Of a stretch of 64,000 nt of DNA, positions 1-64,000 are shown in pieces. The notes beneath the pieces were generated by a model that did not search any database, was not told where the DNA came from, and saw only the letters and a list, made by a program, of their open reading frames with translations. The stretch's first letter is position 1, and every line of letters begins with the position of its first letter. Source of the DNA: a virus; IMG/VR virus record IMGVR_UViG_3300007775_000001, positions 32,001 to 96,000 of that record, one strand, 5' to 3'. A program made the translations under genes and the position numbers.

Positions 1-162
1 GAGCAGGAGGTGAAAGATGCGGTTGCGACTTTCTTGAAGAGAGGTGGTCAGATCAAGAAGGAAGAGCTTGACAAGTCGGTGAGTGGTAGGCTAAGAAAAA
101 GCAAGTCTATCGATGATCTTCGCAAGAAGTTGAACTCGACTGGATGGGAACCGCTGATGTAA
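1..162 (+). CDS. 3' part of small protein with SutA-like RNAP-binding motif (partial)
   Basis: Frame +1 open to TAA at 160-162; KDAVATFLKRGGQIKKE resembles the SutA FLxRGGxV motif. Confidence 0.5.
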   Translation, partial: EQEVKDAVATFLKRGGQIKKEELDKSVSGRLRKSKSIDDLRKKLNSTGWEPLM

Positions 163-163
163 T

Positions 164-237
164 GTCTCCGTAGCTCAACTGGATAGAGCATGGGATTTCT
201 AATCCCACGGTCGAGGGTTCGAGTCCTTCCGGAGACG
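164..237 (+). tRNA. tRNA-Arg(TCT)
   Basis: Acceptor GTCTCCG/CGGAGAC; anticodon arm TGGGA-TTTCTAA-TCCCA; TTCGAGT T-loop. Confidence 0.93.
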
Positions 238-238
238 C

Positions 239-267
239 TTGACATGCCAAGGATGATGTAGTAGAGT
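239..267 (+). promoter_or_regulatory. sigma70-type promoter
   Basis: TTGACA-17bp-TAGAGT upstream of a noncoding structured region. Confidence 0.6.
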
Positions 268-354
268 GACGTTACCCTTGAGAGTTACGGAGCCTAGCTA
301 TTTGCCCGTACCTGCTTGTGGTGCGGGTACGGGATTTGATAGCAGCGGGCCGGT

Positions 355-426
355 AGAACAGTAGCTCAATGGTAGAGCGTCCCCCTTGAACGGGGAAGGT
401 AGCTGGTTCGACTCCAGCCTGTCATG
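355..426 (+). tRNA. atypical/degenerate tRNA-like gene, anticodon TGA, short variable loop
   Basis: Good D, anticodon (TCCCC-CTTGAAC-GGGGA) and T arms; acceptor AGAACAG/CTGTCAT has two mismatches. Confidence 0.6.
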
Positions 427-470
427 TGTCGCGAGACATAGCGGCCTGTTATGTGTCGCGAGACATAGCG
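417..470 (+). repeat. 27-bp tandem duplication overlapping the tRNA-like 3' end
   Basis: GCCTGT(C/T)ATGTGTCGCGAGACATAGCG x2, one mismatch. Confidence 0.9.
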
Positions 471-517
471 CCGGAACAACCCCTTTAGCTTTCAAGAGCA
501 TTGTTGTTTTCAGACGG

Positions 518-595
518 GTGAGTCGTAAAGCTGGCTGTCGAGGGTCGGAGTGGTAGCGCGACAGACATGTGGTGATTCCACCGACCACGGCTCAC
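518..595 (+). ncRNA. candidate pseudoknotted structured RNA
   Basis: Closing helix GTGAGTCGT/ACGGCTCAC; crossing helices CTGTCG/CGACAG and GGTCGG/CCGACC. Confidence 0.45.
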
Positions 596-617
596 AGATG
601 TAGAGTAGAAAGGATAT

Positions 618-682
618 GCCGGTGCTCTAAGTCTACCTCTCGTACAGGTGGAAACGGGAGCGAGAGTTCCCCACCGGCTCCA
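618..682 (+). ncRNA. D-armless tRNA-like element ending in CCA (anticodon-like CGT)
   Basis: GCCGGTG/CACCGGC+T+CCA; arm TACCT-CTCGTAC-AGGTG; non-canonical T-like arm. Confidence 0.5.
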
Positions 683-741
683 ATATCTGACGATGCTCTC
701 CTGGCGGCAATGAAGCTGCACACGAGAACAGGAGAGGCAAC

Positions 742-1014
742 ATGAAAAGACAGTATACGGTGGGGCAGCACGTCATCTTCATTGACGAGCATTTTCAGAG
801 GCACGATGCGCTGATCCAACACTGGTGGCCTGCGGAGAACGTTCCTCAGTACGTCAACGAAAAGGGTGAGCCGGGTTGCAATCTGGTGTTTGTCAGTGCA
901 GACCCCAAACGGGATGACTCGTATGGACGGCAGACAGAGCATGCAACATCCGTCGTTCACAAGTCGATGAACCCCGCACGAGGGTATTGTTGGTGCTGGC
1001 CTGACGAGGTGTAG
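742..1014 (+). CDS. hypothetical phage protein
   Basis: GGAGAGG RBS, 90-aa ORF. Confidence 0.75.
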   Translation: MKRQYTVGQHVIFIDEHFQRHDALIQHWWPAENVPQYVNEKGEPGCNLVFVSADPKRDDSYGRQTEHATSVVHKSMNPARGYCWCWPDEV

Positions 1015-1083
1015 TCGATCCTGTGAAACGGACGGGAACCGAGCAGGAACCTGGGGTTTCATCGTCGCCAAGAGAGCATCGTT

Positions 1084-1110
1084 CAGAGCCCGAAGGGGCT
1101 CTGTTTTTTT
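1084..1110 (+). terminator. intrinsic terminator
   Basis: CAGAGCCC-GAAG-GGGCTCTG followed by T7. Confidence 0.85.
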
Positions 1111-1148
1111 GACCTGGGACGAGAAGATTGTCCAAAAAGGAGAAGAGC

Positions 1149-1670
1149 ATGGAATACTTCCAACCCGCCGTGCTCACAAATATTCCGAGTGCTCAAACTT
1201 TGGCTGAGCAACACAGTATCTCCGTCAAAGAGGCTCAGAAACTCATCGACGAGATGATGAAGGAACAGGTCTTCATCAATGATCAGTATCAGGTCAACGT
1301 CAGTAAAGAGGGGTCGAGCATGCCGGGATGGCCCGACTTGCTTCACCTCTCTATCAAGCGACGTGACAAGAAGTCCATCCGTGATTGGAGAACACTTCAG
1401 GAGATCAAGAACCTGATCGTTGGGCCGGAAGCTGAAGCAGTCGAGTTGTTCCCCGCCGAATCCCGGTTGGTAGACACTGCCAACCAATACCATCTGTATG
1501 CTCTATTCGATCCTGAGTCTGGGAAGCCGATCAGGTTCCCTTTTGGGTTCACGTCCAGGATGATGATGGATGGGGATGGGGAATTTCGGGCGGATGGGTC
1601 AAGACAACGCCCCTTTTCAAAGAGGGAGCAGAAACCCTTCAAACGCCAATCTGGAAGGAGAAAGCGATGA
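1149..1670 (+). CDS. conserved phage protein (DUF7694-like)
   Basis: HLSIKRRD..WRTLQEIKN..EAVELFPAESRLVDTANQYHL motif. Confidence 0.6.
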   Translation: MEYFQPAVLTNIPSAQTLAEQHSISVKEAQKLIDEMMKEQVFINDQYQVNVSKEGSSMPGWPDLLHLSIKRRDKKSIRDWRTLQEIKNLIVGPEAEAVELFPAESRLVDTANQYHLYALFDPESGKPIRFPFGFTSRMMMDGDGEFRADGSRQRPFSKREQKPFKRQSGRRKR

Positions 1671-1975
1671 AGATGTACCGTGGGAAGCGTGATGCCCAAG
1701 GCGAGCCTACAGTGACCGTTTTGGACGGCACGGATGAGAAGCCCCTTGACCCTCGGCACGATGTCCGGGATCACAGTCCCTTGGGGTTCGAGTGGGGGTA
1801 CTATGGGTCTGGCCCCTGTCAACTTGGACTGGCGATCCTATGTGACTGTGTGGAAGTCGAGAAAGCCGCCATGCACTACCAAGGGTTCACTCGCAATATC
1901 ATCGCCAATCTGAATGCTCAGAATGGATGGGAACTGAGCGAAGACGATGTCAAGCGTATGGTGCCTTTCCCTTGA
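1667..1975 (+). CDS. DUF6166-like protein
   Basis: HSPLGFEWGYYGSGPCQLGLAIL motif. Confidence 0.7.
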   Translation: MKMYRGKRDAQGEPTVTVLDGTDEKPLDPRHDVRDHSPLGFEWGYYGSGPCQLGLAILCDCVEVEKAAMHYQGFTRNIIANLNAQNGWELSEDDVKRMVPFP

Positions 1976-2000
1976 CATTCTGTAGTACCTGTAGTACACT
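1972..2000 (+). promoter_or_regulatory. conserved phage early promoter
   Basis: TTGACA-17-TACACT with TGTAG repeats in the spacer; member of a repeated family. Confidence 0.8.
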
Positions 2001-2033
2001 GGATTCAAAGATTCAAAGAGAGAGAGAAAGCAC

Positions 2034-2603
2034 ATGGAAGTCAAGAGCTTTGTGAACAAGATGACTCAGGCAGTCACATTCGCTGAGATCATGCACGGTG
2101 ATCAGAAGTGGGGGGTTTATCCCTACATGGTTCACTTGCGGGATGTCTGGCGGATTATCGTGGAGAGTGGGTTCAGCGATCCGACCAAGGAAACGCACCA
2201 AACTCTTCAGATTGCGGCATACCTGCATGATGTGGTGGAAGACACGGATGCCACGAGTCTCATGGTTGGTCAGGATTTTGGCGGGAAGGTTGGCGATCTG
2301 GTGTGGGCTGTGACCGGAACAGGCAAGAACCGGAAGGCTCGTCAGCAAATGATCTACGAGTGCATCCATCAGGTTCCGGATTTCCAAGCAGTGATCCTGA
2401 AGGTGGCGGATCGTATCTCCAACGTCGAGGGTTCGCTTCGCGATCCTGGCTGCAATACAGACTATCTGGAGGTTTACCGTGGGGAGTGGGAGAAGTTCAG
2501 CACCATGCTCCATCGGGGCAAGGAGGGTGACACGCGGCTCAGTGCAATGTGGACACGGCTTGATCGTGCTCTTCATTTTCACAAGGGGGTATTCGAGAAA
2601 TGA
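2034..2603 (+). CDS. HD-domain (p)ppGpp hydrolase (small alarmone hydrolase, Mesh1/SpoT-HD-like)
   Basis: H-G-D-Q..PYMVH, AAYLHDVVEDT, LKVADRISN motifs. Confidence 0.85.
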   Translation: MEVKSFVNKMTQAVTFAEIMHGDQKWGVYPYMVHLRDVWRIIVESGFSDPTKETHQTLQIAAYLHDVVEDTDATSLMVGQDFGGKVGDLVWAVTGTGKNRKARQQMIYECIHQVPDFQAVILKVADRISNVEGSLRDPGCNTDYLEVYRGEWEKFSTMLHRGKEGDTRLSAMWTRLDRALHFHKGVFEK

Positions 2604-3286
2604 TTCTATACCACGGAACCGGTGAGCACAATCTTGCGTCGATCCTGAAGGATGGGCTTCTTCCGCGCAACATGCGCAAGATCAAGAAGGGCAACTGGAA
2701 GAGTATGCCGTCGAATCCAAACGCGACGTACTTGACCAGTGTGTATGCTCCATACTTCGCCTTTGGCTCAACTACCAAGAAGGGTGAGCGATGGGTGATT
2801 TTGGAGATCGACACGGATAAGTTGGATCAGAACAACCTCTGTCCGGATGAAGATTTCCTGGAGCAAGCAACACGGGGAACAGCCCAGGTGCCGGAAGCTG
2901 GTGTGGGCATGAAGGCTCGAACGATGTGGTTCAGGAACCATATCCGGGAGTTCTTCCATCTGTTCCACAAGTCGATTCGACACATGGGGACGTGCTGTTA
3001 CTACGGTAAGATTCCCCTCGAAGCGGTCAACAAGATCGTGCTGTTCGATCCGAAAGTCTGTGCCAGTATGACTCTGATATGTCTTGATCCGTTGATCAGC
3101 ATCGTGAACTTTCGCTTCATGGAAGCGAAGTATAAGGCTGTGACGGACTGGATGATGGGTCGAGATATCAGTGACCAATACGGTCACTTCATCAACATCA
3201 TGGCGTCGGAAGAAGAGCAGAAGGAAGGTATCGATTATCTTGTTGTTGCTCAGAAGAAGGCGTTGGAGGTGGTGTTGGAACGGTAG
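2600..3286 (+). CDS. ADP-ribosyltransferase-fold protein
   Basis: N-terminal LYHGT..SILKDGLLP and YLT strand typical of the ART fold. Confidence 0.55.
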   Translation: MILYHGTGEHNLASILKDGLLPRNMRKIKKGNWKSMPSNPNATYLTSVYAPYFAFGSTTKKGERWVILEIDTDKLDQNNLCPDEDFLEQATRGTAQVPEAGVGMKARTMWFRNHIREFFHLFHKSIRHMGTCCYYGKIPLEAVNKIVLFDPKVCASMTLICLDPLISIVNFRFMEAKYKAVTDWMMGRDISDQYGHFINIMASEEEQKEGIDYLVVAQKKALEVVLER

Positions 3287-3330
3287 GTTGAACCCAAAAC
3301 GGTAGGTTGAACCCAAAACGAGAGGTTGAA
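3281..3330 (+). repeat. 19-bp intergenic tandem repeat (~2.6 copies)
   Basis: CGGTAGGTTGAACCCAAAA x2 plus partial CGAGAGGTTGAA. Confidence 0.9.
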
Positions 3331-4011
3331 ATGGTGACCCCGAAACCGAAGTCGTATCGCATTCTGAAGATGGATCGTGAGTTCATCGCGAAAGTGGTTG
3401 TGGAAGCGATGTTGAACGAGGAGTACGAAGCCCTGAAGGAAGAGCTTCGCAAGCTGGTCGAGAAGTTGTACGCGGTTTGCTATAAGCCGTTTTTGGCTAC
3501 CATGGACAAGCTCCCCAAGGGGGCATTCTCCATGGACAGTGGTTTTACTGTGACCGTGGGGGGTGACAAGAAATTGCAGCATGTGTGTCTCCCTTATAAC
3601 TTCGACACCTACGTGCGCCCAAGGGATTTCCGGGTGTTCCAGTGTGCTGTGCCTCTGCCAAAGAGCTACGCGGCACAGGTCGCCAGGGCCAAGGAGTTGT
3701 GGGACAAGATTTACGCGCAGGGGAAGAAACGTCGCCAGAAGGAACGCGAGATCATGTCCCTGCTTGAAGCCAACAGGGTCACGAGCACCAATCGTCTTGA
3801 AGAGACGTGGCCGGAAGTGGTGCCGTTGTTCAAAAAGACGCACATCTATGGGAACATGTTGCCGAAGGTCAAGGATGAATCGCGTCTGAGCGTCACCGAA
3901 CAAAGGCAGCGTGACGAGCAAGCTCGGCTGACATCGTTGCAGAAGGTAAAGCAGGAGGCAACGGAGATAGTCAAGAAACATCTCCAGAAGGCGGGTTCCA
4001 AGAAGAGCTAG
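3331..4011 (+). CDS. Nmad5-like helical protein
   Basis: Helical ORF with TSTNRLEETWPE, resembling the Nmad5 C-terminal motif. Confidence 0.4.
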   Translation: MVTPKPKSYRILKMDREFIAKVVVEAMLNEEYEALKEELRKLVEKLYAVCYKPFLATMDKLPKGAFSMDSGFTVTVGGDKKLQHVCLPYNFDTYVRPRDFRVFQCAVPLPKSYAAQVARAKELWDKIYAQGKKRRQKEREIMSLLEANRVTSTNRLEETWPEVVPLFKKTHIYGNMLPKVKDESRLSVTEQRQRDEQARLTSLQKVKQEATEIVKKHLQKAGSKKS

Positions 4012-4014
4012 ATC

Positions 4015-4482
4015 ATGGCTGCGAAGTTGGTTGAGGAGATAGTCGTTGAAACTGTTGGTAGTCGTGTGAAGGAGCTTCGCGACTATCTCCAACACCGTGT
4101 CTCGTGTCCGTTGGCATATTCAGAAGACGGTGAGTGTACCTGTAGTCTGGATAAGCTAATGTACCTGGGAGAAGACAGTGAGCTTGTCAACACCATCATC
4201 GCTGAGGTGGACAAAGTAGTTGATGAGCGTGTAGAAGATGCCATAGGCGAAGAGGAGAAGGAGTCGAACAATCTGGCGTATCAATTGGACAGCATCAGTT
4301 TCAGGGTCAATGATATTGACAAGGCCATGCGTGTTGAGCTTCCTGAATTGATCTGGCGTGCTAAGTACGACAAAGAGATGACCATGGATCGATTCATTCA
4401 GGAGATCGGTTATATACACGAGGAGATCATGGTCTGTCTTGGAGACGCTTACCCTGAGATGTCGAAGAAAGACGAGTCATGA
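4015..4482 (+). CDS. hypothetical Zn-binding protein, paralog A
   Basis: YLQHRVSC..GECTCSLD. Confidence 0.7.
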   Translation: MAAKLVEEIVVETVGSRVKELRDYLQHRVSCPLAYSEDGECTCSLDKLMYLGEDSELVNTIIAEVDKVVDERVEDAIGEEEKESNNLAYQLDSISFRVNDIDKAMRVELPELIWRAKYDKEMTMDRFIQEIGYIHEEIMVCLGDAYPEMSKKDES

Positions 4483-4901
4483 CAGATCGATCATTCAATT
4501 TTGCTGTCAAGCAGAGCACCAATCTGCTTTCCAAGGCATTTGAGGGATACCTTCAACATCGGGTTGAGTGCGCAAAGGCATACGACGATGGTGCCGAATG
4601 TTCCTGTGGTCTTGATGCACTCAAGACGGCTGGTGAGAAGGGTGGATATCTCAGAGAGATTGATCATATTTTCGAGGAGACTCTGAGCGGTTTGCAAGAT
4701 GAGGCTCAGTACGAACACAAGAAGATCATCAAGAACTACGATGAATTCCAGGCAACGGTGATCGATCTGGACATTGTCGCCAACGATATCCTGGACAGCG
4801 TGAGAATCATCGAGCAGAGCTATAGCAGTGCGGCCTTGGATGACATCCGGGCATGTGCTCATCAGGTCAGGAAGATTTTTAACCATGTGAGCAAGCTGTG
4901 A
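4479..4901 (+). CDS. hypothetical Zn-binding protein, paralog B
   Basis: YLQHRVEC..GAECSCGLD; ATGA coupling. Confidence 0.7.
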   Translation: MTDRSFNFAVKQSTNLLSKAFEGYLQHRVECAKAYDDGAECSCGLDALKTAGEKGGYLREIDHIFEETLSGLQDEAQYEHKKIIKNYDEFQATVIDLDIVANDILDSVRIIEQSYSSAALDDIRACAHQVRKIFNHVSKL

Positions 4902-5320
4902 TTCCGTCGAAGACACGCGAAGAGATTAACGAGATCGTAATGGGGATCGTGGAGAATCGTATCTTCACGCACCTTCATATCCATGATCAGCAACGCGATC
5001 TAACCACGGTGTTCATGGTGTTGCTACTCATGGAGTCAAAGGATATCGAGTGGTTGAAGAAAGCTCGTGTCGGGTTGATCTACGAGTATATGGACAAAGC
5101 TGCACCTCGTTCGATCAACGGATATCCATGCTTCTTTAGTTGTCAGTACACCAACGAGGAAGATATGGAGATCATTAAGAGGAAGGTGTTGTCTGTTCGG
5201 AAGAGCATGAAGGAGGCTCTTCGCGGAAACGTACAGGAAGCTTTGAACTTCGGCACAAGGGAAGGTGTGCATGGCACTCTTCAAGAGGCAATCGGGGGCG
5301 ACGAGGGAGAGCAGGCATAG
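4898..5320 (+). CDS. hypothetical phage protein
   Basis: GTGA coupling; YEYMDKAAPRSINGYPCFFSC. Confidence 0.7.
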   Translation: MIPSKTREEINEIVMGIVENRIFTHLHIHDQQRDLTTVFMVLLLMESKDIEWLKKARVGLIYEYMDKAAPRSINGYPCFFSCQYTNEEDMEIIKRKVLSVRKSMKEALRGNVQEALNFGTREGVHGTLQEAIGGDEGEQA

Positions 5321-5582
5321 GAAGTTCGGCAAGCCACGGTTCAAGAGAAAGTCTGATGCGATCAGGGTTGCTCAGCATCGGAACTTTGGCAAGCCAAGGC
5401 CACGTTCGAGAGTCCCGATCACGAGCGATCTGATCAGGGACGAGGTTGCTCTGTTCTTGTCGAGGGGTAGAATTATCAGACAACTGCCTGAACAGGCGGT
5501 TGTGCGACGTGATATTCTTGCTCCCAGAGCCAAGGGTTACGATTCGATCCTGGCCTATGGATTCAGCATTGTGGAAGACTGA
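5271..5582 (+). CDS. basic protein with SutA-like motif
   Basis: RDEVALFLSRGRIIRQLP. Confidence 0.45.
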   Translation: MALFKRQSGATRESRHRKFGKPRFKRKSDAIRVAQHRNFGKPRPRSRVPITSDLIRDEVALFLSRGRIIRQLPEQAVVRRDILAPRAKGYDSILAYGFSIVED

Positions 5583-5584
5583 AA

Positions 5585-5848
5585 ATGGCAAGAAACTTCA
5601 GGTGGAAGGATTCTGGTGTTGATCTGTCGAGGAGAAAGTTTCTCAATGATCTTGATGCTGAATCGAAGGGAAGGCACGATTTTGGAGAGTTTAGAACCAA
5701 GAGTGGCGAATATAAACAACTCCCGTCAGACGGTGATGGGTTTGTGGACTGTCCACCAAAGATGGTAAGGTATGTTTCACCGATCAAACAGAGAGGGAAG
5801 GATGCTGCAAGCGATATCGACATCCTTGCGGAACTGAAAGATATTTGA
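5585..5848 (+). CDS. hypothetical protein with C-terminal DILAELKDI motif
   Basis: 87-aa ORF in operon. Confidence 0.7.
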   Translation: MARNFRWKDSGVDLSRRKFLNDLDAESKGRHDFGEFRTKSGEYKQLPSDGDGFVDCPPKMVRYVSPIKQRGKDAASDIDILAELKDI

Positions 5849-5923
5849 CATCTTTCTCTTTCTTCTTGACCTTGGCTAAGCTTTTGCTATGATAGTACAG
5901 GCTTATTCAAGCGGTGGATCATC

Positions 5924-6148
5924 ATGGAAAGAGGTTCTGTGGATCAAGCCAACGGAAACGGTGGCGGCGACCGAAACTGGTATTCGGTCAGGGAGACCGC
6001 CGAAATTCTGAGGGTGTCGGATAAGACGGTGTACAGGTGGCTATCTGACAATCGCATCCCCGCAAGTGAATGGTTTCCTGTGGGTGGGGCAAAGCGCATC
6101 TTCAAGAGGTTTGTGGATGATGTCGCCCAGGGTCGGAGGTCAATCTAA
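5924..6148 (+). CDS. excisionase/MerR-like HTH DNA-binding protein
   Basis: YSVRETAEILRVSDKTVYRWL. Confidence 0.85.
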   Translation: MERGSVDQANGNGGGDRNWYSVRETAEILRVSDKTVYRWLSDNRIPASEWFPVGGAKRIFKRFVDDVAQGRRSI

Positions 6149-6750
6149 TGTACATCGCGGTTTGTGGTGCTCCAGGGACATGCAAGAGCAAGGTGCGTGA
6201 ATTCCTTGGAACCAAGGGAATTGATGACCTGACTATGGCTGTTCAGAATCCGACTCTCGATCAGTGCATATCGATCACTCTGGATGCCTTCATCGCTCAG
6301 ACATCAGCCGAAGACAGGTTGGATCAAGGGGATTGTGATGTCGTGCTTTCGAGCACGGTATGGGAGACCTACGAGGTGTATGTCAACCTCGCTGTCCAGA
6401 AGGGTTTTCTGTCTGCTCGTGATGTCCTGGCACTTCAGCGGATGTACGACAGGTACTTCAGGACGGGGTTGCGTTCTCCTGATTTCGCAATCTGTTTACG
6501 GTCGGATTACTTCACGTCGGCTCATCATATGGGTATGTATGGGGGTCTGATTCCGCATCATGAATGGGACGAGATTCGGGATCGGTACGATGCCTTCTTT
6601 GATAGGATTGGTGTGACCAAGCTGGTATTTGATATTGGCCCCGACATCGCACCGATTCTTGAAGAGATTGATATTCTCGTTCAGTCCACGAGACTTCAGC
6701 TTCGGCAAGAGACAAATACAATCTGGGGAGATAGGACATTCATCCTATGA
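6148..6750 (+). CDS. deoxynucleoside/nucleotide kinase-like P-loop protein
   Basis: IAVCGAPGTCKS Walker A; PDFAICL; located next to polymerase. Confidence 0.6.
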   Translation: MYIAVCGAPGTCKSKVREFLGTKGIDDLTMAVQNPTLDQCISITLDAFIAQTSAEDRLDQGDCDVVLSSTVWETYEVYVNLAVQKGFLSARDVLALQRMYDRYFRTGLRSPDFAICLRSDYFTSAHHMGMYGGLIPHHEWDEIRDRYDAFFDRIGVTKLVFDIGPDIAPILEEIDILVQSTRLQLRQETNTIWGDRTFIL

Positions 6751-7025
6751 GCGATCATCCTGGCTTCAGTTGGAACAGTAGGGGTATCGAGGTTGGACGC
6801 AAGCTTCCGCAAGGTGGAGTTCAGAGAGTCCGTGCGACTCCGAAAGAGATAGTCCAGCAACCATCTGGCTATGAGCTTGAGAGCGTTGTCTACGCTCTGT
6901 GTCTGTGCGTGGGGGAAATGATCGACATGCACGAGGCTCAGGCACAGGTTCTCCAGAACATGCAGTCCATACGCCAGATTGGGGGCAAGGAGCCCATCGA
7001 AAAGCCTTCAGAGGAGGAAGGATAG
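6747..7025 (+). CDS. hypothetical protein
   Basis: Coupled ORF between kinase and dnaE. Confidence 0.6.
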   Translation: MSDHPGFSWNSRGIEVGRKLPQGGVQRVRATPKEIVQQPSGYELESVVYALCLCVGEMIDMHEAQAQVLQNMQSIRQIGGKEPIEKPSEEEG

Positions 7026-7026
7026 C

Positions 7027-10000
7027 ATGTTTGTGCATCTGCACAACCATACCGAATTCAGCATTGCAGACGGCTTGTTCGCCCCGAAAAAATGGGTCGA
7101 AGCTATTGCAGATGCCGGGTTCAAGGGACATGCTCTGACAGACCACGGGAACGTGGGTGGTCATCTTCCGTTCTACAAGGCCATGAAGGACAAGAAACTC
7201 ACGCCGCTCCTTGGGTGTGAGTTTTATTTTGTGGATGACCCGTTAGAGAAGATCGTCGAGAACAGGCGGTCGAGTCATCTGATCCTTTTGGCGCAGAACT
7301 ACGATGGATACCGAAATCTGCTGAAGCTGCAAGCCTTGTCTTACGAGGAGGGATTTTATTTTCGGCCACGAATCGGGCTCAAGTGGTTGAAGGAATACCA
7401 CGAGGGATTGGTTTGCTTGACGGCATGCCTGGGTGGTGTGCTAAGCACCGAAGTCTGGCGCGAATTTGCTGCGAATGACGCGGGGACGATGTACAAGGGT
7501 CTTGAAGATCGCTTCAGGCTCTTGTACTCCATTTTCAGTGACGATCTGTACGTTGAGTTTCAGGGACATGAACTTGACGAGCAGGTTCGGATTCAAACAG
7601 AGTTCTACAATCGGTTGCGCAACCTGCCTGGGTTCCAGCACGTCATTACAAACGACTGTCACTACATCCTGCCTGAGCATGCACCAATTCAGACCATGCT
7701 CAAGGACTCTGCTTACAAGAAGCAGAACACCGAAGCTGGTCAGAGCTATACGACTACCGATAGTCTATGGCTGAAGCCGCCGCTGGAAGTTCTGAAATCG
7801 TTCCTCAGAAAGCATACCTACATGCCGAAGGAATTTGTTCTTGATGGTATGCGACGTACAGAAGAGGTGTTCGACAAGTGCTCGAAATTGGAATTGCCTT
7901 CTGGACAGCGATATCTTCCACGATACAGGACAGAGATCGATTCGAAGGAGCACTTCAAGGCTCTCACCGTTGGTCGGTTGCGAGAGTTCTTGAAGTCGGA
8001 CTTGCTCAGGGCTCCCCGACAAGACTACATTGACCGGTTCGCCAAGGAGTACAAGACGATCAGCAAGTACGATCTGGAAGATTACTTCCTGATCGTATGG
8101 GATATCGTCAGATTCGCTCAGGAACGCGGAATCTACACGGGTTTGGGCCGGGGGAGTGCAGCGGGTAGCCTGATCAGTTATCTCCTTGGGATCGTGCGTA
8201 TAGACCCACTAGAGCATGGTCTTTTCTTCGAGCGGTTCCTGAACGAGAATCGTTGTGAGAATGGGGAGCTTCCAGACATCGATCTGGATTTCGAATCGAG
8301 TCGTCGCGAGGAAGTGAAGGAGTATATCTACCAGACCTACGGTCATGACAAGGTCTGTGAGATCGGAACCTACGGTCGGATGAAGCTGAAGACCGGGATC
8401 ATCGATTTTGGGACGATGCTTGGTGTGAGCGACCGGTCAAGTTTGCTCAAGATTACTACTGCCCTGGAGCTTGATCGGGCACACGCTGACAATCTTGATG
8501 AGGCTATGGCGGTTGATCCGGCTCTTCAGAATCTCGTGGAAAAGAATCCTCAGTTTGGATTTTCGATTCGGGAGTTGTTGGGGCAGATCAAAAGCCAAGG
8601 CGTTCACCCAGCCGGGGTGCTCATCGCCAATCAACCCATTGATGAAATTGCGGCTGTCAAGACACAGCGCGCCAAAGATAGTGGCGAGAAGGAGCGGATT
8701 AGGGTCACTCAGTCGGAAGACAAGTACCTCATCGCTCAGGGTCTTGTGAAGATGGATGTACTTGGGATCAAGGAGTACGATCAGCTTCGCTACGTGGTTG
8801 AGAACGCTCCAGACAAGCCGTTCACAATGGAGAACTATGTTGAACGGATCATGGATGACGAGCGCGACTACCAAGCTGCCAAAGCTCGTGGCGTGGATGT
8901 GGAGCGCAAGTATCCCATCCAGACAAAGGTCTGGGAGATGTTCTCCTCCGGTCAGACGGACGGTGTGTTTCAGTTTGCATCCGACGGAATGCGAGAGCTA
9001 CTGAGATTGATGGAAGCCAATACACTGAACGATCTGATTGCCGCGAATGCTCTGTATCGACCTGGATGCCTTGAGAACGGATGGCATACCCTGTACTGCA
9101 AGCGCAAAAGCGGTGAAGAAGCAGTGGCATACGTGCATCCAGACTTGAAGCAAGCCTTGGGGTCTACCTATGGTGTGATCGTGTTCCAAGAGCAGTTCAT
9201 GGAAGCGATTCACAAGCTTGGTAGCATCCCTTTGGTTGATGCCGACACAATCCGGAGTGCGTTGGGCAAGAAGGATAAAGACAAGCTCGCAAAATTCAAA
9301 GGTCAGTTTGTGAGTGGCGCGGAGTCCAAGATTGGGAAGAGTGAGGCGGAAGAGGTGTGGGATCAGATCGAGAAGGCGTCTGGGTATACCTTCAACCGGT
9401 CTCACTCCGCCGCCTATTCAACGCTGGCGTACCTGTCACAATATATGAAGGTGAGGTATCCAGGACTGTACTGGGCGGCTCAGCTTCATTGGGATACGGC
9501 CAAGAACAAGCATGACGAGGTACTTCTTGATAGGCGTGCTGCACAGGACATGGGGATCGAGTTCAAGCTTCCGTCCATCAACACATCGAAGTCCAGTTTC
9601 TACGTAGAAACTGCGAGCGGTAAGATCGTCTGGTCGCTGATTGGTGTGAAGGGGGTGGCGGAAAATACCGCCAAGGAGATTGAGGCCCATCAACCGTTCT
9701 CGTCATTTGAAGACTTTCAGAAACGAGTCAACAAGTCCAAGGTACGCTGGAATCACATGGTTTCGCTGGCGTACGCGGGACTCTTTGATGAGTTCGGTGA
9801 CCGGCGAGAGATCGTCAAGCTTATTCATGAGCAGAAGAAGAAGCCCGTCCCTAGCTTGTCTGAACAGGACATGATCTTTGCGTACTATGAGCAGATGGGT
9901 TTCTTCGAACGCAAGCTGAAGAGGGTGTTCAGCGGGTTTGATTCGGAGACGGTAACAGAACGTGATCTGGTGTCTCATCTGAATGGCGCGGATATGTCTG

Positions 10001-10242
10001 TTGGAGGGATGATCACAGCCGTCAAACGCATCACGACAAAGAATGGTGATCGGATGGGATTTTTGACCCTGTCCGATCTGGACGAGAGTATTGATGTTAC
10101 GGTGTTTCCTGATCAATGGTCGAAGCATGTGACTGATCTGAAGGTCGGGAACATCGTTGAAATCTGGGGACAGAAGAACAATTACCGTGGCTCTGAACGC
10201 ACATTGGAGCTTAGAGACCTCAAGGTGATCAACACGAGATAG
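7027..10242 (+). CDS. dnaE: DNA polymerase III alpha subunit (DnaE-type)
   Basis: PHP HLHNHTEFS; GRGSAAGS; PDIDLDF; YTFNRSHS; C-terminal OB fold; GAGGA RBS supports ATG 7027. Confidence 0.97.
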   Translation: MFVHLHNHTEFSIADGLFAPKKWVEAIADAGFKGHALTDHGNVGGHLPFYKAMKDKKLTPLLGCEFYFVDDPLEKIVENRRSSHLILLAQNYDGYRNLLKLQALSYEEGFYFRPRIGLKWLKEYHEGLVCLTACLGGVLSTEVWREFAANDAGTMYKGLEDRFRLLYSIFSDDLYVEFQGHELDEQVRIQTEFYNRLRNLPGFQHVITNDCHYILPEHAPIQTMLKDSAYKKQNTEAGQSYTTTDSLWLKPPLEVLKSFLRKHTYMPKEFVLDGMRRTEEVFDKCSKLELPSGQRYLPRYRTEIDSKEHFKALTVGRLREFLKSDLLRAPRQDYIDRFAKEYKTISKYDLEDYFLIVWDIVRFAQERGIYTGLGRGSAAGSLISYLLGIVRIDPLEHGLFFERFLNENRCENGELPDIDLDFESSRREEVKEYIYQTYGHDKVCEIGTYGRMKLKTGIIDFGTMLGVSDRSSLLKITTALELDRAHADNLDEAMAVDPALQNLVEKNPQFGFSIRELLGQIKSQGVHPAGVLIANQPIDEIAAVKTQRAKDSGEKERIRVTQSEDKYLIAQGLVKMDVLGIKEYDQLRYVVENAPDKPFTMENYVERIMDDERDYQAAKARGVDVERKYPIQTKVWEMFSSGQTDGVFQFASDGMRELLRLMEANTLNDLIAANALYRPGCLENGWHTLYCKRKSGEEAVAYVHPDLKQALGSTYGVIVFQEQFMEAIHKLGSIPLVDADTIRSALGKKDKDKLAKFKGQFVSGAESKIGKSEAEEVWDQIEKASGYTFNRSHSAAYSTLAYLSQYMKVRYPGLYWAAQLHWDTAKNKHDEVLLDRRAAQDMGIEFKLPSINTSKSSFYVETASGKIVWSLIGVKGVAENTAKEIEAHQPFSSFEDFQKRVNKSKVRWNHMVSLAYAGLFDEFGDRREIVKLIHEQKKKPVPSLSEQDMIFAYYEQMGFFERKLKRVFSGFDSETVTERDLVSHLNGADMSVGGMITAVKRITTKNGDRMGFLTLSDLDESIDVTVFPDQWSKHVTDLKVGNIVEIWGQKNNYRGSERTLELRDLKVINTR
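9594..9613. repeat. dispersed palindrome copy 1 (inside dnaE)
   Basis: CAGTTTCTACGTAGAAACTG, perfect 20-bp palindrome. Confidence 0.9.
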
Positions 10243-10255
10243 GTTGACAAAGCAA

Positions 10256-10720
10256 ATGGCCGAGAGTACAACTGATGTCAGCATCGAGATCGATGAGTTG
10301 GTTTCTGACCCCATCAAACTGAAAGTCAGAGAAGCTCTTCACATTTCTGAAGACATCGATCACGAGATAGACAAAGCAGCCGGTGATTACGGCTACTATG
10401 CCGTGCTTGCGGAGAAAGCAAACTCGAAGCTTCAGCGAATTGAGTATGGCTATATCCAGTGGCGCGGTACTGCTGAACACAGCAAGCAAAGAGAGAGGGA
10501 AGCACAACGATTGAAGCCTTTGACCAAAGAGCAGATGGTTTCCTACATCCACTCTCTCCCACGATATGCAGCGTTTAGGTTGACACTCGTGAAGCTCACT
10601 GAGCAAGCAGGCTCTCTGAGAGCGATTGCAAAAGCCTTCGAGGTGAAGGCTGGATTGGTGCAAACCAAGGCTAGCAATCGCAGGAAGGAGATGGGAATAT
10701 CTAAGCGTCCAGGTGCTTAG
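10256..10720 (+). CDS. UvsY-like helical recombination mediator (putative)
   Basis: Coiled-coil protein of similar size between polymerase and SSB/RecA. Confidence 0.4.
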   Translation: MAESTTDVSIEIDELVSDPIKLKVREALHISEDIDHEIDKAAGDYGYYAVLAEKANSKLQRIEYGYIQWRGTAEHSKQREREAQRLKPLTKEQMVSYIHSLPRYAAFRLTLVKLTEQAGSLRAIAKAFEVKAGLVQTKASNRRKEMGISKRPGA

Positions 10721-10765
10721 ATTGTCAGCGCACTCGTGCGCTCAACTCTAGTTTGTGAGGTCGTG

Positions 10766-11806
10766 ATGGAAGGTCAAGCAAAGCCGGTGGCCGTCAGTGA
10801 AGAACAATTCGCTGAAGACCCTCGTGGTGATGGAGTTGTCGATGAATCCGAAGCTGTGTTCCAGGCTTCGGAAGAAGCGGAAGCTCAGCCAGAAGATCAG
10901 AGCGGTGATGAGGAAGCCGCTGCTTCTGGTGAGGCGGCTCCTTCGGAAGATGCTGCTGTACCGGCAGTGGTGGAACATGCTGTTCCTCCTCAACAGGCTG
11001 AGGCGATGCGTGACCAAGCGCGCAATAGCTATCGGTCTCTTCAGCGTGGCTGGTTCGAGTTCGCCAAATCGATCGCTCAGATCGTGGACACATCGGCGTA
11101 CACAAGCCTGGGCCACGAGTCCTTCAAATCTTTCTGCGAAGCAGAGTACCCGGACATTGCATACTCGACGTTGACCAAGTACGTCGCGGTGGTGCATCAG
11201 TACGGGGAGGAGATCGAAACTCGTCTGTCTGCGAATCCGGAGACGGTCGTTCCCGCTCTGGAGTCCCTGTACCAACTCGCGTCGGCACAGGGCCGGGTGG
11301 AAGAGGGCGACCGCTCCACGGCTCGCAAGCTGAGCAACCTGATCAAGAAGGTGTTCGAGGGCAATCTGTCCTATCACAGCTTGCGTGACAAGCTGGCAGA
11401 ACTTCGCGAAGCCTCGACGGGAACCGATCAAGCTTCTTCGACCGAAGCGGAAGTACACGGGATCGAAGAACAGCTTGCAGGTGAGGTTGTCGATGAAGTG
11501 ATGGCCGAAGGTGAAGAGGTCTCTGCTGTCGAGGAGGGTGCCGTCCCGAATGCGGAGCGGATCGTGAGCATCATCATGTCACAGATCGTGCCGCTGAAGG
11601 ACAACATCGCCATGCTGGAAAATGTCCTGACCACTGACCAGAGTCAGGTCACTGATGAGGTGGTGAGCGGCATTACGGAGATCGAGAATTTCCACAATCG
11701 GGTGAACGACTTCCTCAACGCCATGGAGAGATTGTCCAATGGTGGAGAAGAGCCGTCCGTCGATGCTCCCGTGGAAGTATCTCAGGGTGAAGAGGCAGGC
11801 GAATAG
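10766..11806 (+). CDS. acidic protein with central HTH-like domain
   Basis: YTSLGHESFKSFCEAEY..AYSTLTKY flanked by E-rich regions. Confidence 0.6.
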   Translation: MEGQAKPVAVSEEQFAEDPRGDGVVDESEAVFQASEEAEAQPEDQSGDEEAAASGEAAPSEDAAVPAVVEHAVPPQQAEAMRDQARNSYRSLQRGWFEFAKSIAQIVDTSAYTSLGHESFKSFCEAEYPDIAYSTLTKYVAVVHQYGEEIETRLSANPETVVPALESLYQLASAQGRVEEGDRSTARKLSNLIKKVFEGNLSYHSLRDKLAELREASTGTDQASSTEAEVHGIEEQLAGEVVDEVMAEGEEVSAVEEGAVPNAERIVSIIMSQIVPLKDNIAMLENVLTTDQSQVTDEVVSGITEIENFHNRVNDFLNAMERLSNGGEEPSVDAPVEVSQGEEAGE

Positions 11807-11852
11807 CCTGCCTCCGTGTCGGTAAGCAGTTCTCACCGAAGAGAGATTGGAC

Positions 11853-12788
11853 ATGAGTCTGACTGACAAGCTTCAAGAAGAAGCGAAACGACAGAAGGAA
11901 CGCAAGGCTGAACAAGGCGACTTCGAGAAGGTTGACTGGTTCAAGCCCAAGGATGGTGACAACATCATCCGGATCATGCCTCACTGGAGGATTCCCGAAG
12001 AGCTTTTCTTTGTGTCGGTGATCCTGCACTTCAGTATCGAGGTGCCCAAACAGGACGGATCGGGAACCATCCCCATTCCGGTACGGTGTCCGGCCAATGA
12101 GACACCGGCTCGCAAGTGTCCTATCTGTGAACTGATCGACAAGGCCAACAAGGAGCAGAAGGCGTTCTTCAAGGACGTGCGTCCTGTGGAACGCTACCTG
12201 TACAACGTCTTTGTGGCCGCCGAAGAGAAGATCAAGCCGTATCCGGCTCCTCTCACGGTGCACCAAGGAATCTTCGAATGGATTGAGGAGATTCCGAATC
12301 CGGTCGATCTGGACACGGGACGGGCATGGAAGTTGGTCAAGGAGGTGGACAAGACCAAGAGTGCTGCGTTCGGCACCAAGTACAAGGTGCGGCCAAGCAT
12401 GAATCCGTCTCCATTCCCAAGCAAGTTCCGCGAGCTTGTGCGGGATATGACCGACCTTTCCAAGCTGTATGGTGAAAAGCACGACGACGCTCTTAAGCGT
12501 GTCGCTGTGTCTCTTGCCAAGAAGGCTGGGATGATTGCGGTGAAAGATGATATCCCGTACGAGACAGGCCCGAAGTCAGATGAATTTGCTGAGGCACCCA
12601 AGCAGGCCGCGAGTGCTCCAGCGAAAGATGAGTTCGGTGATGCCGCTCCTGCAAAGGACTCGAAGCCTGAGTTTGCGGATGATTCTCCTTCCGAAGAAAG
12701 TTCTGAAGAACTCTCTCCAGAAGACATGGGTATCCAAAGCAGTGATGCTGAACTGAACGCTGAACTGAAGGCTCTGGGTATCGAGTAG
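11853..12788 (+). CDS. single-stranded DNA-binding protein (gp32-like)
   Basis: WFKPKDGDNIIRIMP, CPICE, RYLYNV, acidic tail. Confidence 0.85.
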   Translation: MSLTDKLQEEAKRQKERKAEQGDFEKVDWFKPKDGDNIIRIMPHWRIPEELFFVSVILHFSIEVPKQDGSGTIPIPVRCPANETPARKCPICELIDKANKEQKAFFKDVRPVERYLYNVFVAAEEKIKPYPAPLTVHQGIFEWIEEIPNPVDLDTGRAWKLVKEVDKTKSAAFGTKYKVRPSMNPSPFPSKFRELVRDMTDLSKLYGEKHDDALKRVAVSLAKKAGMIAVKDDIPYETGPKSDEFAEAPKQAASAPAKDEFGDAAPAKDSKPEFADDSPSEESSEELSPEDMGIQSSDAELNAELKALGIE

Positions 12789-12806
12789 CAACCAAGGAGG
12801 GTTGAC

Positions 12807-13778
12807 ATGGCTGCTGGATTCAAAAGGGGTGGTGCGCAATCTGCCGCTGCCCCTCCCTCTACGGTTGTCAAGCCAGAGGGCTCCCCTGTTTCGAAGTTGG
12901 TCAATTCTGTTGGTCAAGAAGACAAGTTGCTGTCGCTGTTGAAGGAAGACAAGATCGATGATGTGATCTTGCCGGACAGTGACAGCATGAGTCTTCTGGA
13001 GGTCGCGGGATGGGTTCCGATGCCTGAGCCTATCTCGAAGGTGATGGCATGCCCTGGAATCCCTATCGGGCTTGTTACGATGGTGCAAGGCAAGAAGGAT
13101 TCTGGCAAGACCACGTATGCTACAGAGGCTCTTCGCTCTGTTCAAGAGGAGGGCGGCATTGCTGTTCTTCTGGACACAGAGAACAAGTTCAATCTGAAGC
13201 GTGCGGCAATGATGGGGGTGGATGTCAAGCGTCTGCTGATCATCAAGGGTGAGACCATCGAGGACATCTTCGAGAAATTCATCGGATTCCTCAAGCGTCT
13301 CGAATCTGATGACCGCTACAAGCTGTTCCGTTCCAAGAAGATTCTGTTTGTGTGGGACTCTCTTGGAGCGACACCGTCCAAAGCGGAGATGGATGATAAG
13401 ACAACTGACTTTTCGATGACCGCTGCCAAGGTGATCAAGGGATACATGCGCAAGCTGATCACACGGCTTCGCAAGGCCAACGCTGCTTTCTTGATCATCA
13501 ATCAGGTGTATGCGAACATGAACACCTTCGGGAAGAAAACAACTGCGTACGGTGGGTCTGGCCCGGAGTATCACAGTGCTGTCATCCTGGAATGTACCAA
13601 GAAGAGTCGCATTCGACCGAAAGGTGCTAAGAAGGATGCAGAGTTCGCTGGCACTGAAGTCGAGATCGAATGCACCAAGAATCACATCGGTCAACCGTTT
13701 AGGAAGGTCGATGTGCAGATCGATCACAAAGGTTTTGTGATTGGTCGTGAGGTGGAGTACGCTCCAGAACCTGTTTGA
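12807..13778 (+). CDS. recA: RecA/UvsX-like recombinase
   Basis: GKKDSGKTT Walker A; LDTENKF; VWDSLGA; IINQ. Confidence 0.92.
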   Translation: MAAGFKRGGAQSAAAPPSTVVKPEGSPVSKLVNSVGQEDKLLSLLKEDKIDDVILPDSDSMSLLEVAGWVPMPEPISKVMACPGIPIGLVTMVQGKKDSGKTTYATEALRSVQEEGGIAVLLDTENKFNLKRAAMMGVDVKRLLIIKGETIEDIFEKFIGFLKRLESDDRYKLFRSKKILFVWDSLGATPSKAEMDDKTTDFSMTAAKVIKGYMRKLITRLRKANAAFLIINQVYANMNTFGKKTTAYGGSGPEYHSAVILECTKKSRIRPKGAKKDAEFAGTEVEIECTKNHIGQPFRKVDVQIDHKGFVIGREVEYAPEPV

Positions 13779-13790
13779 TCGGGGTCTCTC

Positions 13791-14846
13791 ATGCCAAAAG
13801 CATTGCTGTACTCTGATCTGCACATCAGGCCAGAGCGTCTAGCTGACTGTGATCATGCCCTGACTGTTATCGGACAGGCCGCCAAGGAACATGGTGTCGA
13901 GTACATCATCAACCTGGGTGACACGTTCGATGTTCGGGGCATTGTTCACACGGGCTGTCTGGAGACGTTGCGTAATCACTATCTTCAGTGGGCCAAGGAT
14001 GGTCTGAAGCAGATCATTCTTGTGGGTAACCACGATCAGGAAGACCGCGAAGGTGTGGTTCATCCCATGAGGGTGTTTGCGTCATATCCGGGTTGGGTGG
14101 TTGTTGATCGTCCGATGGTGATCAGACGAGCATCGAATTGGGCGTTCTTCCCCTACATGCACAAAATCACTGAGGCGGATATCGATGCGGTTGTGAGGGC
14201 ACGTAACATCGACTATGCCTTTGTCCATTGGGGAATCAAGGGTGCGAAGCGCAATGACAAGAACGTGGACACGGATGGGGTTCCTCCTGAATGGATTGCC
14301 AAGAAGGTAGGCACGGTATTCAGTGGTCACTACCACTATCGTTCTACATTTGGGATGCATGGGATTCAGTATGTAGGGAGCCCGATCCAACAGGACTTCG
14401 GTGAACGGGATCAAGAGAAGGGGTACATGATCTTCGATGAGGTTGAACGTTCTTCGAGGTTCTATCCCATCATGGGGACACGGAAGCATCATCAGATCGA
14501 GGTGCTGTTTGATCCTGACGGAAATCCAGCCGTCAGTGGCGACATGAGCGACATTCAGAAGGGTGATTTCCTCAAGGCTACTATCAAGGGTGAAGAAGCG
14601 ATTGTGTCTGGGTTTTCAGATGCCGATCTTCGAAAGCTCATTCCCAAAGAGGCGAATCCTGGCAGGCTTCTGATCGAGCGCGACATTAACGATGGATCAT
14701 CTTCCCGGATTGAGTTGACAGGGACAGAGATTCATTCCACACGCACGGTTATGCAGAAGTATGTAGATCACGTTGACACCGATCTTGACAAGGAACGGTT
14801 GTTGAATATGGGATTCGAAATGTTGGAGGGCCTATCTCATGAGTGA
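13791..14846 (+). CDS. SbcD/Mre11-like nuclease (gp47-like)
   Basis: SDLH, GDTFD, GNHD, SGHYH, GSP metallophosphoesterase motifs. Confidence 0.9.
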   Translation: MPKALLYSDLHIRPERLADCDHALTVIGQAAKEHGVEYIINLGDTFDVRGIVHTGCLETLRNHYLQWAKDGLKQIILVGNHDQEDREGVVHPMRVFASYPGWVVVDRPMVIRRASNWAFFPYMHKITEADIDAVVRARNIDYAFVHWGIKGAKRNDKNVDTDGVPPEWIAKKVGTVFSGHYHYRSTFGMHGIQYVGSPIQQDFGERDQEKGYMIFDEVERSSRFYPIMGTRKHHQIEVLFDPDGNPAVSGDMSDIQKGDFLKATIKGEEAIVSGFSDADLRKLIPKEANPGRLLIERDINDGSSSRIELTGTEIHSTRTVMQKYVDHVDTDLDKERLLNMGFEMLEGLSHE

Positions 14847-15090
14847 ACAATTGAAGGCTCCCTGGACTCCAGACGATGTTAGGGCTCTTTTCGATTCTCA
14901 GACGGAAGGAGTATTCCATCCCTACACTTGTCCCAATCGTGGAGATGGAAATCATCGTCATGTTGGGAGAGACCTTGGGATGCTGATTCCGACCATCAAG
15001 GGATGGGTGTGTCTGTTCTGTGATTATACTCAGGATTGGGCTCACACATTCAGCACAGAGGGTCATAGGAAAAATGCCGGTTCTGCGTGA
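14839..15090 (+). CDS. small Cys-rich hypothetical protein
   Basis: HPYTC..GWVCLFCDYTQDWAH. Confidence 0.65.
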   Translation: MSEQLKAPWTPDDVRALFDSQTEGVFHPYTCPNRGDGNHRHVGRDLGMLIPTIKGWVCLFCDYTQDWAHTFSTEGHRKNAGSA

Positions 15091-15385
15091 TTTTGTCTGC
15101 GGGTCATGCGATTACACCAAAGATGACTTCGCTGAGATTGATGATGTACTCGCTTGTCCCAGATGTGGCAAGGAGATGCGTCATGCTTGGTTGTCTGCCC
15201 CCAATTCGAATCAGTTGGGTGCAGAAGGTTCTTCTAGTTCAATCGCTGCCATGCAACAGTCGTTCCGTGAGAGGTTTGTCAAGAAGGAAATGGACGATGT
15301 TCGAAATAAGCATGGGAGCAATTTTGATGAGTCGCTAGTCAGTGCAGAAGCGGCGCGGATCAGAAAGGACAAAGGGCTGTCATGA
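15074..15385 (+). CDS. FmdB-like zinc-ribbon protein
   Basis: MP..DFVCGSC..CPRCG. Confidence 0.7.
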   Translation: MPVLRDFVCGSCDYTKDDFAEIDDVLACPRCGKEMRHAWLSAPNSNQLGAEGSSSSIAAMQQSFRERFVKKEMDDVRNKHGSNFDESLVSAEAARIRKDKGLS

Positions 15386-16182
15386 AACCAAGTCTTCGGA
15401 AGCAGTACGTTGGGAAGGAGTTTTCAGTTCTCGACCATGGTTTTGTGCAACTGGTCGATGTGATGGGGGATGATGGTGCTATCGTTTCTGCTGCTCGTAC
15501 TTCAGTCCACAATGTCAAGACGAGTCGTGATACGCGGGGTTTGATCAACTATCTCATGCGGAACATGCATACGTCTCCGTTCGAGATGGTTGAGTTCAAG
15601 TTTCTCTGCAAGATGCCAATCTTTGTGGCCCGTCAGTGGGTGCGTCATCGGACAGCTTCGATTAATGAGCAGTCTGCTCGCTACGGTGTGATGGACGATG
15701 AGTTCTACATGCCTGAACAGTGGCGTGTGCAATCCAAGAACAACAAGCAGGGATCATCTGAAGAGGTTGTGGATCAGTTCTACACGGGTCGCATCCAGAC
15801 CAGGGCTCAGGAGATCAGGAAGGAAGCGTACGATCACTATCAGAATCAATTGAACATTGGTGTTGCTCGCGAAGAGGCGCGGATCGATCTACCCCTTTCT
15901 CTCTACACCAAGTGGGTGTGGAAGATTGATCTACTGAATCTGTTCCGGTTCTTGAAGCTTCGGATGGACTCACACGCTCAGTACGAGATCAGGGTCTATG
16001 CGAACGCCATGGCAGAGATCGTGCGTGCTTTTGTTCCGATAGCTTGGGATGCGTTTGAGGAGCACTGGCTATACGCCAAGACGCTTTCTCGCAGTGATTA
16101 CGATGCGTTGAAGAAATTCGCTGTGACAGGAAGCCTTCCAGCCGAAGCAATGCGAATCCTTGGGATGCCACTCGCGACATGA
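15382..16182 (+). CDS. thyX: flavin-dependent thymidylate synthase
   Basis: HTSPFE; RQWVRHRTASINEQSARY; HAQYEIR. Confidence 0.96.
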   Translation: MKPSLRKQYVGKEFSVLDHGFVQLVDVMGDDGAIVSAARTSVHNVKTSRDTRGLINYLMRNMHTSPFEMVEFKFLCKMPIFVARQWVRHRTASINEQSARYGVMDDEFYMPEQWRVQSKNNKQGSSEEVVDQFYTGRIQTRAQEIRKEAYDHYQNQLNIGVAREEARIDLPLSLYTKWVWKIDLLNLFRFLKLRMDSHAQYEIRVYANAMAEIVRAFVPIAWDAFEEHWLYAKTLSRSDYDALKKFAVTGSLPAEAMRILGMPLAT

Positions 16183-16610
16183 GCAAGCTGCTTCGATTCA
16201 TTGGTGCATTCATCAGAATGTGGTGGGTGTACCAATGGGTCAACATGGATTCGGTGGTTCCGCGTCACGATTTCGATCCACGGCGCACGCGGATTTATAT
16301 GCTCAGCGTTGCTGGTCAGATCGTTCTTAAGCCTCGTTCTCAGGTTCATCTATCGAAGATGCGTGATCGCTGGGTGAACGAGATGCAGCGGGTGATGGAT
16401 TCGACGGGGTTTCTGATCAGGCGACGGGTATTTTGGGGAAGCAAGTTCGTCTCTCAAAAGCGAGCCTTCTTCATCTTGTTCAGGCGCATCAAGAAGAAGG
16501 AGAAGTGGAGACTGCGGTCGTACCGTGCTACCATGAGAACACGGCTGCGTTCATTCGGATATTGGTTGCTGGACGGGACACCAGAAACGGTTCTTACCTT
16601 CAGAGATTGA
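16179..16610 (+). CDS. basic hypothetical protein
   Basis: Coupled ORF between thyX and sbcC-like gene. Confidence 0.55.
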   Translation: MSKLLRFIGAFIRMWWVYQWVNMDSVVPRHDFDPRRTRIYMLSVAGQIVLKPRSQVHLSKMRDRWVNEMQRVMDSTGFLIRRRVFWGSKFVSQKRAFFILFRRIKKKEKWRLRSYRATMRTRLRSFGYWLLDGTPETVLTFRD

Positions 16611-16611
16611 C

Positions 16612-18411
16612 ATGAAGATCACTAGACTGAAGCTCAACAACTTCCTGAGCTACAAGGAGCAGGAATTCTCCGACTTCGATGGGCCAGCATTGATTCTGAT
16701 CGAGGGTCACAACAAGGATCAGGGTGATTCGAACGGTTCTGGCAAGAGCAGTGTCTTCGACGGAATCTCGTGGGCACTATTTGGTCAGACTCTTCGGGAC
16801 TCGAAGACCGATAACGTCATCAACAGAGATGCAAAGAAGGCAGGTTGCTCCGTTGAACTCGATGTGGAGGTGCAGGGCAAGGTCTTTCAGATCGTACGTT
16901 TCTACGGTCATCCGTCTGAGAAGAATAACCTTTACCTGAAGGAAGATGGGACAGATGTCACATTGGGCACAACAACCCTGACCCAAAAGTTTCTTAAGAA
17001 GGCTATTGGGATCGATTTCGATCTGTTCCGCTGCACAGTTGTCTTCGCTCAGGGCGAAACATTCAAGTTCATAGACGAGACGGACAAGAAGCAGAAGGAG
17101 ATTCTGTCGAAGATCATGCGGATCGATTTTGGCCCACTCTTGGATAAGTCCAAGAAAGAAGTCTCTGGACTGGAGTCAAAGCGATCCGACGTTGAACGGG
17201 TGATTGTGTCCCTGGATGCCAAGCTGGAGATCAATCCTGAAGAGACCTACAAAGACGAGGTCGAGAAGTGGGAGAAAGAGCACCAGGAATCGATTTCCAG
17301 GGCTGAACGGATTGTTTCTGAGGCACAGGATAGGCTTGATGGAGAAGGTTCCTTGAAAGTCGATGTAGAGGCCCTGAAGGTTACTCGTGAGAAGATCGTT
17401 GATCGTATCTCGGCAATCGAGAAGTCCATCGATGAGATGCAGGACATGCGTACCAACAATCTTGCCGATCAGCGGTCGTTCGACAGTGAGTTGAATCGCT
17501 TTAACAAGCTCGTTGCTGATGGCAAGTGTCCTACTTGTCTCCAGGCCGTTGAGGCTCATGATCTGAAGAGCGAGATTGATACCCTGAAGATCAAGCGCCA
17601 TGTGGCTACGGATGCTGCTCAGAAGGCAGAGAAGGTGATCGTGGAGTGCCGTAACTCCAAGACTGAATTCGAGGCCAAGAAGGATAAGATCGATACGGTC
17701 ATCGCTGAAACAGAAGCCCACAAGAAACGGTTGGCTAATCTGGCCGATGTGCTTGAGCAGGGCAAGAACGCTCTGAATACCATCAAGACAGAGGTCAACC
17801 CGTGGGCGGATCGGATCAAGCGTGAGATGGAGGAGTACGAGAAGACCAAGTTCAAGCGTCAAGAGGCAGAGAAGAAGGTAGCGGAGATCGATGAGAAGCT
17901 TCGTTATGCTCGTTTTTGGGTGACTGGATTCGGTGATTCTGGCATGAAGTCCTTTATCTTCGATCTGGTATGCTCGTCTCTCACATCGAAAGCCAATCGG
18001 TACGTTGGTATCATGACGGATGGAATGGTATCCATCGTGTTCACCACACAGACCAAGCTCAAGAGTGGAGAGGTCAGGGAACGTTTCTCGTGCGACATCA
18101 TTACAAACGGTGAGCGTATTCCGTACGAGAGCTACAGTGGTGGCGAGAAGACGCGTATTTCACTTGCGGTTGATCTTGCTCTGTCTGACGTGATGTCGGA
18201 TTACTATGGGTCTCAATTCAATGTTGCTGTGTTCGATGAGCAAGACCTGTACATGGACAACAAGGGGCGAACGAGCTACATGAATCTGCTGAAGGAGGTT
18301 GCTCAGCGGAAGCGTGTGTTTGTTGTGGCTCACGATGACGTGTTCAAGGGTGCTTTCAGTGACTCATGGATCATCGAGAAGGAAGGTGGTTTCTCGAAGA
18401 GGGTGGCGTGA
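16612..18411 (+). CDS. SbcC/Rad50-like ATPase (gp46-like)
   Basis: NGSGKSS; CPTC zinc hook; SGGEKTR; VFDE; VAH. Confidence 0.93.
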   Translation: MKITRLKLNNFLSYKEQEFSDFDGPALILIEGHNKDQGDSNGSGKSSVFDGISWALFGQTLRDSKTDNVINRDAKKAGCSVELDVEVQGKVFQIVRFYGHPSEKNNLYLKEDGTDVTLGTTTLTQKFLKKAIGIDFDLFRCTVVFAQGETFKFIDETDKKQKEILSKIMRIDFGPLLDKSKKEVSGLESKRSDVERVIVSLDAKLEINPEETYKDEVEKWEKEHQESISRAERIVSEAQDRLDGEGSLKVDVEALKVTREKIVDRISAIEKSIDEMQDMRTNNLADQRSFDSELNRFNKLVADGKCPTCLQAVEAHDLKSEIDTLKIKRHVATDAAQKAEKVIVECRNSKTEFEAKKDKIDTVIAETEAHKKRLANLADVLEQGKNALNTIKTEVNPWADRIKREMEEYEKTKFKRQEAEKKVAEIDEKLRYARFWVTGFGDSGMKSFIFDLVCSSLTSKANRYVGIMTDGMVSIVFTTQTKLKSGEVRERFSCDIITNGERIPYESYSGGEKTRISLAVDLALSDVMSDYYGSQFNVAVFDEQDLYMDNKGRTSYMNLLKEVAQRKRVFVVAHDDVFKGAFSDSWIIEKEGGFSKRVA

Positions 18412-18929
18412 AGGAATCCGTTTTTCAGAAGGAAGTGATCAAGTCTTTCCGCGAAGCGGGGGGATGGGCAGAGAAATTCCCAGATTTCCCAACGTCTCAG
18501 ATGGACAGTGCCAACCTGGACACGGTTCGGTTCACTCCAGAGAAGCCATTCGATGTGATGGGGATGTTTAGGTTCAGAGCTTTCGCGGTGGAATGCAAAC
18601 AGATGAAGGGCTTCAAGGCTCTGAATCTTGGTATGATGCGTGACAGTCAGATCAGGGTTCTGACGGAAGTGACAGAGAGGCAGGCTGCTCACGCTTTTGT
18701 GTTCTTGAATGTGCGGATTGGCAGAACGATCAATCGTCTGATCATCTTGCCATGGGCAGACCTGTACAACAGGCTCCAAGTCAGAAGCATTGCGGCAGAT
18801 GAGTTGAGATCGATGCCTTACTTCCAGGGCAAGTTTGGGATGTTCAACATTCAGCCGTGGCTTCTTGAGAAGACCAATGCCAAATTCCAACGGAGACAAC
18901 GCATCATCAGAGCTAGAGCGAGCGGTTAG
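18408..18929 (+). CDS. RecU-like Holliday junction resolvase (PD-(D/E)xK)
   Basis: KPFD..FAVECK..Q motif; GTGA coupling. Confidence 0.7.
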   Translation: MKESVFQKEVIKSFREAGGWAEKFPDFPTSQMDSANLDTVRFTPEKPFDVMGMFRFRAFAVECKQMKGFKALNLGMMRDSQIRVLTEVTERQAAHAFVFLNVRIGRTINRLIILPWADLYNRLQVRSIAADELRSMPYFQGKFGMFNIQPWLLEKTNAKFQRRQRIIRARASG

Positions 18930-19251
18930 TCGTTTTGGCGAGATGGGAATGGCATACGGTCATTCCGATGTGTCGGTCGAAGAGGTGCCACGGGCAATTT
19001 TCGCTGCAACAGCGAGCACAACACGCCACTTTGGTCATATCGGTATCAGCATTCATCCGGAGAGTGGAAGAGCCTTTGTCCGGATCACGCTGAGATGGTA
19101 TGCTCGATGGAATTGGATCGTGTTGAGATGGCTTCTGAAGCGAAAGAGAGAGCGTTGGTTGAACCGGGCTGAAACACGATGCAGGATGGTTGTACCTAAC
19201 GGAATCCGTTTGGTCGTGTACTATGGCAAGCGTAAAATCGAAGACGAGTAA
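18877..19251 (+). CDS. hypothetical protein
   Basis: ORF in operon. Confidence 0.5.
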   Translation: MPNSNGDNASSELERAVSRFGEMGMAYGHSDVSVEEVPRAIFAATASTTRHFGHIGISIHPESGRAFVRITLRWYARWNWIVLRWLLKRKRERWLNRAETRCRMVVPNGIRLVVYYGKRKIEDE

Positions 19252-19600
19252 TTTGTTTCTTCAGATGCTCGTAACTATCAGGAAGGATCGTACCTACTTC
19301 CCGAAGGTCATTGATCAGTTCTGGGAACTGAACCATGAGCATCGCATCGCCCTGGTCAGGTATCTGATGGATCAGGTAGGCAAGGAATCGTGGAAAGAAT
19401 GGGCCGCCGATCCGACTCAGCATGTAGAGATCATCAAAGCGTTGTTGATGGCATACACGGGTCGCAAGGAACTCGATGAGCCGTCGCGCATTGATTTGGC
19501 AAAGCTGATCGGTGGCTATACTCAGACCAAGGAGTATCGCGAGATTGAGATATCGCTTTCTTCTTCTGTGAACGTCACAGAAGCTTTGGAGAACTTGTGA
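19223..19600 (+). CDS. hypothetical protein
   Basis: ORF in operon. Confidence 0.6.
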   Translation: MASVKSKTSNLFLQMLVTIRKDRTYFPKVIDQFWELNHEHRIALVRYLMDQVGKESWKEWAADPTQHVEIIKALLMAYTGRKELDEPSRIDLAKLIGGYTQTKEYREIEISLSSSVNVTEALENL

Positions 19601-19818
19601 TGACCGTGCTTGAACTATTGAAGATCGGGAAAGACCCGGTCAATTTCGCTCTGGAACTGACAGAAACCGAGACCCAGAATTCTGTGTCTGTCAACGTGGC
19701 CGTCTTTGGCGGGAGCTACGATACGATCCTCCGTAGTTTGACCACGGCTGTTCGACAGGGTCTTGCTCAAATGGGGATCACAGAAGAGACCATCGATGGA
19801 CAACGAGCAGAAGGGTAG
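19597..19818 (+). CDS. hypothetical protein
   Basis: GTGA-coupled ORF. Confidence 0.55.
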   Translation: MMTVLELLKIGKDPVNFALELTETETQNSVSVNVAVFGGSYDTILRSLTTAVRQGLAQMGITEETIDGQRAEG

Positions 19819-19970
19819 GGAGTTCAGACAGGAGGAGACTCAGAATCTCCAGAAGTCAGAGAGACCTGATGCGAAGTATATGCAGGATCGTCATCTCTGT
19901 ACTGTCTGTCACGGTGTAGCTCGTGTGTGCGAGCGTGGGGATTGTCCCCAAAGGGGTATTGGAGGTTGAC

Positions 19971-20456
19971 ATGTCTGGCGGATTGACCAATCGTCGTACT
20001 CCCTCGAAGAAGAAGCCCGGCGTGCGTCAACGCATGCGTGGGCTTCAAGGTATCGCTCAGCACAACGCCAGTCTCGCTCAAGCGAATGGCAAGAAACTTT
20101 CAGAGGCTTCTCATTGGATTGCTGCCCTGGCTGTGACAATTCATGGACTGAAGGAGAGATTCCCCGGTCTGGAAGAAGAAGTCGTTTGGAAGTGGGCGGA
20201 TTGGTTTGTCAATGCTGGCAACTACACCAAAGAGCAGATTGAGGAGCTTCAGGGTGTGGTGGCAAAGCTGCCCATCGACAAACTCAGAGTGGTGGAGAAA
20301 CCAAAGCCGGAAGTTACGCCAGAGTCAAAGCCAAGGGCTCGATTCACAAGGAACCGGGATGGCAACAATCAGAACGTGCAAGGTGGCGGACTACCTCAGA
20401 TTGGATCAGGTGGTCATCCATCCGGAGAACACAGAGCTTCGAAGGATCAGTCCTGA
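19971..20456 (+). CDS. hypothetical protein
   Basis: GGAGG RBS before ATG 19971. Confidence 0.6.
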   Translation: MSGGLTNRRTPSKKKPGVRQRMRGLQGIAQHNASLAQANGKKLSEASHWIAALAVTIHGLKERFPGLEEEVVWKWADWFVNAGNYTKEQIEELQGVVAKLPIDKLRVVEKPKPEVTPESKPRARFTRNRDGNNQNVQGGGLPQIGSGGHPSGEHRASKDQS

Positions 20457-21081
20457 GAAGTGGGAGTCTCTGAAGAAGTCGATCCTTGAGCATGGTGTCT
20501 ATCGTCCCATCCATGTGTGGGAACAAGAACGATGGGCTTTGTCTGGCAACCATCTCCTGAAGGCGATTCGGGAGTTGGTGCAAGAGGGTCACACTCTTGA
20601 ATCGCCTTCAGGTCGTGGTTTTGTGCCGGTGATCTTCCATGATGTAGGGGAGAAAGAAGCCAAGGCGATCTTCTTCCAGACCAACAATACGTTCGCAGAT
20701 TGGGTGGAAGACAATCTGAGCAACGCGATCAAGCGATACAACGAGATCGGTGGGGATGTGTATGGCCTTGGTTTTCCTCAAGGGGAAATCGAAGCGATCA
20801 TGGGTGTGGTTGATCAGGCGATCAAAGAGACTGCACCCATCATGGAGAAGGTCGAGGAGTTGAACGAGCAGGTTATCCAAGATGCTGTCAACGATCCGCC
20901 TGTCGAGGCTCAACGGACTTTGACACTGAGCGAGGGTGTGTACGATCAGCTTGAGGGTGTGCTGATCGACATTGCAAAGCGGCTCAATCCAGATTGGAAG
21001 AAGGGCGACTCCTTCAATGAGGCGGTTGCTGCTCTGGTTCAGATTTGGCGAGAACGACAACTGTCTTCACAGGTCGCATGA
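20359..21081 (+). CDS. ParB/Srx N-terminal-domain protein
   Basis: HPEN..R..LKKSILEHGVYRPIHV..LSGNHLLKA. Confidence 0.8.
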   Translation: MATIRTCKVADYLRLDQVVIHPENTELRRISPEKWESLKKSILEHGVYRPIHVWEQERWALSGNHLLKAIRELVQEGHTLESPSGRGFVPVIFHDVGEKEAKAIFFQTNNTFADWVEDNLSNAIKRYNEIGGDVYGLGFPQGEIEAIMGVVDQAIKETAPIMEKVEELNEQVIQDAVNDPPVEAQRTLTLSEGVYDQLEGVLIDIAKRLNPDWKKGDSFNEAVAALVQIWRERQLSSQVA

Positions 21082-21806
21082 TCAAGGTCGAGGAGTGGGA
21101 CGGTCTTCAGACCAATGTGGTCATCCACGGTGCTTTCGAAGAGGTCTACAAGAAGGCACAGATCAGGGCTGATCTTCTGGTTACGAGTCCGCCCTATCCA
21201 ACGTCTACCACGAGATACATCCCCTCACTTGGCGGGAATGTGAATGACCGTACGGTGACGCGGAACAGGTTGTACAGCAAGAGTCATGCGAAGGTTGGGG
21301 AGTCCGACTATCTCAGATGGGCTCAGCTATGCATCGGTTTCGCTCCTCTGGTGTTCTTCAATATTCCTGCTCGTGTGCTTGATTACGATCTTGGTGCAAA
21401 GCCGTTTAACCATGTCGTGTGGGTGAAGACCAATGGAGCGGTGCCATTTGCTCACAAAGGGGTGGTACGTTTCCATGAGTTTATATTGCTTTTCGGTGAT
21501 CACAAGCGGTTGAACAAGCCGATGCGCTCAGTTTGGGAGATGGCTTCACAACGAGGGTCAGATCATCCAGCACCGTTCCCGATCAATCTTCCGGCGAGAG
21601 CTATTCATTATGGTAGCAAGCCTGGAGACCTTGTGTTCGATCCGTTTGGAGGAAGCGGGACTACTGCGGCGGTAGCCAAAGCCATGAATAGGCGTTGGCT
21701 CACATGCGACACAGAACAGGAGTTCTGCGAGATGATGGATGATCGAATTGCGAGGGTGAGAACTTCAGGCGACGGGAGCCAACTTGGGGGAAGGGAGGGA
21801 AACTGA
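21078..21806 (+). CDS. DNA amino-methyltransferase (N4-C/N6-A, beta class)
   Basis: TSPPY; HPAPFP; FDPFGGSGTT. Confidence 0.92.
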   Translation: MIKVEEWDGLQTNVVIHGAFEEVYKKAQIRADLLVTSPPYPTSTTRYIPSLGGNVNDRTVTRNRLYSKSHAKVGESDYLRWAQLCIGFAPLVFFNIPARVLDYDLGAKPFNHVVWVKTNGAVPFAHKGVVRFHEFILLFGDHKRLNKPMRSVWEMASQRGSDHPAPFPINLPARAIHYGSKPGDLVFDPFGGSGTTAAVAKAMNRRWLTCDTEQEFCEMMDDRIARVRTSGDGSQLGGREGN

Positions 21807-21896
21807 CCCCCGTCGCCTTCGGTGCCGGTAAGCATGGTCAGATTCGCATGCGATTTTTCCAAAGTCAAGAACTATTTTTGGTATTGGAAAAATTTC

Positions 21897-21925
21897 TTGC
21901 GTTCTCGAAGGTGTTCTGTTAGGAT
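21897..21925 (+). promoter_or_regulatory. sigma70-type promoter for the large ncRNA candidate
   Basis: TTGCGT-17-TAGGAT with TG extension. Confidence 0.5.
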
Positions 21926-21929
21926 GATG

Positions 21930-22532
21930 ATCACGATGACACGGGCCTAGCATGGTGGTGGACGTGTCGGGTCAGTCTGTGGTGCAGGGCAAGGCTCTGC
22001 ACTTCGCTCAAGATGAAGAAGTGCAACACGTGATGACACAGATCAGTCATGCCTAACTGATCTTTGGGAAAGCGGGGAGACCGCTGACTCTAACGTGCCG
22101 GGTAGGGACGATGCGCTGATTCGCATTTGAGACTGGCGATAAGCGTTCCCGAGTCCCAGAAAGGAGGTGAGTCCCATGCTTAGTAATTGATAAACACTGC
22201 GCACTTGCGCGACCTTGAGTCTATTGAGGGGCCTAGACGGATATGAGTCTATCACTATTACGATGTGTTTAGACCATCGGTCTGTGACAGCGTGGAGGCA
22301 GATAGAAGATCATTTGGGGTCTTCTCGCAGTAGCCTTTGAAGCGTACCGCCCGTTGAAGCCAAACACATGCGATGAGAAGTATACGAGGAAAGCCCCGCT
22401 ATTGGATGCAATAGGATGGGGAAATACTGATGGGAAGGTACTGCGTAGTAGTGTCGTTTATGGATCGCCCCGAAGAGGAAAGGGCGTGGGAGCCCTGCCA
22501 TTGAAGACATTCGTTGGCAGGGTTTCTTTTTT
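21930..22532 (+). ncRNA. candidate large ornate ncRNA (~600 nt; ROOL/GOLLD-like size and context)
   Basis: No credible ORF; more than ten hairpins; long-range ATGTGTTT/AAACACAT pairing; flanked by promoter and terminator. Confidence 0.6.
22490..22532 (+). terminator. intrinsic terminator
   Basis: GAGCCCTGCCA...TGGCAGGGTTTC + T6. Confidence 0.75.
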
Positions 22533-22549
22533 CCGGACAGGGAGTCGAG

Positions 22550-22780
22550 ATGGCAGAACAGGTTGATCGTCCCACCCATTACGGGGGAACAGATTGCATC
22601 GAAGCAATGGAGAAGATGCTGTCCAGAGAAGAGTTCATTGGTTTCCTTCGAGGAACCATCTTCCGATATCAATGGAGATGGCGTCAGAAGAACGGCGAGC
22701 AGGATTTGGAAAAGGCTCGTTGGTACGATAGGTATCTCAAGGAGTACATGCAGAGATGCTCTGAACCAGTTTCTACGTAG
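22550..22780 (+). CDS. DUF3310 family protein
   Basis: VDRPTHY..DCIEAM..RYQWR..KNGEQDLEKARWY. Confidence 0.88.
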   Translation: MAEQVDRPTHYGGTDCIEAMEKMLSREEFIGFLRGTIFRYQWRWRQKNGEQDLEKARWYDRYLKEYMQRCSEPVST

Positions 22781-22784
22781 AAAC
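22769..22784. repeat. dispersed palindrome copy 2
   Basis: GTTTCTACGTAGAAAC, overlaps the TAG stop. Confidence 0.9.
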
Positions 22785-22786
22785 CC

Positions 22787-23656
22787 ATGGCTGCCAAGTT
22801 TGTTCGCACGACATCCAAGCCAGAGGGCAAGAAACCCTTCGATGTGAAGTCTCTTCGCTCGAATCGACCAGTGTTCAAGCGTCGGTCTTCTGTTGCGTTG
22901 GCGACCTCTCCGGTTCCCAAGCATGGCCCGAAGATTGCTCGCATCGAAGACCTGGATGCACTCATGGTTGAGCGTGGTGTTTTGTTTCCGCACGCTTCGA
23001 TTCGCGATTACCTCATCAATGTGAAGGGGTATTCAGAGAGTCAGTACCATATCTTCATGAAGTTCGCTCCAGCAATGGATTGGGACGAGCGCAAGCGTCT
23101 TCTTCAAGACCAGATCACACAGCAACTCGTGGCACGGCACATCGATGGAATTGCCGAAGCCCATGATATGTTTCTGAAGGCGTCCAAGCTGGGTATTGGG
23201 CGTGCTCTTGAAATGCTTGCTAGGCTTCAGGTGAGCGATGTTCCTGTCGAGGTGGAAGTTCCCGACTTGAAGAACCCTGGCAAGACCAAGGTGGTGAAGA
23301 AGTTCTCCTTGCGGAGCGTTGATCTTCTCAACATCTTGTCTGCTTTGAAGAGTGCTCAGGAAATCTACCGCAAGGCCATGGGGATTAACGACGAGGAAGA
23401 CAGCATGGTAAACCTCATGGAGCGGTTCCGACAGACCGTTGGTGCGCAATCACGGTTGAACATCACTCAAGTCAACGTCAACTCTGGTGGTGAGTCGAAA
23501 TCGGTATCTGTCGAGGGTGTTGATTACGATGACGTGAAGCTCATCCTTGAGGCGTTGCGTCAGGCCAAAACAGAGTCCAAGGATGAAGATGAGGAAGAAG
23601 TAGCGGGAGAACTCATCATCCATGGTGATCCTGTCGTGACCAAGGTTGTGAACTGA
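22787..23656 (+). CDS. hypothetical protein, possibly terminase small subunit-like
   Basis: Helical core followed by NITQVNVN beta-like stretch and acidic tail; function tentative. Confidence 0.5.
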   Translation: MAAKFVRTTSKPEGKKPFDVKSLRSNRPVFKRRSSVALATSPVPKHGPKIARIEDLDALMVERGVLFPHASIRDYLINVKGYSESQYHIFMKFAPAMDWDERKRLLQDQITQQLVARHIDGIAEAHDMFLKASKLGIGRALEMLARLQVSDVPVEVEVPDLKNPGKTKVVKKFSLRSVDLLNILSALKSAQEIYRKAMGINDEEDSMVNLMERFRQTVGAQSRLNITQVNVNSGGESKSVSVEGVDYDDVKLILEALRQAKTESKDEDEEEVAGELIIHGDPVVTKVVN

Positions 23657-23670
23657 CTGTCGCCCCCCCT

Positions 23671-23712
23671 CCCCTTGCGTCAGTCCGTGCAACTGACGCA
23701 AGGGGTCTTTTT
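23671..23712 (+). terminator. intrinsic terminator
   Basis: CCCCTTGCGTCAGT/ACTGACGCAAGGGG + TCTTTTT. Confidence 0.85.
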
Positions 23713-23802
23713 GACTCCTCGTTTTCTTGTTGACTTCCGCTGTACTCCCTGTCATACTGTAGTCGTGGGAAGGAAGTGAGAACTCTGAATGGAGAGAGGG
23801 TC

Positions 23803-24075
23803 ATGAACAGCGCACTGCATGAAGAAAATCACGAGGAGTTTCGAGCGAAACTCCAGAGTGAGCGTGACCGGCTCCTTCCTATCTTCAACCGGGTCGCGAA
23901 TCCGGATGACTGGAAGGCTCCGATCAGCGCATGGGTGGATGCTGCCGAAGTGGACAACGTCGTGCAAGCAATCGGGTACTTCACGGCAACGGTGGCGAAG
24001 GTCGCTTGGGGTCTGAAACCGGGCAAGGCATACGTGACTTCGGTCGGCTACAGGGTTGGCCCGGCTGGGCCATAA
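23803..24075 (+). CDS. hypothetical protein
   Basis: GAGG RBS; ORF. Confidence 0.65.
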   Translation: MNSALHEENHEEFRAKLQSERDRLLPIFNRVANPDDWKAPISAWVDAAEVDNVVQAIGYFTATVAKVAWGLKPGKAYVTSVGYRVGPAGP

Positions 24076-24097
24076 CACGGGAAAAGAGGAGACTCCC

Positions 24098-24280
24098 ATG
24101 AAGAATTGTACATGCAAGGGGACGGGAAGACAGAGGGTCTACAACGGGAAGACCAATTTCACCATTCCTTGCACAACCTGCAAGGGTTTAGGCAAGCTCC
24201 CGGTGCGACTGGAGACGGGCAATCTCCAATCGCCGTTGGCGAACGTGCGCGTCTTCGAGGAAGGAACACAAGTCGGTTGA
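24098..24280 (+). CDS. small CxxCxGxG zinc-finger protein
   Basis: CTCKGTG..CTTCKGLG. Confidence 0.65.
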   Translation: MKNCTCKGTGRQRVYNGKTNFTIPCTTCKGLGKLPVRLETGNLQSPLANVRVFEEGTQVG

Positions 24281-24292
24281 CAAAGGAGAAAC

Positions 24293-24694
24293 ATGACTGA
24301 ACCACTGTTCACCGAAGCGGATGTGATCTACGCGGTCAATCTGCGAGACGTGGTGGAAGACGGCTGGCTGGATGGCAATGCTGGAACGCTTGCACCAATC
24401 AGCCGCAAGTTCTTCAAGCATCCGGTGTGGGCTTCTCCGGGTGTGTACACGGTGATGGAGAAGGCGGTACAGGAAGATTCGAAGTTCTATACTTTCGAGT
24501 CGCTGTGGGCGTACTTCCTATTCCGTACCGTTCGCTTCGCGGAAGACGTGAATGAATCAACTCGTAAGTTCACGTTCCAGCGTAGGACTGATGGGATGCA
24601 TCATCGTCCGGTTGAGATCATGGTCTGTGTCCAGGCGTGGGCGGTCGATGACCCCAAGCCTGTTGTGACGCTCTATCTCCCGGAGGAAGACTAG
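24293..24694 (+). CDS. DUF6573-like protein
   Basis: VIYA..RDVVEDGWL, C-terminal VTLYLPEED. Confidence 0.55.
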   Translation: MTEPLFTEADVIYAVNLRDVVEDGWLDGNAGTLAPISRKFFKHPVWASPGVYTVMEKAVQEDSKFYTFESLWAYFLFRTVRFAEDVNESTRKFTFQRRTDGMHHRPVEIMVCVQAWAVDDPKPVVTLYLPEED

Positions 24695-24716
24695 GGGCTC
24701 TCTCTCCCCTGCCACG

Positions 24717-24753
24717 AGAGCACTCAGGAGAAATTCTGAGTGCTCTTTTTTTT
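24717..24753 (+). terminator. intrinsic terminator
   Basis: AGAGCACTCAG/CTGAGTGCTCT + T-run. Confidence 0.85.
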
Positions 24754-24756
24754 GCC

Positions 24757-24811
24757 TTGACATCATGTAGTACATGTAGTACACTGTAACTGTGGCTGAG
24801 AGAGAAACCCT
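24757..24811 (+). promoter_or_regulatory. conserved early promoter with leader motif
   Basis: TTGACA-17-TACACT then GTGGCTGAGAGAGAAACCC. Confidence 0.85.
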
Positions 24812-24829
24812 GAATAGAGGAAAGAACCC

Positions 24830-25042
24830 ATGGAACATTATTCACATCTCATGAGTGGATGCGCTGCGAAGTTTCCTTTCTGTTACGGTGACTGTGGAGA
24901 CGATGTGAAGAAAAACGAGAAGACCGGTCGGTGGTATATCACGATGGGTCATCCGGGCTTCAATAGCACGGCCAACAACGGTAACGGGTATTCGACCGAA
25001 GCCAAGGCTCGCAGTGAACTGAAACGCTACGCACGAGCGTAG
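24830..25042 (+). CDS. hypothetical early protein
   Basis: First ORF after promoter. Confidence 0.65.
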   Translation: MEHYSHLMSGCAAKFPFCYGDCGDDVKKNEKTGRWYITMGHPGFNSTANNGNGYSTEAKARSELKRYARA

Positions 25043-25064
25043 CGTTCTGGTCGAGAGAGAGATC

Positions 25065-25361
25065 ATGTCAACAACCGTGGCGCAGACGATTCTGAAGCAG
25101 TTGGGTGGTGGTCGCTTTGCACTGATGACGGGTGCCAAGGGCTTTACGAGTACCGGCAACGGAGTGTTCTTCCGGATCGGTCGCAATCATCGAAGCATCA
25201 ACAAGGTGTCGGTCGATCTGATGGGCGATGACACCTACACCATGAAGTTTTGTCGTGTGCGCAAGAGCGTGGCAACGGTGGCGAAAGAAGTCAAAGGGCT
25301 GTACTTCGATCAGTTGCAAGAGGTCTTCACACGGGAAACTGGGATGTACACTCACTTGTAG
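25065..25361 (+). CDS. conserved phage protein
   Basis: TILKQLGGGRFALMTGAK..YFDQLQEVFTRETG motif. Confidence 0.75.
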   Translation: MSTTVAQTILKQLGGGRFALMTGAKGFTSTGNGVFFRIGRNHRSINKVSVDLMGDDTYTMKFCRVRKSVATVAKEVKGLYFDQLQEVFTRETGMYTHL

Positions 25362-25370
25362 GGAAACGAG

Positions 25371-25910
25371 ATGACCAAATATACGAGGTTCCAAGACATC
25401 CCTCAGATGGTCGAAGCCGGGAGTTACGAGGTAGACATCCCGTGGGACTATTTGGAAAAAGGGCTGGCAGGCTACCTGGAGCAAGGTTTGGTGCTTGAGC
25501 CGGACTTCCAGCGTGGTCATGTGTGGAGTGATGAGAAGCGCACGGCATACGTGGAGTTCTGTCTTCGCGGTGGTCGTGGAAATCGTACGATCTTCTTCAA
25601 CTGTCCTGGCTGGCATTCGGTGCGTCGATTGACTGCGGGGAGTTTTGTGCTCGTAGATGGTTTGCAGCGGTTGACCGCCGTGCGGATGTTCATGAGGGAT
25701 GAACTGAGAGCATTCGGTTCTTTCTTCAGCGAGTACACGGATCGGATGTGGTTGTTCGGTCTGTCCGCTTCATTCCGTTTCAACGTCAATCGGTTGGAAA
25801 CGCGGGCCGAAGTGCTCCGGTGGTATCTGGACATGAACACAGGCGGCGTGGTGCATGCGGAGAGCGAGCTTGACCGTGTGCGTGAACTGCTCAGCAAGGA
25901 GACGGTATGA
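25371..25910 (+). CDS. DUF262 (ParB-like/GmrS N-terminal) protein
   Basis: PDFQRGHVW; LVDGLQRLTA; MNTGG. Confidence 0.85.
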   Translation: MTKYTRFQDIPQMVEAGSYEVDIPWDYLEKGLAGYLEQGLVLEPDFQRGHVWSDEKRTAYVEFCLRGGRGNRTIFFNCPGWHSVRRLTAGSFVLVDGLQRLTAVRMFMRDELRAFGSFFSEYTDRMWLFGLSASFRFNVNRLETRAEVLRWYLDMNTGGVVHAESELDRVRELLSKETV

Positions 25911-26103
25911 AAGTCAAAGGGCATTTGTTCACGATCAATCAGAACGTCACGCAAGGTGATCTGAACCGGCAAGTATATTGAATGTCGGGGTCTGGGTTGC
26001 GGCTGAAGCTCAAGGGGAATTCCGTCTTGCAAGAACTGGCTTCTCTGTAGTGGACATTTTTCGCGCAACGTGGTAGGCTGAATCACAAAACGGGAGATTC
26101 CAC

Positions 26104-26658
26104 ATGAAGCAAGAATTGACATTGCGACACTATTTGAAGAGTGTCTCTCAGCTTGAGAAAGACGAGGAGGTACTTCAAGCTTTGGCCGATGCGGTTATGG
26201 GTCTGGAGGCCCATCAGTTTCTTGTCTTCATGGCGCGAGTGAAGGATACCGTCAAGACGGATGCAGGATACCGCGAATTTATCTCGTCGCTCTTCGGGGG
26301 CAAGCGCAAGGTCAATCCGCGCGACGTGACCATCTATATCAAAATAGATGGTGCGCATGAGACCACTCATAACAAGATCAGTGCGATAAAGCATTGTCGT
26401 GCAGTGACGTATGGCGAGAACATGGGTTTGGTCTGTGATCCTGACAGGATGGGTCTAAGGGAGGCCAAAGACCTCGTGGAAGCGTCGAAGATGGGTGAGG
26501 TCAAGGTCGTTCGGCTTTCTGGCAAGGGAGCCAAAGAGGCTTCCGTCCAGTTTGCGAACAATATCATGGCGTGTGGATATGACGTTCGCGTCGAGGGTGG
26601 GGACGAGGAGTATGAGAGCGAAGTCGATGACTTCATTGCGGAGCTAAAGGCACTCTGA
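26104..26658 (+). CDS. protein with ribosomal bL12 C-terminal-like domain
   Basis: KISAIKHCRAVT..MGLREAKDLVE. Confidence 0.65.
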   Translation: MKQELTLRHYLKSVSQLEKDEEVLQALADAVMGLEAHQFLVFMARVKDTVKTDAGYREFISSLFGGKRKVNPRDVTIYIKIDGAHETTHNKISAIKHCRAVTYGENMGLVCDPDRMGLREAKDLVEASKMGEVKVVRLSGKGAKEASVQFANNIMACGYDVRVEGGDEEYESEVDDFIAELKAL

Positions 26659-27017
26659 TGACACGAGAAGAAAACGACAAGCGGGAACGCCAGATCAGAT
26701 GTGTACGTAAGATGCTGGTCACCCTAGACCAGTTGTTGACTAGGAATACGTTCGATCAGGCTGAGAAGCATTACTATGGCCGCAAGAATGAGATTGTTGG
26801 CGGTGGCAACAACAGTATTTTTACGGGTTTGCGCAACGCTGCGTTTAGTGGTCAGCCATTCTACAAGTTCTCAGACGGTCAGACTGAGGTGGCTTATGAC
26901 TATCTGGATGAACGATTGGTGCTCGTGAATCCCAGCAAGCCTGACATGGAAGAGCGTCTGAAGAGAGACGGGGCCATGTTCGTTCCGCTCGTGGAACTGA
27001 TCAAGAAGTCGAGCTAG
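26658..27017 (+). CDS. hypothetical protein
   Basis: Coupled ORF. Confidence 0.6.
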   Translation: MTREENDKRERQIRCVRKMLVTLDQLLTRNTFDQAEKHYYGRKNEIVGGGNNSIFTGLRNAAFSGQPFYKFSDGQTEVAYDYLDERLVLVNPSKPDMEERLKRDGAMFVPLVELIKKSS

Positions 27018-27033
27018 TTTCTACGTAGAAACT
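27016..27033. repeat. dispersed palindrome copy 3
   Basis: AGTTTCTACGTAGAAACT fills the intergenic gap. Confidence 0.9.
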
Positions 27034-27034
27034 C

Positions 27035-28033
27035 ATGAGCAAGAAACAACCACGTATGGGCAAGAGCCTGAAAGAAGCCCTGGACAAGAAGGTGCGTGAC
27101 CAAGCTATGATCGCCGTCATGGATCATGACTTGGGTGGCGATATGTCGGATGCTTTTCGGTATTTGCTCAAGCCCATGATAGAGATTCCGGAGAAGAAAC
27201 CCAAGGAGAATAAGCCTGTTCCTCCTCTTGTTCCTATTGTGGTCGTGGCTGTGATGATGGAAGAGATGCCCATTGACAATCACGGTGGGCATGCGTGGGG
27301 CTTCAGGTCGGTTGTGCGTCATTTTGGTCAGGGGAGCAATAACGCTCGTACATACGCTGAAGACGATCTGTCGTTGGTGTGGAGAATCGAAGGTGAGGTT
27401 TATTATCAATCGTGGGAGTACCATCAAGCTCTTGGCTACGCGATGAACTACGTAGCTCAGAAGTTTGGTGCAAAGCGATACGAGCTACGAGTTGTGGGGC
27501 CGATGAAGTCCATGGAAAGTCTTTATCCATATCTGCATTGGGACTCTCTCCCCGTGTCTGCCAAGAGTTTCACATTGAACTGTTCTGGGATCGGTGACTG
27601 GCCTGCATTCAATAACTTCGCCATGAAGGAGTTGGGTTGGAAGAAGCATGAGGTCAGTGACTTCGTGACCAATCCACCACGGTTTCCTGTGGCTTTGTTG
27701 ACCACGAGAACCCTTGATTCTGCATTTGTCTATGCTGCGAAGCTATTGAAGGTCAAGGGCACTGCCCATCTGATGACCGATCAGGTTGCTTCTCGTCTGC
27801 CTGGACATCCGCAATCGGAGCGTGACAAGTACACCTACCAGGAAGGCGGAATTACAGACGAGAAGGGAATCCGTCAAGCCGTCGTGTTACGGAGACAGTG
27901 GTCGGTTTGGCGTCGTGAGTTGGCGTCTGGCAAAGTGACTCTGAAGGAGATCGAGAAGATCATCGAAATCAACAATGGGATCGATGACCGCGAGACAGAG
28001 ACCGATATGCTCAAAGAGCTAGGGAGTCTGTGA
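27035..28033 (+). CDS. hypothetical protein with C-terminal DMLKELGSL motif
   Basis: 332-aa ORF. Confidence 0.7.
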   Translation: MSKKQPRMGKSLKEALDKKVRDQAMIAVMDHDLGGDMSDAFRYLLKPMIEIPEKKPKENKPVPPLVPIVVVAVMMEEMPIDNHGGHAWGFRSVVRHFGQGSNNARTYAEDDLSLVWRIEGEVYYQSWEYHQALGYAMNYVAQKFGAKRYELRVVGPMKSMESLYPYLHWDSLPVSAKSFTLNCSGIGDWPAFNNFAMKELGWKKHEVSDFVTNPPRFPVALLTTRTLDSAFVYAAKLLKVKGTAHLMTDQVASRLPGHPQSERDKYTYQEGGITDEKGIRQAVVLRRQWSVWRRELASGKVTLKEIEKIIEINNGIDDRETETDMLKELGSL

Positions 28034-28034
28034 C

Positions 28035-28346
28035 ATGGTCTTTGGAATGAGAGACGCGGTTGAAAAGGAAACGAGAGACATGGCTGCTCATGAGCCGATC
28101 TTGATGAGTTCTTACATCGTGCGTCTCATTGAGGCGTATAGTGATCATCCGGCGGCGGCTGCCCAAACCATAAGCGATTTGAGATGTGCATTGGATGCTC
28201 AGTTGGCTATGGAGCTTTGGTTATTACGAGATGGATACGATTCGGCAACCGGAATCAAGCTCGATCTGAAAACGGGCAAGCCGGTCGCTGCACCAAGAAG
28301 AGGGCCAACAGCAATTGACATCCTAGCGGAGCTTGATCAGCTATGA
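28035..28346 (+). CDS. hypothetical protein with C-terminal DILAELDQL motif
   Basis: 103-aa ORF. Confidence 0.65.
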   Translation: MVFGMRDAVEKETRDMAAHEPILMSSYIVRLIEAYSDHPAAAAQTISDLRCALDAQLAMELWLLRDGYDSATGIKLDLKTGKPVAAPRRGPTAIDILAELDQL

Positions 28347-28858
28347 GCATGAGAATCTATGACCACTACGAGTGGAAGAGGAATCTGAACTCTCTGTTTG
28401 CCTTCTGTATCGAGCTACGCAAGAAGGAGCATGCTCGTCTGAAGGCTGAGTTCATGAAGATGACCAAGGAGCAACGCGGCAAGCTGTACGATGAAACCCA
28501 TGATCGAAGGAATTTCATGCAGCGTGGGTCGTGGGAGTTCGATACGAGCATCATGATCTACCCGTATGGGCAGCGACTGTTCTTCGGGTTGTTCGGCTTC
28601 AACTACAGCAATCCGATCCTGGAGACAGTGCAGCAAGATTCGCGGGTGGTGGACTTCCATTATCAGAATCAGTCAGATCGTCCAGACCATATCTCTCCGC
28701 AAGAGTGGCGTGCGCGTCGAAGGGTGTGGGACAAGATCGGTGAGCGAAGTCATGTTTTCGCTGAGATGGGCTTGTCCTTCCAGGTCACAAGTCTGGACAC
28801 GGCAACGATCATGCTCATCATGTGTGCCCACGAGGAGAACCAATGCAACGAGAACTGA
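28343..28858 (+). CDS. hypothetical protein
   Basis: ATGA coupling; DFHYQNQSDRPD..EWRARRRVWD. Confidence 0.7.
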   Translation: MSMRIYDHYEWKRNLNSLFAFCIELRKKEHARLKAEFMKMTKEQRGKLYDETHDRRNFMQRGSWEFDTSIMIYPYGQRLFFGLFGFNYSNPILETVQQDSRVVDFHYQNQSDRPDHISPQEWRARRRVWDKIGERSHVFAEMGLSFQVTSLDTATIMLIMCAHEENQCNEN

Positions 28859-29109
28859 CCATCCGGTATCACATCAATCAGGATGGGCTCGATGTGATGT
28901 TCGAGTTGGAAGATCGGATCATCGCTGCAATCGAGCCGTACGGTTGCAAGATGGTGAGTGCAGGTACGATGGTGGTGGGTCGTTGGAACCGGGGTTTTCA
29001 GGTACGCGGTGACGGTGTAGAATTGGCACTCGCGAAGATCACGGAAATCATGAAGACCGCGCGTGTTGAATTCGGTCACGAGTGGCGAGACATTCAAGAG
29101 GGGTCATGA
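28843..29109 (+). CDS. hypothetical protein
   Basis: GAGGAG RBS. Confidence 0.6.
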   Translation: MQRELTIRYHINQDGLDVMFELEDRIIAAIEPYGCKMVSAGTMVVGRWNRGFQVRGDGVELALAKITEIMKTARVEFGHEWRDIQEGS

Positions 29110-29330
29110 ATAACAAGGAATTGTGGGTCGAGGTCGGAAAGACAGTGTGGTGGTTTATCATGGTTATTCCCGCTCTGCTCTTGTTGTTCGCTGTGGCTGC
29201 TCTGGCTGATGTGGTTGAGAAGTGGGTCAACACCAACAGTGTGTGCAGGCTATACAGGGTGATCATCCCATTCCCTGGGTGGATGAAACGAGACATGAGG
29301 CGGTATGTTGATCGGAATCGTGGGAAGTAG
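29106..29330 (+). CDS. small membrane protein
   Basis: One hydrophobic helix. Confidence 0.55.
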   Translation: MNNKELWVEVGKTVWWFIMVIPALLLLFAVAALADVVEKWVNTNSVCRLYRVIIPFPGWMKRDMRRYVDRNRGK

Positions 29331-29706
29331 ATCGATCACTGACTACACGCTCTTCAAAGAAGAGCTTGAGAAGGTCATGGTGCCAGACCCCAAGCAGGAC
29401 ATGATTGTGTCTGGTGGGGCAAATGGGATAGACTCGCTGGCAGAGCAGTATGCACGAGCGCACGGAATCCAACCGGTGATTCTGCCCGCCTTGTGGGACA
29501 ACTTCGGCAAGGGGGCGGGAAAGATCAGGAACAGTAACGTGGTGAAGGTGGCACACATCATCATCGCATTCTGGGATCAGGAGTCACCGGGAACCAAGGA
29601 CACGATTGATAAGGCTAAAGCCAATGGGAACCTTTTCGAAGTCATCCGACTCAGACCAGGGCAAACAAGCGAGAACTCGATTGCGTGTGGTGAGTTCTTC
29701 GAGTAG
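29305..29706 (+). CDS. SLOG/YspA-like (DUF2493) nucleotide-binding protein
   Basis: IVGSR; VSGGANGIDSLA; AGKIRN; FWD..SPGT. Confidence 0.85.
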   Translation: MLIGIVGSRSITDYTLFKEELEKVMVPDPKQDMIVSGGANGIDSLAEQYARAHGIQPVILPALWDNFGKGAGKIRNSNVVKVAHIIIAFWDQESPGTKDTIDKAKANGNLFEVIRLRPGQTSENSIACGEFFE

Positions 29707-29962
29707 ATTGCTCAAGATCAACTGGTGGTTCAGGCTGAAGAGCTGGGTCGGGTTCTGGATCGGTGAGCTAATCGCTCTGGTGCTGATCGTTGTTATCTTC
29801 TTCGGTAGTGTGGTTGCAGCGGTGGCGATAGCTCTATGGATGTTGCTGGCGATGGCTCTATGGATGTTGCTGGCGTTCCTGTTCGCGAATCCAAGGGGTA
29901 TAGCATTCATGATCATCGCTCTGGCAATCGCCTACTGGATCATCACGCACTGAGTGTGAATC

Positions 29963-30826
29963 ATGGCGATGCATAACGATTTTCGAGACGATTTTCGAGA
30001 CGAGGAGCGCAAGGCCAAGGAAGACAAGGTCAGCACTCTTGCCAGAGATGCACTGGATAAGGCGCACGAGATCATTGCCAAAACGGCAGCGATCACGGAC
30101 GAGAAATTCCAGGAGGAGATCAAAAAACTGGCGAAAAAGAAAGCTCTGAAACGTTTGAAATTCAAGTTGAAGCCGCATGGCAACTACGGTGTATTGGGGG
30201 GTGTGCTCTATCCAAACCAGGATGGTAGTGGTCAGGAGTCACACTTCAAGTTTTTCGATTCGCATCTGAGTAGGCTGATCGGGAAGATGATGGCGGCGAT
30301 CACTTACGATTGGTATCCATCCTTTGTGAGTGACAAGGAGATACCGGATCATCATCACTTCACACTATATCCAATCGAGATCGACACAAGCGAGTTGGAA
30401 GGCAGACTGTGCAACGTGGTAGTGTATAGGTTTGGTCTGGAGCGAGTGAATGGCAAGCATGACGAGTTTGTGTCGAATGCGCTGGATGGAACCTATACCA
30501 AAGAGAACAGCCAGATCGTGCGGTTCAATGGGTACTCACGGCATCGGGTGATCAACAGACAGGCGTTACTCGATCACATTCGGGAAGAAGAGCGTGAGCA
30601 AATCCTGAATGTGAAGCGGTACTATCAAAGCCTTGACGCGCGGAACGGTTGGTCGTTGCATCACAATGTACCGTATAGCAAGAGCTTGGCGCGTTATGTA
30701 GAGCAACTGAGACGGTTGTGTGAGGAGGGGGATATCGAGATCGTATTCAACTCTGCATTGGCGCCTAGCACGGAACCAGAGTCCGAAAAGGGGCCTGACT
30801 TCATCGAGGAGTTGAGCAAGCTGTGA
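29963..30826 (+). CDS. hypothetical protein with C-terminal DFIEELSKL motif
   Basis: 287-aa ORF. Confidence 0.7.
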   Translation: MAMHNDFRDDFRDEERKAKEDKVSTLARDALDKAHEIIAKTAAITDEKFQEEIKKLAKKKALKRLKFKLKPHGNYGVLGGVLYPNQDGSGQESHFKFFDSHLSRLIGKMMAAITYDWYPSFVSDKEIPDHHHFTLYPIEIDTSELEGRLCNVVVYRFGLERVNGKHDEFVSNALDGTYTKENSQIVRFNGYSRHRVINRQALLDHIREEEREQILNVKRYYQSLDARNGWSLHHNVPYSKSLARYVEQLRRLCEEGDIEIVFNSALAPSTEPESEKGPDFIEELSKL

Positions 30827-31080
30827 AAGTGCGTGGTCATTGCTATCGATGCGACAAACCCATCAATGGATCGACCCAGATGATAGAACCAAAAGATTGC
30901 TGGGAATGCCAAGTCCGAATGAAATGGTGGTGGTGGCTCCTGGAGCTTGTTTGGGTTCTGCTAGTGTTGGGTACTTGTACCTATATAGTCTTTTGGTTAG
31001 GCCATAGTGGGTTGTGGTATCTTTTTGCCCTTCTTTTGTGTGGATCGTCCCACGACCATGAGAAACAACAGCACTGCTGA
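30823..31080 (+). CDS. small Zn-finger/membrane protein
   Basis: CYRC..CWEC plus two hydrophobic segments. Confidence 0.5.
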   Translation: MKVRGHCYRCDKPINGSTQMIEPKDCWECQVRMKWWWWLLELVWVLLVLGTCTYIVFWLGHSGLWYLFALLLCGSSHDHEKQQHC

Positions 31081-32245
31081 AGAAGCCAAGTTCAAGCAGT
31101 ACCAGGATGAGAACTTCGGTGAGGTTGCATCCTGGGTGATGCGATCACGGATCGATGGTGCTACGGAGATGTTCTTAACGGACATCTATGGCAACAAGAA
31201 GGAGATCATCACGCTACCCGATGGCAAGAAGATCATTCGACAAACAGAGTATGTGAAGATGGAATCGATTACTCAGAAGTCAGCCAAAGTAGCCAAGAAG
31301 CGCAATCAGAAAGAGGCACCTAAGTTCTCTTCATCAGAGTTCAAGCGTGCTGTCTTGCCTACGATCAAGCCACGGAAGGATAAAATCTTCCCGTTGACCA
31401 AGAATGATAAGTGGGAAGCGGTAGCGTACTCTCCTGATTCGCCTGAAGCGATCCAAGATGAGCGTCAAAACAGTCGCAAGGATTTGAAAGCTCGCATTCA
31501 AGCGATGGATCGTGTCATCAAGAAGCAGATCGTGGAGAGAGACAAGCTTGCGCAAGAGCTACATGACGTGGGCAAAAACGAAGAGGGTGTCAATGCTCAG
31601 TTGTCGAAACTGCTGGGCAATGCTCGCGTGTCTCAACTGACGGTGGGGGCGGCACATCCTTATGTTGACCCGCCAAGCGACATGAACACGGATGATAAGC
31701 TTCCGTGTCCCATGATGTTCTTTCATGCCGATGATCAGGTTTCGGTGTATGCTCACTCGTTGGAGAGTGCGTATGGTTTGGCTGTGATGGTGGCACTGGT
31801 TAACGAGTTCAGTGAAGGTGAAGTGGTTGAAGATAAGGAAGACCTGTCTAATTGGGATCAGGTGAATGCGCGGGCTGCTATCTCGCTTGCTAATACGGGG
31901 CTGAAGAAGTTGGCTGAGATGTCTGTCGCGGTATACGTGTGGGGCGTCCAATGCTCTCATGGGATGTTCATTCCGATCATTCAGAAGTGTTTCGGTGACC
32001 TGGATGACTTCGATCAGATGTACTACAGAAATACATTGGAGCACCAAAAGTTTCCCGTGGTCGTTTATCGGGGGGCTTTGACTTCTCGTGTGCTTAAGGC
32101 TCGTGTGGTGATGGCGTCCTTTGGGATCGATGCGGAGATTCTGTTGTCTGGTCATGAGCGTCGTTCCTACCCCGATCCTGTGAAACGAAAGGAGTACAAG
32201 CGGGTCGAAGAAGGCGACATCATGAGGGAGTTGAACGAGCTATGA
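31058..32245 (+). CDS. hypothetical protein with C-terminal DIMRELNEL motif
   Basis: ~395-aa ORF. Confidence 0.7.
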   Translation: MRNNSTAEEAKFKQYQDENFGEVASWVMRSRIDGATEMFLTDIYGNKKEIITLPDGKKIIRQTEYVKMESITQKSAKVAKKRNQKEAPKFSSSEFKRAVLPTIKPRKDKIFPLTKNDKWEAVAYSPDSPEAIQDERQNSRKDLKARIQAMDRVIKKQIVERDKLAQELHDVGKNEEGVNAQLSKLLGNARVSQLTVGAAHPYVDPPSDMNTDDKLPCPMMFFHADDQVSVYAHSLESAYGLAVMVALVNEFSEGEVVEDKEDLSNWDQVNARAAISLANTGLKKLAEMSVAVYVWGVQCSHGMFIPIIQKCFGDLDDFDQMYYRNTLEHQKFPVVVYRGALTSRVLKARVVMASFGIDAEILLSGHERRSYPDPVKRKEYKRVEEGDIMRELNEL

Positions 32246-32453
32246 TAAGGGGTCTAAAGGGGTCTAAAACGCACACCAAGCCCTTTTCTGCGTAGGGTGT
32301 GGGCGAGGGGATTCAGATAGCTCGTATCGACTTGATTCTGGCTACACGATGGCTATTGTTTGGGCCTGAAATCCTCGTCTTCTGTCCTTGGCACCATAAA
32401 GCCTACTACTACCCATACTTCCGCAATGGGGTGGACAATTCCAACCTTGAGCC

Positions 32454-32507
32454 TTGACATTGTGTAGCACATGTAATACACTATAACTGTGGCTGAGAGA
32501 GAAACCC
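32454..32507 (+). promoter_or_regulatory. conserved early promoter with leader motif
   Basis: TTGACA-17-TACACT then GTGGCTGAGAGAGAAACCC. Confidence 0.85.
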
Positions 32508-32523
32508 TGAACGGAGAACGGTC

Positions 32524-32844
32524 ATGGGATGGGAAGCGGATGTGGAAAAGTGGAAACAGCGCGAAGAGCGCATGCGGGAAGAAGACGCGGTTGCCAAGGG
32601 CAAGGGTGAACTGGTCGGGCGGTACATCAGTGAGCATGTGGCTGATGGGTACGCCTACTATGTGGTCGCCAAGGTCGATGGCAATACGGTAACTCTAGAT
32701 CACGTGGATACCTTCGATGGTTATGCGATCCTGGCGGTCGAGGCCATGAACCGAAGGGTTCCTCTGACTATGGTCAAGGCGTACATCTCTGTCCGCGAGA
32801 AGTGGGAAAACCTCCTGGATGCTGTCGCTACGGGGGTAGCGTAA
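32524..32844 (+). CDS. hypothetical early protein
   Basis: VADGYAYYVV motif; GGAG RBS. Confidence 0.7.
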   Translation: MGWEADVEKWKQREERMREEDAVAKGKGELVGRYISEHVADGYAYYVVAKVDGNTVTLDHVDTFDGYAILAVEAMNRRVPLTMVKAYISVREKWENLLDAVATGVA

Positions 32845-33095
32845 TGGCAATCGTCGGCAATCTGGTGAGAGAGAAATCCCGTGCGGATGCGTATGAGGCT
32901 ACACACCAAGAGGAAGTCTTGGCGTGGCGTAATGCGGCGCGGGTGGCTGGCGAGCAATCGATCAAGGAACGGGAAGAGCGTTACCCTGTTCTGAATGCTG
33001 AGAACGCTGCTGAAGCAATCGAGTTTCAACAGCGTCGGTTCGCTGAGATCGTGAAGGAGCGCAAGCAGGCTCGTCAACTGAAGAGAAAGTCATGA
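32844..33095 (+). CDS. hypothetical protein
   Basis: TAATG coupling. Confidence 0.6.
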   Translation: MAIVGNLVREKSRADAYEATHQEEVLAWRNAARVAGEQSIKEREERYPVLNAENAAEAIEFQQRRFAEIVKERKQARQLKRKS

Positions 33096-33379
33096 ACGAG
33101 AGAAAGCCCAGTGCTGCCGCGATGCGGCTGGCTCAAGATATTCAAACGTTGCAGCAATGCCATGTGGCTCTAGGGCGGCAATGGGTAGGAGCCTGCACTG
33201 AACTCCCGCCCATTGCCCACGTCATTGACGACAGAGGGCTGGCAGATGCAATCGAGGTAATCAAGAGACTGATGACGATTGCCCAACGGCCGTCGGTTGG
33301 TTCGCCCGGCGAGAGATACATCAACAGCATACTCGATGCCGCGTTGGCTACTCTTGTCAAGCTAGAGGGAGACCAATGA
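33092..33379 (+). CDS. hypothetical protein
   Basis: ATGA coupling; begins KPSAAA like the next ORF. Confidence 0.6.
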   Translation: MNERKPSAAAMRLAQDIQTLQQCHVALGRQWVGACTELPPIAHVIDDRGLADAIEVIKRLMTIAQRPSVGSPGERYINSILDAALATLVKLEGDQ

Positions 33380-33666
33380 CCACCAACCCCAAACCCAGCG
33401 CCGCCGCGATATGGACATGCAAGGAAGCTGTCCAGCACATTGAGCCCAATGCGCTGTGTGTGAAGAAGGATGGGTTGTTCTTTGTCTTCGAGAGCGATAT
33501 CCACGAGTTCATGGGAGCCGGGATGGCTATCGGGGAGGGCGAATCGCCGGTTGGTGCATGGACAAGAGCCCTGGAGCATTTGATTCCTGGGCGGGTTCAC
33601 CGCGAAGTCTTTCGGATGTTGCGTGGGTCGCGGCTCGGCGCGGTTCTTCAAGAGGGTGTCAAGTGA
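33376..33666 (+). CDS. hypothetical protein
   Basis: ATGA coupling. Confidence 0.6.
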   Translation: MTTNPKPSAAAIWTCKEAVQHIEPNALCVKKDGLFFVFESDIHEFMGAGMAIGEGESPVGAWTRALEHLIPGRVHREVFRMLRGSRLGAVLQEGVK

Positions 33667-33778
33667 ACGAGCAGGCCCGGAAACTAATGAGGAAGTCATG
33701 AGCGAGAGTCATCCGGACATTATGAGCTTTGTGGCCAATGCCGATCCTGACGCGCTCCGCGCAGAAGGAGCCAAAATC

Positions 33779-34120
33779 ATGAATCTAATCCTAATCGCGC
33801 TCGCTGCTGTGTGGGTCGCTGGAGCTATCTTCGGATTTGGGGCAACCAATGCTTTTTTTCTCAAAAGATATGCGCACTTGTACTATTGGGGGGCGGCACA
33901 AACCGCGTACCCAAACTTGTACTTCAGTGGATGGGATTCGAGAGAGCCGGGGCTTCTGTTCAAGGCCCCTATAGTCGCCCTCTCCTGCGTCGTGGCCATA
34001 TCGAGTCCATTCAGTCTCCTGGTTCTGATTACCGGATGGCGCTGGCGGCATGGTCTTAAGTTCCGCTGGTGGAGGCCGGAGCCGTATCTACCGGAACTGA
34101 AGATGAAACACAGCAAGTAG
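33779..34120 (+). CDS. membrane protein
   Basis: AAGGAG RBS; two hydrophobic helices. Confidence 0.55.
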   Translation: MNLILIALAAVWVAGAIFGFGATNAFFLKRYAHLYYWGAAQTAYPNLYFSGWDSREPGLLFKAPIVALSCVVAISSPFSLLVLITGWRWRHGLKFRWWRPEPYLPELKMKHSK

Positions 34121-34169
34121 CGTGCCAACAGGAGGAGTAAGTCACAAGCGAACATACGGATGGTGAACC

Positions 34170-34403
34170 ATGCTCAATCTCAAGTACATCGTGTACTGGA
34201 ACGGGATCAGTGAAGTGATGGTGATGTTCGATCCGTCGTTGCGTCATGTGGATGTGACAGTTGGTCTTCGCGCTGCCGGTCAGGTTCGCGGCGCAGGCTT
34301 GGTGGACTTGGAAACGCGGCGATGCTTCGGGGATTCTTACACGCTGATGGTGGCAAGCCGTCCCGAAGATACAGAGCTTCTGAAGTGTTACTTTGGGGAT
34401 TGA
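34170..34403 (+). CDS. hypothetical protein
   Basis: CFGDSYTL..SRPEDTELL motif. Confidence 0.65.
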   Translation: MLNLKYIVYWNGISEVMVMFDPSLRHVDVTVGLRAAGQVRGAGLVDLETRRCFGDSYTLMVASRPEDTELLKCYFGD

Positions 34404-34406
34404 CAC

Positions 34407-34754
34407 ATGTCTGGAAAGATAGCTAAACGCACGTCACAGCGGGTCGAGTATTGGGCCTTTGTGAAGTATCCGAATCACTTTTGCTTGCCTGAAGAGGCTC
34501 GCACGCTGAGCACGCCAACCATGTTCTCAGTGGAGATCAGTCATGTGAATCTGTATAAGCGGGAAGTGACTGTACGCACAGGTGATGTGTATGAGTTGGG
34601 TCAACCGTCTGACGAGTACGCGAAATGGCTCGTCGAGTATAGCGCGAAATTTCGGTCGTGGTCTTTTCAGCTTAAGGAGTGGATCGAAGAGGCAAAGAGT
34701 GATGTGTTGGCAGAGATCGAATCTTTGGGAGAGACCGAAGAACCGCCATTTTGA
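34407..34754 (+). CDS. hypothetical protein with acidic PPF tail
   Basis: Ends DVLAEIESLGETEEPPF. Confidence 0.65.
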   Translation: MSGKIAKRTSQRVEYWAFVKYPNHFCLPEEARTLSTPTMFSVEISHVNLYKREVTVRTGDVYELGQPSDEYAKWLVEYSAKFRSWSFQLKEWIEEAKSDVLAEIESLGETEEPPF

Positions 34755-34927
34755 TGCTCAGGTAGGAATGCTATCCCATCCGGTGTGACCAGGATTGGTA
34801 GAGCGTCCAAAGAGGCCGCAAAGGCAAGAAAGCAGTCCACGGAAGGGCAGAGTACCGGGTTGCCATGAATCGGGCAGTATTGCATGTTTAGACCTCTTGT
34901 GAGAGCCTTTTCGGAAGGAGATTGACT

Positions 34928-35209
34928 ATGGGACTGCTTAACCGGCTAGAGGCGAAGCAAGAGCCTACTCAAGCGCAAATCGACCACTTCAATAGTCTGT
35001 CGGTCGAGACTCTGAAGAAGATGATGCGCAAGCGGTATCTGGCTTGGAATGCTTTGATGGAAGACTTCGACTGCGGAGGCAGTCTGGCCGCTCATATTAG
35101 CCCACGGGTGTATGAGGCGGCACACGTCTGCAACAATATCGCGCGTCGGCTCAAGGAGATTGATCCGACCTTTCCGAAGACATGGGTGTCATTGCCAGAG
35201 GGAATATGA
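34928..35209 (+). CDS. hypothetical protein
   Basis: AGGAG RBS. Confidence 0.65.
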   Translation: MGLLNRLEAKQEPTQAQIDHFNSLSVETLKKMMRKRYLAWNALMEDFDCGGSLAAHISPRVYEAAHVCNNIARRLKEIDPTFPKTWVSLPEGI

Positions 35210-35554
35210 ACGTCGATCCGTTTGTGAATATCCCGTTTGGGGGGATGACCAATGGCCGGTATGGCGTACTTGCATACGTTTACACGTTTGGTCAGTTGCG
35301 TCTGAAGATCACGGATTCAGAGGTGTCGGATTCAGACGCACCAATTGGACACGGGGCAATCGTGCGAGAGGCTTGAACATACGATATGACAAGACTGCTG
35401 GATGCAGTCGTGAAGATCATGCGCGCCGAAGACCCGATTGCCGAATACGAGTCGTGGCGAAAACCTGGAGTGAACGACAATCATGGTCGTATCCGTCTCG
35501 ATCATCAAGGAGATTGACATAGAGGGAAGCTTTTGATACGGTTGTTGCCTTGCT

Positions 35555-35625
35555 CCTCCTATAGCCAAGAGGAAAGGCGACTGGCTGCAACCCAGTGATC
35601 ACTGGTTCGAATCCAGTTGGGAGGT
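35555..35625 (+). tRNA. tRNA-Cys(GCA)
   Basis: Cloverleaf; ACTGG-CTGCAAC-CCAGT; U discriminator. Confidence 0.92.
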
Positions 35626-35628
35626 CTG

Positions 35629-35865
35629 ATGAAAGACGTGCCAAGATTCAAGCCTGTGGCTTGGGTCGTGAACAGCGAGAGCCAAAAGCTATCGCTAACT
35701 CATCTGATGCACGAGGGGAGAATCCTGTGTACGGTCAAACTTCCTACCGATCCTACTGTGCAGATTGTGACGCGCGGTCGGGTGGATTGCTTCAACTGTG
35801 TGAAGCGGGGTCGGAGTCTGCAAGGAAGAAACGTCGAGACAGGTAAACCCTATGATGCCCCGTAA
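35629..35865 (+). CDS. hypothetical protein
   Basis: GGAGG RBS overlapping tRNA end. Confidence 0.45.
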   Translation: MKDVPRFKPVAWVVNSESQKLSLTHLMHEGRILCTVKLPTDPTVQIVTRGRVDCFNCVKRGRSLQGRNVETGKPYDAP

Positions 35866-35928
35866 CTCAACTGGTAGAGTACCCGGCTCTTAACCGGGAG
35901 GTTGCAGGTTCGAAGCCTGTCGGGGCAA
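35856..35928 (+). tRNA. tRNA-Lys(CTT)
   Basis: CCCGG-CTCTTAA-CCGGG. Confidence 0.92.
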
Positions 35929-35937
35929 TCAGTTCAT

Positions 35938-36008
35938 TGCTCCGTAGCTCATCGGTCGAGCGTCCGGCTTTTAACCGGAAGGCTGGGGTTCAACTCCCCA
36001 CGGGGCAA
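35938..36008 (+). tRNA. tRNA-Lys(TTT)
   Basis: TCCGG-CTTTTAA-CCGGA. Confidence 0.9.
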
Positions 36009-36014
36009 CTATAT

Positions 36015-36090
36015 ACCGGGATGGACTGGAGTGGTTCCAGCGCGAGACTCATAATCTCGACCGACGTGGGTTCGAATCCCACTCCCGGCA
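36015..36090 (+). tRNA. tRNA-Met(CAT), possibly initiator-like (1:72 mismatch)
   Basis: CGAGA-CTCATAA-TCTCG; A1xC72. Confidence 0.85.
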
Positions 36091-36094
36091 CTAC

Positions 36095-36177
36095 GGAAGG
36101 ATGGCCGAGAGGCTGAAGGCTCCTGTTTTGAAAACAGGCGTGCGAGAGCACCGGGGGTTCGAATCCCTCTCCTTCCG
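36095..36177 (+). tRNA. tRNA-Ser(TGA)
   Basis: CCTGT-TTTGAAA-ACAGG; long variable arm. Confidence 0.93.
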
Positions 36178-36182
36178 CTTAC

Positions 36183-36257
36183 ACACCGGTAGCTCAGTCT
36201 GGATAGAGCGGGGGCCTTCGAAGCCCATGGTCGCGGGTTCGAATCCTGCCCGGTGTG
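36183..36257 (+). tRNA. tRNA-Arg(TCG)
   Basis: Loop CTTCGAA; acceptor ACACCGG/CCGGTGT. Confidence 0.9.
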
Positions 36258-36341
36258 CTGACCGCACCAAGAACCAACAGAGGAGATTGATCATGTTGCG
36301 TGATACTGGCGCGGTGTTGTGGTGGGTCGTAGTGGGTGTAT

Positions 36342-36424
36342 GGAAGCGTGGCTGAGCGGACAAAAGCACCTGTTTCGAAAACAGGCGGACGCAAGTCCCG
36401 AAGGTTCGAATCCTTCCGCTTCCG
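36342..36424 (+). tRNA. tRNA-Ser(CGA)
   Basis: CCTGT-TTCGAAA-ACAGG; long variable arm. Confidence 0.93.
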
Positions 36425-36429
36425 TTACC

Positions 36430-36512
36430 GGGGAGTTGGCTGAGTGGTCTAAAGCACTGCGTTGGAATCGCAGCGGACGTAAGTCCCGTAGGTTCGAATC
36501 CTACACTCTCCG
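36430..36512 (+). tRNA. tRNA-Ser(GGA)
   Basis: CTGCG-TTGGAAT-CGCAG. Confidence 0.93.
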
Positions 36513-36515
36513 CTT

Positions 36516-36601
36516 GGAAGGATGGCTGAGTGGCCGAAAGCACCGCATTGCTAACGCGGCGGACGCAAGTCCCGTGAGTTCGAATCTCACTCCTTCCGCC
36601 A
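36516..36601 (+). tRNA. tRNA-Ser(GCT)
   Basis: Loop TTGCTAA; encoded CCA. Confidence 0.93.
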
Positions 36602-36602
36602 A

Positions 36603-36616
36603 TTTCTACGTAGAAA
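36603..36616. repeat. dispersed palindrome copy 4
   Basis: TTTCTACGTAGAAA immediately after tRNA-Ser. Confidence 0.88.
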
Positions 36617-36634
36617 CTGATTGAGAGGTTGACT

Positions 36635-37144
36635 ATGCATGTTCGCAATGCAGTATGTAACGCGATTCAAGATTGTGTCGATCACAAGGAAGGCAAGTTC
36701 AGTGAGTCTGCGAATCTGAGAGATGATCTTGGTGTGGATTCACTTGATATCGTGGAGATCGTGATGCAGGTTGAAGAGGAATTGGGTATCATGATCGAAG
36801 ATGACCAGTTCAGCAACCTGATGACTGTAGGAGAGTTGATGCGTGTCGTTGAGAAGGCGACAGGCTATCGGAAGAGGGGTGTGAGCGATACGATTGAAGT
36901 CCTTGTGGTTGGACATGCAAGTTTGGTGGCACGCGAAGCTTCTCGTCGCAAGATTCCCTTTGTGTTCTTGCGCGAGATTCGCGGAAAGGTGAATGGTCTC
37001 GAAGGCCCAACTGTGCATACGGTTGGGAAGGTCAATCAGGTTTTCCGTGACGATGTTGAAAAGTGGGAGAAGGAGAGTTGTCAGACATGGGCCGGGATTC
37101 ATATCCCTGGGTCATTGGTGCAGATCAGTAACAAGCCCTTGTAG
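36635..37144 (+). CDS. acyl carrier protein fused to an unknown C-terminal domain
   Basis: DDLGVDSLDIVEIVMQVEEELGI phosphopantetheine motif. Confidence 0.85.
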   Translation: MHVRNAVCNAIQDCVDHKEGKFSESANLRDDLGVDSLDIVEIVMQVEEELGIMIEDDQFSNLMTVGELMRVVEKATGYRKRGVSDTIEVLVVGHASLVAREASRRKIPFVFLREIRGKVNGLEGPTVHTVGKVNQVFRDDVEKWEKESCQTWAGIHIPGSLVQISNKPL

Positions 37145-37208
37145 CTCAGCTAGGCAGAGCGGCTGTTTTGTAAACAGCGGGTCGGCGGTTCGATTCCGTC
37201 CAGGGGCT
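37135..37208 (+). tRNA. tRNA-Thr(TGT)
   Basis: GCTGT-TTTGTAA-ACAGC. Confidence 0.93.
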
Positions 37209-37209
37209 C

Positions 37210-37280
37210 TTAGGGATCGTCTAGTGGTAGGACGCTGGGCTCTGAACTCAGAAACCTTGGTTCGAATCCAAGTCCCTAAA
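37210..37280 (+). tRNA. tRNA-Gln(CTG)
   Basis: CTGGG-CTCTGAA-CTCAG. Confidence 0.92.
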
Positions 37281-37281
37281 C

Positions 37282-37355
37282 CTGGGTGTAGCTCTTAACG
37301 GTAGAGCGCGTGCTTTGGGAGCATGAGGCTGCTGGTTCGAATCCAGTCACCCAGA
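37282..37355 (+). tRNA. tRNA-Pro(TGG)
   Basis: CGTGC-TTTGGGA-GCATG. Confidence 0.92.
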
Positions 37356-37361
37356 CTACAT

Positions 37362-37435
37362 GGCGTGGGTAGCCAAGCGGTTAAGGCAGAAGGCTGTGAA
37401 CCTTCCATGCATGGGTTCGAATCCCATCCCTCGCC
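37362..37435 (+). tRNA. tRNA-His(GTG)
   Basis: GAAGG-CTGTGAA-CCTTC; G-1:C73. Confidence 0.92.
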
Positions 37436-37643
37436 CTGGAGGCACACCAATGATCAGTTTGATGTTACCGAATGCTTCGCGTTCAGAAGTGATTGCGGTG
37501 AGTCGAATGGTTGCGCGCATGAAGGTCGGAATGCATGTCACACGGGCGAGAGACGCAGTGTGCGATCATTCGCAATGGAGTTGGGATACCCATGGTCGGG
37601 TGTGTGACTGTGGGGCGTTCATGGTTGATTTCGGAGATTGACG

Positions 37644-38012
37644 ATGGGCCACAAAGAGAAGCTGATCAAAGTGAACGCTCTGATTGACGAGGGCGTTATC
37701 CCGCTTGTGGAAGCATTGAATGAGCTTCCCCGCGTGGTGACTTACAATAGCTGCGAGCAGTACAACGGTAAGGCAGAGGTGATGTTTCATATCATCGAGC
37801 CTGAGCGTGGAGAAGAGCCACGATTCGTGCGTGATCTGTCGAAGCAAATTGCTCGCATCAACGGAGATTTTGCTGTATGCTTGAGTCTTGAATGGTTTGC
37901 TGGAGGTGATGCGTCGATGTGGCTTCGTGTCCCTACTGAGCAAGTCGAGGTGGTAGCGAGCGCGATCAGACTGATTGCTACGGAGAGAAAAAGGAATGCC
38001 TCTCAAGAATAA
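37644..38012 (+). CDS. TYW3/Taw3-like fold protein (putative)
   Basis: IDEGVIPLVEALN..TYNSCE resembles the TYW3 N-terminus. Confidence 0.45.
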   Translation: MGHKEKLIKVNALIDEGVIPLVEALNELPRVVTYNSCEQYNGKAEVMFHIIEPERGEEPRFVRDLSKQIARINGDFAVCLSLEWFAGGDASMWLRVPTEQVEVVASAIRLIATERKRNASQE

Positions 38013-38379
38013 GACCCAACCGATCTATCTAACACCGGATTGGAGATTCTACCAGGACGGTAACAACTTTGTGCTTGAGCACAAGGAGCGGGTCAGGAAG
38101 AAGGATGGTATCAACATGGCCGAGCGATGGTCGCAATTTTTTTACTCGTCGCTCGAAGCTGCTGTGCCAGGGCTGCTTAGTCGTGATATCATGGCTGGCA
38201 GAACTCTGGAGGAAATGAAGACTCGTCTTGAGGAGACGGCTCAACGGATCATCTCTGTTCTTCGGGGTGCTCCTAATTTTGGTGTAGCACAGCGGTTGGC
38301 AGATGTGGGTGAGTCAGACCCGAATGTCACGGCTGTACCTCGAAGGCGGTTTTTTCGGCGCAACCGCCAAGCAACCTAA
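37996..38379 (+). CDS. hypothetical protein
   Basis: ORF in tRNA array. Confidence 0.6.
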   Translation: MPLKNKTQPIYLTPDWRFYQDGNNFVLEHKERVRKKDGINMAERWSQFFYSSLEAAVPGLLSRDIMAGRTLEEMKTRLEETAQRIISVLRGAPNFGVAQRLADVGESDPNVTAVPRRRFFRRNRQAT

Positions 38380-38609
38380 CCAAAGCGTCGATTCTCTCTG
38401 TCGGAGTTAGAACCCGATGAGTAACACACAGCAAGTCAACATGAAGGATCACGTCGAATCGCTGATCAAGAAGGCAGCAACGGCGGCAAGAGCGGACGAG
38501 GCGATGAAGTTCTCGCAAGCTGCAACCAATGCCGCGAATGCGATGTGTGCATTGCGAGAGGCGATGAAATAGAACGGTGGCGGGCGGGATGAGTCTCGCC
38601 CGCTTTCAT

Positions 38610-38682
38610 GTTGCGATAGCTCAGTCCGGTAGAGCGGTGGGTTGAAGCCCCATATGCAGAGGTTCGATTCCTCTTCGCAACA
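38610..38682 (+). tRNA. tRNA-Phe(GAA)
   Basis: GTGGG-TTGAAGC-CCCAT. Confidence 0.92.
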
Positions 38683-38683
38683 C

Positions 38684-38712
38684 TTGACAAACGGTAGCAC
38701 ATGTAGTACAGT
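38684..38712 (+). promoter_or_regulatory. conserved promoter
   Basis: TTGACA-17-TACAGT with CACATGTAG spacer. Confidence 0.75.
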
Positions 38713-38748
38713 ACAAGAGCGGTGGATATCTTGTGGAGGAAGTGATTC

Positions 38749-38836
38749 GGGGATGTGCGTCAAGTGGCGAAGACAGCGGACTGTAAATCCGTGACCCATG
38801 CGGTAAACATCGAAGGTTCGACTCCTTCCGTCCCCA
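38749..38836 (+). tRNA. tRNA-Tyr(GTA)
   Basis: GCGGA-CTGTAAA-TCCGT; long variable arm. Confidence 0.92.
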
Positions 38837-38857
38837 CTGACAACGTGATGAGCTATC

Positions 38858-39289
38858 ATGCCGATTAAGATCGGGCGGTTCCAGGGTGAGTACAGGTTCC
38901 TGAGCAATTTTTGGCCTGCTCGTGTGAACTACGGAGGGATAGACTTCCCCACCGTAGAACATGCCTATCAGGCTGCCAAAACGGACGATCAGAAGGCTCG
39001 TTTGGAGATTGCCAAGGCCCGTACTCCTGGGGTGGCAAAACGCCTTGGGAAGCGTGTTACGATGCGTCATAATTGGGATAGCATCAAGCTCAAGGTGATG
39101 AGTGTTCTGGTGACACAGAAGTTCACGAGCAATCCGCTTCTGAAGAAGCTTTTGCTTGACACCGGAGATGCGGAACTGATAGAAGGGAACGATTGGAATG
39201 ACACCTTCTGGGGTATCTGTCGTGGGAAGGGTAGCAACCATCTGGGCAAGATTTTGATGAGTGTTCGCGAATCGCTCAGATTGGTATGA
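38858..39289 (+). CDS. NADAR (YbiA-like) protein
   Basis: FLSNF; TVEHAYQAAK; QKF; LIEGNDWNDTFWG..GSNHLGKILM. Confidence 0.93.
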   Translation: MPIKIGRFQGEYRFLSNFWPARVNYGGIDFPTVEHAYQAAKTDDQKARLEIAKARTPGVAKRLGKRVTMRHNWDSIKLKVMSVLVTQKFTSNPLLKKLLLDTGDAELIEGNDWNDTFWGICRGKGSNHLGKILMSVRESLRLV

Positions 39290-39290
39290 T

Positions 39291-39363
39291 GTGGGTCTAA
39301 CTCAACTGGTAGAGTGTCGGCCTTCCAAGCCGGATGTTGCGGGTTCGACTCCCGTGGCCCACT
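39291..39363 (+). tRNA. tRNA-Gly(TCC)
   Basis: TCGGC-CTTCCAA-GCCGG. Confidence 0.92.
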
Positions 39364-39432
39364 TAGGCAGATTGCGAGACTGGTGTGATTCGCTCCATTG
39401 TGACTGAGAGTGTCACCGTGATCTGCCTTCAT

Positions 39433-39507
39433 GGGGTATGGGACTGCTAGGGGTGGTCATCTGCCTTGCAAGCAGAACACAGCCCGGTTCGAATCCGGGA
39501 TACTCCA
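39433..39507 (+). tRNA. tRNA-Ala(TGC)
   Basis: TCTGC-CTTGCAA-GCAGA; G3:U70. Confidence 0.92.
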
Positions 39508-39603
39508 TTGGCCCGTTTGTGCTAGGTAGAGACAACGAGATCAGCTAACCACTGATCAAGCGGCTTGCCAAGGTGGTTCCTTGGTGCTGGCGGGCATTGT
39601 AAT

Positions 39604-39683
39604 GCCGATGTGGTGAAACTGGCAGACACGTCACCTTGAGGGGGTGATGCTTCGGCGTACAGGTTCGAGTCCTGTCATCGGCA
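39604..39683 (+). tRNA. tRNA-Leu(GAG)
   Basis: TCACC-TTGAGGG-GGTGA. Confidence 0.92.
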
Positions 39684-39685
39684 CT

Positions 39686-39880
39686 GTAGGGAGTAGGGCA
39701 CGGGGAGTTGTCTACGCTGTGAAAGCTGGTGATCGATCAATCGCCGGTGAGGGTTGAATGGTTAAGACCGGAAACCCAAGTAGCAGCTATCGAGGCGTAC
39801 CCCACGGTTAGGCCTAGTAACTGCGCGAAGCGACCAGAATGCCGAGCATGAACGGGGGTTCGGGACTTCTCGTTTCCTAC
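39686..39880 (+). ncRNA. candidate ~195-nt structured ncRNA
   Basis: Ends pair (GTAGGGAG/TTTCCTAC, CGGGGAGTT/GACTTCTCG); no ORF. Confidence 0.45.
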
Positions 39881-39887
39881 TTCTGAC

Positions 39888-40229
39888 ATGGAACACAAAG
39901 AGCTATTCAACGCGATTAAGGCTCTGTATAGTGAAGAGCCATACGTGACTCAGCATGAGATTGCGGTAGCTCTGAATCAAATGAAGGTACGGCCAATTGG
40001 TGCGAGACAATGGACAGCGTCAACCGTATCGTTGTTCATGGTGCATCATGGGTGCGTGAGACGGAAGCTGCACAGGGCTTTCGAATGGCGGCGGCCTTCA
40101 CAGATCGGTTGTAGACAATGCATTGAGCAGGGCGTAGAGTACGATACCAAACAACTTGCTCCATGGATCAGAATCGCCATAGAGCGCGGGAAATTGAGGT
40201 TGAGAGATGAGAATCCATACACGGCGTGA
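39888..40229 (+). CDS. hypothetical protein (recombinase-type HTH-like)
   Basis: HEIAVALN..ARQWTASTV. Confidence 0.5.
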   Translation: MEHKELFNAIKALYSEEPYVTQHEIAVALNQMKVRPIGARQWTASTVSLFMVHHGCVRRKLHRAFEWRRPSQIGCRQCIEQGVEYDTKQLAPWIRIAIERGKLRLRDENPYTA

Positions 40230-40252
40230 AGAGATGGAGAGCGAGGAGATGC

Positions 40253-40328
40253 GCTCCCATCGTCTAGTGGTCTAGGATATCAGACTTTCAATCTGATGAC
40301 ACGGGTTCGAATCCCGTTGGGAGTACCA
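40253..40328 (+). tRNA. tRNA-Glu(TTC)
   Basis: TCAGA-CTTTCAA-TCTGA; encoded CCA. Confidence 0.94.
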
Positions 40329-40412
40329 CATGTTCAAGAAGCACGATTGGGTTCTGGTGGTTGTTGTTGGAGCATTGTGTGCTGCTGTCATGTGGGTGTG
40401 GTTGTTCTAGCT

Positions 40413-40488
40413 ACCCTTGTGGCGGAACTGGTAGACGCGCTACGTTCAGACCGTAGTTGTATTGGGAGTTCGAGTCTCCCCAAGGGTA
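40413..40488 (+). tRNA. tRNA-Leu(CAG), short variable region
   Basis: CTACG-TTCAGAC-CGTAG. Confidence 0.87.
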
Positions 40489-40491
40489 TTT

Positions 40492-40567
40492 GCCTCTGTG
40501 GCCTAGTCTGGTTCAGGGCAACAGGTTGTCAACCTGGAGATCACGGGTTCGAATCCCGTCAGGGGCG
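40492..40567 (+). tRNA. tRNA-Asp(GTC)
   Basis: Loop TTGTCAA; G discriminator. Confidence 0.92.
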
Positions 40568-40572
40568 TACAC

Positions 40573-40646
40573 AGGTCGGTAGCTCAGCTAGGTAGAGCGG
40601 CGGCTTCCAAACCCGCTGGTCGAGGGTTCGAATCCTTCCCGGCCTG
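40573..40646 (+). tRNA. tRNA-Trp(CCA)
   Basis: Loop TTCCAAA; acceptor AGGTCGG/CCGGCCT. Confidence 0.9.
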
Positions 40647-40666
40647 CTTTCAAAAGGAGATTGACC

Positions 40667-40879
40667 ATGAAAATCAGTGTTGATGCATTCGAAGATGCTG
40701 TGACCCGATGGAAGCAGAGTGGCGCACGAGACGGAACGCATCAACGCCTGGGTCAATACTTGATGAACGTCTTCTTTGCTCATCAGCCGGGGATTTCTGT
40801 TCCTGGAATTTTCTACGAGGAAGACTGGAAGAAGGCGTACGCAATGTTCAGGGAGCGGTTTGTCGATAACCAACTCTGA
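40667..40879 (+). CDS. hypothetical protein
   Basis: QRLGQYLMN..IFYEED; AGGAG RBS. Confidence 0.65.
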   Translation: MKISVDAFEDAVTRWKQSGARDGTHQRLGQYLMNVFFAHQPGISVPGIFYEEDWKKAYAMFRERFVDNQL

Positions 40880-40941
40880 CTTCCTCTTCAGGAACAGTTG
40901 CAAGACTTGAAAGAGAAGCTGATAGAGGAGATGAAGATCAT

Positions 40942-41013
40942 TGCTCCGTAGCTCAGGGGTAGAGCGGTGGTTTTACAAGCCGCTGGTCGTAGGTTCGAAT
41001 CCTACCGGGGCAA
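40942..41013 (+). tRNA. tRNA-Val(TAC)
   Basis: GTGGT-TTTACAA-GCCGC. Confidence 0.9.
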
Positions 41014-41029
41014 CTAGGTTGTGCAATCA

Positions 41030-41103
41030 GGGCTGGTAGCTCAATCGGTCAGAGCGGCTGACTCATAATCAGAAGGCTGCTGGTTCGAGTCCAGCCCAGC
41101 CCA
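41030..41103 (+). tRNA. tRNA-Ile2/Met(CAT)
   Basis: Loop CTCATAA; GGGCT acceptor suggests Ile2. Confidence 0.88.
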
Positions 41104-41106
41104 TAT

Positions 41107-41180
41107 TGGACAGTAGCTCAGTCGGTTAGAGCGCGATCCTGATACGGTCGAGGTCGAAGGTTCGATTCCTTCCTGTCCAA
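41107..41180 (+). tRNA. tRNA-Ile(GAT)
   Basis: CGATC-CTGATAC-GGTCG. Confidence 0.92.
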
Positions 41181-41257
41181 CTGACGATCCGATTTGGTAG
41201 CGTTGATGCTCCATAGACGTTCTGGGTCGAGATCAGTTGTACTTTAATATGGAGCAT

Positions 41258-41377
41258 GATGGTGGCGTATCAACGCATGCGGTGAAGCCGTGCGAGTAAC
41301 TGTTGGCGCGCATGACAGGAATCGACGGAAGAAACTGCCGTGGCGAGTCCCCGGAGTGATAACCGGGCGTCACCATC
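41258..41377 (+). ncRNA. candidate multi-branch structured RNA (~120 nt)
   Basis: GATGGTGGCG/CGTCACCATC closing helix enclosing four hairpins. Confidence 0.5.
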
Positions 41378-41381
41378 ATCT

Positions 41382-41454
41382 GTGGATGTAGCTCAATCGG
41401 CAGAGCGTCACGTTGCCAACGTGAAGGTTGTGGGATCGTTGCCCATCATCCACT
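41382..41454 (+). tRNA. tRNA-Gly(GCC)
   Basis: TCACG-TTGCCAA-CGTGA; atypical T-loop ATCGTTG. Confidence 0.88.
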
Positions 41455-41459
41455 TGCAC

Positions 41460-41532
41460 TGTCCTGTAGCTTAGTCGGTAGAGCGAGTGCCTGTTAAGCA
41501 CTTTGTCGTTGGTTCGAGCCCAACCAGGACAG
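41460..41532 (+). tRNA. tRNA-Asn(GTT)
   Basis: AGTGC-CTGTTAA-GCACT. Confidence 0.92.
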
Positions 41533-41554
41533 CTAAATCTAAAAGAGACCAACC

Positions 41555-42226
41555 ATGACCATGCGGGACTGTGACATTCATGCGGCAATCGAAGCCGGTG
41601 AGCTTTCAATTGATCCGTACGATCCGGATTCCGTAGGGCCTGCATCAATCGATCTGACTCTGAGTGTTTATTTCATGAGGGTGGATGGTCAGGGTACGGG
41701 TGGGGTGATCAGAATGGATCAACCCATCGAGTACGAGAAGTTTACTCGCCAGCGTGTGATTATCCCTCCGAAGTCCTTCATTCTTGCTAGTACCATCGAG
41801 CGTGTTACTCTTCCCGCTGATATCTGTGCAAAGGTCGAGGGTCGATCATCTATCGGTCGTATGGGTCTGTTTGTACAGAATGCTGGATGGGTTGATCCTG
41901 GTTGGGATGGGTGTCTGACTCTGGAACTGTACAACGCCAACGAGTTCCCCATCGAGATCGTTGCTGGTCGCCGGATTTGTCAATTGGTGTTGGATCGTAT
42001 GACCGGCCCGGTTGACAAGCCCTATGCTGGAAAGTACAAGGGCGATGGATCGGTAGCAGGTAGTCGTATCTACAAGGATTGGGAAGCGTTGCTTGATGAC
42101 TGCGAAATCTGCAATGGAGAGTTAGGCGGGGTCAAGGGAAATGAGAACGTCATTCATGGCAAGAAGGTCTGTGACTACTGTTATGCGAAGATGATGCGAG
42201 GAGAGATTCTGTACCCCGAAGGTTGA
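41555..42226 (+). CDS. dcd: dCTP deaminase
   Basis: PASIDLTL; EGRSSIGRMG; AGWVDPGWDG; RICQL; YAGKY. Confidence 0.93.
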   Translation: MTMRDCDIHAAIEAGELSIDPYDPDSVGPASIDLTLSVYFMRVDGQGTGGVIRMDQPIEYEKFTRQRVIIPPKSFILASTIERVTLPADICAKVEGRSSIGRMGLFVQNAGWVDPGWDGCLTLELYNANEFPIEIVAGRRICQLVLDRMTGPVDKPYAGKYKGDGSVAGSRIYKDWEALLDDCEICNGELGGVKGNENVIHGKKVCDYCYAKMMRGEILYPEG

Positions 42227-42233
42227 CAAATCT

Positions 42234-42314
42234 GCCCGCGTGGTGGAATCTGGTAGACACAACAGGCTCAAACCCTGTGGCTTCGGCGTCCCGGTTCGAA
42301 TCCGGGCGCGGGTA
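42234..42314 (+). tRNA. tRNA-Leu(CAA)
   Basis: ACAGG-CTCAAAC-CCTGT. Confidence 0.92.
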
Positions 42315-42394
42315 TTTTTTTGGCTTGAGTTGAGAGAATTGTCCGTCAATGTCAGAGAACGTTGATACATCAGGATACACCAAGAGGAATCACG

Positions 42395-42907
42395 ATGATC
42401 AAATATGATTTTAAGATTGGTTGGTTTGAAAGCGAGTCGGAAGAGTATCCGTCTGACAACTTTGTGACCGGTGTACTATTCAAGAGAGGCGGAAAAGCTT
42501 TGATTTCTCATATCATCGATCTTCGGACAGAATGGCCTATCTGTAATCCGCCGAAGATGAGCAAGAAGACATGGAATAGACCACCGAAAACAGAGATTGT
42601 GAAACTCTTTTCTGAAGTTAATTTTGGTGTGAGTACCTTTCATTTGGATTGCATGGTTTGTTTTGACATGTATGCCAAGACACTGACAGACAAGAAAAGT
42701 TCTGCACTGGCTGTGTACAACATAAGGAAGGAAATGATGGATCACAATGATCCTCTTTCCAAGGCTGGTTATGATGACTGCGTCATCATCAAGGAAAATA
42801 GTCTTGTCAAAGCCAAGGTTTCTGAATTCATTGAAAGAGGAATTAAAGAGAGGGGGGAAAGGAGGGGTGATCGAAATACTCACTCTGGAAAACGAAAAGC
42901 AAAATAG
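42395..42907 (+). CDS. hypothetical protein (AT-rich)
   Basis: GAGG RBS; ORF. Confidence 0.6.
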   Translation: MIKYDFKIGWFESESEEYPSDNFVTGVLFKRGGKALISHIIDLRTEWPICNPPKMSKKTWNRPPKTEIVKLFSEVNFGVSTFHLDCMVCFDMYAKTLTDKKSSALAVYNIRKEMMDHNDPLSKAGYDDCVIIKENSLVKAKVSEFIERGIKERGERRGDRNTHSGKRKAK

Positions 42908-42924
42908 AAAACCAAAGGAGAGAC

Positions 42925-43428
42925 ATGACCAGCATGTATATCTTGGAAGACGGAAAGCCAAAGCTGGTGACTGATGAATTGGAATGGGGTCACTGGTTCG
43001 AGGCGAACAATCACAAGCGGATTGTAGCGCGAACGTACTACTCCGCGATTCTGGATGGAGAGCATTTTGTCTCAACCGTGTTTTTGGCTCTGGATCATGG
43101 GTGGCGCGACGATGGGGGCGATCCTGTCTTGTGGGAAACCCTGGACTTCCCTGGCTATGATGTGATGCGGCGATACACCTCAAAAGAAGACGCGATCAAA
43201 GGTCATTGGGATGTGGTCAAGCTCTTCCCGCTGAAGGTGTATCGGTTGAAGATCACGACGTATAACCGTGCGGTCTATTACCGTAACGTGTCTGGGATCA
43301 GCATAAGTGAGGCAATCCAGATCATCAAGTCTGAGGCATGGCCGTTTGGTGTGGAGTTCATCGAAGTCGAGGAAGAAGTCAAGTACGGTTGGAAGATGCA
43401 CAAGTTGGTCTACCAAAATGAGGATTAG
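42925..43428 (+). CDS. conserved phage protein
   Basis: VSTVFLALDH..PVLWET..RRY..AIKGH motif. Confidence 0.7.
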   Translation: MTSMYILEDGKPKLVTDELEWGHWFEANNHKRIVARTYYSAILDGEHFVSTVFLALDHGWRDDGGDPVLWETLDFPGYDVMRRYTSKEDAIKGHWDVVKLFPLKVYRLKITTYNRAVYYRNVSGISISEAIQIIKSEAWPFGVEFIEVEEEVKYGWKMHKLVYQNED

Positions 43429-43670
43429 CCTTTTAGGATTGAATTCTTGGAGGTTCTGATATGGTTTTTGTCGTTCAGGTGTATCGAGGAAACAGGGTTT
43501 CTGGTAGATGGGAAGATGTTAAAGATAGGCGTAATTTCGAGCTTGCTAGGGGCGATGCCTGGGCTCTTTCTCAAAAAAAGTCTGAAGGGTCGTATGGTGC
43601 CCTTACAAGAGTGATCATACGGTCAGAGGCAGTATTGTGCAGGTTCGGTCAGTTGGATCGAAAATGAGCC

Positions 43671-43724
43671 TTGACTTTCCGTCATACATGTAGTACATTA
43701 GAATCGTGGCTGAGAGAGAAACCC
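43671..43724 (+). promoter_or_regulatory. conserved early promoter with leader motif
   Basis: TTGACT-17-TACATT then GTGGCTGAGAGAGAAACCC. Confidence 0.8.
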
Positions 43725-43758
43725 CGGCGGAACCGGGAACCTAGACCGAGGGTGGATC

Positions 43759-43983
43759 ATGAAAACAGTGCTGAGCGACTGCCGCGTCCACACGCTGGAG
43801 GAGGCAATAACGGCTTTGCAGGACATCGCCAAGGCATATGCTGGGGATGAACGCTCCAGCAGCCCCGCAGAGATTCACCTCGCACATTCTGGACGGTTCG
43901 GTGGGGATGGCTGGCAGTTGTATCTCCATGAGGAATCGCTATCCGATGGATCGGTGGTGCTCAGTCTGCTAGTCGCCGCCTGA
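43759..43983 (+). CDS. hypothetical early protein
   Basis: First ORF after promoter. Confidence 0.6.
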   Translation: MKTVLSDCRVHTLEEAITALQDIAKAYAGDERSSSPAEIHLAHSGRFGGDGWQLYLHEESLSDGSVVLSLLVAA

Positions 43984-44060
43984 CGCCAGCAAGAGGCTCC
44001 ACGCTACACAGCACGGGCCTGGACGCTACCAGGAACCTTGAAATCTGAGGCAGAACAACA

Positions 44061-44402
44061 ATGGACGCCAAGATCATTGCAATCTGGAATCAATCTTGCC
44101 TGCGGGCGGGGGAGCAATGCCGCGCCTGTGAAGACCGGAAACTGTCGCAGTCATACCCATTGTACGACGTGACCTTGTATCTGTACACGGAGCCGCGCCA
44201 AGTCGTGAGCTATGCTCGTGCTCTGTTCCGGCGCTCCCGCAAGAGCGAGCATCGCGACAACGGCGTCTATCTGCGGGCCGTCGCCCGGAACCTGATACGT
44301 GGCCTCGACTTTCCCGACGATCTTGACGGCCTGGAAACCGTCAATCTTTATGGGTCTCCCGTACCTATCACGCCGGACGATTGTGTGCGGTTGGATCGCT
44401 AA
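44061..44402 (+). CDS. hypothetical protein
   Basis: GAGG RBS; ORF. Confidence 0.55.
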   Translation: MDAKIIAIWNQSCLRAGEQCRACEDRKLSQSYPLYDVTLYLYTEPRQVVSYARALFRRSRKSEHRDNGVYLRAVARNLIRGLDFPDDLDGLETVNLYGSPVPITPDDCVRLDR

Positions 44403-44422
44403 CCCCAGCGGAGCGGGAGTCG

Positions 44423-44438
44423 GTTTCTACGTAGAAAC
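44423..44438. repeat. dispersed palindrome copy 5
   Basis: GTTTCTACGTAGAAAC, intergenic. Confidence 0.9.
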
Positions 44439-44511
44439 TGGCGAAACCTTCATTCTGAGGGTTTACTTTCCGAAAATTTGGGTGTAAGCTGCCCCATAGT
44501 CTGAGGCTGTG

Positions 44512-44772
44512 ATGGAGCCACTTCAACTGAACGAGAACATCGATCCAGGTCTGGTGCGTGAGAAGGATGGTGCGCTGGGCTTGTATCTGGATAGGCACAA
44601 GGCTTTCGGGTTCGCAATTGTGATTCGCAATGCGGTCGAGATGCCGGATAGTCCAATGTGTTTGCGGGGCTTGCTAACAGTGGTAGAAGAACTGCTTGCT
44701 CCGTATGATGATCAACAAGTGGCTCTCGCGGTCTACAACGGGGTGAAGAGGTTGTTGGATGACCTAACGTGA
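44512..44772 (+). CDS. hypothetical protein
   Basis: GAGG RBS; ORF. Confidence 0.6.
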   Translation: MEPLQLNENIDPGLVREKDGALGLYLDRHKAFGFAIVIRNAVEMPDSPMCLRGLLTVVEELLAPYDDQQVALAVYNGVKRLLDDLT

Positions 44773-44987
44773 CCATGGAGGTTGACGTGTCAACACCAAT
44801 CGTGATGACCAAGAGAGAGTTTGCCGAAGCCCAAGAAGCAGCGCGGAAGTATCGTCATACCAGTAGCAGGATGACGATGCGACTGATGCAGGCGATCAAG
44901 CAACGGCACCCAAGGGCAGACAAGCGGCTTGCCAATTCAGCCTAGCGGTGTTAGGATAGTCTACCCCAAAAAAACAGGAGATTGACC

Positions 44988-45689
44988 ATGGGCGTCTACC
45001 AACGGTTGTTGGAGAAGGTCGAAGAAATTCCGTTTCTGCGTGATCCTCGATTCGACAAATACGAATTCGAGTTCAAGCTGAGTAGACCGGATTTCTCTTC
45101 CTTTATCACTGAAGGTGGAACCGATGTGGTTCCTGGGAACGGGTACGCCACCTTCTACTGGAAGGAAGGCCGCACGTTCAAGGTGTTGCCGTACGATCAT
45201 GATCAAGCCGATGCTCCCATTGGGATGCTAACCACGGCTCCCGAAGAGCTTCTGAAGCAGGCGATAGAGGGCACGGAATACGAGGCTATGGCTCTCGATC
45301 CGCGTACGGGGCAATACTACGACGTGAAGAAGGGGTCGCCCAAACCTGAAAGTTGTGAGATGGGCAAGTGGTCGCCGGAACATCTGGACGCCACTCTCAC
45401 GCATCATTACATGAGCCTGTCGGAGCACGAACGTTTCAAGGTCACTCGTGACCTGATGAACATGCTCTACATGATGATGACGGATCGTTCGCTGATGGCG
45501 GTGGGGTATCTGAACAACAATCCCACCTTGGTTGATCTGATCCATATCCACAAGCATCTGATGATCCATGCGGACAAGGAGATGAAGGACATCCTGTCCG
45601 GTGCTCTGAAGAAGCTTGGGATCGATGTGGGAGACTCCAAGCCTGACACGCCTGAAAAGCCTGAGAACGACGGCAAGGTTTTGAACTAG
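44988..45689 (+). CDS. hypothetical protein
   Basis: AGGAG RBS; 233 aa. Confidence 0.7.
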   Translation: MGVYQRLLEKVEEIPFLRDPRFDKYEFEFKLSRPDFSSFITEGGTDVVPGNGYATFYWKEGRTFKVLPYDHDQADAPIGMLTTAPEELLKQAIEGTEYEAMALDPRTGQYYDVKKGSPKPESCEMGKWSPEHLDATLTHHYMSLSEHERFKVTRDLMNMLYMMMTDRSLMAVGYLNNNPTLVDLIHIHKHLMIHADKEMKDILSGALKKLGIDVGDSKPDTPEKPENDGKVLN

Positions 45690-45723
45690 AGCCGTCCGCT
45701 TTCAATCAGACGAGTAACCTGTC

Positions 45724-46242
45724 ATGAAAAAGTGGCTAGGGAGGCTGGTTTTCTTTTCCGTGTGCTATGTGGCGAGCGTGGCGACGGTTGTGTTCGGTCT
45801 GTCCGATCACATCATCGATAACGCGGTGAGTCTGAAGATGCTGGCTTCCCGCGTGAACACTCTGGAAGAGACAGTCAGTCTGAAGCATGTGCAAAAGCTG
45901 ACCGTCACAGCATACTCTCCCAGACGAGTCGAAACGGATGATGATCCGTTTATCAACGCTTCGATGACTCCCGTGAGCGAGGGGCAGATTGCGGTATCTC
46001 GTGATCTGTTCAACGATGGATGGGTCTTCTATCGGTATGTATACATCAAGGGGTATGGAATCTTTGAGATTCGCGATCTGATGAACGTCCGGTACAAGAA
46101 GAGAATCGATGTGTTCTTTAACGACACTCGAAAAGCCCGTCAATGGGGTGTGAAGCGGCTTACGGTGGCACTGCTTGCGAACACTGAAAATAGGCTGCTA
46201 CGGGGCACCAAAGGGCTTGCAAGTCCACCGATCATACAGTAG
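45724..46242 (+). CDS. membrane-anchored 3D-domain (lytic transglycosylase-like) protein
   Basis: TM helix; TVTAYS; IAVSRD; RD..RIDVF. Confidence 0.8.
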   Translation: MKKWLGRLVFFSVCYVASVATVVFGLSDHIIDNAVSLKMLASRVNTLEETVSLKHVQKLTVTAYSPRRVETDDDPFINASMTPVSEGQIAVSRDLFNDGWVFYRYVYIKGYGIFEIRDLMNVRYKKRIDVFFNDTRKARQWGVKRLTVALLANTENRLLRGTKGLASPPIIQ

Positions 46243-46251
46243 AGTAGAGAT

Positions 46252-46436
46252 AGCCTCTGGCCATCACAGGAGCGCGGGTTTTTCCTCCTTTTTTCCCGTG
46301 CTCATTGGCCTTGTTTGTCCGTTGCCCGAAACAACCAGACAGGGCGATGGTCAGAGGTTCCTTCGAATAGACTCGCTCCTTCCCGTTGCGAGTCTTGTGA
46401 GCCGGAAGAGGTAACCCCCACCTCTTCCGGTTTTCT
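46252..46436 (+). ncRNA. candidate sRNA with CCUCCU (anti-SD) loop
   Basis: TTGCAA-17-TAGAGT upstream; three stem-loops with C/U-rich loops; terminal hairpin + TTTT. Confidence 0.5.
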
Positions 46437-46450
46437 CAATAGGTGAGTCC

Positions 46451-46834
46451 ATGGAAGCCCGAATCCCTATCGTGCGGGTGACTGCAAAGGACTGCCGTTG
46501 GGATTACTTCAGGGCTTCCGGAGCCGGTGGTCAGAAGCGCAACAAGACATCTTCAGCCGTTCGCTGTACCCATGACCCTAGCGGTGCGGATGGGACAGCG
46601 TCAGATACCCGTTCGCAATCCAAAAACAGAGAGCTTGCTTTCTACAGGATGGCAAGTTCAGACGAGTTCAACAAATGGCTGCGTTTGGAGACAGCAAGGC
46701 AGACGGGTGAGCAGGAACGTATCGAGAAGCGTGTTGAAACGCAAATGCAGCCCGAAAACCTGAAGGTAGAGGGTCGGGTCAACGGTAAGTGGAAACCCCT
46801 GGAGATTGACGATGACGGAAGCACAACAAGTTGA
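46451..46834 (+). CDS. GGQ-domain peptidyl-tRNA hydrolase / release-factor homolog
   Basis: RASGAGGQKRNKTSSAVR..RSQSKNRELA. Confidence 0.88.
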   Translation: MEARIPIVRVTAKDCRWDYFRASGAGGQKRNKTSSAVRCTHDPSGADGTASDTRSQSKNRELAFYRMASSDEFNKWLRLETARQTGEQERIEKRVETQMQPENLKVEGRVNGKWKPLEIDDDGSTTS

Positions 46835-47201
46835 GAAGCCGGATTGGGGTCTGTGGCGGTATCGTGAAGACCTGAAGGGTGGGAAATACCTTGTTCTCAG
46901 ACGGGATGGTACGGTGTTCACAGAGCCCAACTTTGTGTTGGGGCCGAATGATCGTGCATCGTACCACGCCATGCTGGCGTATGCGGACAAGTGCGAAGAG
47001 TTCATGAATGCTGGTGATACCAACTACAATCCTGAGTACATCGCTGACTGTCGCCGGTTGGCTGATGATATGCTCAATCTCAGGATGAATACAGGTGTCA
47101 ATGGCGATCCTGGGAAGGGCAGACATCGGAAGGATCATCCCAAGATCATCGAACAGATGCTCAATCCGGACAAAAGGGTGCTGGCACCACTGGAGGAGTG
47201 A
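46812..47201 (+). CDS. hypothetical protein
   Basis: GKYLVLRRDG..FVL..D..AMLAYAD. Confidence 0.65.
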   Translation: MTEAQQVEKPDWGLWRYREDLKGGKYLVLRRDGTVFTEPNFVLGPNDRASYHAMLAYADKCEEFMNAGDTNYNPEYIADCRRLADDMLNLRMNTGVNGDPGKGRHRKDHPKIIEQMLNPDKRVLAPLEE

Positions 47202-47497
47202 TGTTTCAGAGGCTCGCGAACAAGTTTGTGATGTGGGCTCTTCAATTCGATGGAGCCAAGACCGTCATTCTCAGACCGGGTGAAACCCTGGTCATTCAGC
47301 CAGCGCGAGCGATTCCAGAACACGATCTTGAGGTCTTCCGGAAAGCTTTCGCTGGTCGCAACATGCCTGTTGTGATCCTTCCGCACGATGCGAGCACGAC
47401 CAAGGTTGACTTCAGGCTGACAGGAGGTCGCAGATGGCGAGGAAGAGGCAACACCAGAAGCCGGGAAAAGAAGGCCGAGCGTACAAGAAGTGGTTGA
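47198..47497 (+). CDS. hypothetical protein
   Basis: GTGA coupling. Confidence 0.55.
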   Translation: MMFQRLANKFVMWALQFDGAKTVILRPGETLVIQPARAIPEHDLEVFRKAFAGRNMPVVILPHDASTTKVDFRLTGGRRWRGRGNTRSREKKAERTRSG

Positions 47498-47700
47498 CTT
47501 GTCTACATTCCTGGGATGCTCATGGGGTCGATGTTCGAAACCTCCGTCCCGATGATCCGAAGCTTCTGGCACAAGAATGCATCAACTGTGGTGTGACCAT
47601 TAAGCAGCATATTGAGTGGTCAAATCAACGCACTGGCTTGGACATGAGCGCCTTTGACGGCAGTGTGTTTTTCGATCAGCGGACTGCGCCTGGGTCGTGA
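47434..47700 (+). CDS. small Cys-containing hypothetical protein
   Basis: AGGAGG RBS; CLHSW..CINCG. Confidence 0.5.
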   Translation: MARKRQHQKPGKEGRAYKKWLTCLHSWDAHGVDVRNLRPDDPKLLAQECINCGVTIKQHIEWSNQRTGLDMSAFDGSVFFDQRTAPGS

Positions 47701-47808
47701 CATTTGAGAAAAATGTCATAACTCATTGTTTTGCTTGACTTTGGTGCAAAACAGGGGTTATCGTGTGGGTCACTATGAGTTTTTGCTTTCACTCACGGTG
47801 GCCCACGG

Positions 47809-49287
47809 ATGGTTGCTGCTCTTACCACTGCTCAGGTAGACTCTCTACTCCGTAGTCCGGAAGTAGAAGAACTCTTGCTCAGGAACGACTTGGCGTATTT
47901 CGCTGAGAAGATTCTTGGCATGGAAGTTGTTGCTCATCACAGGAAGTGGTCAGAGCTTACCGCGAAGTACAATCGTCTCTGCATCAACTGTGCTCGTGAC
48001 CATGGGAAGAGCTTCTTTTTTTCTCATGCGTATGTGATCTGGAGAGCCTATTTCAAATGGCTGCCGGACTATGGTGACAGCAAGTCTCTTCCGAAGTTCC
48101 CCATTGGCTACATCTGGTCGAACACAGAACAACAGGCAATTGACCATCTCACGCTGGTTCAGCAAGAGATTCTGAGTAATCCAAAGCTTCGCTTCCTTGT
48201 CCCTCCTGGCAAGGGTGTTGGCGGCATGCCCGCTGGGTGGAGTAAGAAGCGGATGCGGTTGTCCAACGGTGTGAGCATCCGTGCAATCGGTTGGGGTGGT
48301 AGAGTCCGTGGGGCTCATCCTGTCTGGGCGGTCTTCGATGACATCCTGAACGACGAGACGATCTACTCTGAGTTGGTGCGGCGCAAGCAGATCGACTACT
48401 TCTACTCAGCCGCGACACCGTCCGTGGTTCCAGGTGGTCAGATCATCGTTGTGGGTACACCGTTTCATCAAGAAGACCTGTATGCAGAACTGAAGAAGAA
48501 CCCGGAGTATGTCTTCGCTCGTTACCCATCACTCAGCGAAGATGGCAACGAGAAGCCTCTTTGGCCTACGCGGTACAGCAAGGAAATCCTCCTCAGAAAG
48601 CGTCGTGAAGTTGGACAGGTTCGGTTCGCTCGCGAATATATGTGCGTTCCGATTTCGGATGAGTCCAGCTTGTTCCCGGAGCGCATCATTGTGCCGTGCT
48701 TCGAGGAGTCATTCCGAATGCCTACGCATCTGACGGCCGAAGACTTGTCTGAGCTTCAGGTGTATACGGGGGTTGACCTTGCAATGTCTGCTAATGTGGG
48801 AGCGGACTGGACTGTAATCATTACGATTGGGATTGACCGCTACAAGAATATCTGGGTTCTGAACATTCGAAGATTCAAGGGCAAAGGTCTGACTGAGCAG
48901 TTGAAGGCTATCCAGGATGTGTACAACAGCTTCAAGCCCCGCAAGATTTGGATCGAAGACAATAACTTCCAGCGCATCTTCAAGGATGAGTTGGTCAAGA
49001 ATACCGATCTGCCGGTACAGGGGTATACAACACATGCTCGCAAGAAGAACTCGATGGAAGAGGGTGTTCCGTCGATGCAAATCTTGTTTGAGAATCGGAA
49101 GTTTGTTATTGCTCGTGCCACGGCTTATGACCGTGAGATCACGGATCAACTGATCGGTGAGTTGAAATCTTTCTCGTGGATGGACGGTAAGCTTCAGGGT
49201 GTTGGGTCGCATGATGATATGGTAATGGCTCTTTGGATTGCGCTGGAGGCGTCCAGGGAAGGGGAGTTTCAATTTTCATTTGCGTGA
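47809..49287 (+). CDS. terL: terminase large subunit
   Basis: ARDHGKS Walker A; VRGAHP..FDD; VGTP; nuclease GVDLA..HDDMVMA. Confidence 0.95.
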   Translation: MVAALTTAQVDSLLRSPEVEELLLRNDLAYFAEKILGMEVVAHHRKWSELTAKYNRLCINCARDHGKSFFFSHAYVIWRAYFKWLPDYGDSKSLPKFPIGYIWSNTEQQAIDHLTLVQQEILSNPKLRFLVPPGKGVGGMPAGWSKKRMRLSNGVSIRAIGWGGRVRGAHPVWAVFDDILNDETIYSELVRRKQIDYFYSAATPSVVPGGQIIVVGTPFHQEDLYAELKKNPEYVFARYPSLSEDGNEKPLWPTRYSKEILLRKRREVGQVRFAREYMCVPISDESSLFPERIIVPCFEESFRMPTHLTAEDLSELQVYTGVDLAMSANVGADWTVIITIGIDRYKNIWVLNIRRFKGKGLTEQLKAIQDVYNSFKPRKIWIEDNNFQRIFKDELVKNTDLPVQGYTTHARKKNSMEEGVPSMQILFENRKFVIARATAYDREITDQLIGELKSFSWMDGKLQGVGSHDDMVMALWIALEASREGEFQFSFA

Positions 49288-49290
49288 GCT

Positions 49291-49737
49291 ATGTCTTCCT
49301 ATCTTCCTCCTGCGAGAGAACGGTTGCGGAATCTTGTGGCAACGTGTGTAAGGCATGGTGACTTCACACTGAGAAGTGGTCAGAAGAGCGATACGTTCAT
49401 TGATCTTGAGGAGGTGTCTAGCACTTCATTGTTCATGATTCTCTTTCTGGATGTGCTCAGGGAGATCGTGCGAGGCGATGTGTATGACACCTTCATTGGC
49501 CCGTCGAAGGGTGCTGATCCTCTCGTCTATGTTGGACGAGAGGGTATCAGGAACAGGCGGGGGACAAGAGCGATTGTGTTGGAAGACGTGTTGACAACGG
49601 GTGGATCGGTGCTTCGTTGTATCGAAGAGTCCGGAATGACCCCTGTGCGGATTGTTTCAGTTGTGGACAGAGGGTGTTCGGTTGAGCTACCCGCTCCCTA
49701 TACCCCAATCCTGTCTATTGGCGAAATTTCTACGTAG
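49291..49737 (+). CDS. orotate-PRTase-like phosphoribosyltransferase
   Basis: GDFTLRSGQKSDTFID; VLEDVLTTGGS PRPP-binding motif. Confidence 0.8.
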   Translation: MSSYLPPARERLRNLVATCVRHGDFTLRSGQKSDTFIDLEEVSSTSLFMILFLDVLREIVRGDVYDTFIGPSKGADPLVYVGREGIRNRRGTRAIVLEDVLTTGGSVLRCIEESGMTPVRIVSVVDRGCSVELPAPYTPILSIGEIST

Positions 49738-49740
49738 AAA
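49727..49740. repeat. dispersed palindrome copy 6
   Basis: TTTCTACGTAGAAA, overlaps the TAG stop. Confidence 0.88.
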
Positions 49741-49755
49741 CCGGAGTCTTGTAAA

Positions 49756-50010
49756 ATGGCGCGCGGGAATGTGGTCTGGTTCGATATCCAGAAGGGTTTT
49801 GGATTCATCACAGACGAGGCTCAAGGGGACGATGTATTTGTCCACTACTCGAAGATCGAGGGGCCAGAAGGTGAGTTCAAATATCTCGATGCTGGAGACC
49901 TTGTGGAGTTCGAGCGGTTTGAGGTGGACAGAGGTAATGGCCTGAAGAAACCTCAAGCGAAGAACGTAAAGCTTGTCAGCCGCCGCGAAACCACAAAGGG
50001 CGACAAGTGA
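49756..50010 (+). CDS. cold-shock domain protein
   Basis: WF..KGFGFI (RNP1); DVFVHYS (RNP2). Confidence 0.93.
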
Positions 50011-50702
50011 GATCAGAGATCGTGAAGTGGATTCGGATTGTTGTTTTCAGGACGGTGAAGGGAAAGGGGTTGATCAATCTTGACATTGACAACCTCATCT
50101 CCGCCGGATATCTGGGTTACGCTCAGGCGTTGAAGAACTACGATGAGCGTAAGAAGGTCAAGTTCAAGACCTTTGCTGAGTATCGCATCAAAGGCGCGGT
50201 ACTTGACGAGGTTCGACGTGTGATCGGTGACGAGCGGTGTAAGACGGAAAGGCCAGTTAGGGTCAATGATGTCGATTTCGAGATGATCATTGATCCTCGT
50301 GACTATGGTTGTGAGTTCGAGATCGATTTCGAGAAGTTCATGGATGCGTTGCCGATGACTGTCCGTGAGAAGAACATTCTCCGATCACGCATTCAGGGTA
50401 TGAGCCTGAAGGAGATCGGACAGCAGTTTAGGTTCAGCGAATCCCGTGCTTCTCAGATTCTCTATAGCATCCGTGTGAAGGCTGCACCAACGTTCGAGCG
50501 ATTTTTTGGAATCAAGGTGGTGGTTGCACCAAGATTTCGCAAGTATCGGCGTACCTCGTCCGATAATGGAGTGAGGAGATTCCCGTGGAATCTGGCGTTT
50601 GCCGATATGTGTCGGCGCAACAGGGTGGGGCGAATCATTTCAATTCGGTCGCACCAATTCCCAATCCAACCTCTCCCTTGGCTTAGAGCGAGCGGTCAAT
50701 GA
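50007..50702 (+). CDS. RNA polymerase sigma factor (FliA/WhiG-like)
   Basis: [24 protein letters not shown] (region 2); [14 protein letters not shown] (region 4). Confidence 0.85.
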
Positions 50703-52567
50703 AGCTGACCTTGGACGATTACGCCGCTGTGTTGGATGACGTTGTCAAAGCGGCTTCCAAGAGTTCGGGACGCAAGACATTCGAAGATTTTGAAGAAGAG
50801 ATCGGTAAGTCTCTAACCTTCAATCCGCTTGCTCCCACAGAGATGACTCCTGAAGTTGTTGCGAGAGAGGGTATTTACTCTCCCTATGCACAGGCTCCAG
50901 AAGGCGGGTTTGTACCGCATACCGCTGAGCACTGGATGGGGATGGGCAAAGACCCCGATGACTATCGCAACGTTCACCAGATTTATGAGGAAGCTGGTGC
51001 CAAACAGCCTTCTCTCGATAGCCTGAGACACATGTTCGTGCAAGCTATCGAAGACACTGATCGCGCTGGCCGAAGTTTCTCGTTCCTGTCGCGTTCTATC
51101 AAGCCGACTGAATGTGAAATGATCGTGAAGGGTATTCCTATGCCGTCCAAGGGTGGCGGCATGAAGGATATGGGGATGCCTGTGGGAACGATTCATCGGT
51201 TCAGTGATGGTAAGCAGTATCGGAAAGAAGCTCCTGGCAAGTGGGTTCCGGTGTCAGCCGGTGCGAAGCCGGGTGGAAAGGAAGACGCTACTCAGTCAGG
51301 ACACGTTGAGATCGAGCGACATGCGATGATCACTCGTATTCGACAGGAGATGGATCGTCGTACCAAAGCGGCTGCTGACCAGAAGCAGTTGGAAGGTCGT
51401 ATGAAGCAGACGGCCAAGAAGTATGCGACCAAACAGACTGAAGCGGCTGGGATCAAGTCCCCGGTAGATCAGCTACCGAAAGACAAGGACAAGCCTGGAA
51501 ACTTCGATCTGTTGGAAGGAGCGGACGCGGCGAAGAAGATTTACTTCATCGAGGGCTCGAAGGTCAAGATGGATCACGTTCAACAGTTCTTGAAGGAGTT
51601 CAGTCAGGACTTCAAGGACATCGATTCGAACGGTCAGAATTCGAAGTTCCGTGAAGACATGATGAGCAATGGGGCGTTGTATTATACATCCCGGCTCAAG
51701 GGGCCTGATTCTCTACTGAAGAAGATGCAGAGCAAGTATCTCGACCGCTCTCTTAACACGGTGACTGACGCGATTGGTGCGAGAGCGTTGGCAGGTAGTC
51801 TGGAAGATCAGAAGCGGCTCTTCACGTTCTTCAAGTCTCAGCATGAGTTGGTCGAAGAGGAAGACTTCGCTGAGCAGGGGCGTCCCGATGGATATCGGGC
51901 GATCCATTGTCTGTTCCGGACAAGTTCCGGAAAGATCGGTGAGTTTCAGTTCAAGACGATCAATCAACAGCTTTACTCTGGGTATTTCCATGACACGGTT
52001 TACAAGGGTAGTAAAGCTATTCAGGACGATCCAGAGGTAGCGAAATTTCAGAGAGATGTGTCGGACTATCTGCACAGGCTTGATTCTGGTCAGGAACAGT
52101 TCGATATCAATCGCGCTCCAAAGGCTCCAAAGCAACTTGTGGCTGCGAAGTACAAGGACGAGAAGGGTAAGGAGCAGACGGCTGGAGAGTTTCCTTGGGA
52201 AAACGTTCGGACTAAGAATGTGGGTGACTATCTGTACAAGGCAGATGACGAGTCTCAGAGTGTGAAGTATTTTCTGGTGTTGCGCGATAAGAAAGGCAAC
52301 ACGGTTGGAACCAAGAGCTACAACAGCCTGGAGGCTGCGCAGAAAGAACAGACACGTCTTCTCAATCAGAAGAACTATGGCGATCTTCCTATTGCTCAGG
52401 CTACGAGCGAGAAGGAGTTGTTCGCCACCTTCCATGAGTACAGACCACGGGTCGGCTCACAGGTTGACGATCAGAGCAAAGACAAAAGCCCTGCCAAGTA
52501 CACAAGGGGTTCAAAAACGACCCCTCAGAAGCGGAAATTTGGGAGAGACCAAAATGGCTCACGATGA
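50699..52567 (+). CDS. modular head-region protein with RelA/SpoT synthetase domain
   Basis: RLKGPDSLLKK; DAIGAR; GYRAIH; EFQFKT; HDTVYK. Confidence 0.82.
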   Translation: MKLTLDDYAAVLDDVVKAASKSSGRKTFEDFEEEIGKSLTFNPLAPTEMTPEVVAREGIYSPYAQAPEGGFVPHTAEHWMGMGKDPDDYRNVHQIYEEAGAKQPSLDSLRHMFVQAIEDTDRAGRSFSFLSRSIKPTECEMIVKGIPMPSKGGGMKDMGMPVGTIHRFSDGKQYRKEAPGKWVPVSAGAKPGGKEDATQSGHVEIERHAMITRIRQEMDRRTKAAADQKQLEGRMKQTAKKYATKQTEAAGIKSPVDQLPKDKDKPGNFDLLEGADAAKKIYFIEGSKVKMDHVQQFLKEFSQDFKDIDSNGQNSKFREDMMSNGALYYTSRLKGPDSLLKKMQSKYLDRSLNTVTDAIGARALAGSLEDQKRLFTFFKSQHELVEEEDFAEQGRPDGYRAIHCLFRTSSGKIGEFQFKTINQQLYSGYFHDTVYKGSKAIQDDPEVAKFQRDVSDYLHRLDSGQEQFDINRAPKAPKQLVAAKYKDEKGKEQTAGEFPWENVRTKNVGDYLYKADDESQSVKYFLVLRDKKGNTVGTKSYNSLEAAQKEQTRLLNQKNYGDLPIAQATSEKELFATFHEYRPRVGSQVDDQSKDKSPAKYTRGSKTTPQKRKFGRDQNGSR

Positions 52568-55500
52568 CCTGTTGGCGAAAGCTGGCATTCGGGTCGGCAA
52601 TCCAGCGGAGCGGCGTTTGATCAACGATGAGCCTTCTCATCGATTTGTGGTCAAGGGCTTCAAGAATAGAGGAAGCGTCTCTCGTGCTGGTTCTCAGTCC
52701 AGCCCCCGCGAGAATTTGCTTCGAAGTCTGGGCATTCCGGACGAGGGTGCTCTTGAGAAGGCTACTCTGTACGGGAACGATGGTGATCTGGAGTACGTTC
52801 CTGATACGTACACGGGTCAGGATGTGTATCATCAAGACCCGTACAACGAGGTTCAGGTGACACGTCAGGAAGTGCTCGATACGCATGGTGAGCATTTTCA
52901 CAGCGATATCGATCCAGATGTGGAGCGCATTTTGAGTGAAGTTACCGAAGCGGGAACACACTTCGACTACACTCGTCAGTTCGGTCGTTCGATGGGTGCC
53001 TTCGATGGTGACGATGATGGTGATGACAACACAGAAGGTAAAGAGGAAGAAGAGAAGTCGAAGCTCAAGGCCAAGGATGTCAAGAAAGCTAGAAGAAGTG
53101 GCCCTGGTTCCCGTGGTGGAAGGGTAATTGGTCATACTCGTTCTGGCAAACCGATCTATGACAACAGTGCGAAAAATCACAGTGGATTCACAAAAGAAGA
53201 TCATGCCGATGCTCGTGATCTTCATACCTCTATCCATGAAAAGATGCTCGAAAGAGTGATGCATGGTGGAGAGTTTCCATCTGATTCGGCCATACTGAGC
53301 ACAAAGGCCAAAGATTATCATGCTCGTTTGGCAAAATCTGAATCAGACGATGAAGAAGAAAGCGACGAGGAGCCAGATGATGATGAAGACGATCAGGAGA
53401 AGTCTCTGTCTGGCATTTTGGATGATCTGATCAAGGGAGAGGGTGAAGGTTCTCGTGGTGGCAAAGTGATTGGTCATACATCGAGTGGGAAACCAATCTA
53501 TATCCACGAGCCGAATTTGGGTACTTCTAGTGCTGGTGGTATCCATGGAAAGAATTATAAGGGGTGGAATTGGAAAGATCATGAAGAAGCGTATGCTGCG
53601 CATTCTGCCGCTGCTAATTCTCTCGTACAGAAGCATGGTGGGTATCCAAAAGGTGATGATGCAAAGACTTATGTGCAGCATGCTCACAACAAGGATGCAC
53701 ATTACTTTTGGGCAAAAAAGACTGGTCATCCTGAATTGAACAAAAGCCTGGGAAAGTCTAGTGCCGGGGAGGGTTCCAAGGGTGGTCAGGTGATCGGCCA
53801 TACCCGCTCTGGCAAGCCGATCTATGCTCACGATTCAGCGATCTATGCCCATGGCACAGGCGCTTTCAGTGGGTACAGCAAGGGTGATCACTTTGATGCC
53901 TACACGCGCCATTCAAACGATCTGAAGTACAAACGTGGTCGTAGTGGGAAGAAGAACTTCTTGTCCGCGATGAAGCTCCATTCGCAGGCTTACTACGCTG
54001 CGAAGAGCGAGCGTGATCCAGACCTTCCAGACTTTTTGAAGTCGAAGAGTGGCGAGGGCTCTCGTGGTGGCAAGGTGATTGGTCACACACGGTCTGGCAA
54101 GCCGGTCTATGAGGGTAAGGCGGCGTCTAAGTATTCTGATTTTTCACGTCAGGATCACAAAGATGCTGCTGCCCAACACATGCGTCATTGGCATGATGAT
54201 GACTCAGAGAGTGCGGACGGGAGTGATCAAATTTCGGTCGATCATGATCGATTGTCTTTGACTCCAGAGCAGTTGAAGAATCGTGATGCCAAGCGCCGTG
54301 GTGTTCTTGGCAAAAAGTCTGTTTCTGTTCTGGACGATTTGGTCAAAGCTGTAACTGGCGAGGGCTCCCGTGGTGGTGTGGTTGTGGGTCATACATCGAG
54401 TGGCAAACCCATCTATCAAGGTGAGACTCATTCGACACGGATTCACACTACGACTGGCGAAGAGACTTCCCATGTGAATTCGTACATCCAGCATGCGGGT
54501 GATGAGAAACCGTATGGTGGTGAGAACTACCACGTTTTCTATCAACGCAAGGGTGCTCAAACCCAAGGCGACAATGAGACTGATGCGGATCGGGATTACG
54601 TTGGGTATGTGATCCGCCACAAAGACGAGGGCATATGGTCTGGTCACCCTGAGATCACGAGCATGAGTGCTTACAAGCAGGCGAAGAACTTCAAGACCAG
54701 AGGCGAAGCTGAACACCATATCCTGAGCACCTATAAACGGTATCAGGAAGCGTCGAAGCCGAAAGATCAAAAAGCCGCTAGCGTCCAGGAGGCGAACGAT
54801 CTGTACAAGGCTTTGATGGATATCTCGTTGAACAAAGCCACCGATGCCCAAGAAGACAAGGTGCATCAGGTGATGCGCGAATTCAAAGAAGGCACGCTTC
54901 GTTCGGGGAGCAAGACTGGCCCGAAGGTCAAGAACCGGAAGCAGGCGATTGCCATTGCCATGAATCAGTCTGGGCAGTCGAACAAGTCTGACGATGAGGC
55001 GAGCGATCTTCTCAAGAGCAGAATCTTCCCCATCGGTACAGTTCATACGTTCAGTGATGGCAAGCAGTACAAGAAGGTCGCTAACAACGAGTGGCACCCT
55101 GTTAAGGGAGAAGGCCCACGTCGATATGACTACGCCGCTGCTGTTGACCACAACAGCAAGATCGAGGTTGGTCAACATGTCCGTGTAAATTGGACGGCTG
55201 GGAGTTTCGGTCACTACACGGGCAAGGGCACCGTGACCAAAGTCAATGCCAAATCTGTAGCGGTGGCATTGGATGAACCCGTTGCTGATCAAAGTGGCCT
55301 TGGCGGAAGTGGCTATCCCGCTGGTCGTCGAATTGTTGTTCCACGGGCTGACATGTTCAGTGGTGCAAACTCCAAATGGGCATGGCACAACGGAGTTTTC
55401 CCGGTTCATGGTGAGGGCAAGAAGTCGAGTATCGATGAATTGCTCGATCTTGTGAAAGCTGGCTCATCGAAAGAAGTTGCGCCAACTTCTACACCAACAA

Positions 55501-56039
55501 GAAGGACTGTTCCTTCCGCGCGCAACTCGTTCATCAAAGCGGCTGGCCCTGGAGGAGTCCTGTTCGATTTTGGTCATCTGACCGGGAACCTTGCTGCCGA
55601 CAGATATTCCGAGCTTGCCAATCAGCATGCGGAGCCGCAACAGGCTGCAATTCTGAAGTCTCAGAAAGCTGAGTACGATCAGGCTCTCGTGGAGTATGTC
55701 ACTACTGGTCGTACGAGAGAACAGGATGTTTCTCCACAACAGGGTGCAGATGTTCAGAAGTCAGATGAGCAACATGGTGCTCAAACGGCCGATGTGTCAA
55801 AGCCGGTCTTCATGGGCGATTTTCGGACTCAGTTCGAGAGCAAACAGGCTCGTGTTGGTAGTGAGGTCGTGAAGGCTCAGTCTGAGACCGACCAAGCTGT
55901 GATCGAGATGTTTGGTAAGAACCTGGGTGATGCTCCAACCGATATGACCATGGCTGGGAAGACCCCGGTTGTTCTCGATCTGGCTTCGGGAGCGGCAATC
56001 GACATGCAGAGCGGCGAGCAGATTCAACCTGCTGAGTAA
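52554..56039 (+). CDS. large repeat-containing modular head-region protein
   Basis: Five GxGSRGG.V.GHT.SGKP.Y repeats, DUF6496-like segment, SH3/KOW-like segment; ATG 52554 after GGAG. Confidence 0.8.
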   Translation: MAHDDLLAKAGIRVGNPAERRLINDEPSHRFVVKGFKNRGSVSRAGSQSSPRENLLRSLGIPDEGALEKATLYGNDGDLEYVPDTYTGQDVYHQDPYNEVQVTRQEVLDTHGEHFHSDIDPDVERILSEVTEAGTHFDYTRQFGRSMGAFDGDDDGDDNTEGKEEEEKSKLKAKDVKKARRSGPGSRGGRVIGHTRSGKPIYDNSAKNHSGFTKEDHADARDLHTSIHEKMLERVMHGGEFPSDSAILSTKAKDYHARLAKSESDDEEESDEEPDDDEDDQEKSLSGILDDLIKGEGEGSRGGKVIGHTSSGKPIYIHEPNLGTSSAGGIHGKNYKGWNWKDHEEAYAAHSAAANSLVQKHGGYPKGDDAKTYVQHAHNKDAHYFWAKKTGHPELNKSLGKSSAGEGSKGGQVIGHTRSGKPIYAHDSAIYAHGTGAFSGYSKGDHFDAYTRHSNDLKYKRGRSGKKNFLSAMKLHSQAYYAAKSERDPDLPDFLKSKSGEGSRGGKVIGHTRSGKPVYEGKAASKYSDFSRQDHKDAAAQHMRHWHDDDSESADGSDQISVDHDRLSLTPEQLKNRDAKRRGVLGKKSVSVLDDLVKAVTGEGSRGGVVVGHTSSGKPIYQGETHSTRIHTTTGEETSHVNSYIQHAGDEKPYGGENYHVFYQRKGAQTQGDNETDADRDYVGYVIRHKDEGIWSGHPEITSMSAYKQAKNFKTRGEAEHHILSTYKRYQEASKPKDQKAASVQEANDLYKALMDISLNKATDAQEDKVHQVMREFKEGTLRSGSKTGPKVKNRKQAIAIAMNQSGQSNKSDDEASDLLKSRIFPIGTVHTFSDGKQYKKVANNEWHPVKGEGPRRYDYAAAVDHNSKIEVGQHVRVNWTAGSFGHYTGKGTVTKVNAKSVAVALDEPVADQSGLGGSGYPAGRRIVVPRADMFSGANSKWAWHNGVFPVHGEGKKSSIDELLDLVKAGSSKEVAPTSTPTRRTVPSARNSFIKAAGPGGVLFDFGHLTGNLAADRYSELANQHAEPQQAAILKSQKAEYDQALVEYVTTGRTREQDVSPQQGADVQKSDEQHGAQTADVSKPVFMGDFRTQFESKQARVGSEVVKAQSETDQAVIEMFGKNLGDAPTDMTMAGKTPVVLDLASGAAIDMQSGEQIQPAE

Positions 56040-56041
56040 CC

Positions 56042-57799
56042 ATGGGAATCATTCAGAAAGCTGGTCGATATATCCTGGGCGAAATCGCTGGGATGAGACC
56101 CGATATGGTCAAGGCGGGTCTCATGTCTCCGGATTCGTCTGCCTACGATCCAAAGACATCCCTTGTCGATCCTCTCTCGTTTCAATCGCTCAGTGCATTT
56201 GGGTATCGAGAGAAGTTCAGTCTTCTGGATTACTCCCGGTTGCGGGCGATCAGCTTGAATGATTCGGTGGTTGCTGCTGTGATTCAAACCCGGTTGAATC
56301 AGGTGGCTGGGTTTGCCACGTTGCAGGCCGACAAGCATACGGGTGGTTTCACGATCCGTATGCGAGACAGGGACAAGAAGCCAAACTCTGCTGCTCAAAA
56401 GCGTATTAAGGAATTCCAGGAGTTCATGATCAACTGTGGTGTGCCTGAGCAGTTCGAAGACACACCGGAGCGTAAGCGTCGTGACAATTTCGACACCTTC
56501 TTGCGCAAGTTGACACGGGATTCTTTGACGTATGATCAAGCCAACTTTGAGATAACGCCAAGAAGGAATGGGATGCCGTACGAGTTCGGTGCGGTAGATG
56601 CCTCTACTATTCGGCTCATCCCGGACAAGAAGGAATTGATCGATCAGTTCAACAACGAGCGTGCAGCACAGTATGCTCTTCAGACGATGAAGGATACGAT
56701 CAAGGTTGCTGAGAATTCTGGCAAGGTCTTCAAGCCCCGTCATCCGAAGTATGTCCAGGTGATCAATGGGATCATCAAGCACGACTACGATGAATGGGAG
56801 ATGGCGTTTGGTGTACGCAACCCCCGGACAGATGTAATGTCGTATGGGTATGGATTCAGTGAGATCGAAATGCTGGTGACGATCATCACTGCACACATGA
56901 ATGCGGAGACCTACAACCGGAAGTTCTTCACACAGGGGACAAACGCCAAGGGAATTCTCCACTTCGAGGGTCAGGTTCCGCGTGATCAACTTCAGGAGTT
57001 CCGGCACCAATTCCACATGCAGGCGGCTGGAATCGCCAACTCCTTTAAGACCCCGATCATTGCGACGGCAAAGGAAACTAAGCTTCAGTGGATGGACTTC
57101 CAGAAGTCAAACCGCGAGATGGAATTTGGGCGGTGGTTGGAATACTGCATCAAGGTTGTCTGCTCTGTTTACCAGATCGATCCGATTGAAATCGGATTCG
57201 ACATCTCTCGAATGGGTTCGGGTGCATCACAGGGCGGTGGGTATGGGATGGGTGCCAGTGCTGGTGACCCGACTTCCAAAATTTCGAGTTCTCAGGACAA
57301 GGGACTCAAACCATTGCTGCGCTTCCTCCAATCGCTGATCAATGACTACATCGTTTACCGATTGGATGCGGACTTCGAGTTCGAATTTGTTGGTCTCAAC
57401 GCGGACTCTGATAGCGAAGCTCTGGACAAGATTGGCAAAGAGGTCAAGACATTCAAAACGATCAACGAGGTCAGGGCGGAGCAGGATAGACCTGCTTTGC
57501 CTCCTCTTGATCAGATTGAGTCTCCTGGTGATCTGCTTCTCGATAGCACTCTTCTTACTATTTGGGGACAAGAGAGACAGGCAAAACAACAGCAAGACAT
57601 GATGGCTCAGCAAGGGCAGGACGGTGGTGATGGGAATCCCGTTGGCGAAGATGAGCAGCCTGATTACCAGAACATGAGTGATGAAGACCTTCAGCAACAG
57701 TACAAGAAGTTGCAGGAAGGCGGCGGTGGTGGTGGAAGCCTTTCCCAAGGTGGCGTCAACAAATCGATGCCCCGGTTGACTCGCACACTGAGACTGTGA
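56042..57799 (+). CDS. portal protein
   Basis: RDSLTYDQ..VDASTIR; YGFSEIE..YNRKFF; NREMEF..YQIDPIEIG; SQDKGLKPLL; TINEVR. Confidence 0.93.
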   Translation: MGIIQKAGRYILGEIAGMRPDMVKAGLMSPDSSAYDPKTSLVDPLSFQSLSAFGYREKFSLLDYSRLRAISLNDSVVAAVIQTRLNQVAGFATLQADKHTGGFTIRMRDRDKKPNSAAQKRIKEFQEFMINCGVPEQFEDTPERKRRDNFDTFLRKLTRDSLTYDQANFEITPRRNGMPYEFGAVDASTIRLIPDKKELIDQFNNERAAQYALQTMKDTIKVAENSGKVFKPRHPKYVQVINGIIKHDYDEWEMAFGVRNPRTDVMSYGYGFSEIEMLVTIITAHMNAETYNRKFFTQGTNAKGILHFEGQVPRDQLQEFRHQFHMQAAGIANSFKTPIIATAKETKLQWMDFQKSNREMEFGRWLEYCIKVVCSVYQIDPIEIGFDISRMGSGASQGGGYGMGASAGDPTSKISSSQDKGLKPLLRFLQSLINDYIVYRLDADFEFEFVGLNADSDSEALDKIGKEVKTFKTINEVRAEQDRPALPPLDQIESPGDLLLDSTLLTIWGQERQAKQQQDMMAQQGQDGGDGNPVGEDEQPDYQNMSDEDLQQQYKKLQEGGGGGGSLSQGGVNKSMPRLTRTLRL

Positions 57800-58365
57800 T
57801 GAAGAAAATCATTCGCGATGCATTCTCGTATGTTGAGTACAAGGGGAAGACTGCGCCGCAAGAGCGATGCAGTACTTGCTTCTATGGGACGTTTCCAGGA
57901 AGTAAGTGCTCGTTGTACGAGGCTATCAATGGGTTGATGCCCGAAGCATGGAATCTCGAAGATACCGTGAATCCAAACGGAGCATGCAACGCTTTTACTG
58001 ACAAGGAAGTGACAAAGGCAGTGATTAGACGTGATCCGATTTTTGTGCTGAAGGCTGGTGGCGAGGGTTCTCGTGGTGGCAAGGTGATTGGTCACACATC
58101 GAGTGGAAAGCCGATTTATGGAGATAGTCATTTGAGAGGTACGCGGGAATGGTCTGAGCGTGACCATTTTGAAGCGTATCACGTTCATGGTAAGGCGGAT
58201 AGACCGGGTTCTTCGCTTGAAGACGCTAGACTCCATTCTGCCGCAAGGTCTTATCATCTTAGTGAGGGTAGTAAGGTTGGTGGAATCAAGAATGATGGGC
58301 CACATAAAAGACATCCTTGGTTCACATCAAGCGGTCAACGGAAACGGTTTATGAGCAGATCATGA
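57796..58365 (+). CDS. HiPIP-like 4-Cys domain fused to the GEGSRGG repeat module
   Basis: CSTC..C..VNPNGACNAF then GEGSRGGKVIGHTSSGKPIY. Confidence 0.65.
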   Translation: MMKKIIRDAFSYVEYKGKTAPQERCSTCFYGTFPGSKCSLYEAINGLMPEAWNLEDTVNPNGACNAFTDKEVTKAVIRRDPIFVLKAGGEGSRGGKVIGHTSSGKPIYGDSHLRGTREWSERDHFEAYHVHGKADRPGSSLEDARLHSAARSYHLSEGSKVGGIKNDGPHKRHPWFTSSGQRKRFMSRS

Positions 58366-58589
58366 TCGAAGTCAAGATCAGTGCGGATACTCAAGAGGAG
58401 TTCGATGCCAAACGTGCCGATCTTGCCAAGGCTGTTATCGGCCCGAAGGCTATCACCCCTCGAAAGGCTTATCATCGGTATCAGAACGACTTGCTGGACT
58501 ATGTGAACGCACTATACCTCAAGCGTATAGCGCAAATGAAGCGAGAGATCGATGTTGTGATCCGGCGCGCCCAGGCGCGAATCCAATGA
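58362..58589 (+). CDS. hypothetical protein
   Basis: ATGA coupling. Confidence 0.6.
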   Translation: MIEVKISADTQEEFDAKRADLAKAVIGPKAITPRKAYHRYQNDLLDYVNALYLKRIAQMKREIDVVIRRAQARIQ

Positions 58590-58819
58590 AGATTCTGCTG
58601 ATGATCACTGTGGTGGCGATGTCGGGTGTCAAAGCTCCTGCAATCAGCTTCAAGAGCATGTGTGATGCGATTGATCCTGAAGCTATCACGCTCATCACAA
58701 TTCGGCCTTTCAGGGACGCACAGAATGGGACTGTTATTCCAGGCGTTGTCTACCAGTGTGTGCGGATCACGGAAGGTGAAGAGAAGGGCACCAAACCTCA
58801 AAGGAAGCAGAAGGCATGA
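58586..58819 (+). CDS. small protein with hydrophobic N-terminus
   Basis: ATGA coupling on both sides. Confidence 0.5.
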   Translation: MKILLMITVVAMSGVKAPAISFKSMCDAIDPEAITLITIRPFRDAQNGTVIPGVVYQCVRITEGEEKGTKPQRKQKA

Positions 58820-61800
58820 GCAGTTTCTACGTAGAAACTGAATCTGTTTCCAAGGGTGGTCGAGAGGTTGCTTCCGTTGCGGTGATGAGCGGGTCGAATC
58901 TCTTGATGGGCCGCCGCAAGGATTCTGGCGAGTGGACTTTGCCGGGCGGTGGATTGGAACCGGGCGAGAAGCCCGAAGAAGGGGCCAAGAGGGAGCTTTT
59001 TGAGGAGGCAGGGGTCAGGGTAGGGCAGCTCCGATATCTGGGCTCCAGGCGCGTTAAGGGCGTTCCTGATAACGATCTGATCACGGTGCATGCCTTCCTG
59101 GTGCATCAACATGGGAAGGCAACTGTCCGAAACGATCCTGACAAGGAAGTGAGCCGGTGGTCATGGATCGATGTGAGCAACGGTCTTCCGAAAGCGATTG
59201 AAGATGAACTTCACTCCCCACGGAACGTGGTTCTCATGATGATGGGTATTCAGAAAGAGCCAAAACCGTCCCTGGTGATTCGATCTGACCTGGGGCCTAT
59301 CGACCTATCCAAGATGTATGGAGGAGGGGTTGGAGAGGCTTCTGACAGCGAATTTGGTACCTATTCTGGCGGTGGTGGGAAAAAGCCGGGTGGCCCTGGT
59401 TCTCGCGGTGGAAAGGTGATCGGACGTACACGGTCTGGGAAACCGATCTACGAGAGCGCATCCCATTATGGTCACAACAGCTTCTTTGCGGAAGAGCATC
59501 TTCAGGCTGCTGAAGCGCACAAGCATCATGCAGGGAGTTTGCTTGAACACATGAAGGGCAACCTTCATGGGAATACTTCGAATTTCAAGACGCTGATGGG
59601 CAAGATTGAAGCCCACATGACTGAGGCCGATGAGCATCGGAAGAAAGCTGGAACCGCTCCAAAAGCTCCCCGCAAGAAGGCCGAGCCGGCCAAGAAGGAG
59701 TATCGCTATGCAGCTTCCGTATTCGATGATTCGGATATCATCAAGAGTCTGGAGGCCATAGTTAAGCATGTCGAAAAGCCCGGTTCTCGTGGTGGTCATA
59801 TCATCGCCTGGAGAGATGGCGAACCGATTTATGGAAAGGAGCAGCCAAAAGTTAAACGTAAGGTGGCTAGTGCTACAGTCAAATACACAACAGCATTGAG
59901 TCCTAGTGGGAAGAAAGAAAACGTGGCTGTTCATTTGAATCCATCCGCTGATGATTTGGCTGAACATATTCCAGCCGGTGCAAGAGCGTGGCTTCTGCCG
60001 GGTGGAAATTTGTATGTCATGGACAACAAGAATATTTTGCATCTTTCTGCTATCGAGTCTGTGATGAATTCTGGATTCATCACCAAGCAGCAATTCAGAG
60101 ATATCATCCCGCCAAAGAGTTTCTTGAGTGATACCGATCCTTCTGAGGGTATCATGTTGGAGAGAGTTGGTAATTCCAATATGTTTGTGTTGGGTGAATC
60201 TTATGAAGGCGGTGTTCCGGAGGGTGATGAGCTATCTGACATCAAGGATTCGATCAGAGCTTTCAAGAAAAATTCAAAAGGCGTGATCATCCGGCCAAGT
60301 AGTATTAGAGATTTCAATGTCGAAGACTACTTGCATATGAGCTTCGATCAAGAAGAATTTGATCTGTGGAAGGCGGATGATAAGATGATTTCCACTCCCC
60401 AGAAGGGGATGGTTAAAAAGCATGAACATCTTGTCCGCGTCCCGAAGACACCAAGCCATATGAGCTTTTTTGTGAAGGCTGCTCCAGGAGAAGTCCGCCC
60501 TGGTCACAAGTATTTGCGACGGTACAGACGGAATGATCAGTGGGTATACGTCTATCGCGAGCCAGAAGGTGATACCCGTGAATTGAACGAGGAGGCTATG
60601 TCGCTTCTTCACCATCTTGCGGCGCGTGGTGACGAAGATGCCACGTATCTTCTGAACAACCTGAAAGAGAAAGCGGCTGACGAGGTTCTTGATCGTGAGT
60701 TGAATGGCACGGAACGTCATGATGTTGTGCAGATGATTCGGAACAGTCTCGATCAGAATGTGTTCCGATATTTGAATCAGTATACTACGAGCCCGTTCCA
60801 TCAAACGCTCACACGGAATCGTGTGACGTTGGATTCCGTGATGTCTCAGGTTCAGGGACAGACATTGCGCGGTCTGCTGACAAGTTATCACAACGCCCTG
60901 CGAGATGTGGATCGGGCTCATTCGACATTGCAGATCACGAGTTCTCAGAACACTGATGCTCGCGGTGCGGGTGGTTATGCAAATCTTGCGTACAACAGAG
61001 CCTTGCAGGCGTTGGAGACTCGTACTGCGTTCTTGCCAGCGCGCTATTCCGAAGTCCATCGGAGAGGTACACGGAGCGGTTCGAATGATCTTGAACCGTT
61101 TGTGAACACTCAAGAGATACGAGAAGCCGCTGAGCGCCAAGAGCGAGAGCGTCAAGCTGCCGAAGCTGAACGCGAACGACAAGCCGCTGAAGAACGCGAG
61201 CAGATCATGGGTGAGTATCGCACCAAGATGACCGGTGCGATCATCGATCATCTTGATCCTAGCGTTCATGTTTCTCCTGACAAGATTGCGACCATCCATC
61301 GTGCTCTGAAGAACATGTTCGGTGGCAATGTTCCTACACGGGAACAGTGGCCTTACGACTTTTCACAGTATGGGTACAGGGTCAAGATTTCTGATGTGGC
61401 CGCTGACAACAATACCATCTCGTTCGCACTGAGCGCGACCAACGCTTCTGGAGAGCAAGTCACTCGTTCATGGCGTCGGAATTGGCGGAACAACGGTGGT
61501 CATCCAGCGATCTACAACGCGCTCCTGGAGACCTATCCATCCGCTCGTGGGACTGGCCCTGAGATTGGCGAGTTGATCAACAAGGCTCAGAACAAGTTGA
61601 TGCATGAGACCGATCCTGACCATGGTGTGATTGGAGTCTTCGCTGCAATGACAGTGGGTGGCTACAATTGGGCCAATCAGGGCTTCAGATTTGATCGGGC
61701 AAGTGGTGATCGTGGTGTGGTTTTGATGCAGTTTAGGAACTTCCTGGCTGAGCATGGGATCAGATTGACAGACGAGGAACTGAGTCACTTCAAGGAGCCA

Positions 61801-62685
61801 TGCCATTTTGCCGCTTTCCATGATGGCAAGTTCTACGAGGTGCATACTTCGGACGATCTCGCACTGAAGCCCGATCAGGTTGCTCATGGAACATTGGACG
61901 GGAAACCTGGAGGTAGACCGCTTACTCCTTCTGAGATTAGCGCAGGTCGCACCAATCGAATGCTTGTTCACCTTGGCAAGATGTTTCTCTTGGGCAAGTC
62001 ATGGCACGGTATCTCTAGGGCTTCGGAGCAGAATGACCGCAACGAGGCGTGGCGGTTCTTCCAGATTTATCGTCGCATGAAGGTGGATTCCTGGAAGGTA
62101 CTCAATGACCGATACAAGGCTGCTGTTGAAGCTGTACAGCAGGGCCAGCGCACTATGACTTCAGAGCAGCGAGCGGCTGCGATTTCAAGCTACAACCCGT
62201 ACGTGCGGAGAGGAAGTAGGCGTCGAAGATCGTCAACTATTCGAAGACCGAATCGATTCAGGGATTGGACTCCAACCCAACAGAGAACTTGGATTGATCG
62301 GAATCGCGGTCAGTTGTCGGATGCTCAATACAATTCGGCATGGGAAGTGATGAGAAGTGCGAGACATCGTGTTGACATGGCGAGTCGTGCTCTTCAGACG
62401 TTTGTGAATGATGGTATTGTGACCGCGCCTTCGGCACCTCTCAATGAGATGAACGAGACAGACCTTCGACACTTTTTCCATGGTGAGTATAATTACTCAA
62501 CGCGGACACAGGTTTCGCAAGGTGTCATGAATGAGCTTCGAGCGCATTATGGTGAAGGCGATACAGCAATCTACAATCGCCATTTCCGGGAACTCAGGTT
62601 CTATCAGGACGATTTGATCAATGCTCGTCGTGCTCGTATTGCCGCTGAAGCGCGGCCAGCCGGACAACAAAGAGCAACAGGATAA
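58816..62685 (+). CDS. polyvalent head-region protein: Nudix + repeats + GNAT-like domain
   Basis: Nudix box GGLEPGEKPEEGAKRELFEEAG; two GSRGG repeats; HKYLRR motif; GGYNWANQGF. Confidence 0.8.
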   Translation: MSSFYVETESVSKGGREVASVAVMSGSNLLMGRRKDSGEWTLPGGGLEPGEKPEEGAKRELFEEAGVRVGQLRYLGSRRVKGVPDNDLITVHAFLVHQHGKATVRNDPDKEVSRWSWIDVSNGLPKAIEDELHSPRNVVLMMMGIQKEPKPSLVIRSDLGPIDLSKMYGGGVGEASDSEFGTYSGGGGKKPGGPGSRGGKVIGRTRSGKPIYESASHYGHNSFFAEEHLQAAEAHKHHAGSLLEHMKGNLHGNTSNFKTLMGKIEAHMTEADEHRKKAGTAPKAPRKKAEPAKKEYRYAASVFDDSDIIKSLEAIVKHVEKPGSRGGHIIAWRDGEPIYGKEQPKVKRKVASATVKYTTALSPSGKKENVAVHLNPSADDLAEHIPAGARAWLLPGGNLYVMDNKNILHLSAIESVMNSGFITKQQFRDIIPPKSFLSDTDPSEGIMLERVGNSNMFVLGESYEGGVPEGDELSDIKDSIRAFKKNSKGVIIRPSSIRDFNVEDYLHMSFDQEEFDLWKADDKMISTPQKGMVKKHEHLVRVPKTPSHMSFFVKAAPGEVRPGHKYLRRYRRNDQWVYVYREPEGDTRELNEEAMSLLHHLAARGDEDATYLLNNLKEKAADEVLDRELNGTERHDVVQMIRNSLDQNVFRYLNQYTTSPFHQTLTRNRVTLDSVMSQVQGQTLRGLLTSYHNALRDVDRAHSTLQITSSQNTDARGAGGYANLAYNRALQALETRTAFLPARYSEVHRRGTRSGSNDLEPFVNTQEIREAAERQERERQAAEAERERQAAEEREQIMGEYRTKMTGAIIDHLDPSVHVSPDKIATIHRALKNMFGGNVPTREQWPYDFSQYGYRVKISDVAADNNTISFALSATNASGEQVTRSWRRNWRNNGGHPAIYNALLETYPSARGTGPEIGELINKAQNKLMHETDPDHGVIGVFAAMTVGGYNWANQGFRFDRASGDRGVVLMQFRNFLAEHGIRLTDEELSHFKEPCHFAAFHDGKFYEVHTSDDLALKPDQVAHGTLDGKPGGRPLTPSEISAGRTNRMLVHLGKMFLLGKSWHGISRASEQNDRNEAWRFFQIYRRMKVDSWKVLNDRYKAAVEAVQQGQRTMTSEQRAAAISSYNPYVRRGSRRRRSSTIRRPNRFRDWTPTQQRTWIDRNRGQLSDAQYNSAWEVMRSARHRVDMASRALQTFVNDGIVTAPSAPLNEMNETDLRHFFHGEYNYSTRTQVSQGVMNELRAHYGEGDTAIYNRHFRELRFYQDDLINARRARIAAEARPAGQQRATG
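58821..58840. repeat. dispersed palindrome copy 7
   Basis: CAGTTTCTACGTAGAAACTG within the first codons of the ORF. Confidence 0.9.
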
Positions 62686-62687
62686 TC

Positions 62688-62891
62688 ATGCCAAAAGACA
62701 TCAAGCCAATCGAGTCGGTCAAAGACCGACTCGTTGATGTGAATGACATTGACAGCGAGCTTGACATCGATCCGTATTTCGGTGAACAGGTCGCTGACGC
62801 GGCGCGGGAATCGTTCAAGGAGTCCAATCCTGGTCTGTATGCTGTACTGACCAAATACCGGAATCATGGCACTGACAGCAAGGGAACTTGA
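62688..62891 (+). CDS. small acidic protein
   Basis: AGGA RBS; 67 aa directly after the polyvalent protein. Confidence 0.6.
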   Translation: MPKDIKPIESVKDRLVDVNDIDSELDIDPYFGEQVADAARESFKESNPGLYAVLTKYRNHGTDSKGT

Positions 62892-63903
62892 GGAGATTCG
62901 CGATATCGTCCGTAGGCATTATCTTGCTCTGACGCATGATGCCACGGGTAACATTTCGCTGACTCCAGCGGAACTTGCTGAGCTTCGCCGTGCTGGTCTG
63001 ATCACTGGTCGTGAACCGGTGGTTATGCAGAATGCGTACGAGTTCGGCAAGGTGGCCGTTGCTGTGGGGCCGATTGCGGCCAGAGCCATGACGGTTGAAC
63101 AAGTGCGTCTGGCGATTTCGAAAATGAAGCCTCTGACTGAAGTCGAGAGGGCCTCATTGGATTTCGCTCGTGCAAGTGCTGGGCAGTACATCAAGGGCAT
63201 TATGGACATGACCCTGAAGGATGCCACTACTTCTGCAATGCGTGCTTCTGGTGCGGCATTGAGGGCTGTTCAGGAGGGTGTTTCAGAGGCAGTGGCAGAC
63301 CGCAAGACGATCAGCGAGCTTCGCACTGAATTGTTTAACACCATCGACAACCGGTCTCGTGACTGGACACGTATCGCTCACACAGAACTGACCAACGCGA
63401 TCCAGAACGGTATCTACAATGAGATCAGGGATACCTCTCCGGCGGGGGCCGATCAGGTGGTGTTCAAGAGTCCGAATCCAGATGCCTGCAAATACTGCAA
63501 GGCACTCTATCTAAAGCCTGATGGAATTACACCACGGGTATTCAAGCTGAGAGACCTGGAGCCGTCAAACTTCGGCAGACGAGCGCGTGATTGGAAGCCT
63601 GTTGTTGGTGCAACTCATCCATGGTGCAACTGCCAGATTCACATCGTTCCGGATGGGTACGACTTTGTCACGAGGCCAGTGGTTCAAGAACAGTTTGACG
63701 AGGGCGGGAAGACGTACAAGCAGGGTCAACGATTGAGCGAGACAGAGTATCGTACACTTCGGTCTTCGCATGCCGACAAGATAGGGAAAGGAGCGATTCT
63801 TGAGTTCACTGGTACGACGGCTGCACCAGAGATCATGAGAAGCATGTTGGACAGTATCCCTATCCATTCGGTTGACGAGGAAGAACCGATCTGCGAGTGC
63901 TGA
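62866..63903 (+). CDS. MuF/SPP1-gp7-like head morphogenesis (minor capsid) protein
   Basis: RIAHTE..ACKYC..HPWCNC. Confidence 0.85.
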   Translation: MALTARELEEIRDIVRRHYLALTHDATGNISLTPAELAELRRAGLITGREPVVMQNAYEFGKVAVAVGPIAARAMTVEQVRLAISKMKPLTEVERASLDFARASAGQYIKGIMDMTLKDATTSAMRASGAALRAVQEGVSEAVADRKTISELRTELFNTIDNRSRDWTRIAHTELTNAIQNGIYNEIRDTSPAGADQVVFKSPNPDACKYCKALYLKPDGITPRVFKLRDLEPSNFGRRARDWKPVVGATHPWCNCQIHIVPDGYDFVTRPVVQEQFDEGGKTYKQGQRLSETEYRTLRSSHADKIGKGAILEFTGTTAAPEIMRSMLDSIPIHSVDEEEPICEC

Positions 63904-63904
63904 G

Positions 63905-64000
63905 ATGCCAAGAGGAACCCACAAGTACATTCGACGCGAAGGCACTTCGGGCAACTATCGCTACTTCTATTCCGATGCTCAAGGTCGGGAGAAGCCAGCG
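63905..64000 (+). CDS. 5' part of protein starting with the HKYIRR motif (partial)
   Basis: MPRGTHKYIRREGTSGNYRYFYSD, open to window end. Confidence 0.65.
   Translation, partial: MPRGTHKYIRREGTSGNYRYFYSDAQGREKPA

Follow-up and report, generated by a model that had tools for sequence, protein, structure and literature searches.

The eight copies of a glycine-rich 20-residue motif in an uncultured SPO1-like phage (genome of 114,950 bp) represent a mini-domain of ~90 residues that had so far lacked annotation. This module is a building block of head-morphogenesis proteins in a clade of uncultured SPO1-like (Herelleviridae-related) myophages, and nearly every copy is, judging from sequence patterns, probably preceded by a site for the prohead protease. 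As the explanation that we favor with moderate confidence, the unit would be a module of internal head (cargo) polyproteins that are processed by this protease, i.e., we infer cleavage, packaging, metal binding and a binding partner.

We analysed a 64,000-nt window (IMGVR_UViG_3300007775_000001, positions 32,001-96,000), to which all coordinates refer unless stated otherwise. The three unit-bearing genes (B, D and E) flank the portal gene. The respective features are as follows (an arrow marks a candidate cut).

50699..52567, + strand: gene A, RelA/SpoT-domain protein (PF04607, E 3.4e-11)
52554..56039, + strand: gene B, 1161 aa, five units plus DUF6496 and G..W modules
54852..54965, + strand: DUF6496 module in gene B (PF20106, E 8.9e-9)
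55032..55103, + strand: G..W module IGTVHTFSDGKQYKKVANNEWHPV in gene B, preceded by SDLLK↓S
56042..57799, + strand: portal protein (PF04860 and phrog_12)
57796..58365, + strand: gene D, 189 aa, a Cys-containing N-terminal part followed by unit 6
58816..62685, + strand: gene E, 1289 aa, NUDIX domain, unit 7 and the degenerate copy 8
58870-59184, + strand: NUDIX domain in gene E (PF00293, E 2e-19)

The portal shares ~40% identity with its counterparts in Bacillus phages CP-51 and SPO1. The composition of gene B suggests a polyprotein-like product, and scans with Pfam, PHROGs and NCBIfam found no enzyme domain in it. Its DUF6496 module is also present in 7 further unit-bearing proteins, and a paralogue of its G..W module is found in gene A (51185-51256). 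The latter lacks the unit and carries, beside the G..W module, a 17-letter leader ending before ↓A; it is a candidate for a neighbouring cargo protein.

A preliminary description of the window had reported eight motif copies in three genes, six of them followed by a His-rich helix, and had proposed a small repeated domain under selection at the peptide level, either a targeting tag or an internal head protein that binds metal or DNA. The copies, seven canonical and one degenerate, are indeed found in genes B, D and E. In the canonical rows below, the first coordinate is also the start of the motif.

53100..53360, + strand: unit 1, gene B, motif at 53100-53159 with the helical hairpin next; VKK↓A upstream, Lys codon 53085-53087
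53442..53735, + strand: unit 2, gene B, LDDLIK↓GEGEGSRGG, Lys codon 53433-53435
53766..54035, + strand: unit 3, gene B, ELNK↓SLGK↓SSAGEGSKGG, Lys codons 53742-53744 and 53754-53756
54051..54320, + strand: unit 4, gene B, PDFLK↓SKSGEGSRGG, Lys codon 54039-54041
54357..54416, + strand: unit 5, gene B, 20-residue motif alone, without the DHxDAxxxH helix; LDDLVK↓AVTGEGSRGG, Lys codon 54345-54347
58060-58362, + strand: unit 6, gene D; FVLK↓AGG upstream, Lys codon 58051-58053
59392-59673, + strand: unit 7, gene E, without a cut motif directly upstream
59779-59832, + strand: copy 8, gene E, degenerate motif PGSRGGHIIAWRDGEPIY

The 20-residue start follows the consensus G[EP]GS[RK]GG.(V/I)(I/V)G(H/R)T.SGKP(I/V)Y, and a six-frame scan of the entire 114,950-bp genome found no ninth copy. 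The helix [FWY]xxx[DE]Hx[DEQ]AxxxH follows the same six copies as reported before, i.e., it is missing after those at 54357 and 59779. Comparing the seven canonical copies (21 pairs of 20 codons each), we count 184 identical codons, 175 synonymous and 61 non-synonymous differences, with mean identities of 75% for nucleotides and 85% for amino acids. Since synonymous exceeds non-synonymous divergence, a recent DNA duplication of the copies is ruled out and selection acts on the peptide, in line with the earlier proposal. A chance origin of the eight copies is untenable. We also discarded a RiPP-like precursor, for which a conserved cut downstream of the 20-mer is missing.

To describe the domain, we used an AlphaFold2 model of unit 1, the first row of a 64-unit alignment (pLDDT 82.6, pTM 0.69 given all 64 rows). 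The predicted fold is a beta-hairpin plus a helical hairpin of together ~90 residues, with two strands (12-15, 21-23) followed by two helices (35-57, 64-87). That is, a Gly-rich arm (GEGSRGG), invariant but flexible, leads into a short basic hairpin (KVIGHT-xSG-KPIY), which is predicted to pack on the two-helix hairpin; residues upstream of the motif are predicted to be disordered. Within the alignment, G6, G9, G10, G14, T16, G19 and Y23 are invariant, while E5, S7, I13, H15, S18, K20, P21, H38, A41, H45 and H77 are at least 90% conserved. Five histidines are conserved, namely those of GHT and DH, one located 7 residues past DH and two in helix 2. The units contain 9.4% His and no Cys (0%). 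Judged solely from this histidine pattern, the unit may bind metal.

The proposed small repeated domain is thus borne out by the model (pLDDT 82.6) as well as by the size of its family, since a profile search of metagenomes at E<=1e-3 yields 2,092 representative protein clusters (50% identity), a number that falls to 1,261 when E<=1e-10 is required. A single protein holds as many as 8 units. Only three matches were found among 185,579 prokaryotic species genomes. Going by the labels of metagenome-assembled genomes, Bacteroidota are possible hosts. Many relatives consist of a leader and the unit alone, without payload; others show fusions to Zeta toxin, NUDIX, LPD1, SAM lyase, ferritin (one relative), DUF2213 or AAA domains.

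Over the units of genes B, D and E, we found no family of Pfam (E<=0.1), PHROGs (E<=0.01) or NCBIfam (E<=0.1). Elsewhere in the bearer proteins, matches are restricted to DUF6496, NUDIX and one PHROG of unknown function, and the last ~900 aa of gene E are matchless. A profile search of PDB sequences for the unit returned chance matches only (E 0.6-2), Foldseek with the unit model found nothing in PDB and BFVD at E<=1e-3, and VIA-align against 48,161 chains reported ribosomal protein L29 and other generic helical hairpins (Z ~7), which the tool rates as non-specific. The ESM Atlas search gave scores <0.8, and a literature search for the motif found no relevant paper. Among 50,697 GenBank phages, neither a DNA search nor tblastn revealed a match at E<=1e-3, and also at E<=10 a canonical copy is absent, i.e., this tblastn search found the motif in no cultured phage. 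A weak look-alike (E 4), RVVGQTQAGEPIY in a large polyvalent protein of Planktothrix phage Pag-Yong1, was not counted. Kinship to KOW/SH3 or ribbon-helix-helix domains is without fold or profile support. The His-Me finger/HNH arrangement fits the predicted topology loosely, with His15 ending strand 1 and D37, H38 and D40 residing on helix 1. However, the linker has as many as 11 residues, this fold is absent among the Foldseek and VIA matches, and there is no Pfam HNH match.

We also assessed the genomic context of the unit in 42 IMG/VR loci, using homologues of this genome's own head-module genes. For 41 loci, homologues of TerL, portal, protease, MCP or other conserved head-module genes are located within 10 kb of the bearers, with a portal homologue nearby in 24/42. 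The PHROGs tally of neighbour genes lists portal, major head protein, head maturation protease and terminase. In two loci, units are even part of the prohead protease ORF:

L023 protease ORF: protease domain at 5-169 (E 4.9e-15), units at 241 and 471
L034 protease ORF: protease domain at 16-174, unit at 314 with Lys at 310

Two outcomes had been named in advance as speaking against a head-related domain, namely a match to a characterised domain of unrelated function and missing head linkage in other phages. Neither was observed, given the profile, sequence and structure searches above and the 41/42 head-module-linked loci.

The motif [LIVFMY]xK[AGS] is found at most 14 residues upstream of 264/288 units (92%), with the Lys at -3 to -6 from GSRGG in 248 occurrences. 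The remaining ~8% of the units are without this motif, which is itself short, and some relatives show the alternative linker GLKVDAG. When relating observed counts to those expected from composition-preserving shuffles, three of 163 ORFs show the strongest enrichment, namely scaffold (10 vs. 1.6), gene B (18 vs. 5.0; [LIVFM]xK[AGS], p<=0.0025) and protease (10 vs. 1.6). The units carry a probable S78-type site with Lys at P1 and a small P1' residue, like the one seen where the MCP is matured. There, (E/D)LxKA(L/M)xAG is conserved at the N-terminus of 13/13 clade MCPs, and the block is found again in clade proteases. A like pattern is present in CP-51, LP-125 and phage K, and A511-like Cps shows ALK↓S at residue 24; a 1995 paper on A511 Cps reportedly describes the removal of ~23 N-terminal residues. 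The phage's own protease (98950-99852 in G000) matches phrog_1028 (E 1.6e-47) and has no direct Pfam match. Compared with CP-51 gp32, a protein with a match to PF04586 (Peptidase_S78), it shows 39% identity (E 3e-44), such that the phage encodes, via this similarity, a protease of the HK97 (S78) family. The HK97 protease cuts at K103/S104 (PMC10275583).

Under the favored explanation, polyprotein B, the small protein D and the NUDIX protein E would be precursors that are taken into the procapsid. Here, the S78 prohead protease would cleave them at hydrophobic-x-Lys↓Ala/Gly/Ser, 0-3 residues ahead of GEGSRGG, such that each cleaved unit, alone or with its downstream payload, would start with the conserved arm. 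The released basic (median pI 9) and His-rich units would remain in the head alongside the DNA and probably leave it together with the DNA. In our preferred reading, hairpin and arm would form the docking surface for cargo, with the capsid inner surface, the scaffold or DNA as possible partner, and the histidines would serve as metal ligands or as a pH-sensitive core. Complete related genomes show 1-4 profile matches each and some just 1, where matches are not equal to copy numbers. These few matches together with the payload-free proteins of leader and unit cast doubt on a pure tag as well as on a bulk structural or DNA-packing role; the single matches in particular weaken a bulk DNA-condensing role.

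At a much more tentative level, the unit might be a portable domain that by itself addresses proteins to the interior of SPO1-like capsids or retains them there. It would be a folded counterpart of the encapsulin cargo peptide, switched by metal or pH and with the arm as recognition key. Cutting would then expose the GEGSRGG arm as new N-terminus, and leader, Lys site and unit would suffice to get a fused protein loaded, trimmed and injected.

We consider it unlikely, if only slightly more so, that the units are internal DNA-binding proteins, for which head loading would follow another route. Freed basic units would bind the packaged genome with hairpin and RGG-like arm placed in a groove and accompany the DNA at ejection, e.g., for protecting or piloting it. 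This would fit the median pI of 9.0, the conserved Arg and Lys in hairpin and arm, the stand-alone unit proteins and the make-up of gene B from small modules without enzyme. On the other hand, the unit resembles no known DNA-binding fold or family, a single profile match in some complete genomes (again not a copy number) would be too few for charge neutralisation, and the fusion to the protease is left unexplained.

An effector directed at the host appears improbable. Here, the head context would be for delivery only, and the hairpin would bind a conserved host molecule after injection, which could explain why the first 20 residues hardly vary although the remainder of the unit diverges to ~25% identity, and also why zeta toxin, NUDIX, SAM lyase and RelA/SpoT are fused to or adjoin the module. 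However, five tandem copies in a single protein are odd for an inhibitor, the hosts are probably diverse, and the fusion to a prohead protease, which acts within the procapsid, suggests that the partner is internal. Similarly improbable are multi-domain virion or assembly proteins that stay whole, with hydrophobic-x-Lys-[AGS] simply capping the domain at its N-terminus: this motif is short and its bearers are rich in Lys, Ala and Gly, but its enrichment survives composition-preserving shuffles and marks out scaffold and protease as well, it recurs where the MCP is matured, both in the clade and in Herelleviridae, and its stretch is predicted to be disordered.

If the favored explanation of processed head cargo is true, this large uncultured SPO1-like branch builds and processes head-internal proteins and enzyme cargos via one near-invariant domain and cut site, using a family of >2,000 clusters without entry in Pfam, NCBIfam, PHROGs or PDB. 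It would provide a sequence signature to find injected phage proteins in metagenomes, including candidates for anti-defence or host takeover (NUDIX, zeta-toxin-like kinases, SAM lyase, RelA/SpoT), a defined rule for what the HK97-family proteases of large myophages cut, and possibly a handle to load foreign proteins into phage heads.

With regard to known systems, the internal proteins IPI-III and Alt of T4 are similar in that unrelated payloads encoded among head genes enter the prohead, where the head protease trims them, and are later injected (loading, trimming and injection being predicted here), and in that small basic internal proteins occur beside enzymes. The T4 tag is a poorly conserved N-terminal peptide of ~10 residues that is removed at L/I-x-E by gp21. 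Here, in contrast, we find a folded ~90-residue domain, often internal or in tandem, which is located downstream of the predicted cut of an HK97 (S78) family protease acting after Lys. Units start at residue 62 in the median and many are internal, i.e., they are no N-terminal leaders and thus unlike the short removable targeting sequence of T4.

Polyvalent proteins, as described in PMC5512222, are likewise large multi-domain effector proteins near portal and terminase genes, with RelA/SpoT as a typical partner. Gene E shows such an architecture (NUDIX, units and ~900 aa), as do relatives with LPD1, zeta toxin, SAM lyase or AAA. In that paper (Iyer et al. 2017, PMC5512222), a term search for the unit among the polyvalent-associated domains yields nothing, and the segmentation by protease sites and the tandem small module are outside the description given there; none of the Pfam models for LPD, PBECR and MuF matches the unit.

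For the delta-domain of HK97, the same protease family cuts after Lys before Ser/Ala/Gly. A helix-turn-strand before K103/S104 docks under the capsomer and adds a strand to the P-domain sheet of the MCP (PMC10275583). By analogy, this element is a plausible model for the docking of our hairpin-plus-helix unit; it differs in belonging to the capsid protein, in being degraded and in its sequence.

Encapsulins also use a short conserved element to address diverse cargo, ferritin-like proteins included, into an HK97-fold shell. Their cargo-loading peptides are short and lack structure, and they sit at a terminus, usually the C-terminus. In contrast, the units studied here are folded, ~90 residues long and tied to protease sites, and they are underrepresented in the final fifth of their proteins (16/293).

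The repeated unit, a His-rich mini-domain of about 90 residues (a 20-residue start and a helical hairpin), probably marks head cargo processed by a protease in an uncultured clade of SPO1-like phages. We scanned all six frames of the 114,950-base genome, a single virus record of which the window covers positions 32001-96000, for the motif G[EP]GS[RK]GG.(V/I)(I/V)G(H/R)T.SGKP(I/V)Y and recovered the copies in three genes listed by the preliminary description, with no further copy elsewhere in the genome. All head-region genes lie on the plus strand, in the following order.

47809-49287, +, large terminase, first in the gene order
between the large terminase and the sigma-70-like gene, +, cold-shock-like gene
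50007-50702, +, sigma-70-like factor
50699-52567, +, gene A, RelA/SpoT-domain protein
52554-56039, +, gene B, 1161 aa, unit copies at 53100, 53442, 53766, 54051 and 54357
56042-57799, +, portal
57796-58365, +, gene D, 189 aa, unit copy at 58060
between genes D and E, +, two small ORFs
58816-62685, +, gene E, 1289 aa, NUDIX domain at residues 19-123, unit copy at 59392 and degenerate copy PGSRGGHIIAWRDGEPIY at 59779-59832
62866-63903, +, conserved 345-aa gene
past the window, +, head maturation protease, scaffold, major head protein, neck/tail genes, tail sheath

The pattern [FWY]xxx[DE]Hx[DEQ]AxxxH follows six copies, the same six as described before, and is missing at 54357 and 59779. The seven canonical copies show a mean identity of 75% for nucleotides and 85% for residues, and codon comparisons among them yield 175 synonymous vs. 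61 non-synonymous differences, i.e., selection acts on the peptide, as had been proposed. Since portal and major head protein share about 40% identity with their counterparts in the Bacillus phages CP-51, YungSlug and SPO1, we place the phage, judged by protein similarity, as a distant Herelleviridae relative. The sigma-70-like factor and the RelA/SpoT-domain protein lie between terminase and portal (49756-52567), an order kept in the loci L002, L004 and L039; as this interval is unusual for regulators, it suggests that both proteins are also virion cargo.

The unit is a genuine domain that is widespread and lacks annotation. Gene D, used as query in a word-based search, retrieved 18 metagenomic proteins sharing the near-invariant 20-mer and the His helix, and a profile search of 1.84 billion representatives gave 2,092 clusters at E<=1e-3 (1,261 at E<=1e-10) with at most eight units per protein. 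In an alignment of 64 units, G6, G9, G10, G14, T16, G19 and Y23 are invariant, E5, S7, I13, H15, S18, K20, P21, H38, A41, H45 and H77 are conserved in at least 90%, and an extra His follows seven residues past H77 in about 70%. The units contain 9.4% His and no Cys (0%), with a median pI of 9.0. AlphaFold2 reached a pLDDT of only 60 from a 15-row alignment and a confident fold from the 64 rows (pLDDT 82.6, pTM 0.69), with strands 12-15 and 21-23 and helices 35-57 and 64-87, such that the small repeated domain postulated beforehand holds. The invariant GxGSRGG arm lies within the first ten residues, which were modelled at low confidence (mean pLDDT 53); since the modelled fold leaves its conservation unexplained, the arm looks like a linear recognition element.

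No match to the unit was found in Pfam, NCBIfam, PHROGs or PDB sequences, nor for its model in PDB and BFVD at E<=1e-3 (Foldseek); that is, no characterised domain of unrelated function emerged from these searches. Exhaustive structural comparison returned only generic helical hairpins, e.g., ribosomal L29 (Z about 7). Among GenBank phage records, none carries the unit, and a canonical 55-residue query run at E<=10 did not change this. In 185,579 prokaryote species genomes there were three matches, each from a MAG contig of 4-109 kb with a Bacteroidota label. Given both results, the family resides in uncultured, apparently virulent phages. A hairpin look-alike, RVVGQTQAGEPIY, occurs at about 2304-2390 of a 2,773-aa 'large polyvalent protein' of Planktothrix phage Pag-Yong1 (L050, OL906435.1); the match is weak (tblastn E 4) and may reflect distant kinship or chance.

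With regard to other phages, the presumed link to the head holds: in 41/42 IMG/VR loci, unit-bearing genes lie amid homologues of the window genome's head-region genes (terminase, sigma, RelA, portal, 345-aa gene, protease, major head protein and following genes), 24 of the loci having a portal homologue. The slots differ, i.e., before or after the portal, before the protease, or after the gene following the head protein. Among 102 neighbour genes tallied by PHROGs family, the most frequent are portal, a 'tail fibre' family (matching the window genome's 260-aa gene), virion structural protein, major head protein and head maturation protease. Two loci carry units inside the protease ORF itself, namely L023 (protease domain 5-169, units at 241 and 471) and L034 (domain 16-174, unit at 314). 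As the protease acts within the procapsid, no other single finding argues for an internal position of the units as strongly as these fusions. Homing endonuclease families (PHROGs 314, 7168, 19446, 655; Pfam LAGLIDADG_3) recur in and beside cargo genes, as seen among the locus neighbours and in metagenome protein P0033.

A predicted prohead-protease site, [LIVFMY]-x-K-[AGS], is found at most 14 residues upstream of 264/288 units from 151 family proteins. Its Lys stands 3-6 residues ahead of the first G of GSRGG in 248 cases vs. about 16 expected from the overall motif density. When the 163 ORFs of the genome were compared with composition-preserving shuffles, scaffold (10 observed vs. 1.6 expected), gene B (18 vs. 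5.0) and protease (10 vs. 1.6) were the three most enriched, each with p<=0.0025. Across loci, the site density per 100 aa is 2.76 for protease ORFs, 1.37 for unit-bearing ORFs and 0.63 for other ORFs, and the stretch around the site is predicted to be disordered.

All 13 head proteins of the clade (13/13) show (E/D)LxKA(L/M)xAG near residue 35, followed by a block that the proteases also contain. The same arrangement is present (arrow: predicted cut) in CP-51 (ALNK↓ALSAGH, with 13 such motifs in its scaffold), an A511-like Listeria phage (EDALK↓SFTTGYG) and phage K (EDVVK↓SFQTGYG). CP-51 gp32, with which the genome's protease shares 39% identity (E 3e-44), matches Peptidase_S78, the family whose prototype is HK97 with its capsid protein cut at K103/S104 (PMC10275583). 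The block K↓(A/S)LSAGYAT..P......GGALR.E.LD is common to the C-terminal part of the protease and the N-terminus of the major head protein (whole-genome positions 98950-99852 and 100943-102418, outside the window; L043:3950-4849 and 5943-7415). Members of the clade, CP-51, LP-125 and phage K all retain this block, by which the protease seems to mimic the capsid N-arm. In the metagenome proteins P0004 and P0013, GLKVDAG instead of hydrophobic-x-K-[AGS] precedes the unit, which may reflect a protease with other specificity.

Cuts predicted from the sequence would make gene B a polyprotein divided into pieces of about 100 residues, each starting with (A/G/S)x0-2GEGSRGG, and would separate the Cys-containing N-terminal piece of gene D from its unit. 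We prefer the reading that the unit would dock cargo on a conserved internal partner or retain it there, the histidines of the unit possibly forming a metal site or pH-sensitive core. A helix-turn-strand adjoining the HK97 cut site extends the capsid protein's P-domain sheet by a strand (PMC10275583), which gives a workable model for such docking. The unit may instead bind DNA or a host target. Five complete or nearly complete related genomes have 1, 1, 4, 1 and 4 profile matches (matches, not copy numbers), one of them within a payload-free 234-aa protein; these low numbers disfavour a bulk DNA-packing role and also speak against a simple removable tag. The latter is rejected, as the unit sits downstream of the predicted cut, starts at residue 62 in the median and is depleted only in the last fifth of proteins, and as many relatives consist only of leader and unit.

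Payloads fused to units were tallied in 49 long relatives: Zeta toxin, NUDIX and LPD1 (three members each), LAGLIDADG (two), and DUF2213, ferritin, DUF6582, SAM lyase and AAA (one each). This set ties the family to the polyvalent/injected-effector theme of Iyer et al. (PMC5512222). Head-packaged, protease-trimmed proteins are a known theme, on which the unit system is a new variation. A second small module, G-T-(I/V)-H-x-F-S-D-G-K-Q-Y-x-K...W-x-P-V, occurs at 51185-51256 (gene A) and 55032-55103 (gene B), as well as in the RelA-gene homologues of L002, L004 and L039 and in L029, each directly after hydrophobic-x-K-[AGS]; it may serve this cargo system as an alternative module. Gene B also holds a DUF6496 (PF20106) module (54852-54965), found in seven other unit-bearing proteins, often with a Lys site after it. 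The N-terminal part of gene D (57796-58050) shows the Cys pattern C-x2-C ... C ... C, and its ESM Atlas structural neighbour has HIPIP in 12% of members at a TM of only 0.31.
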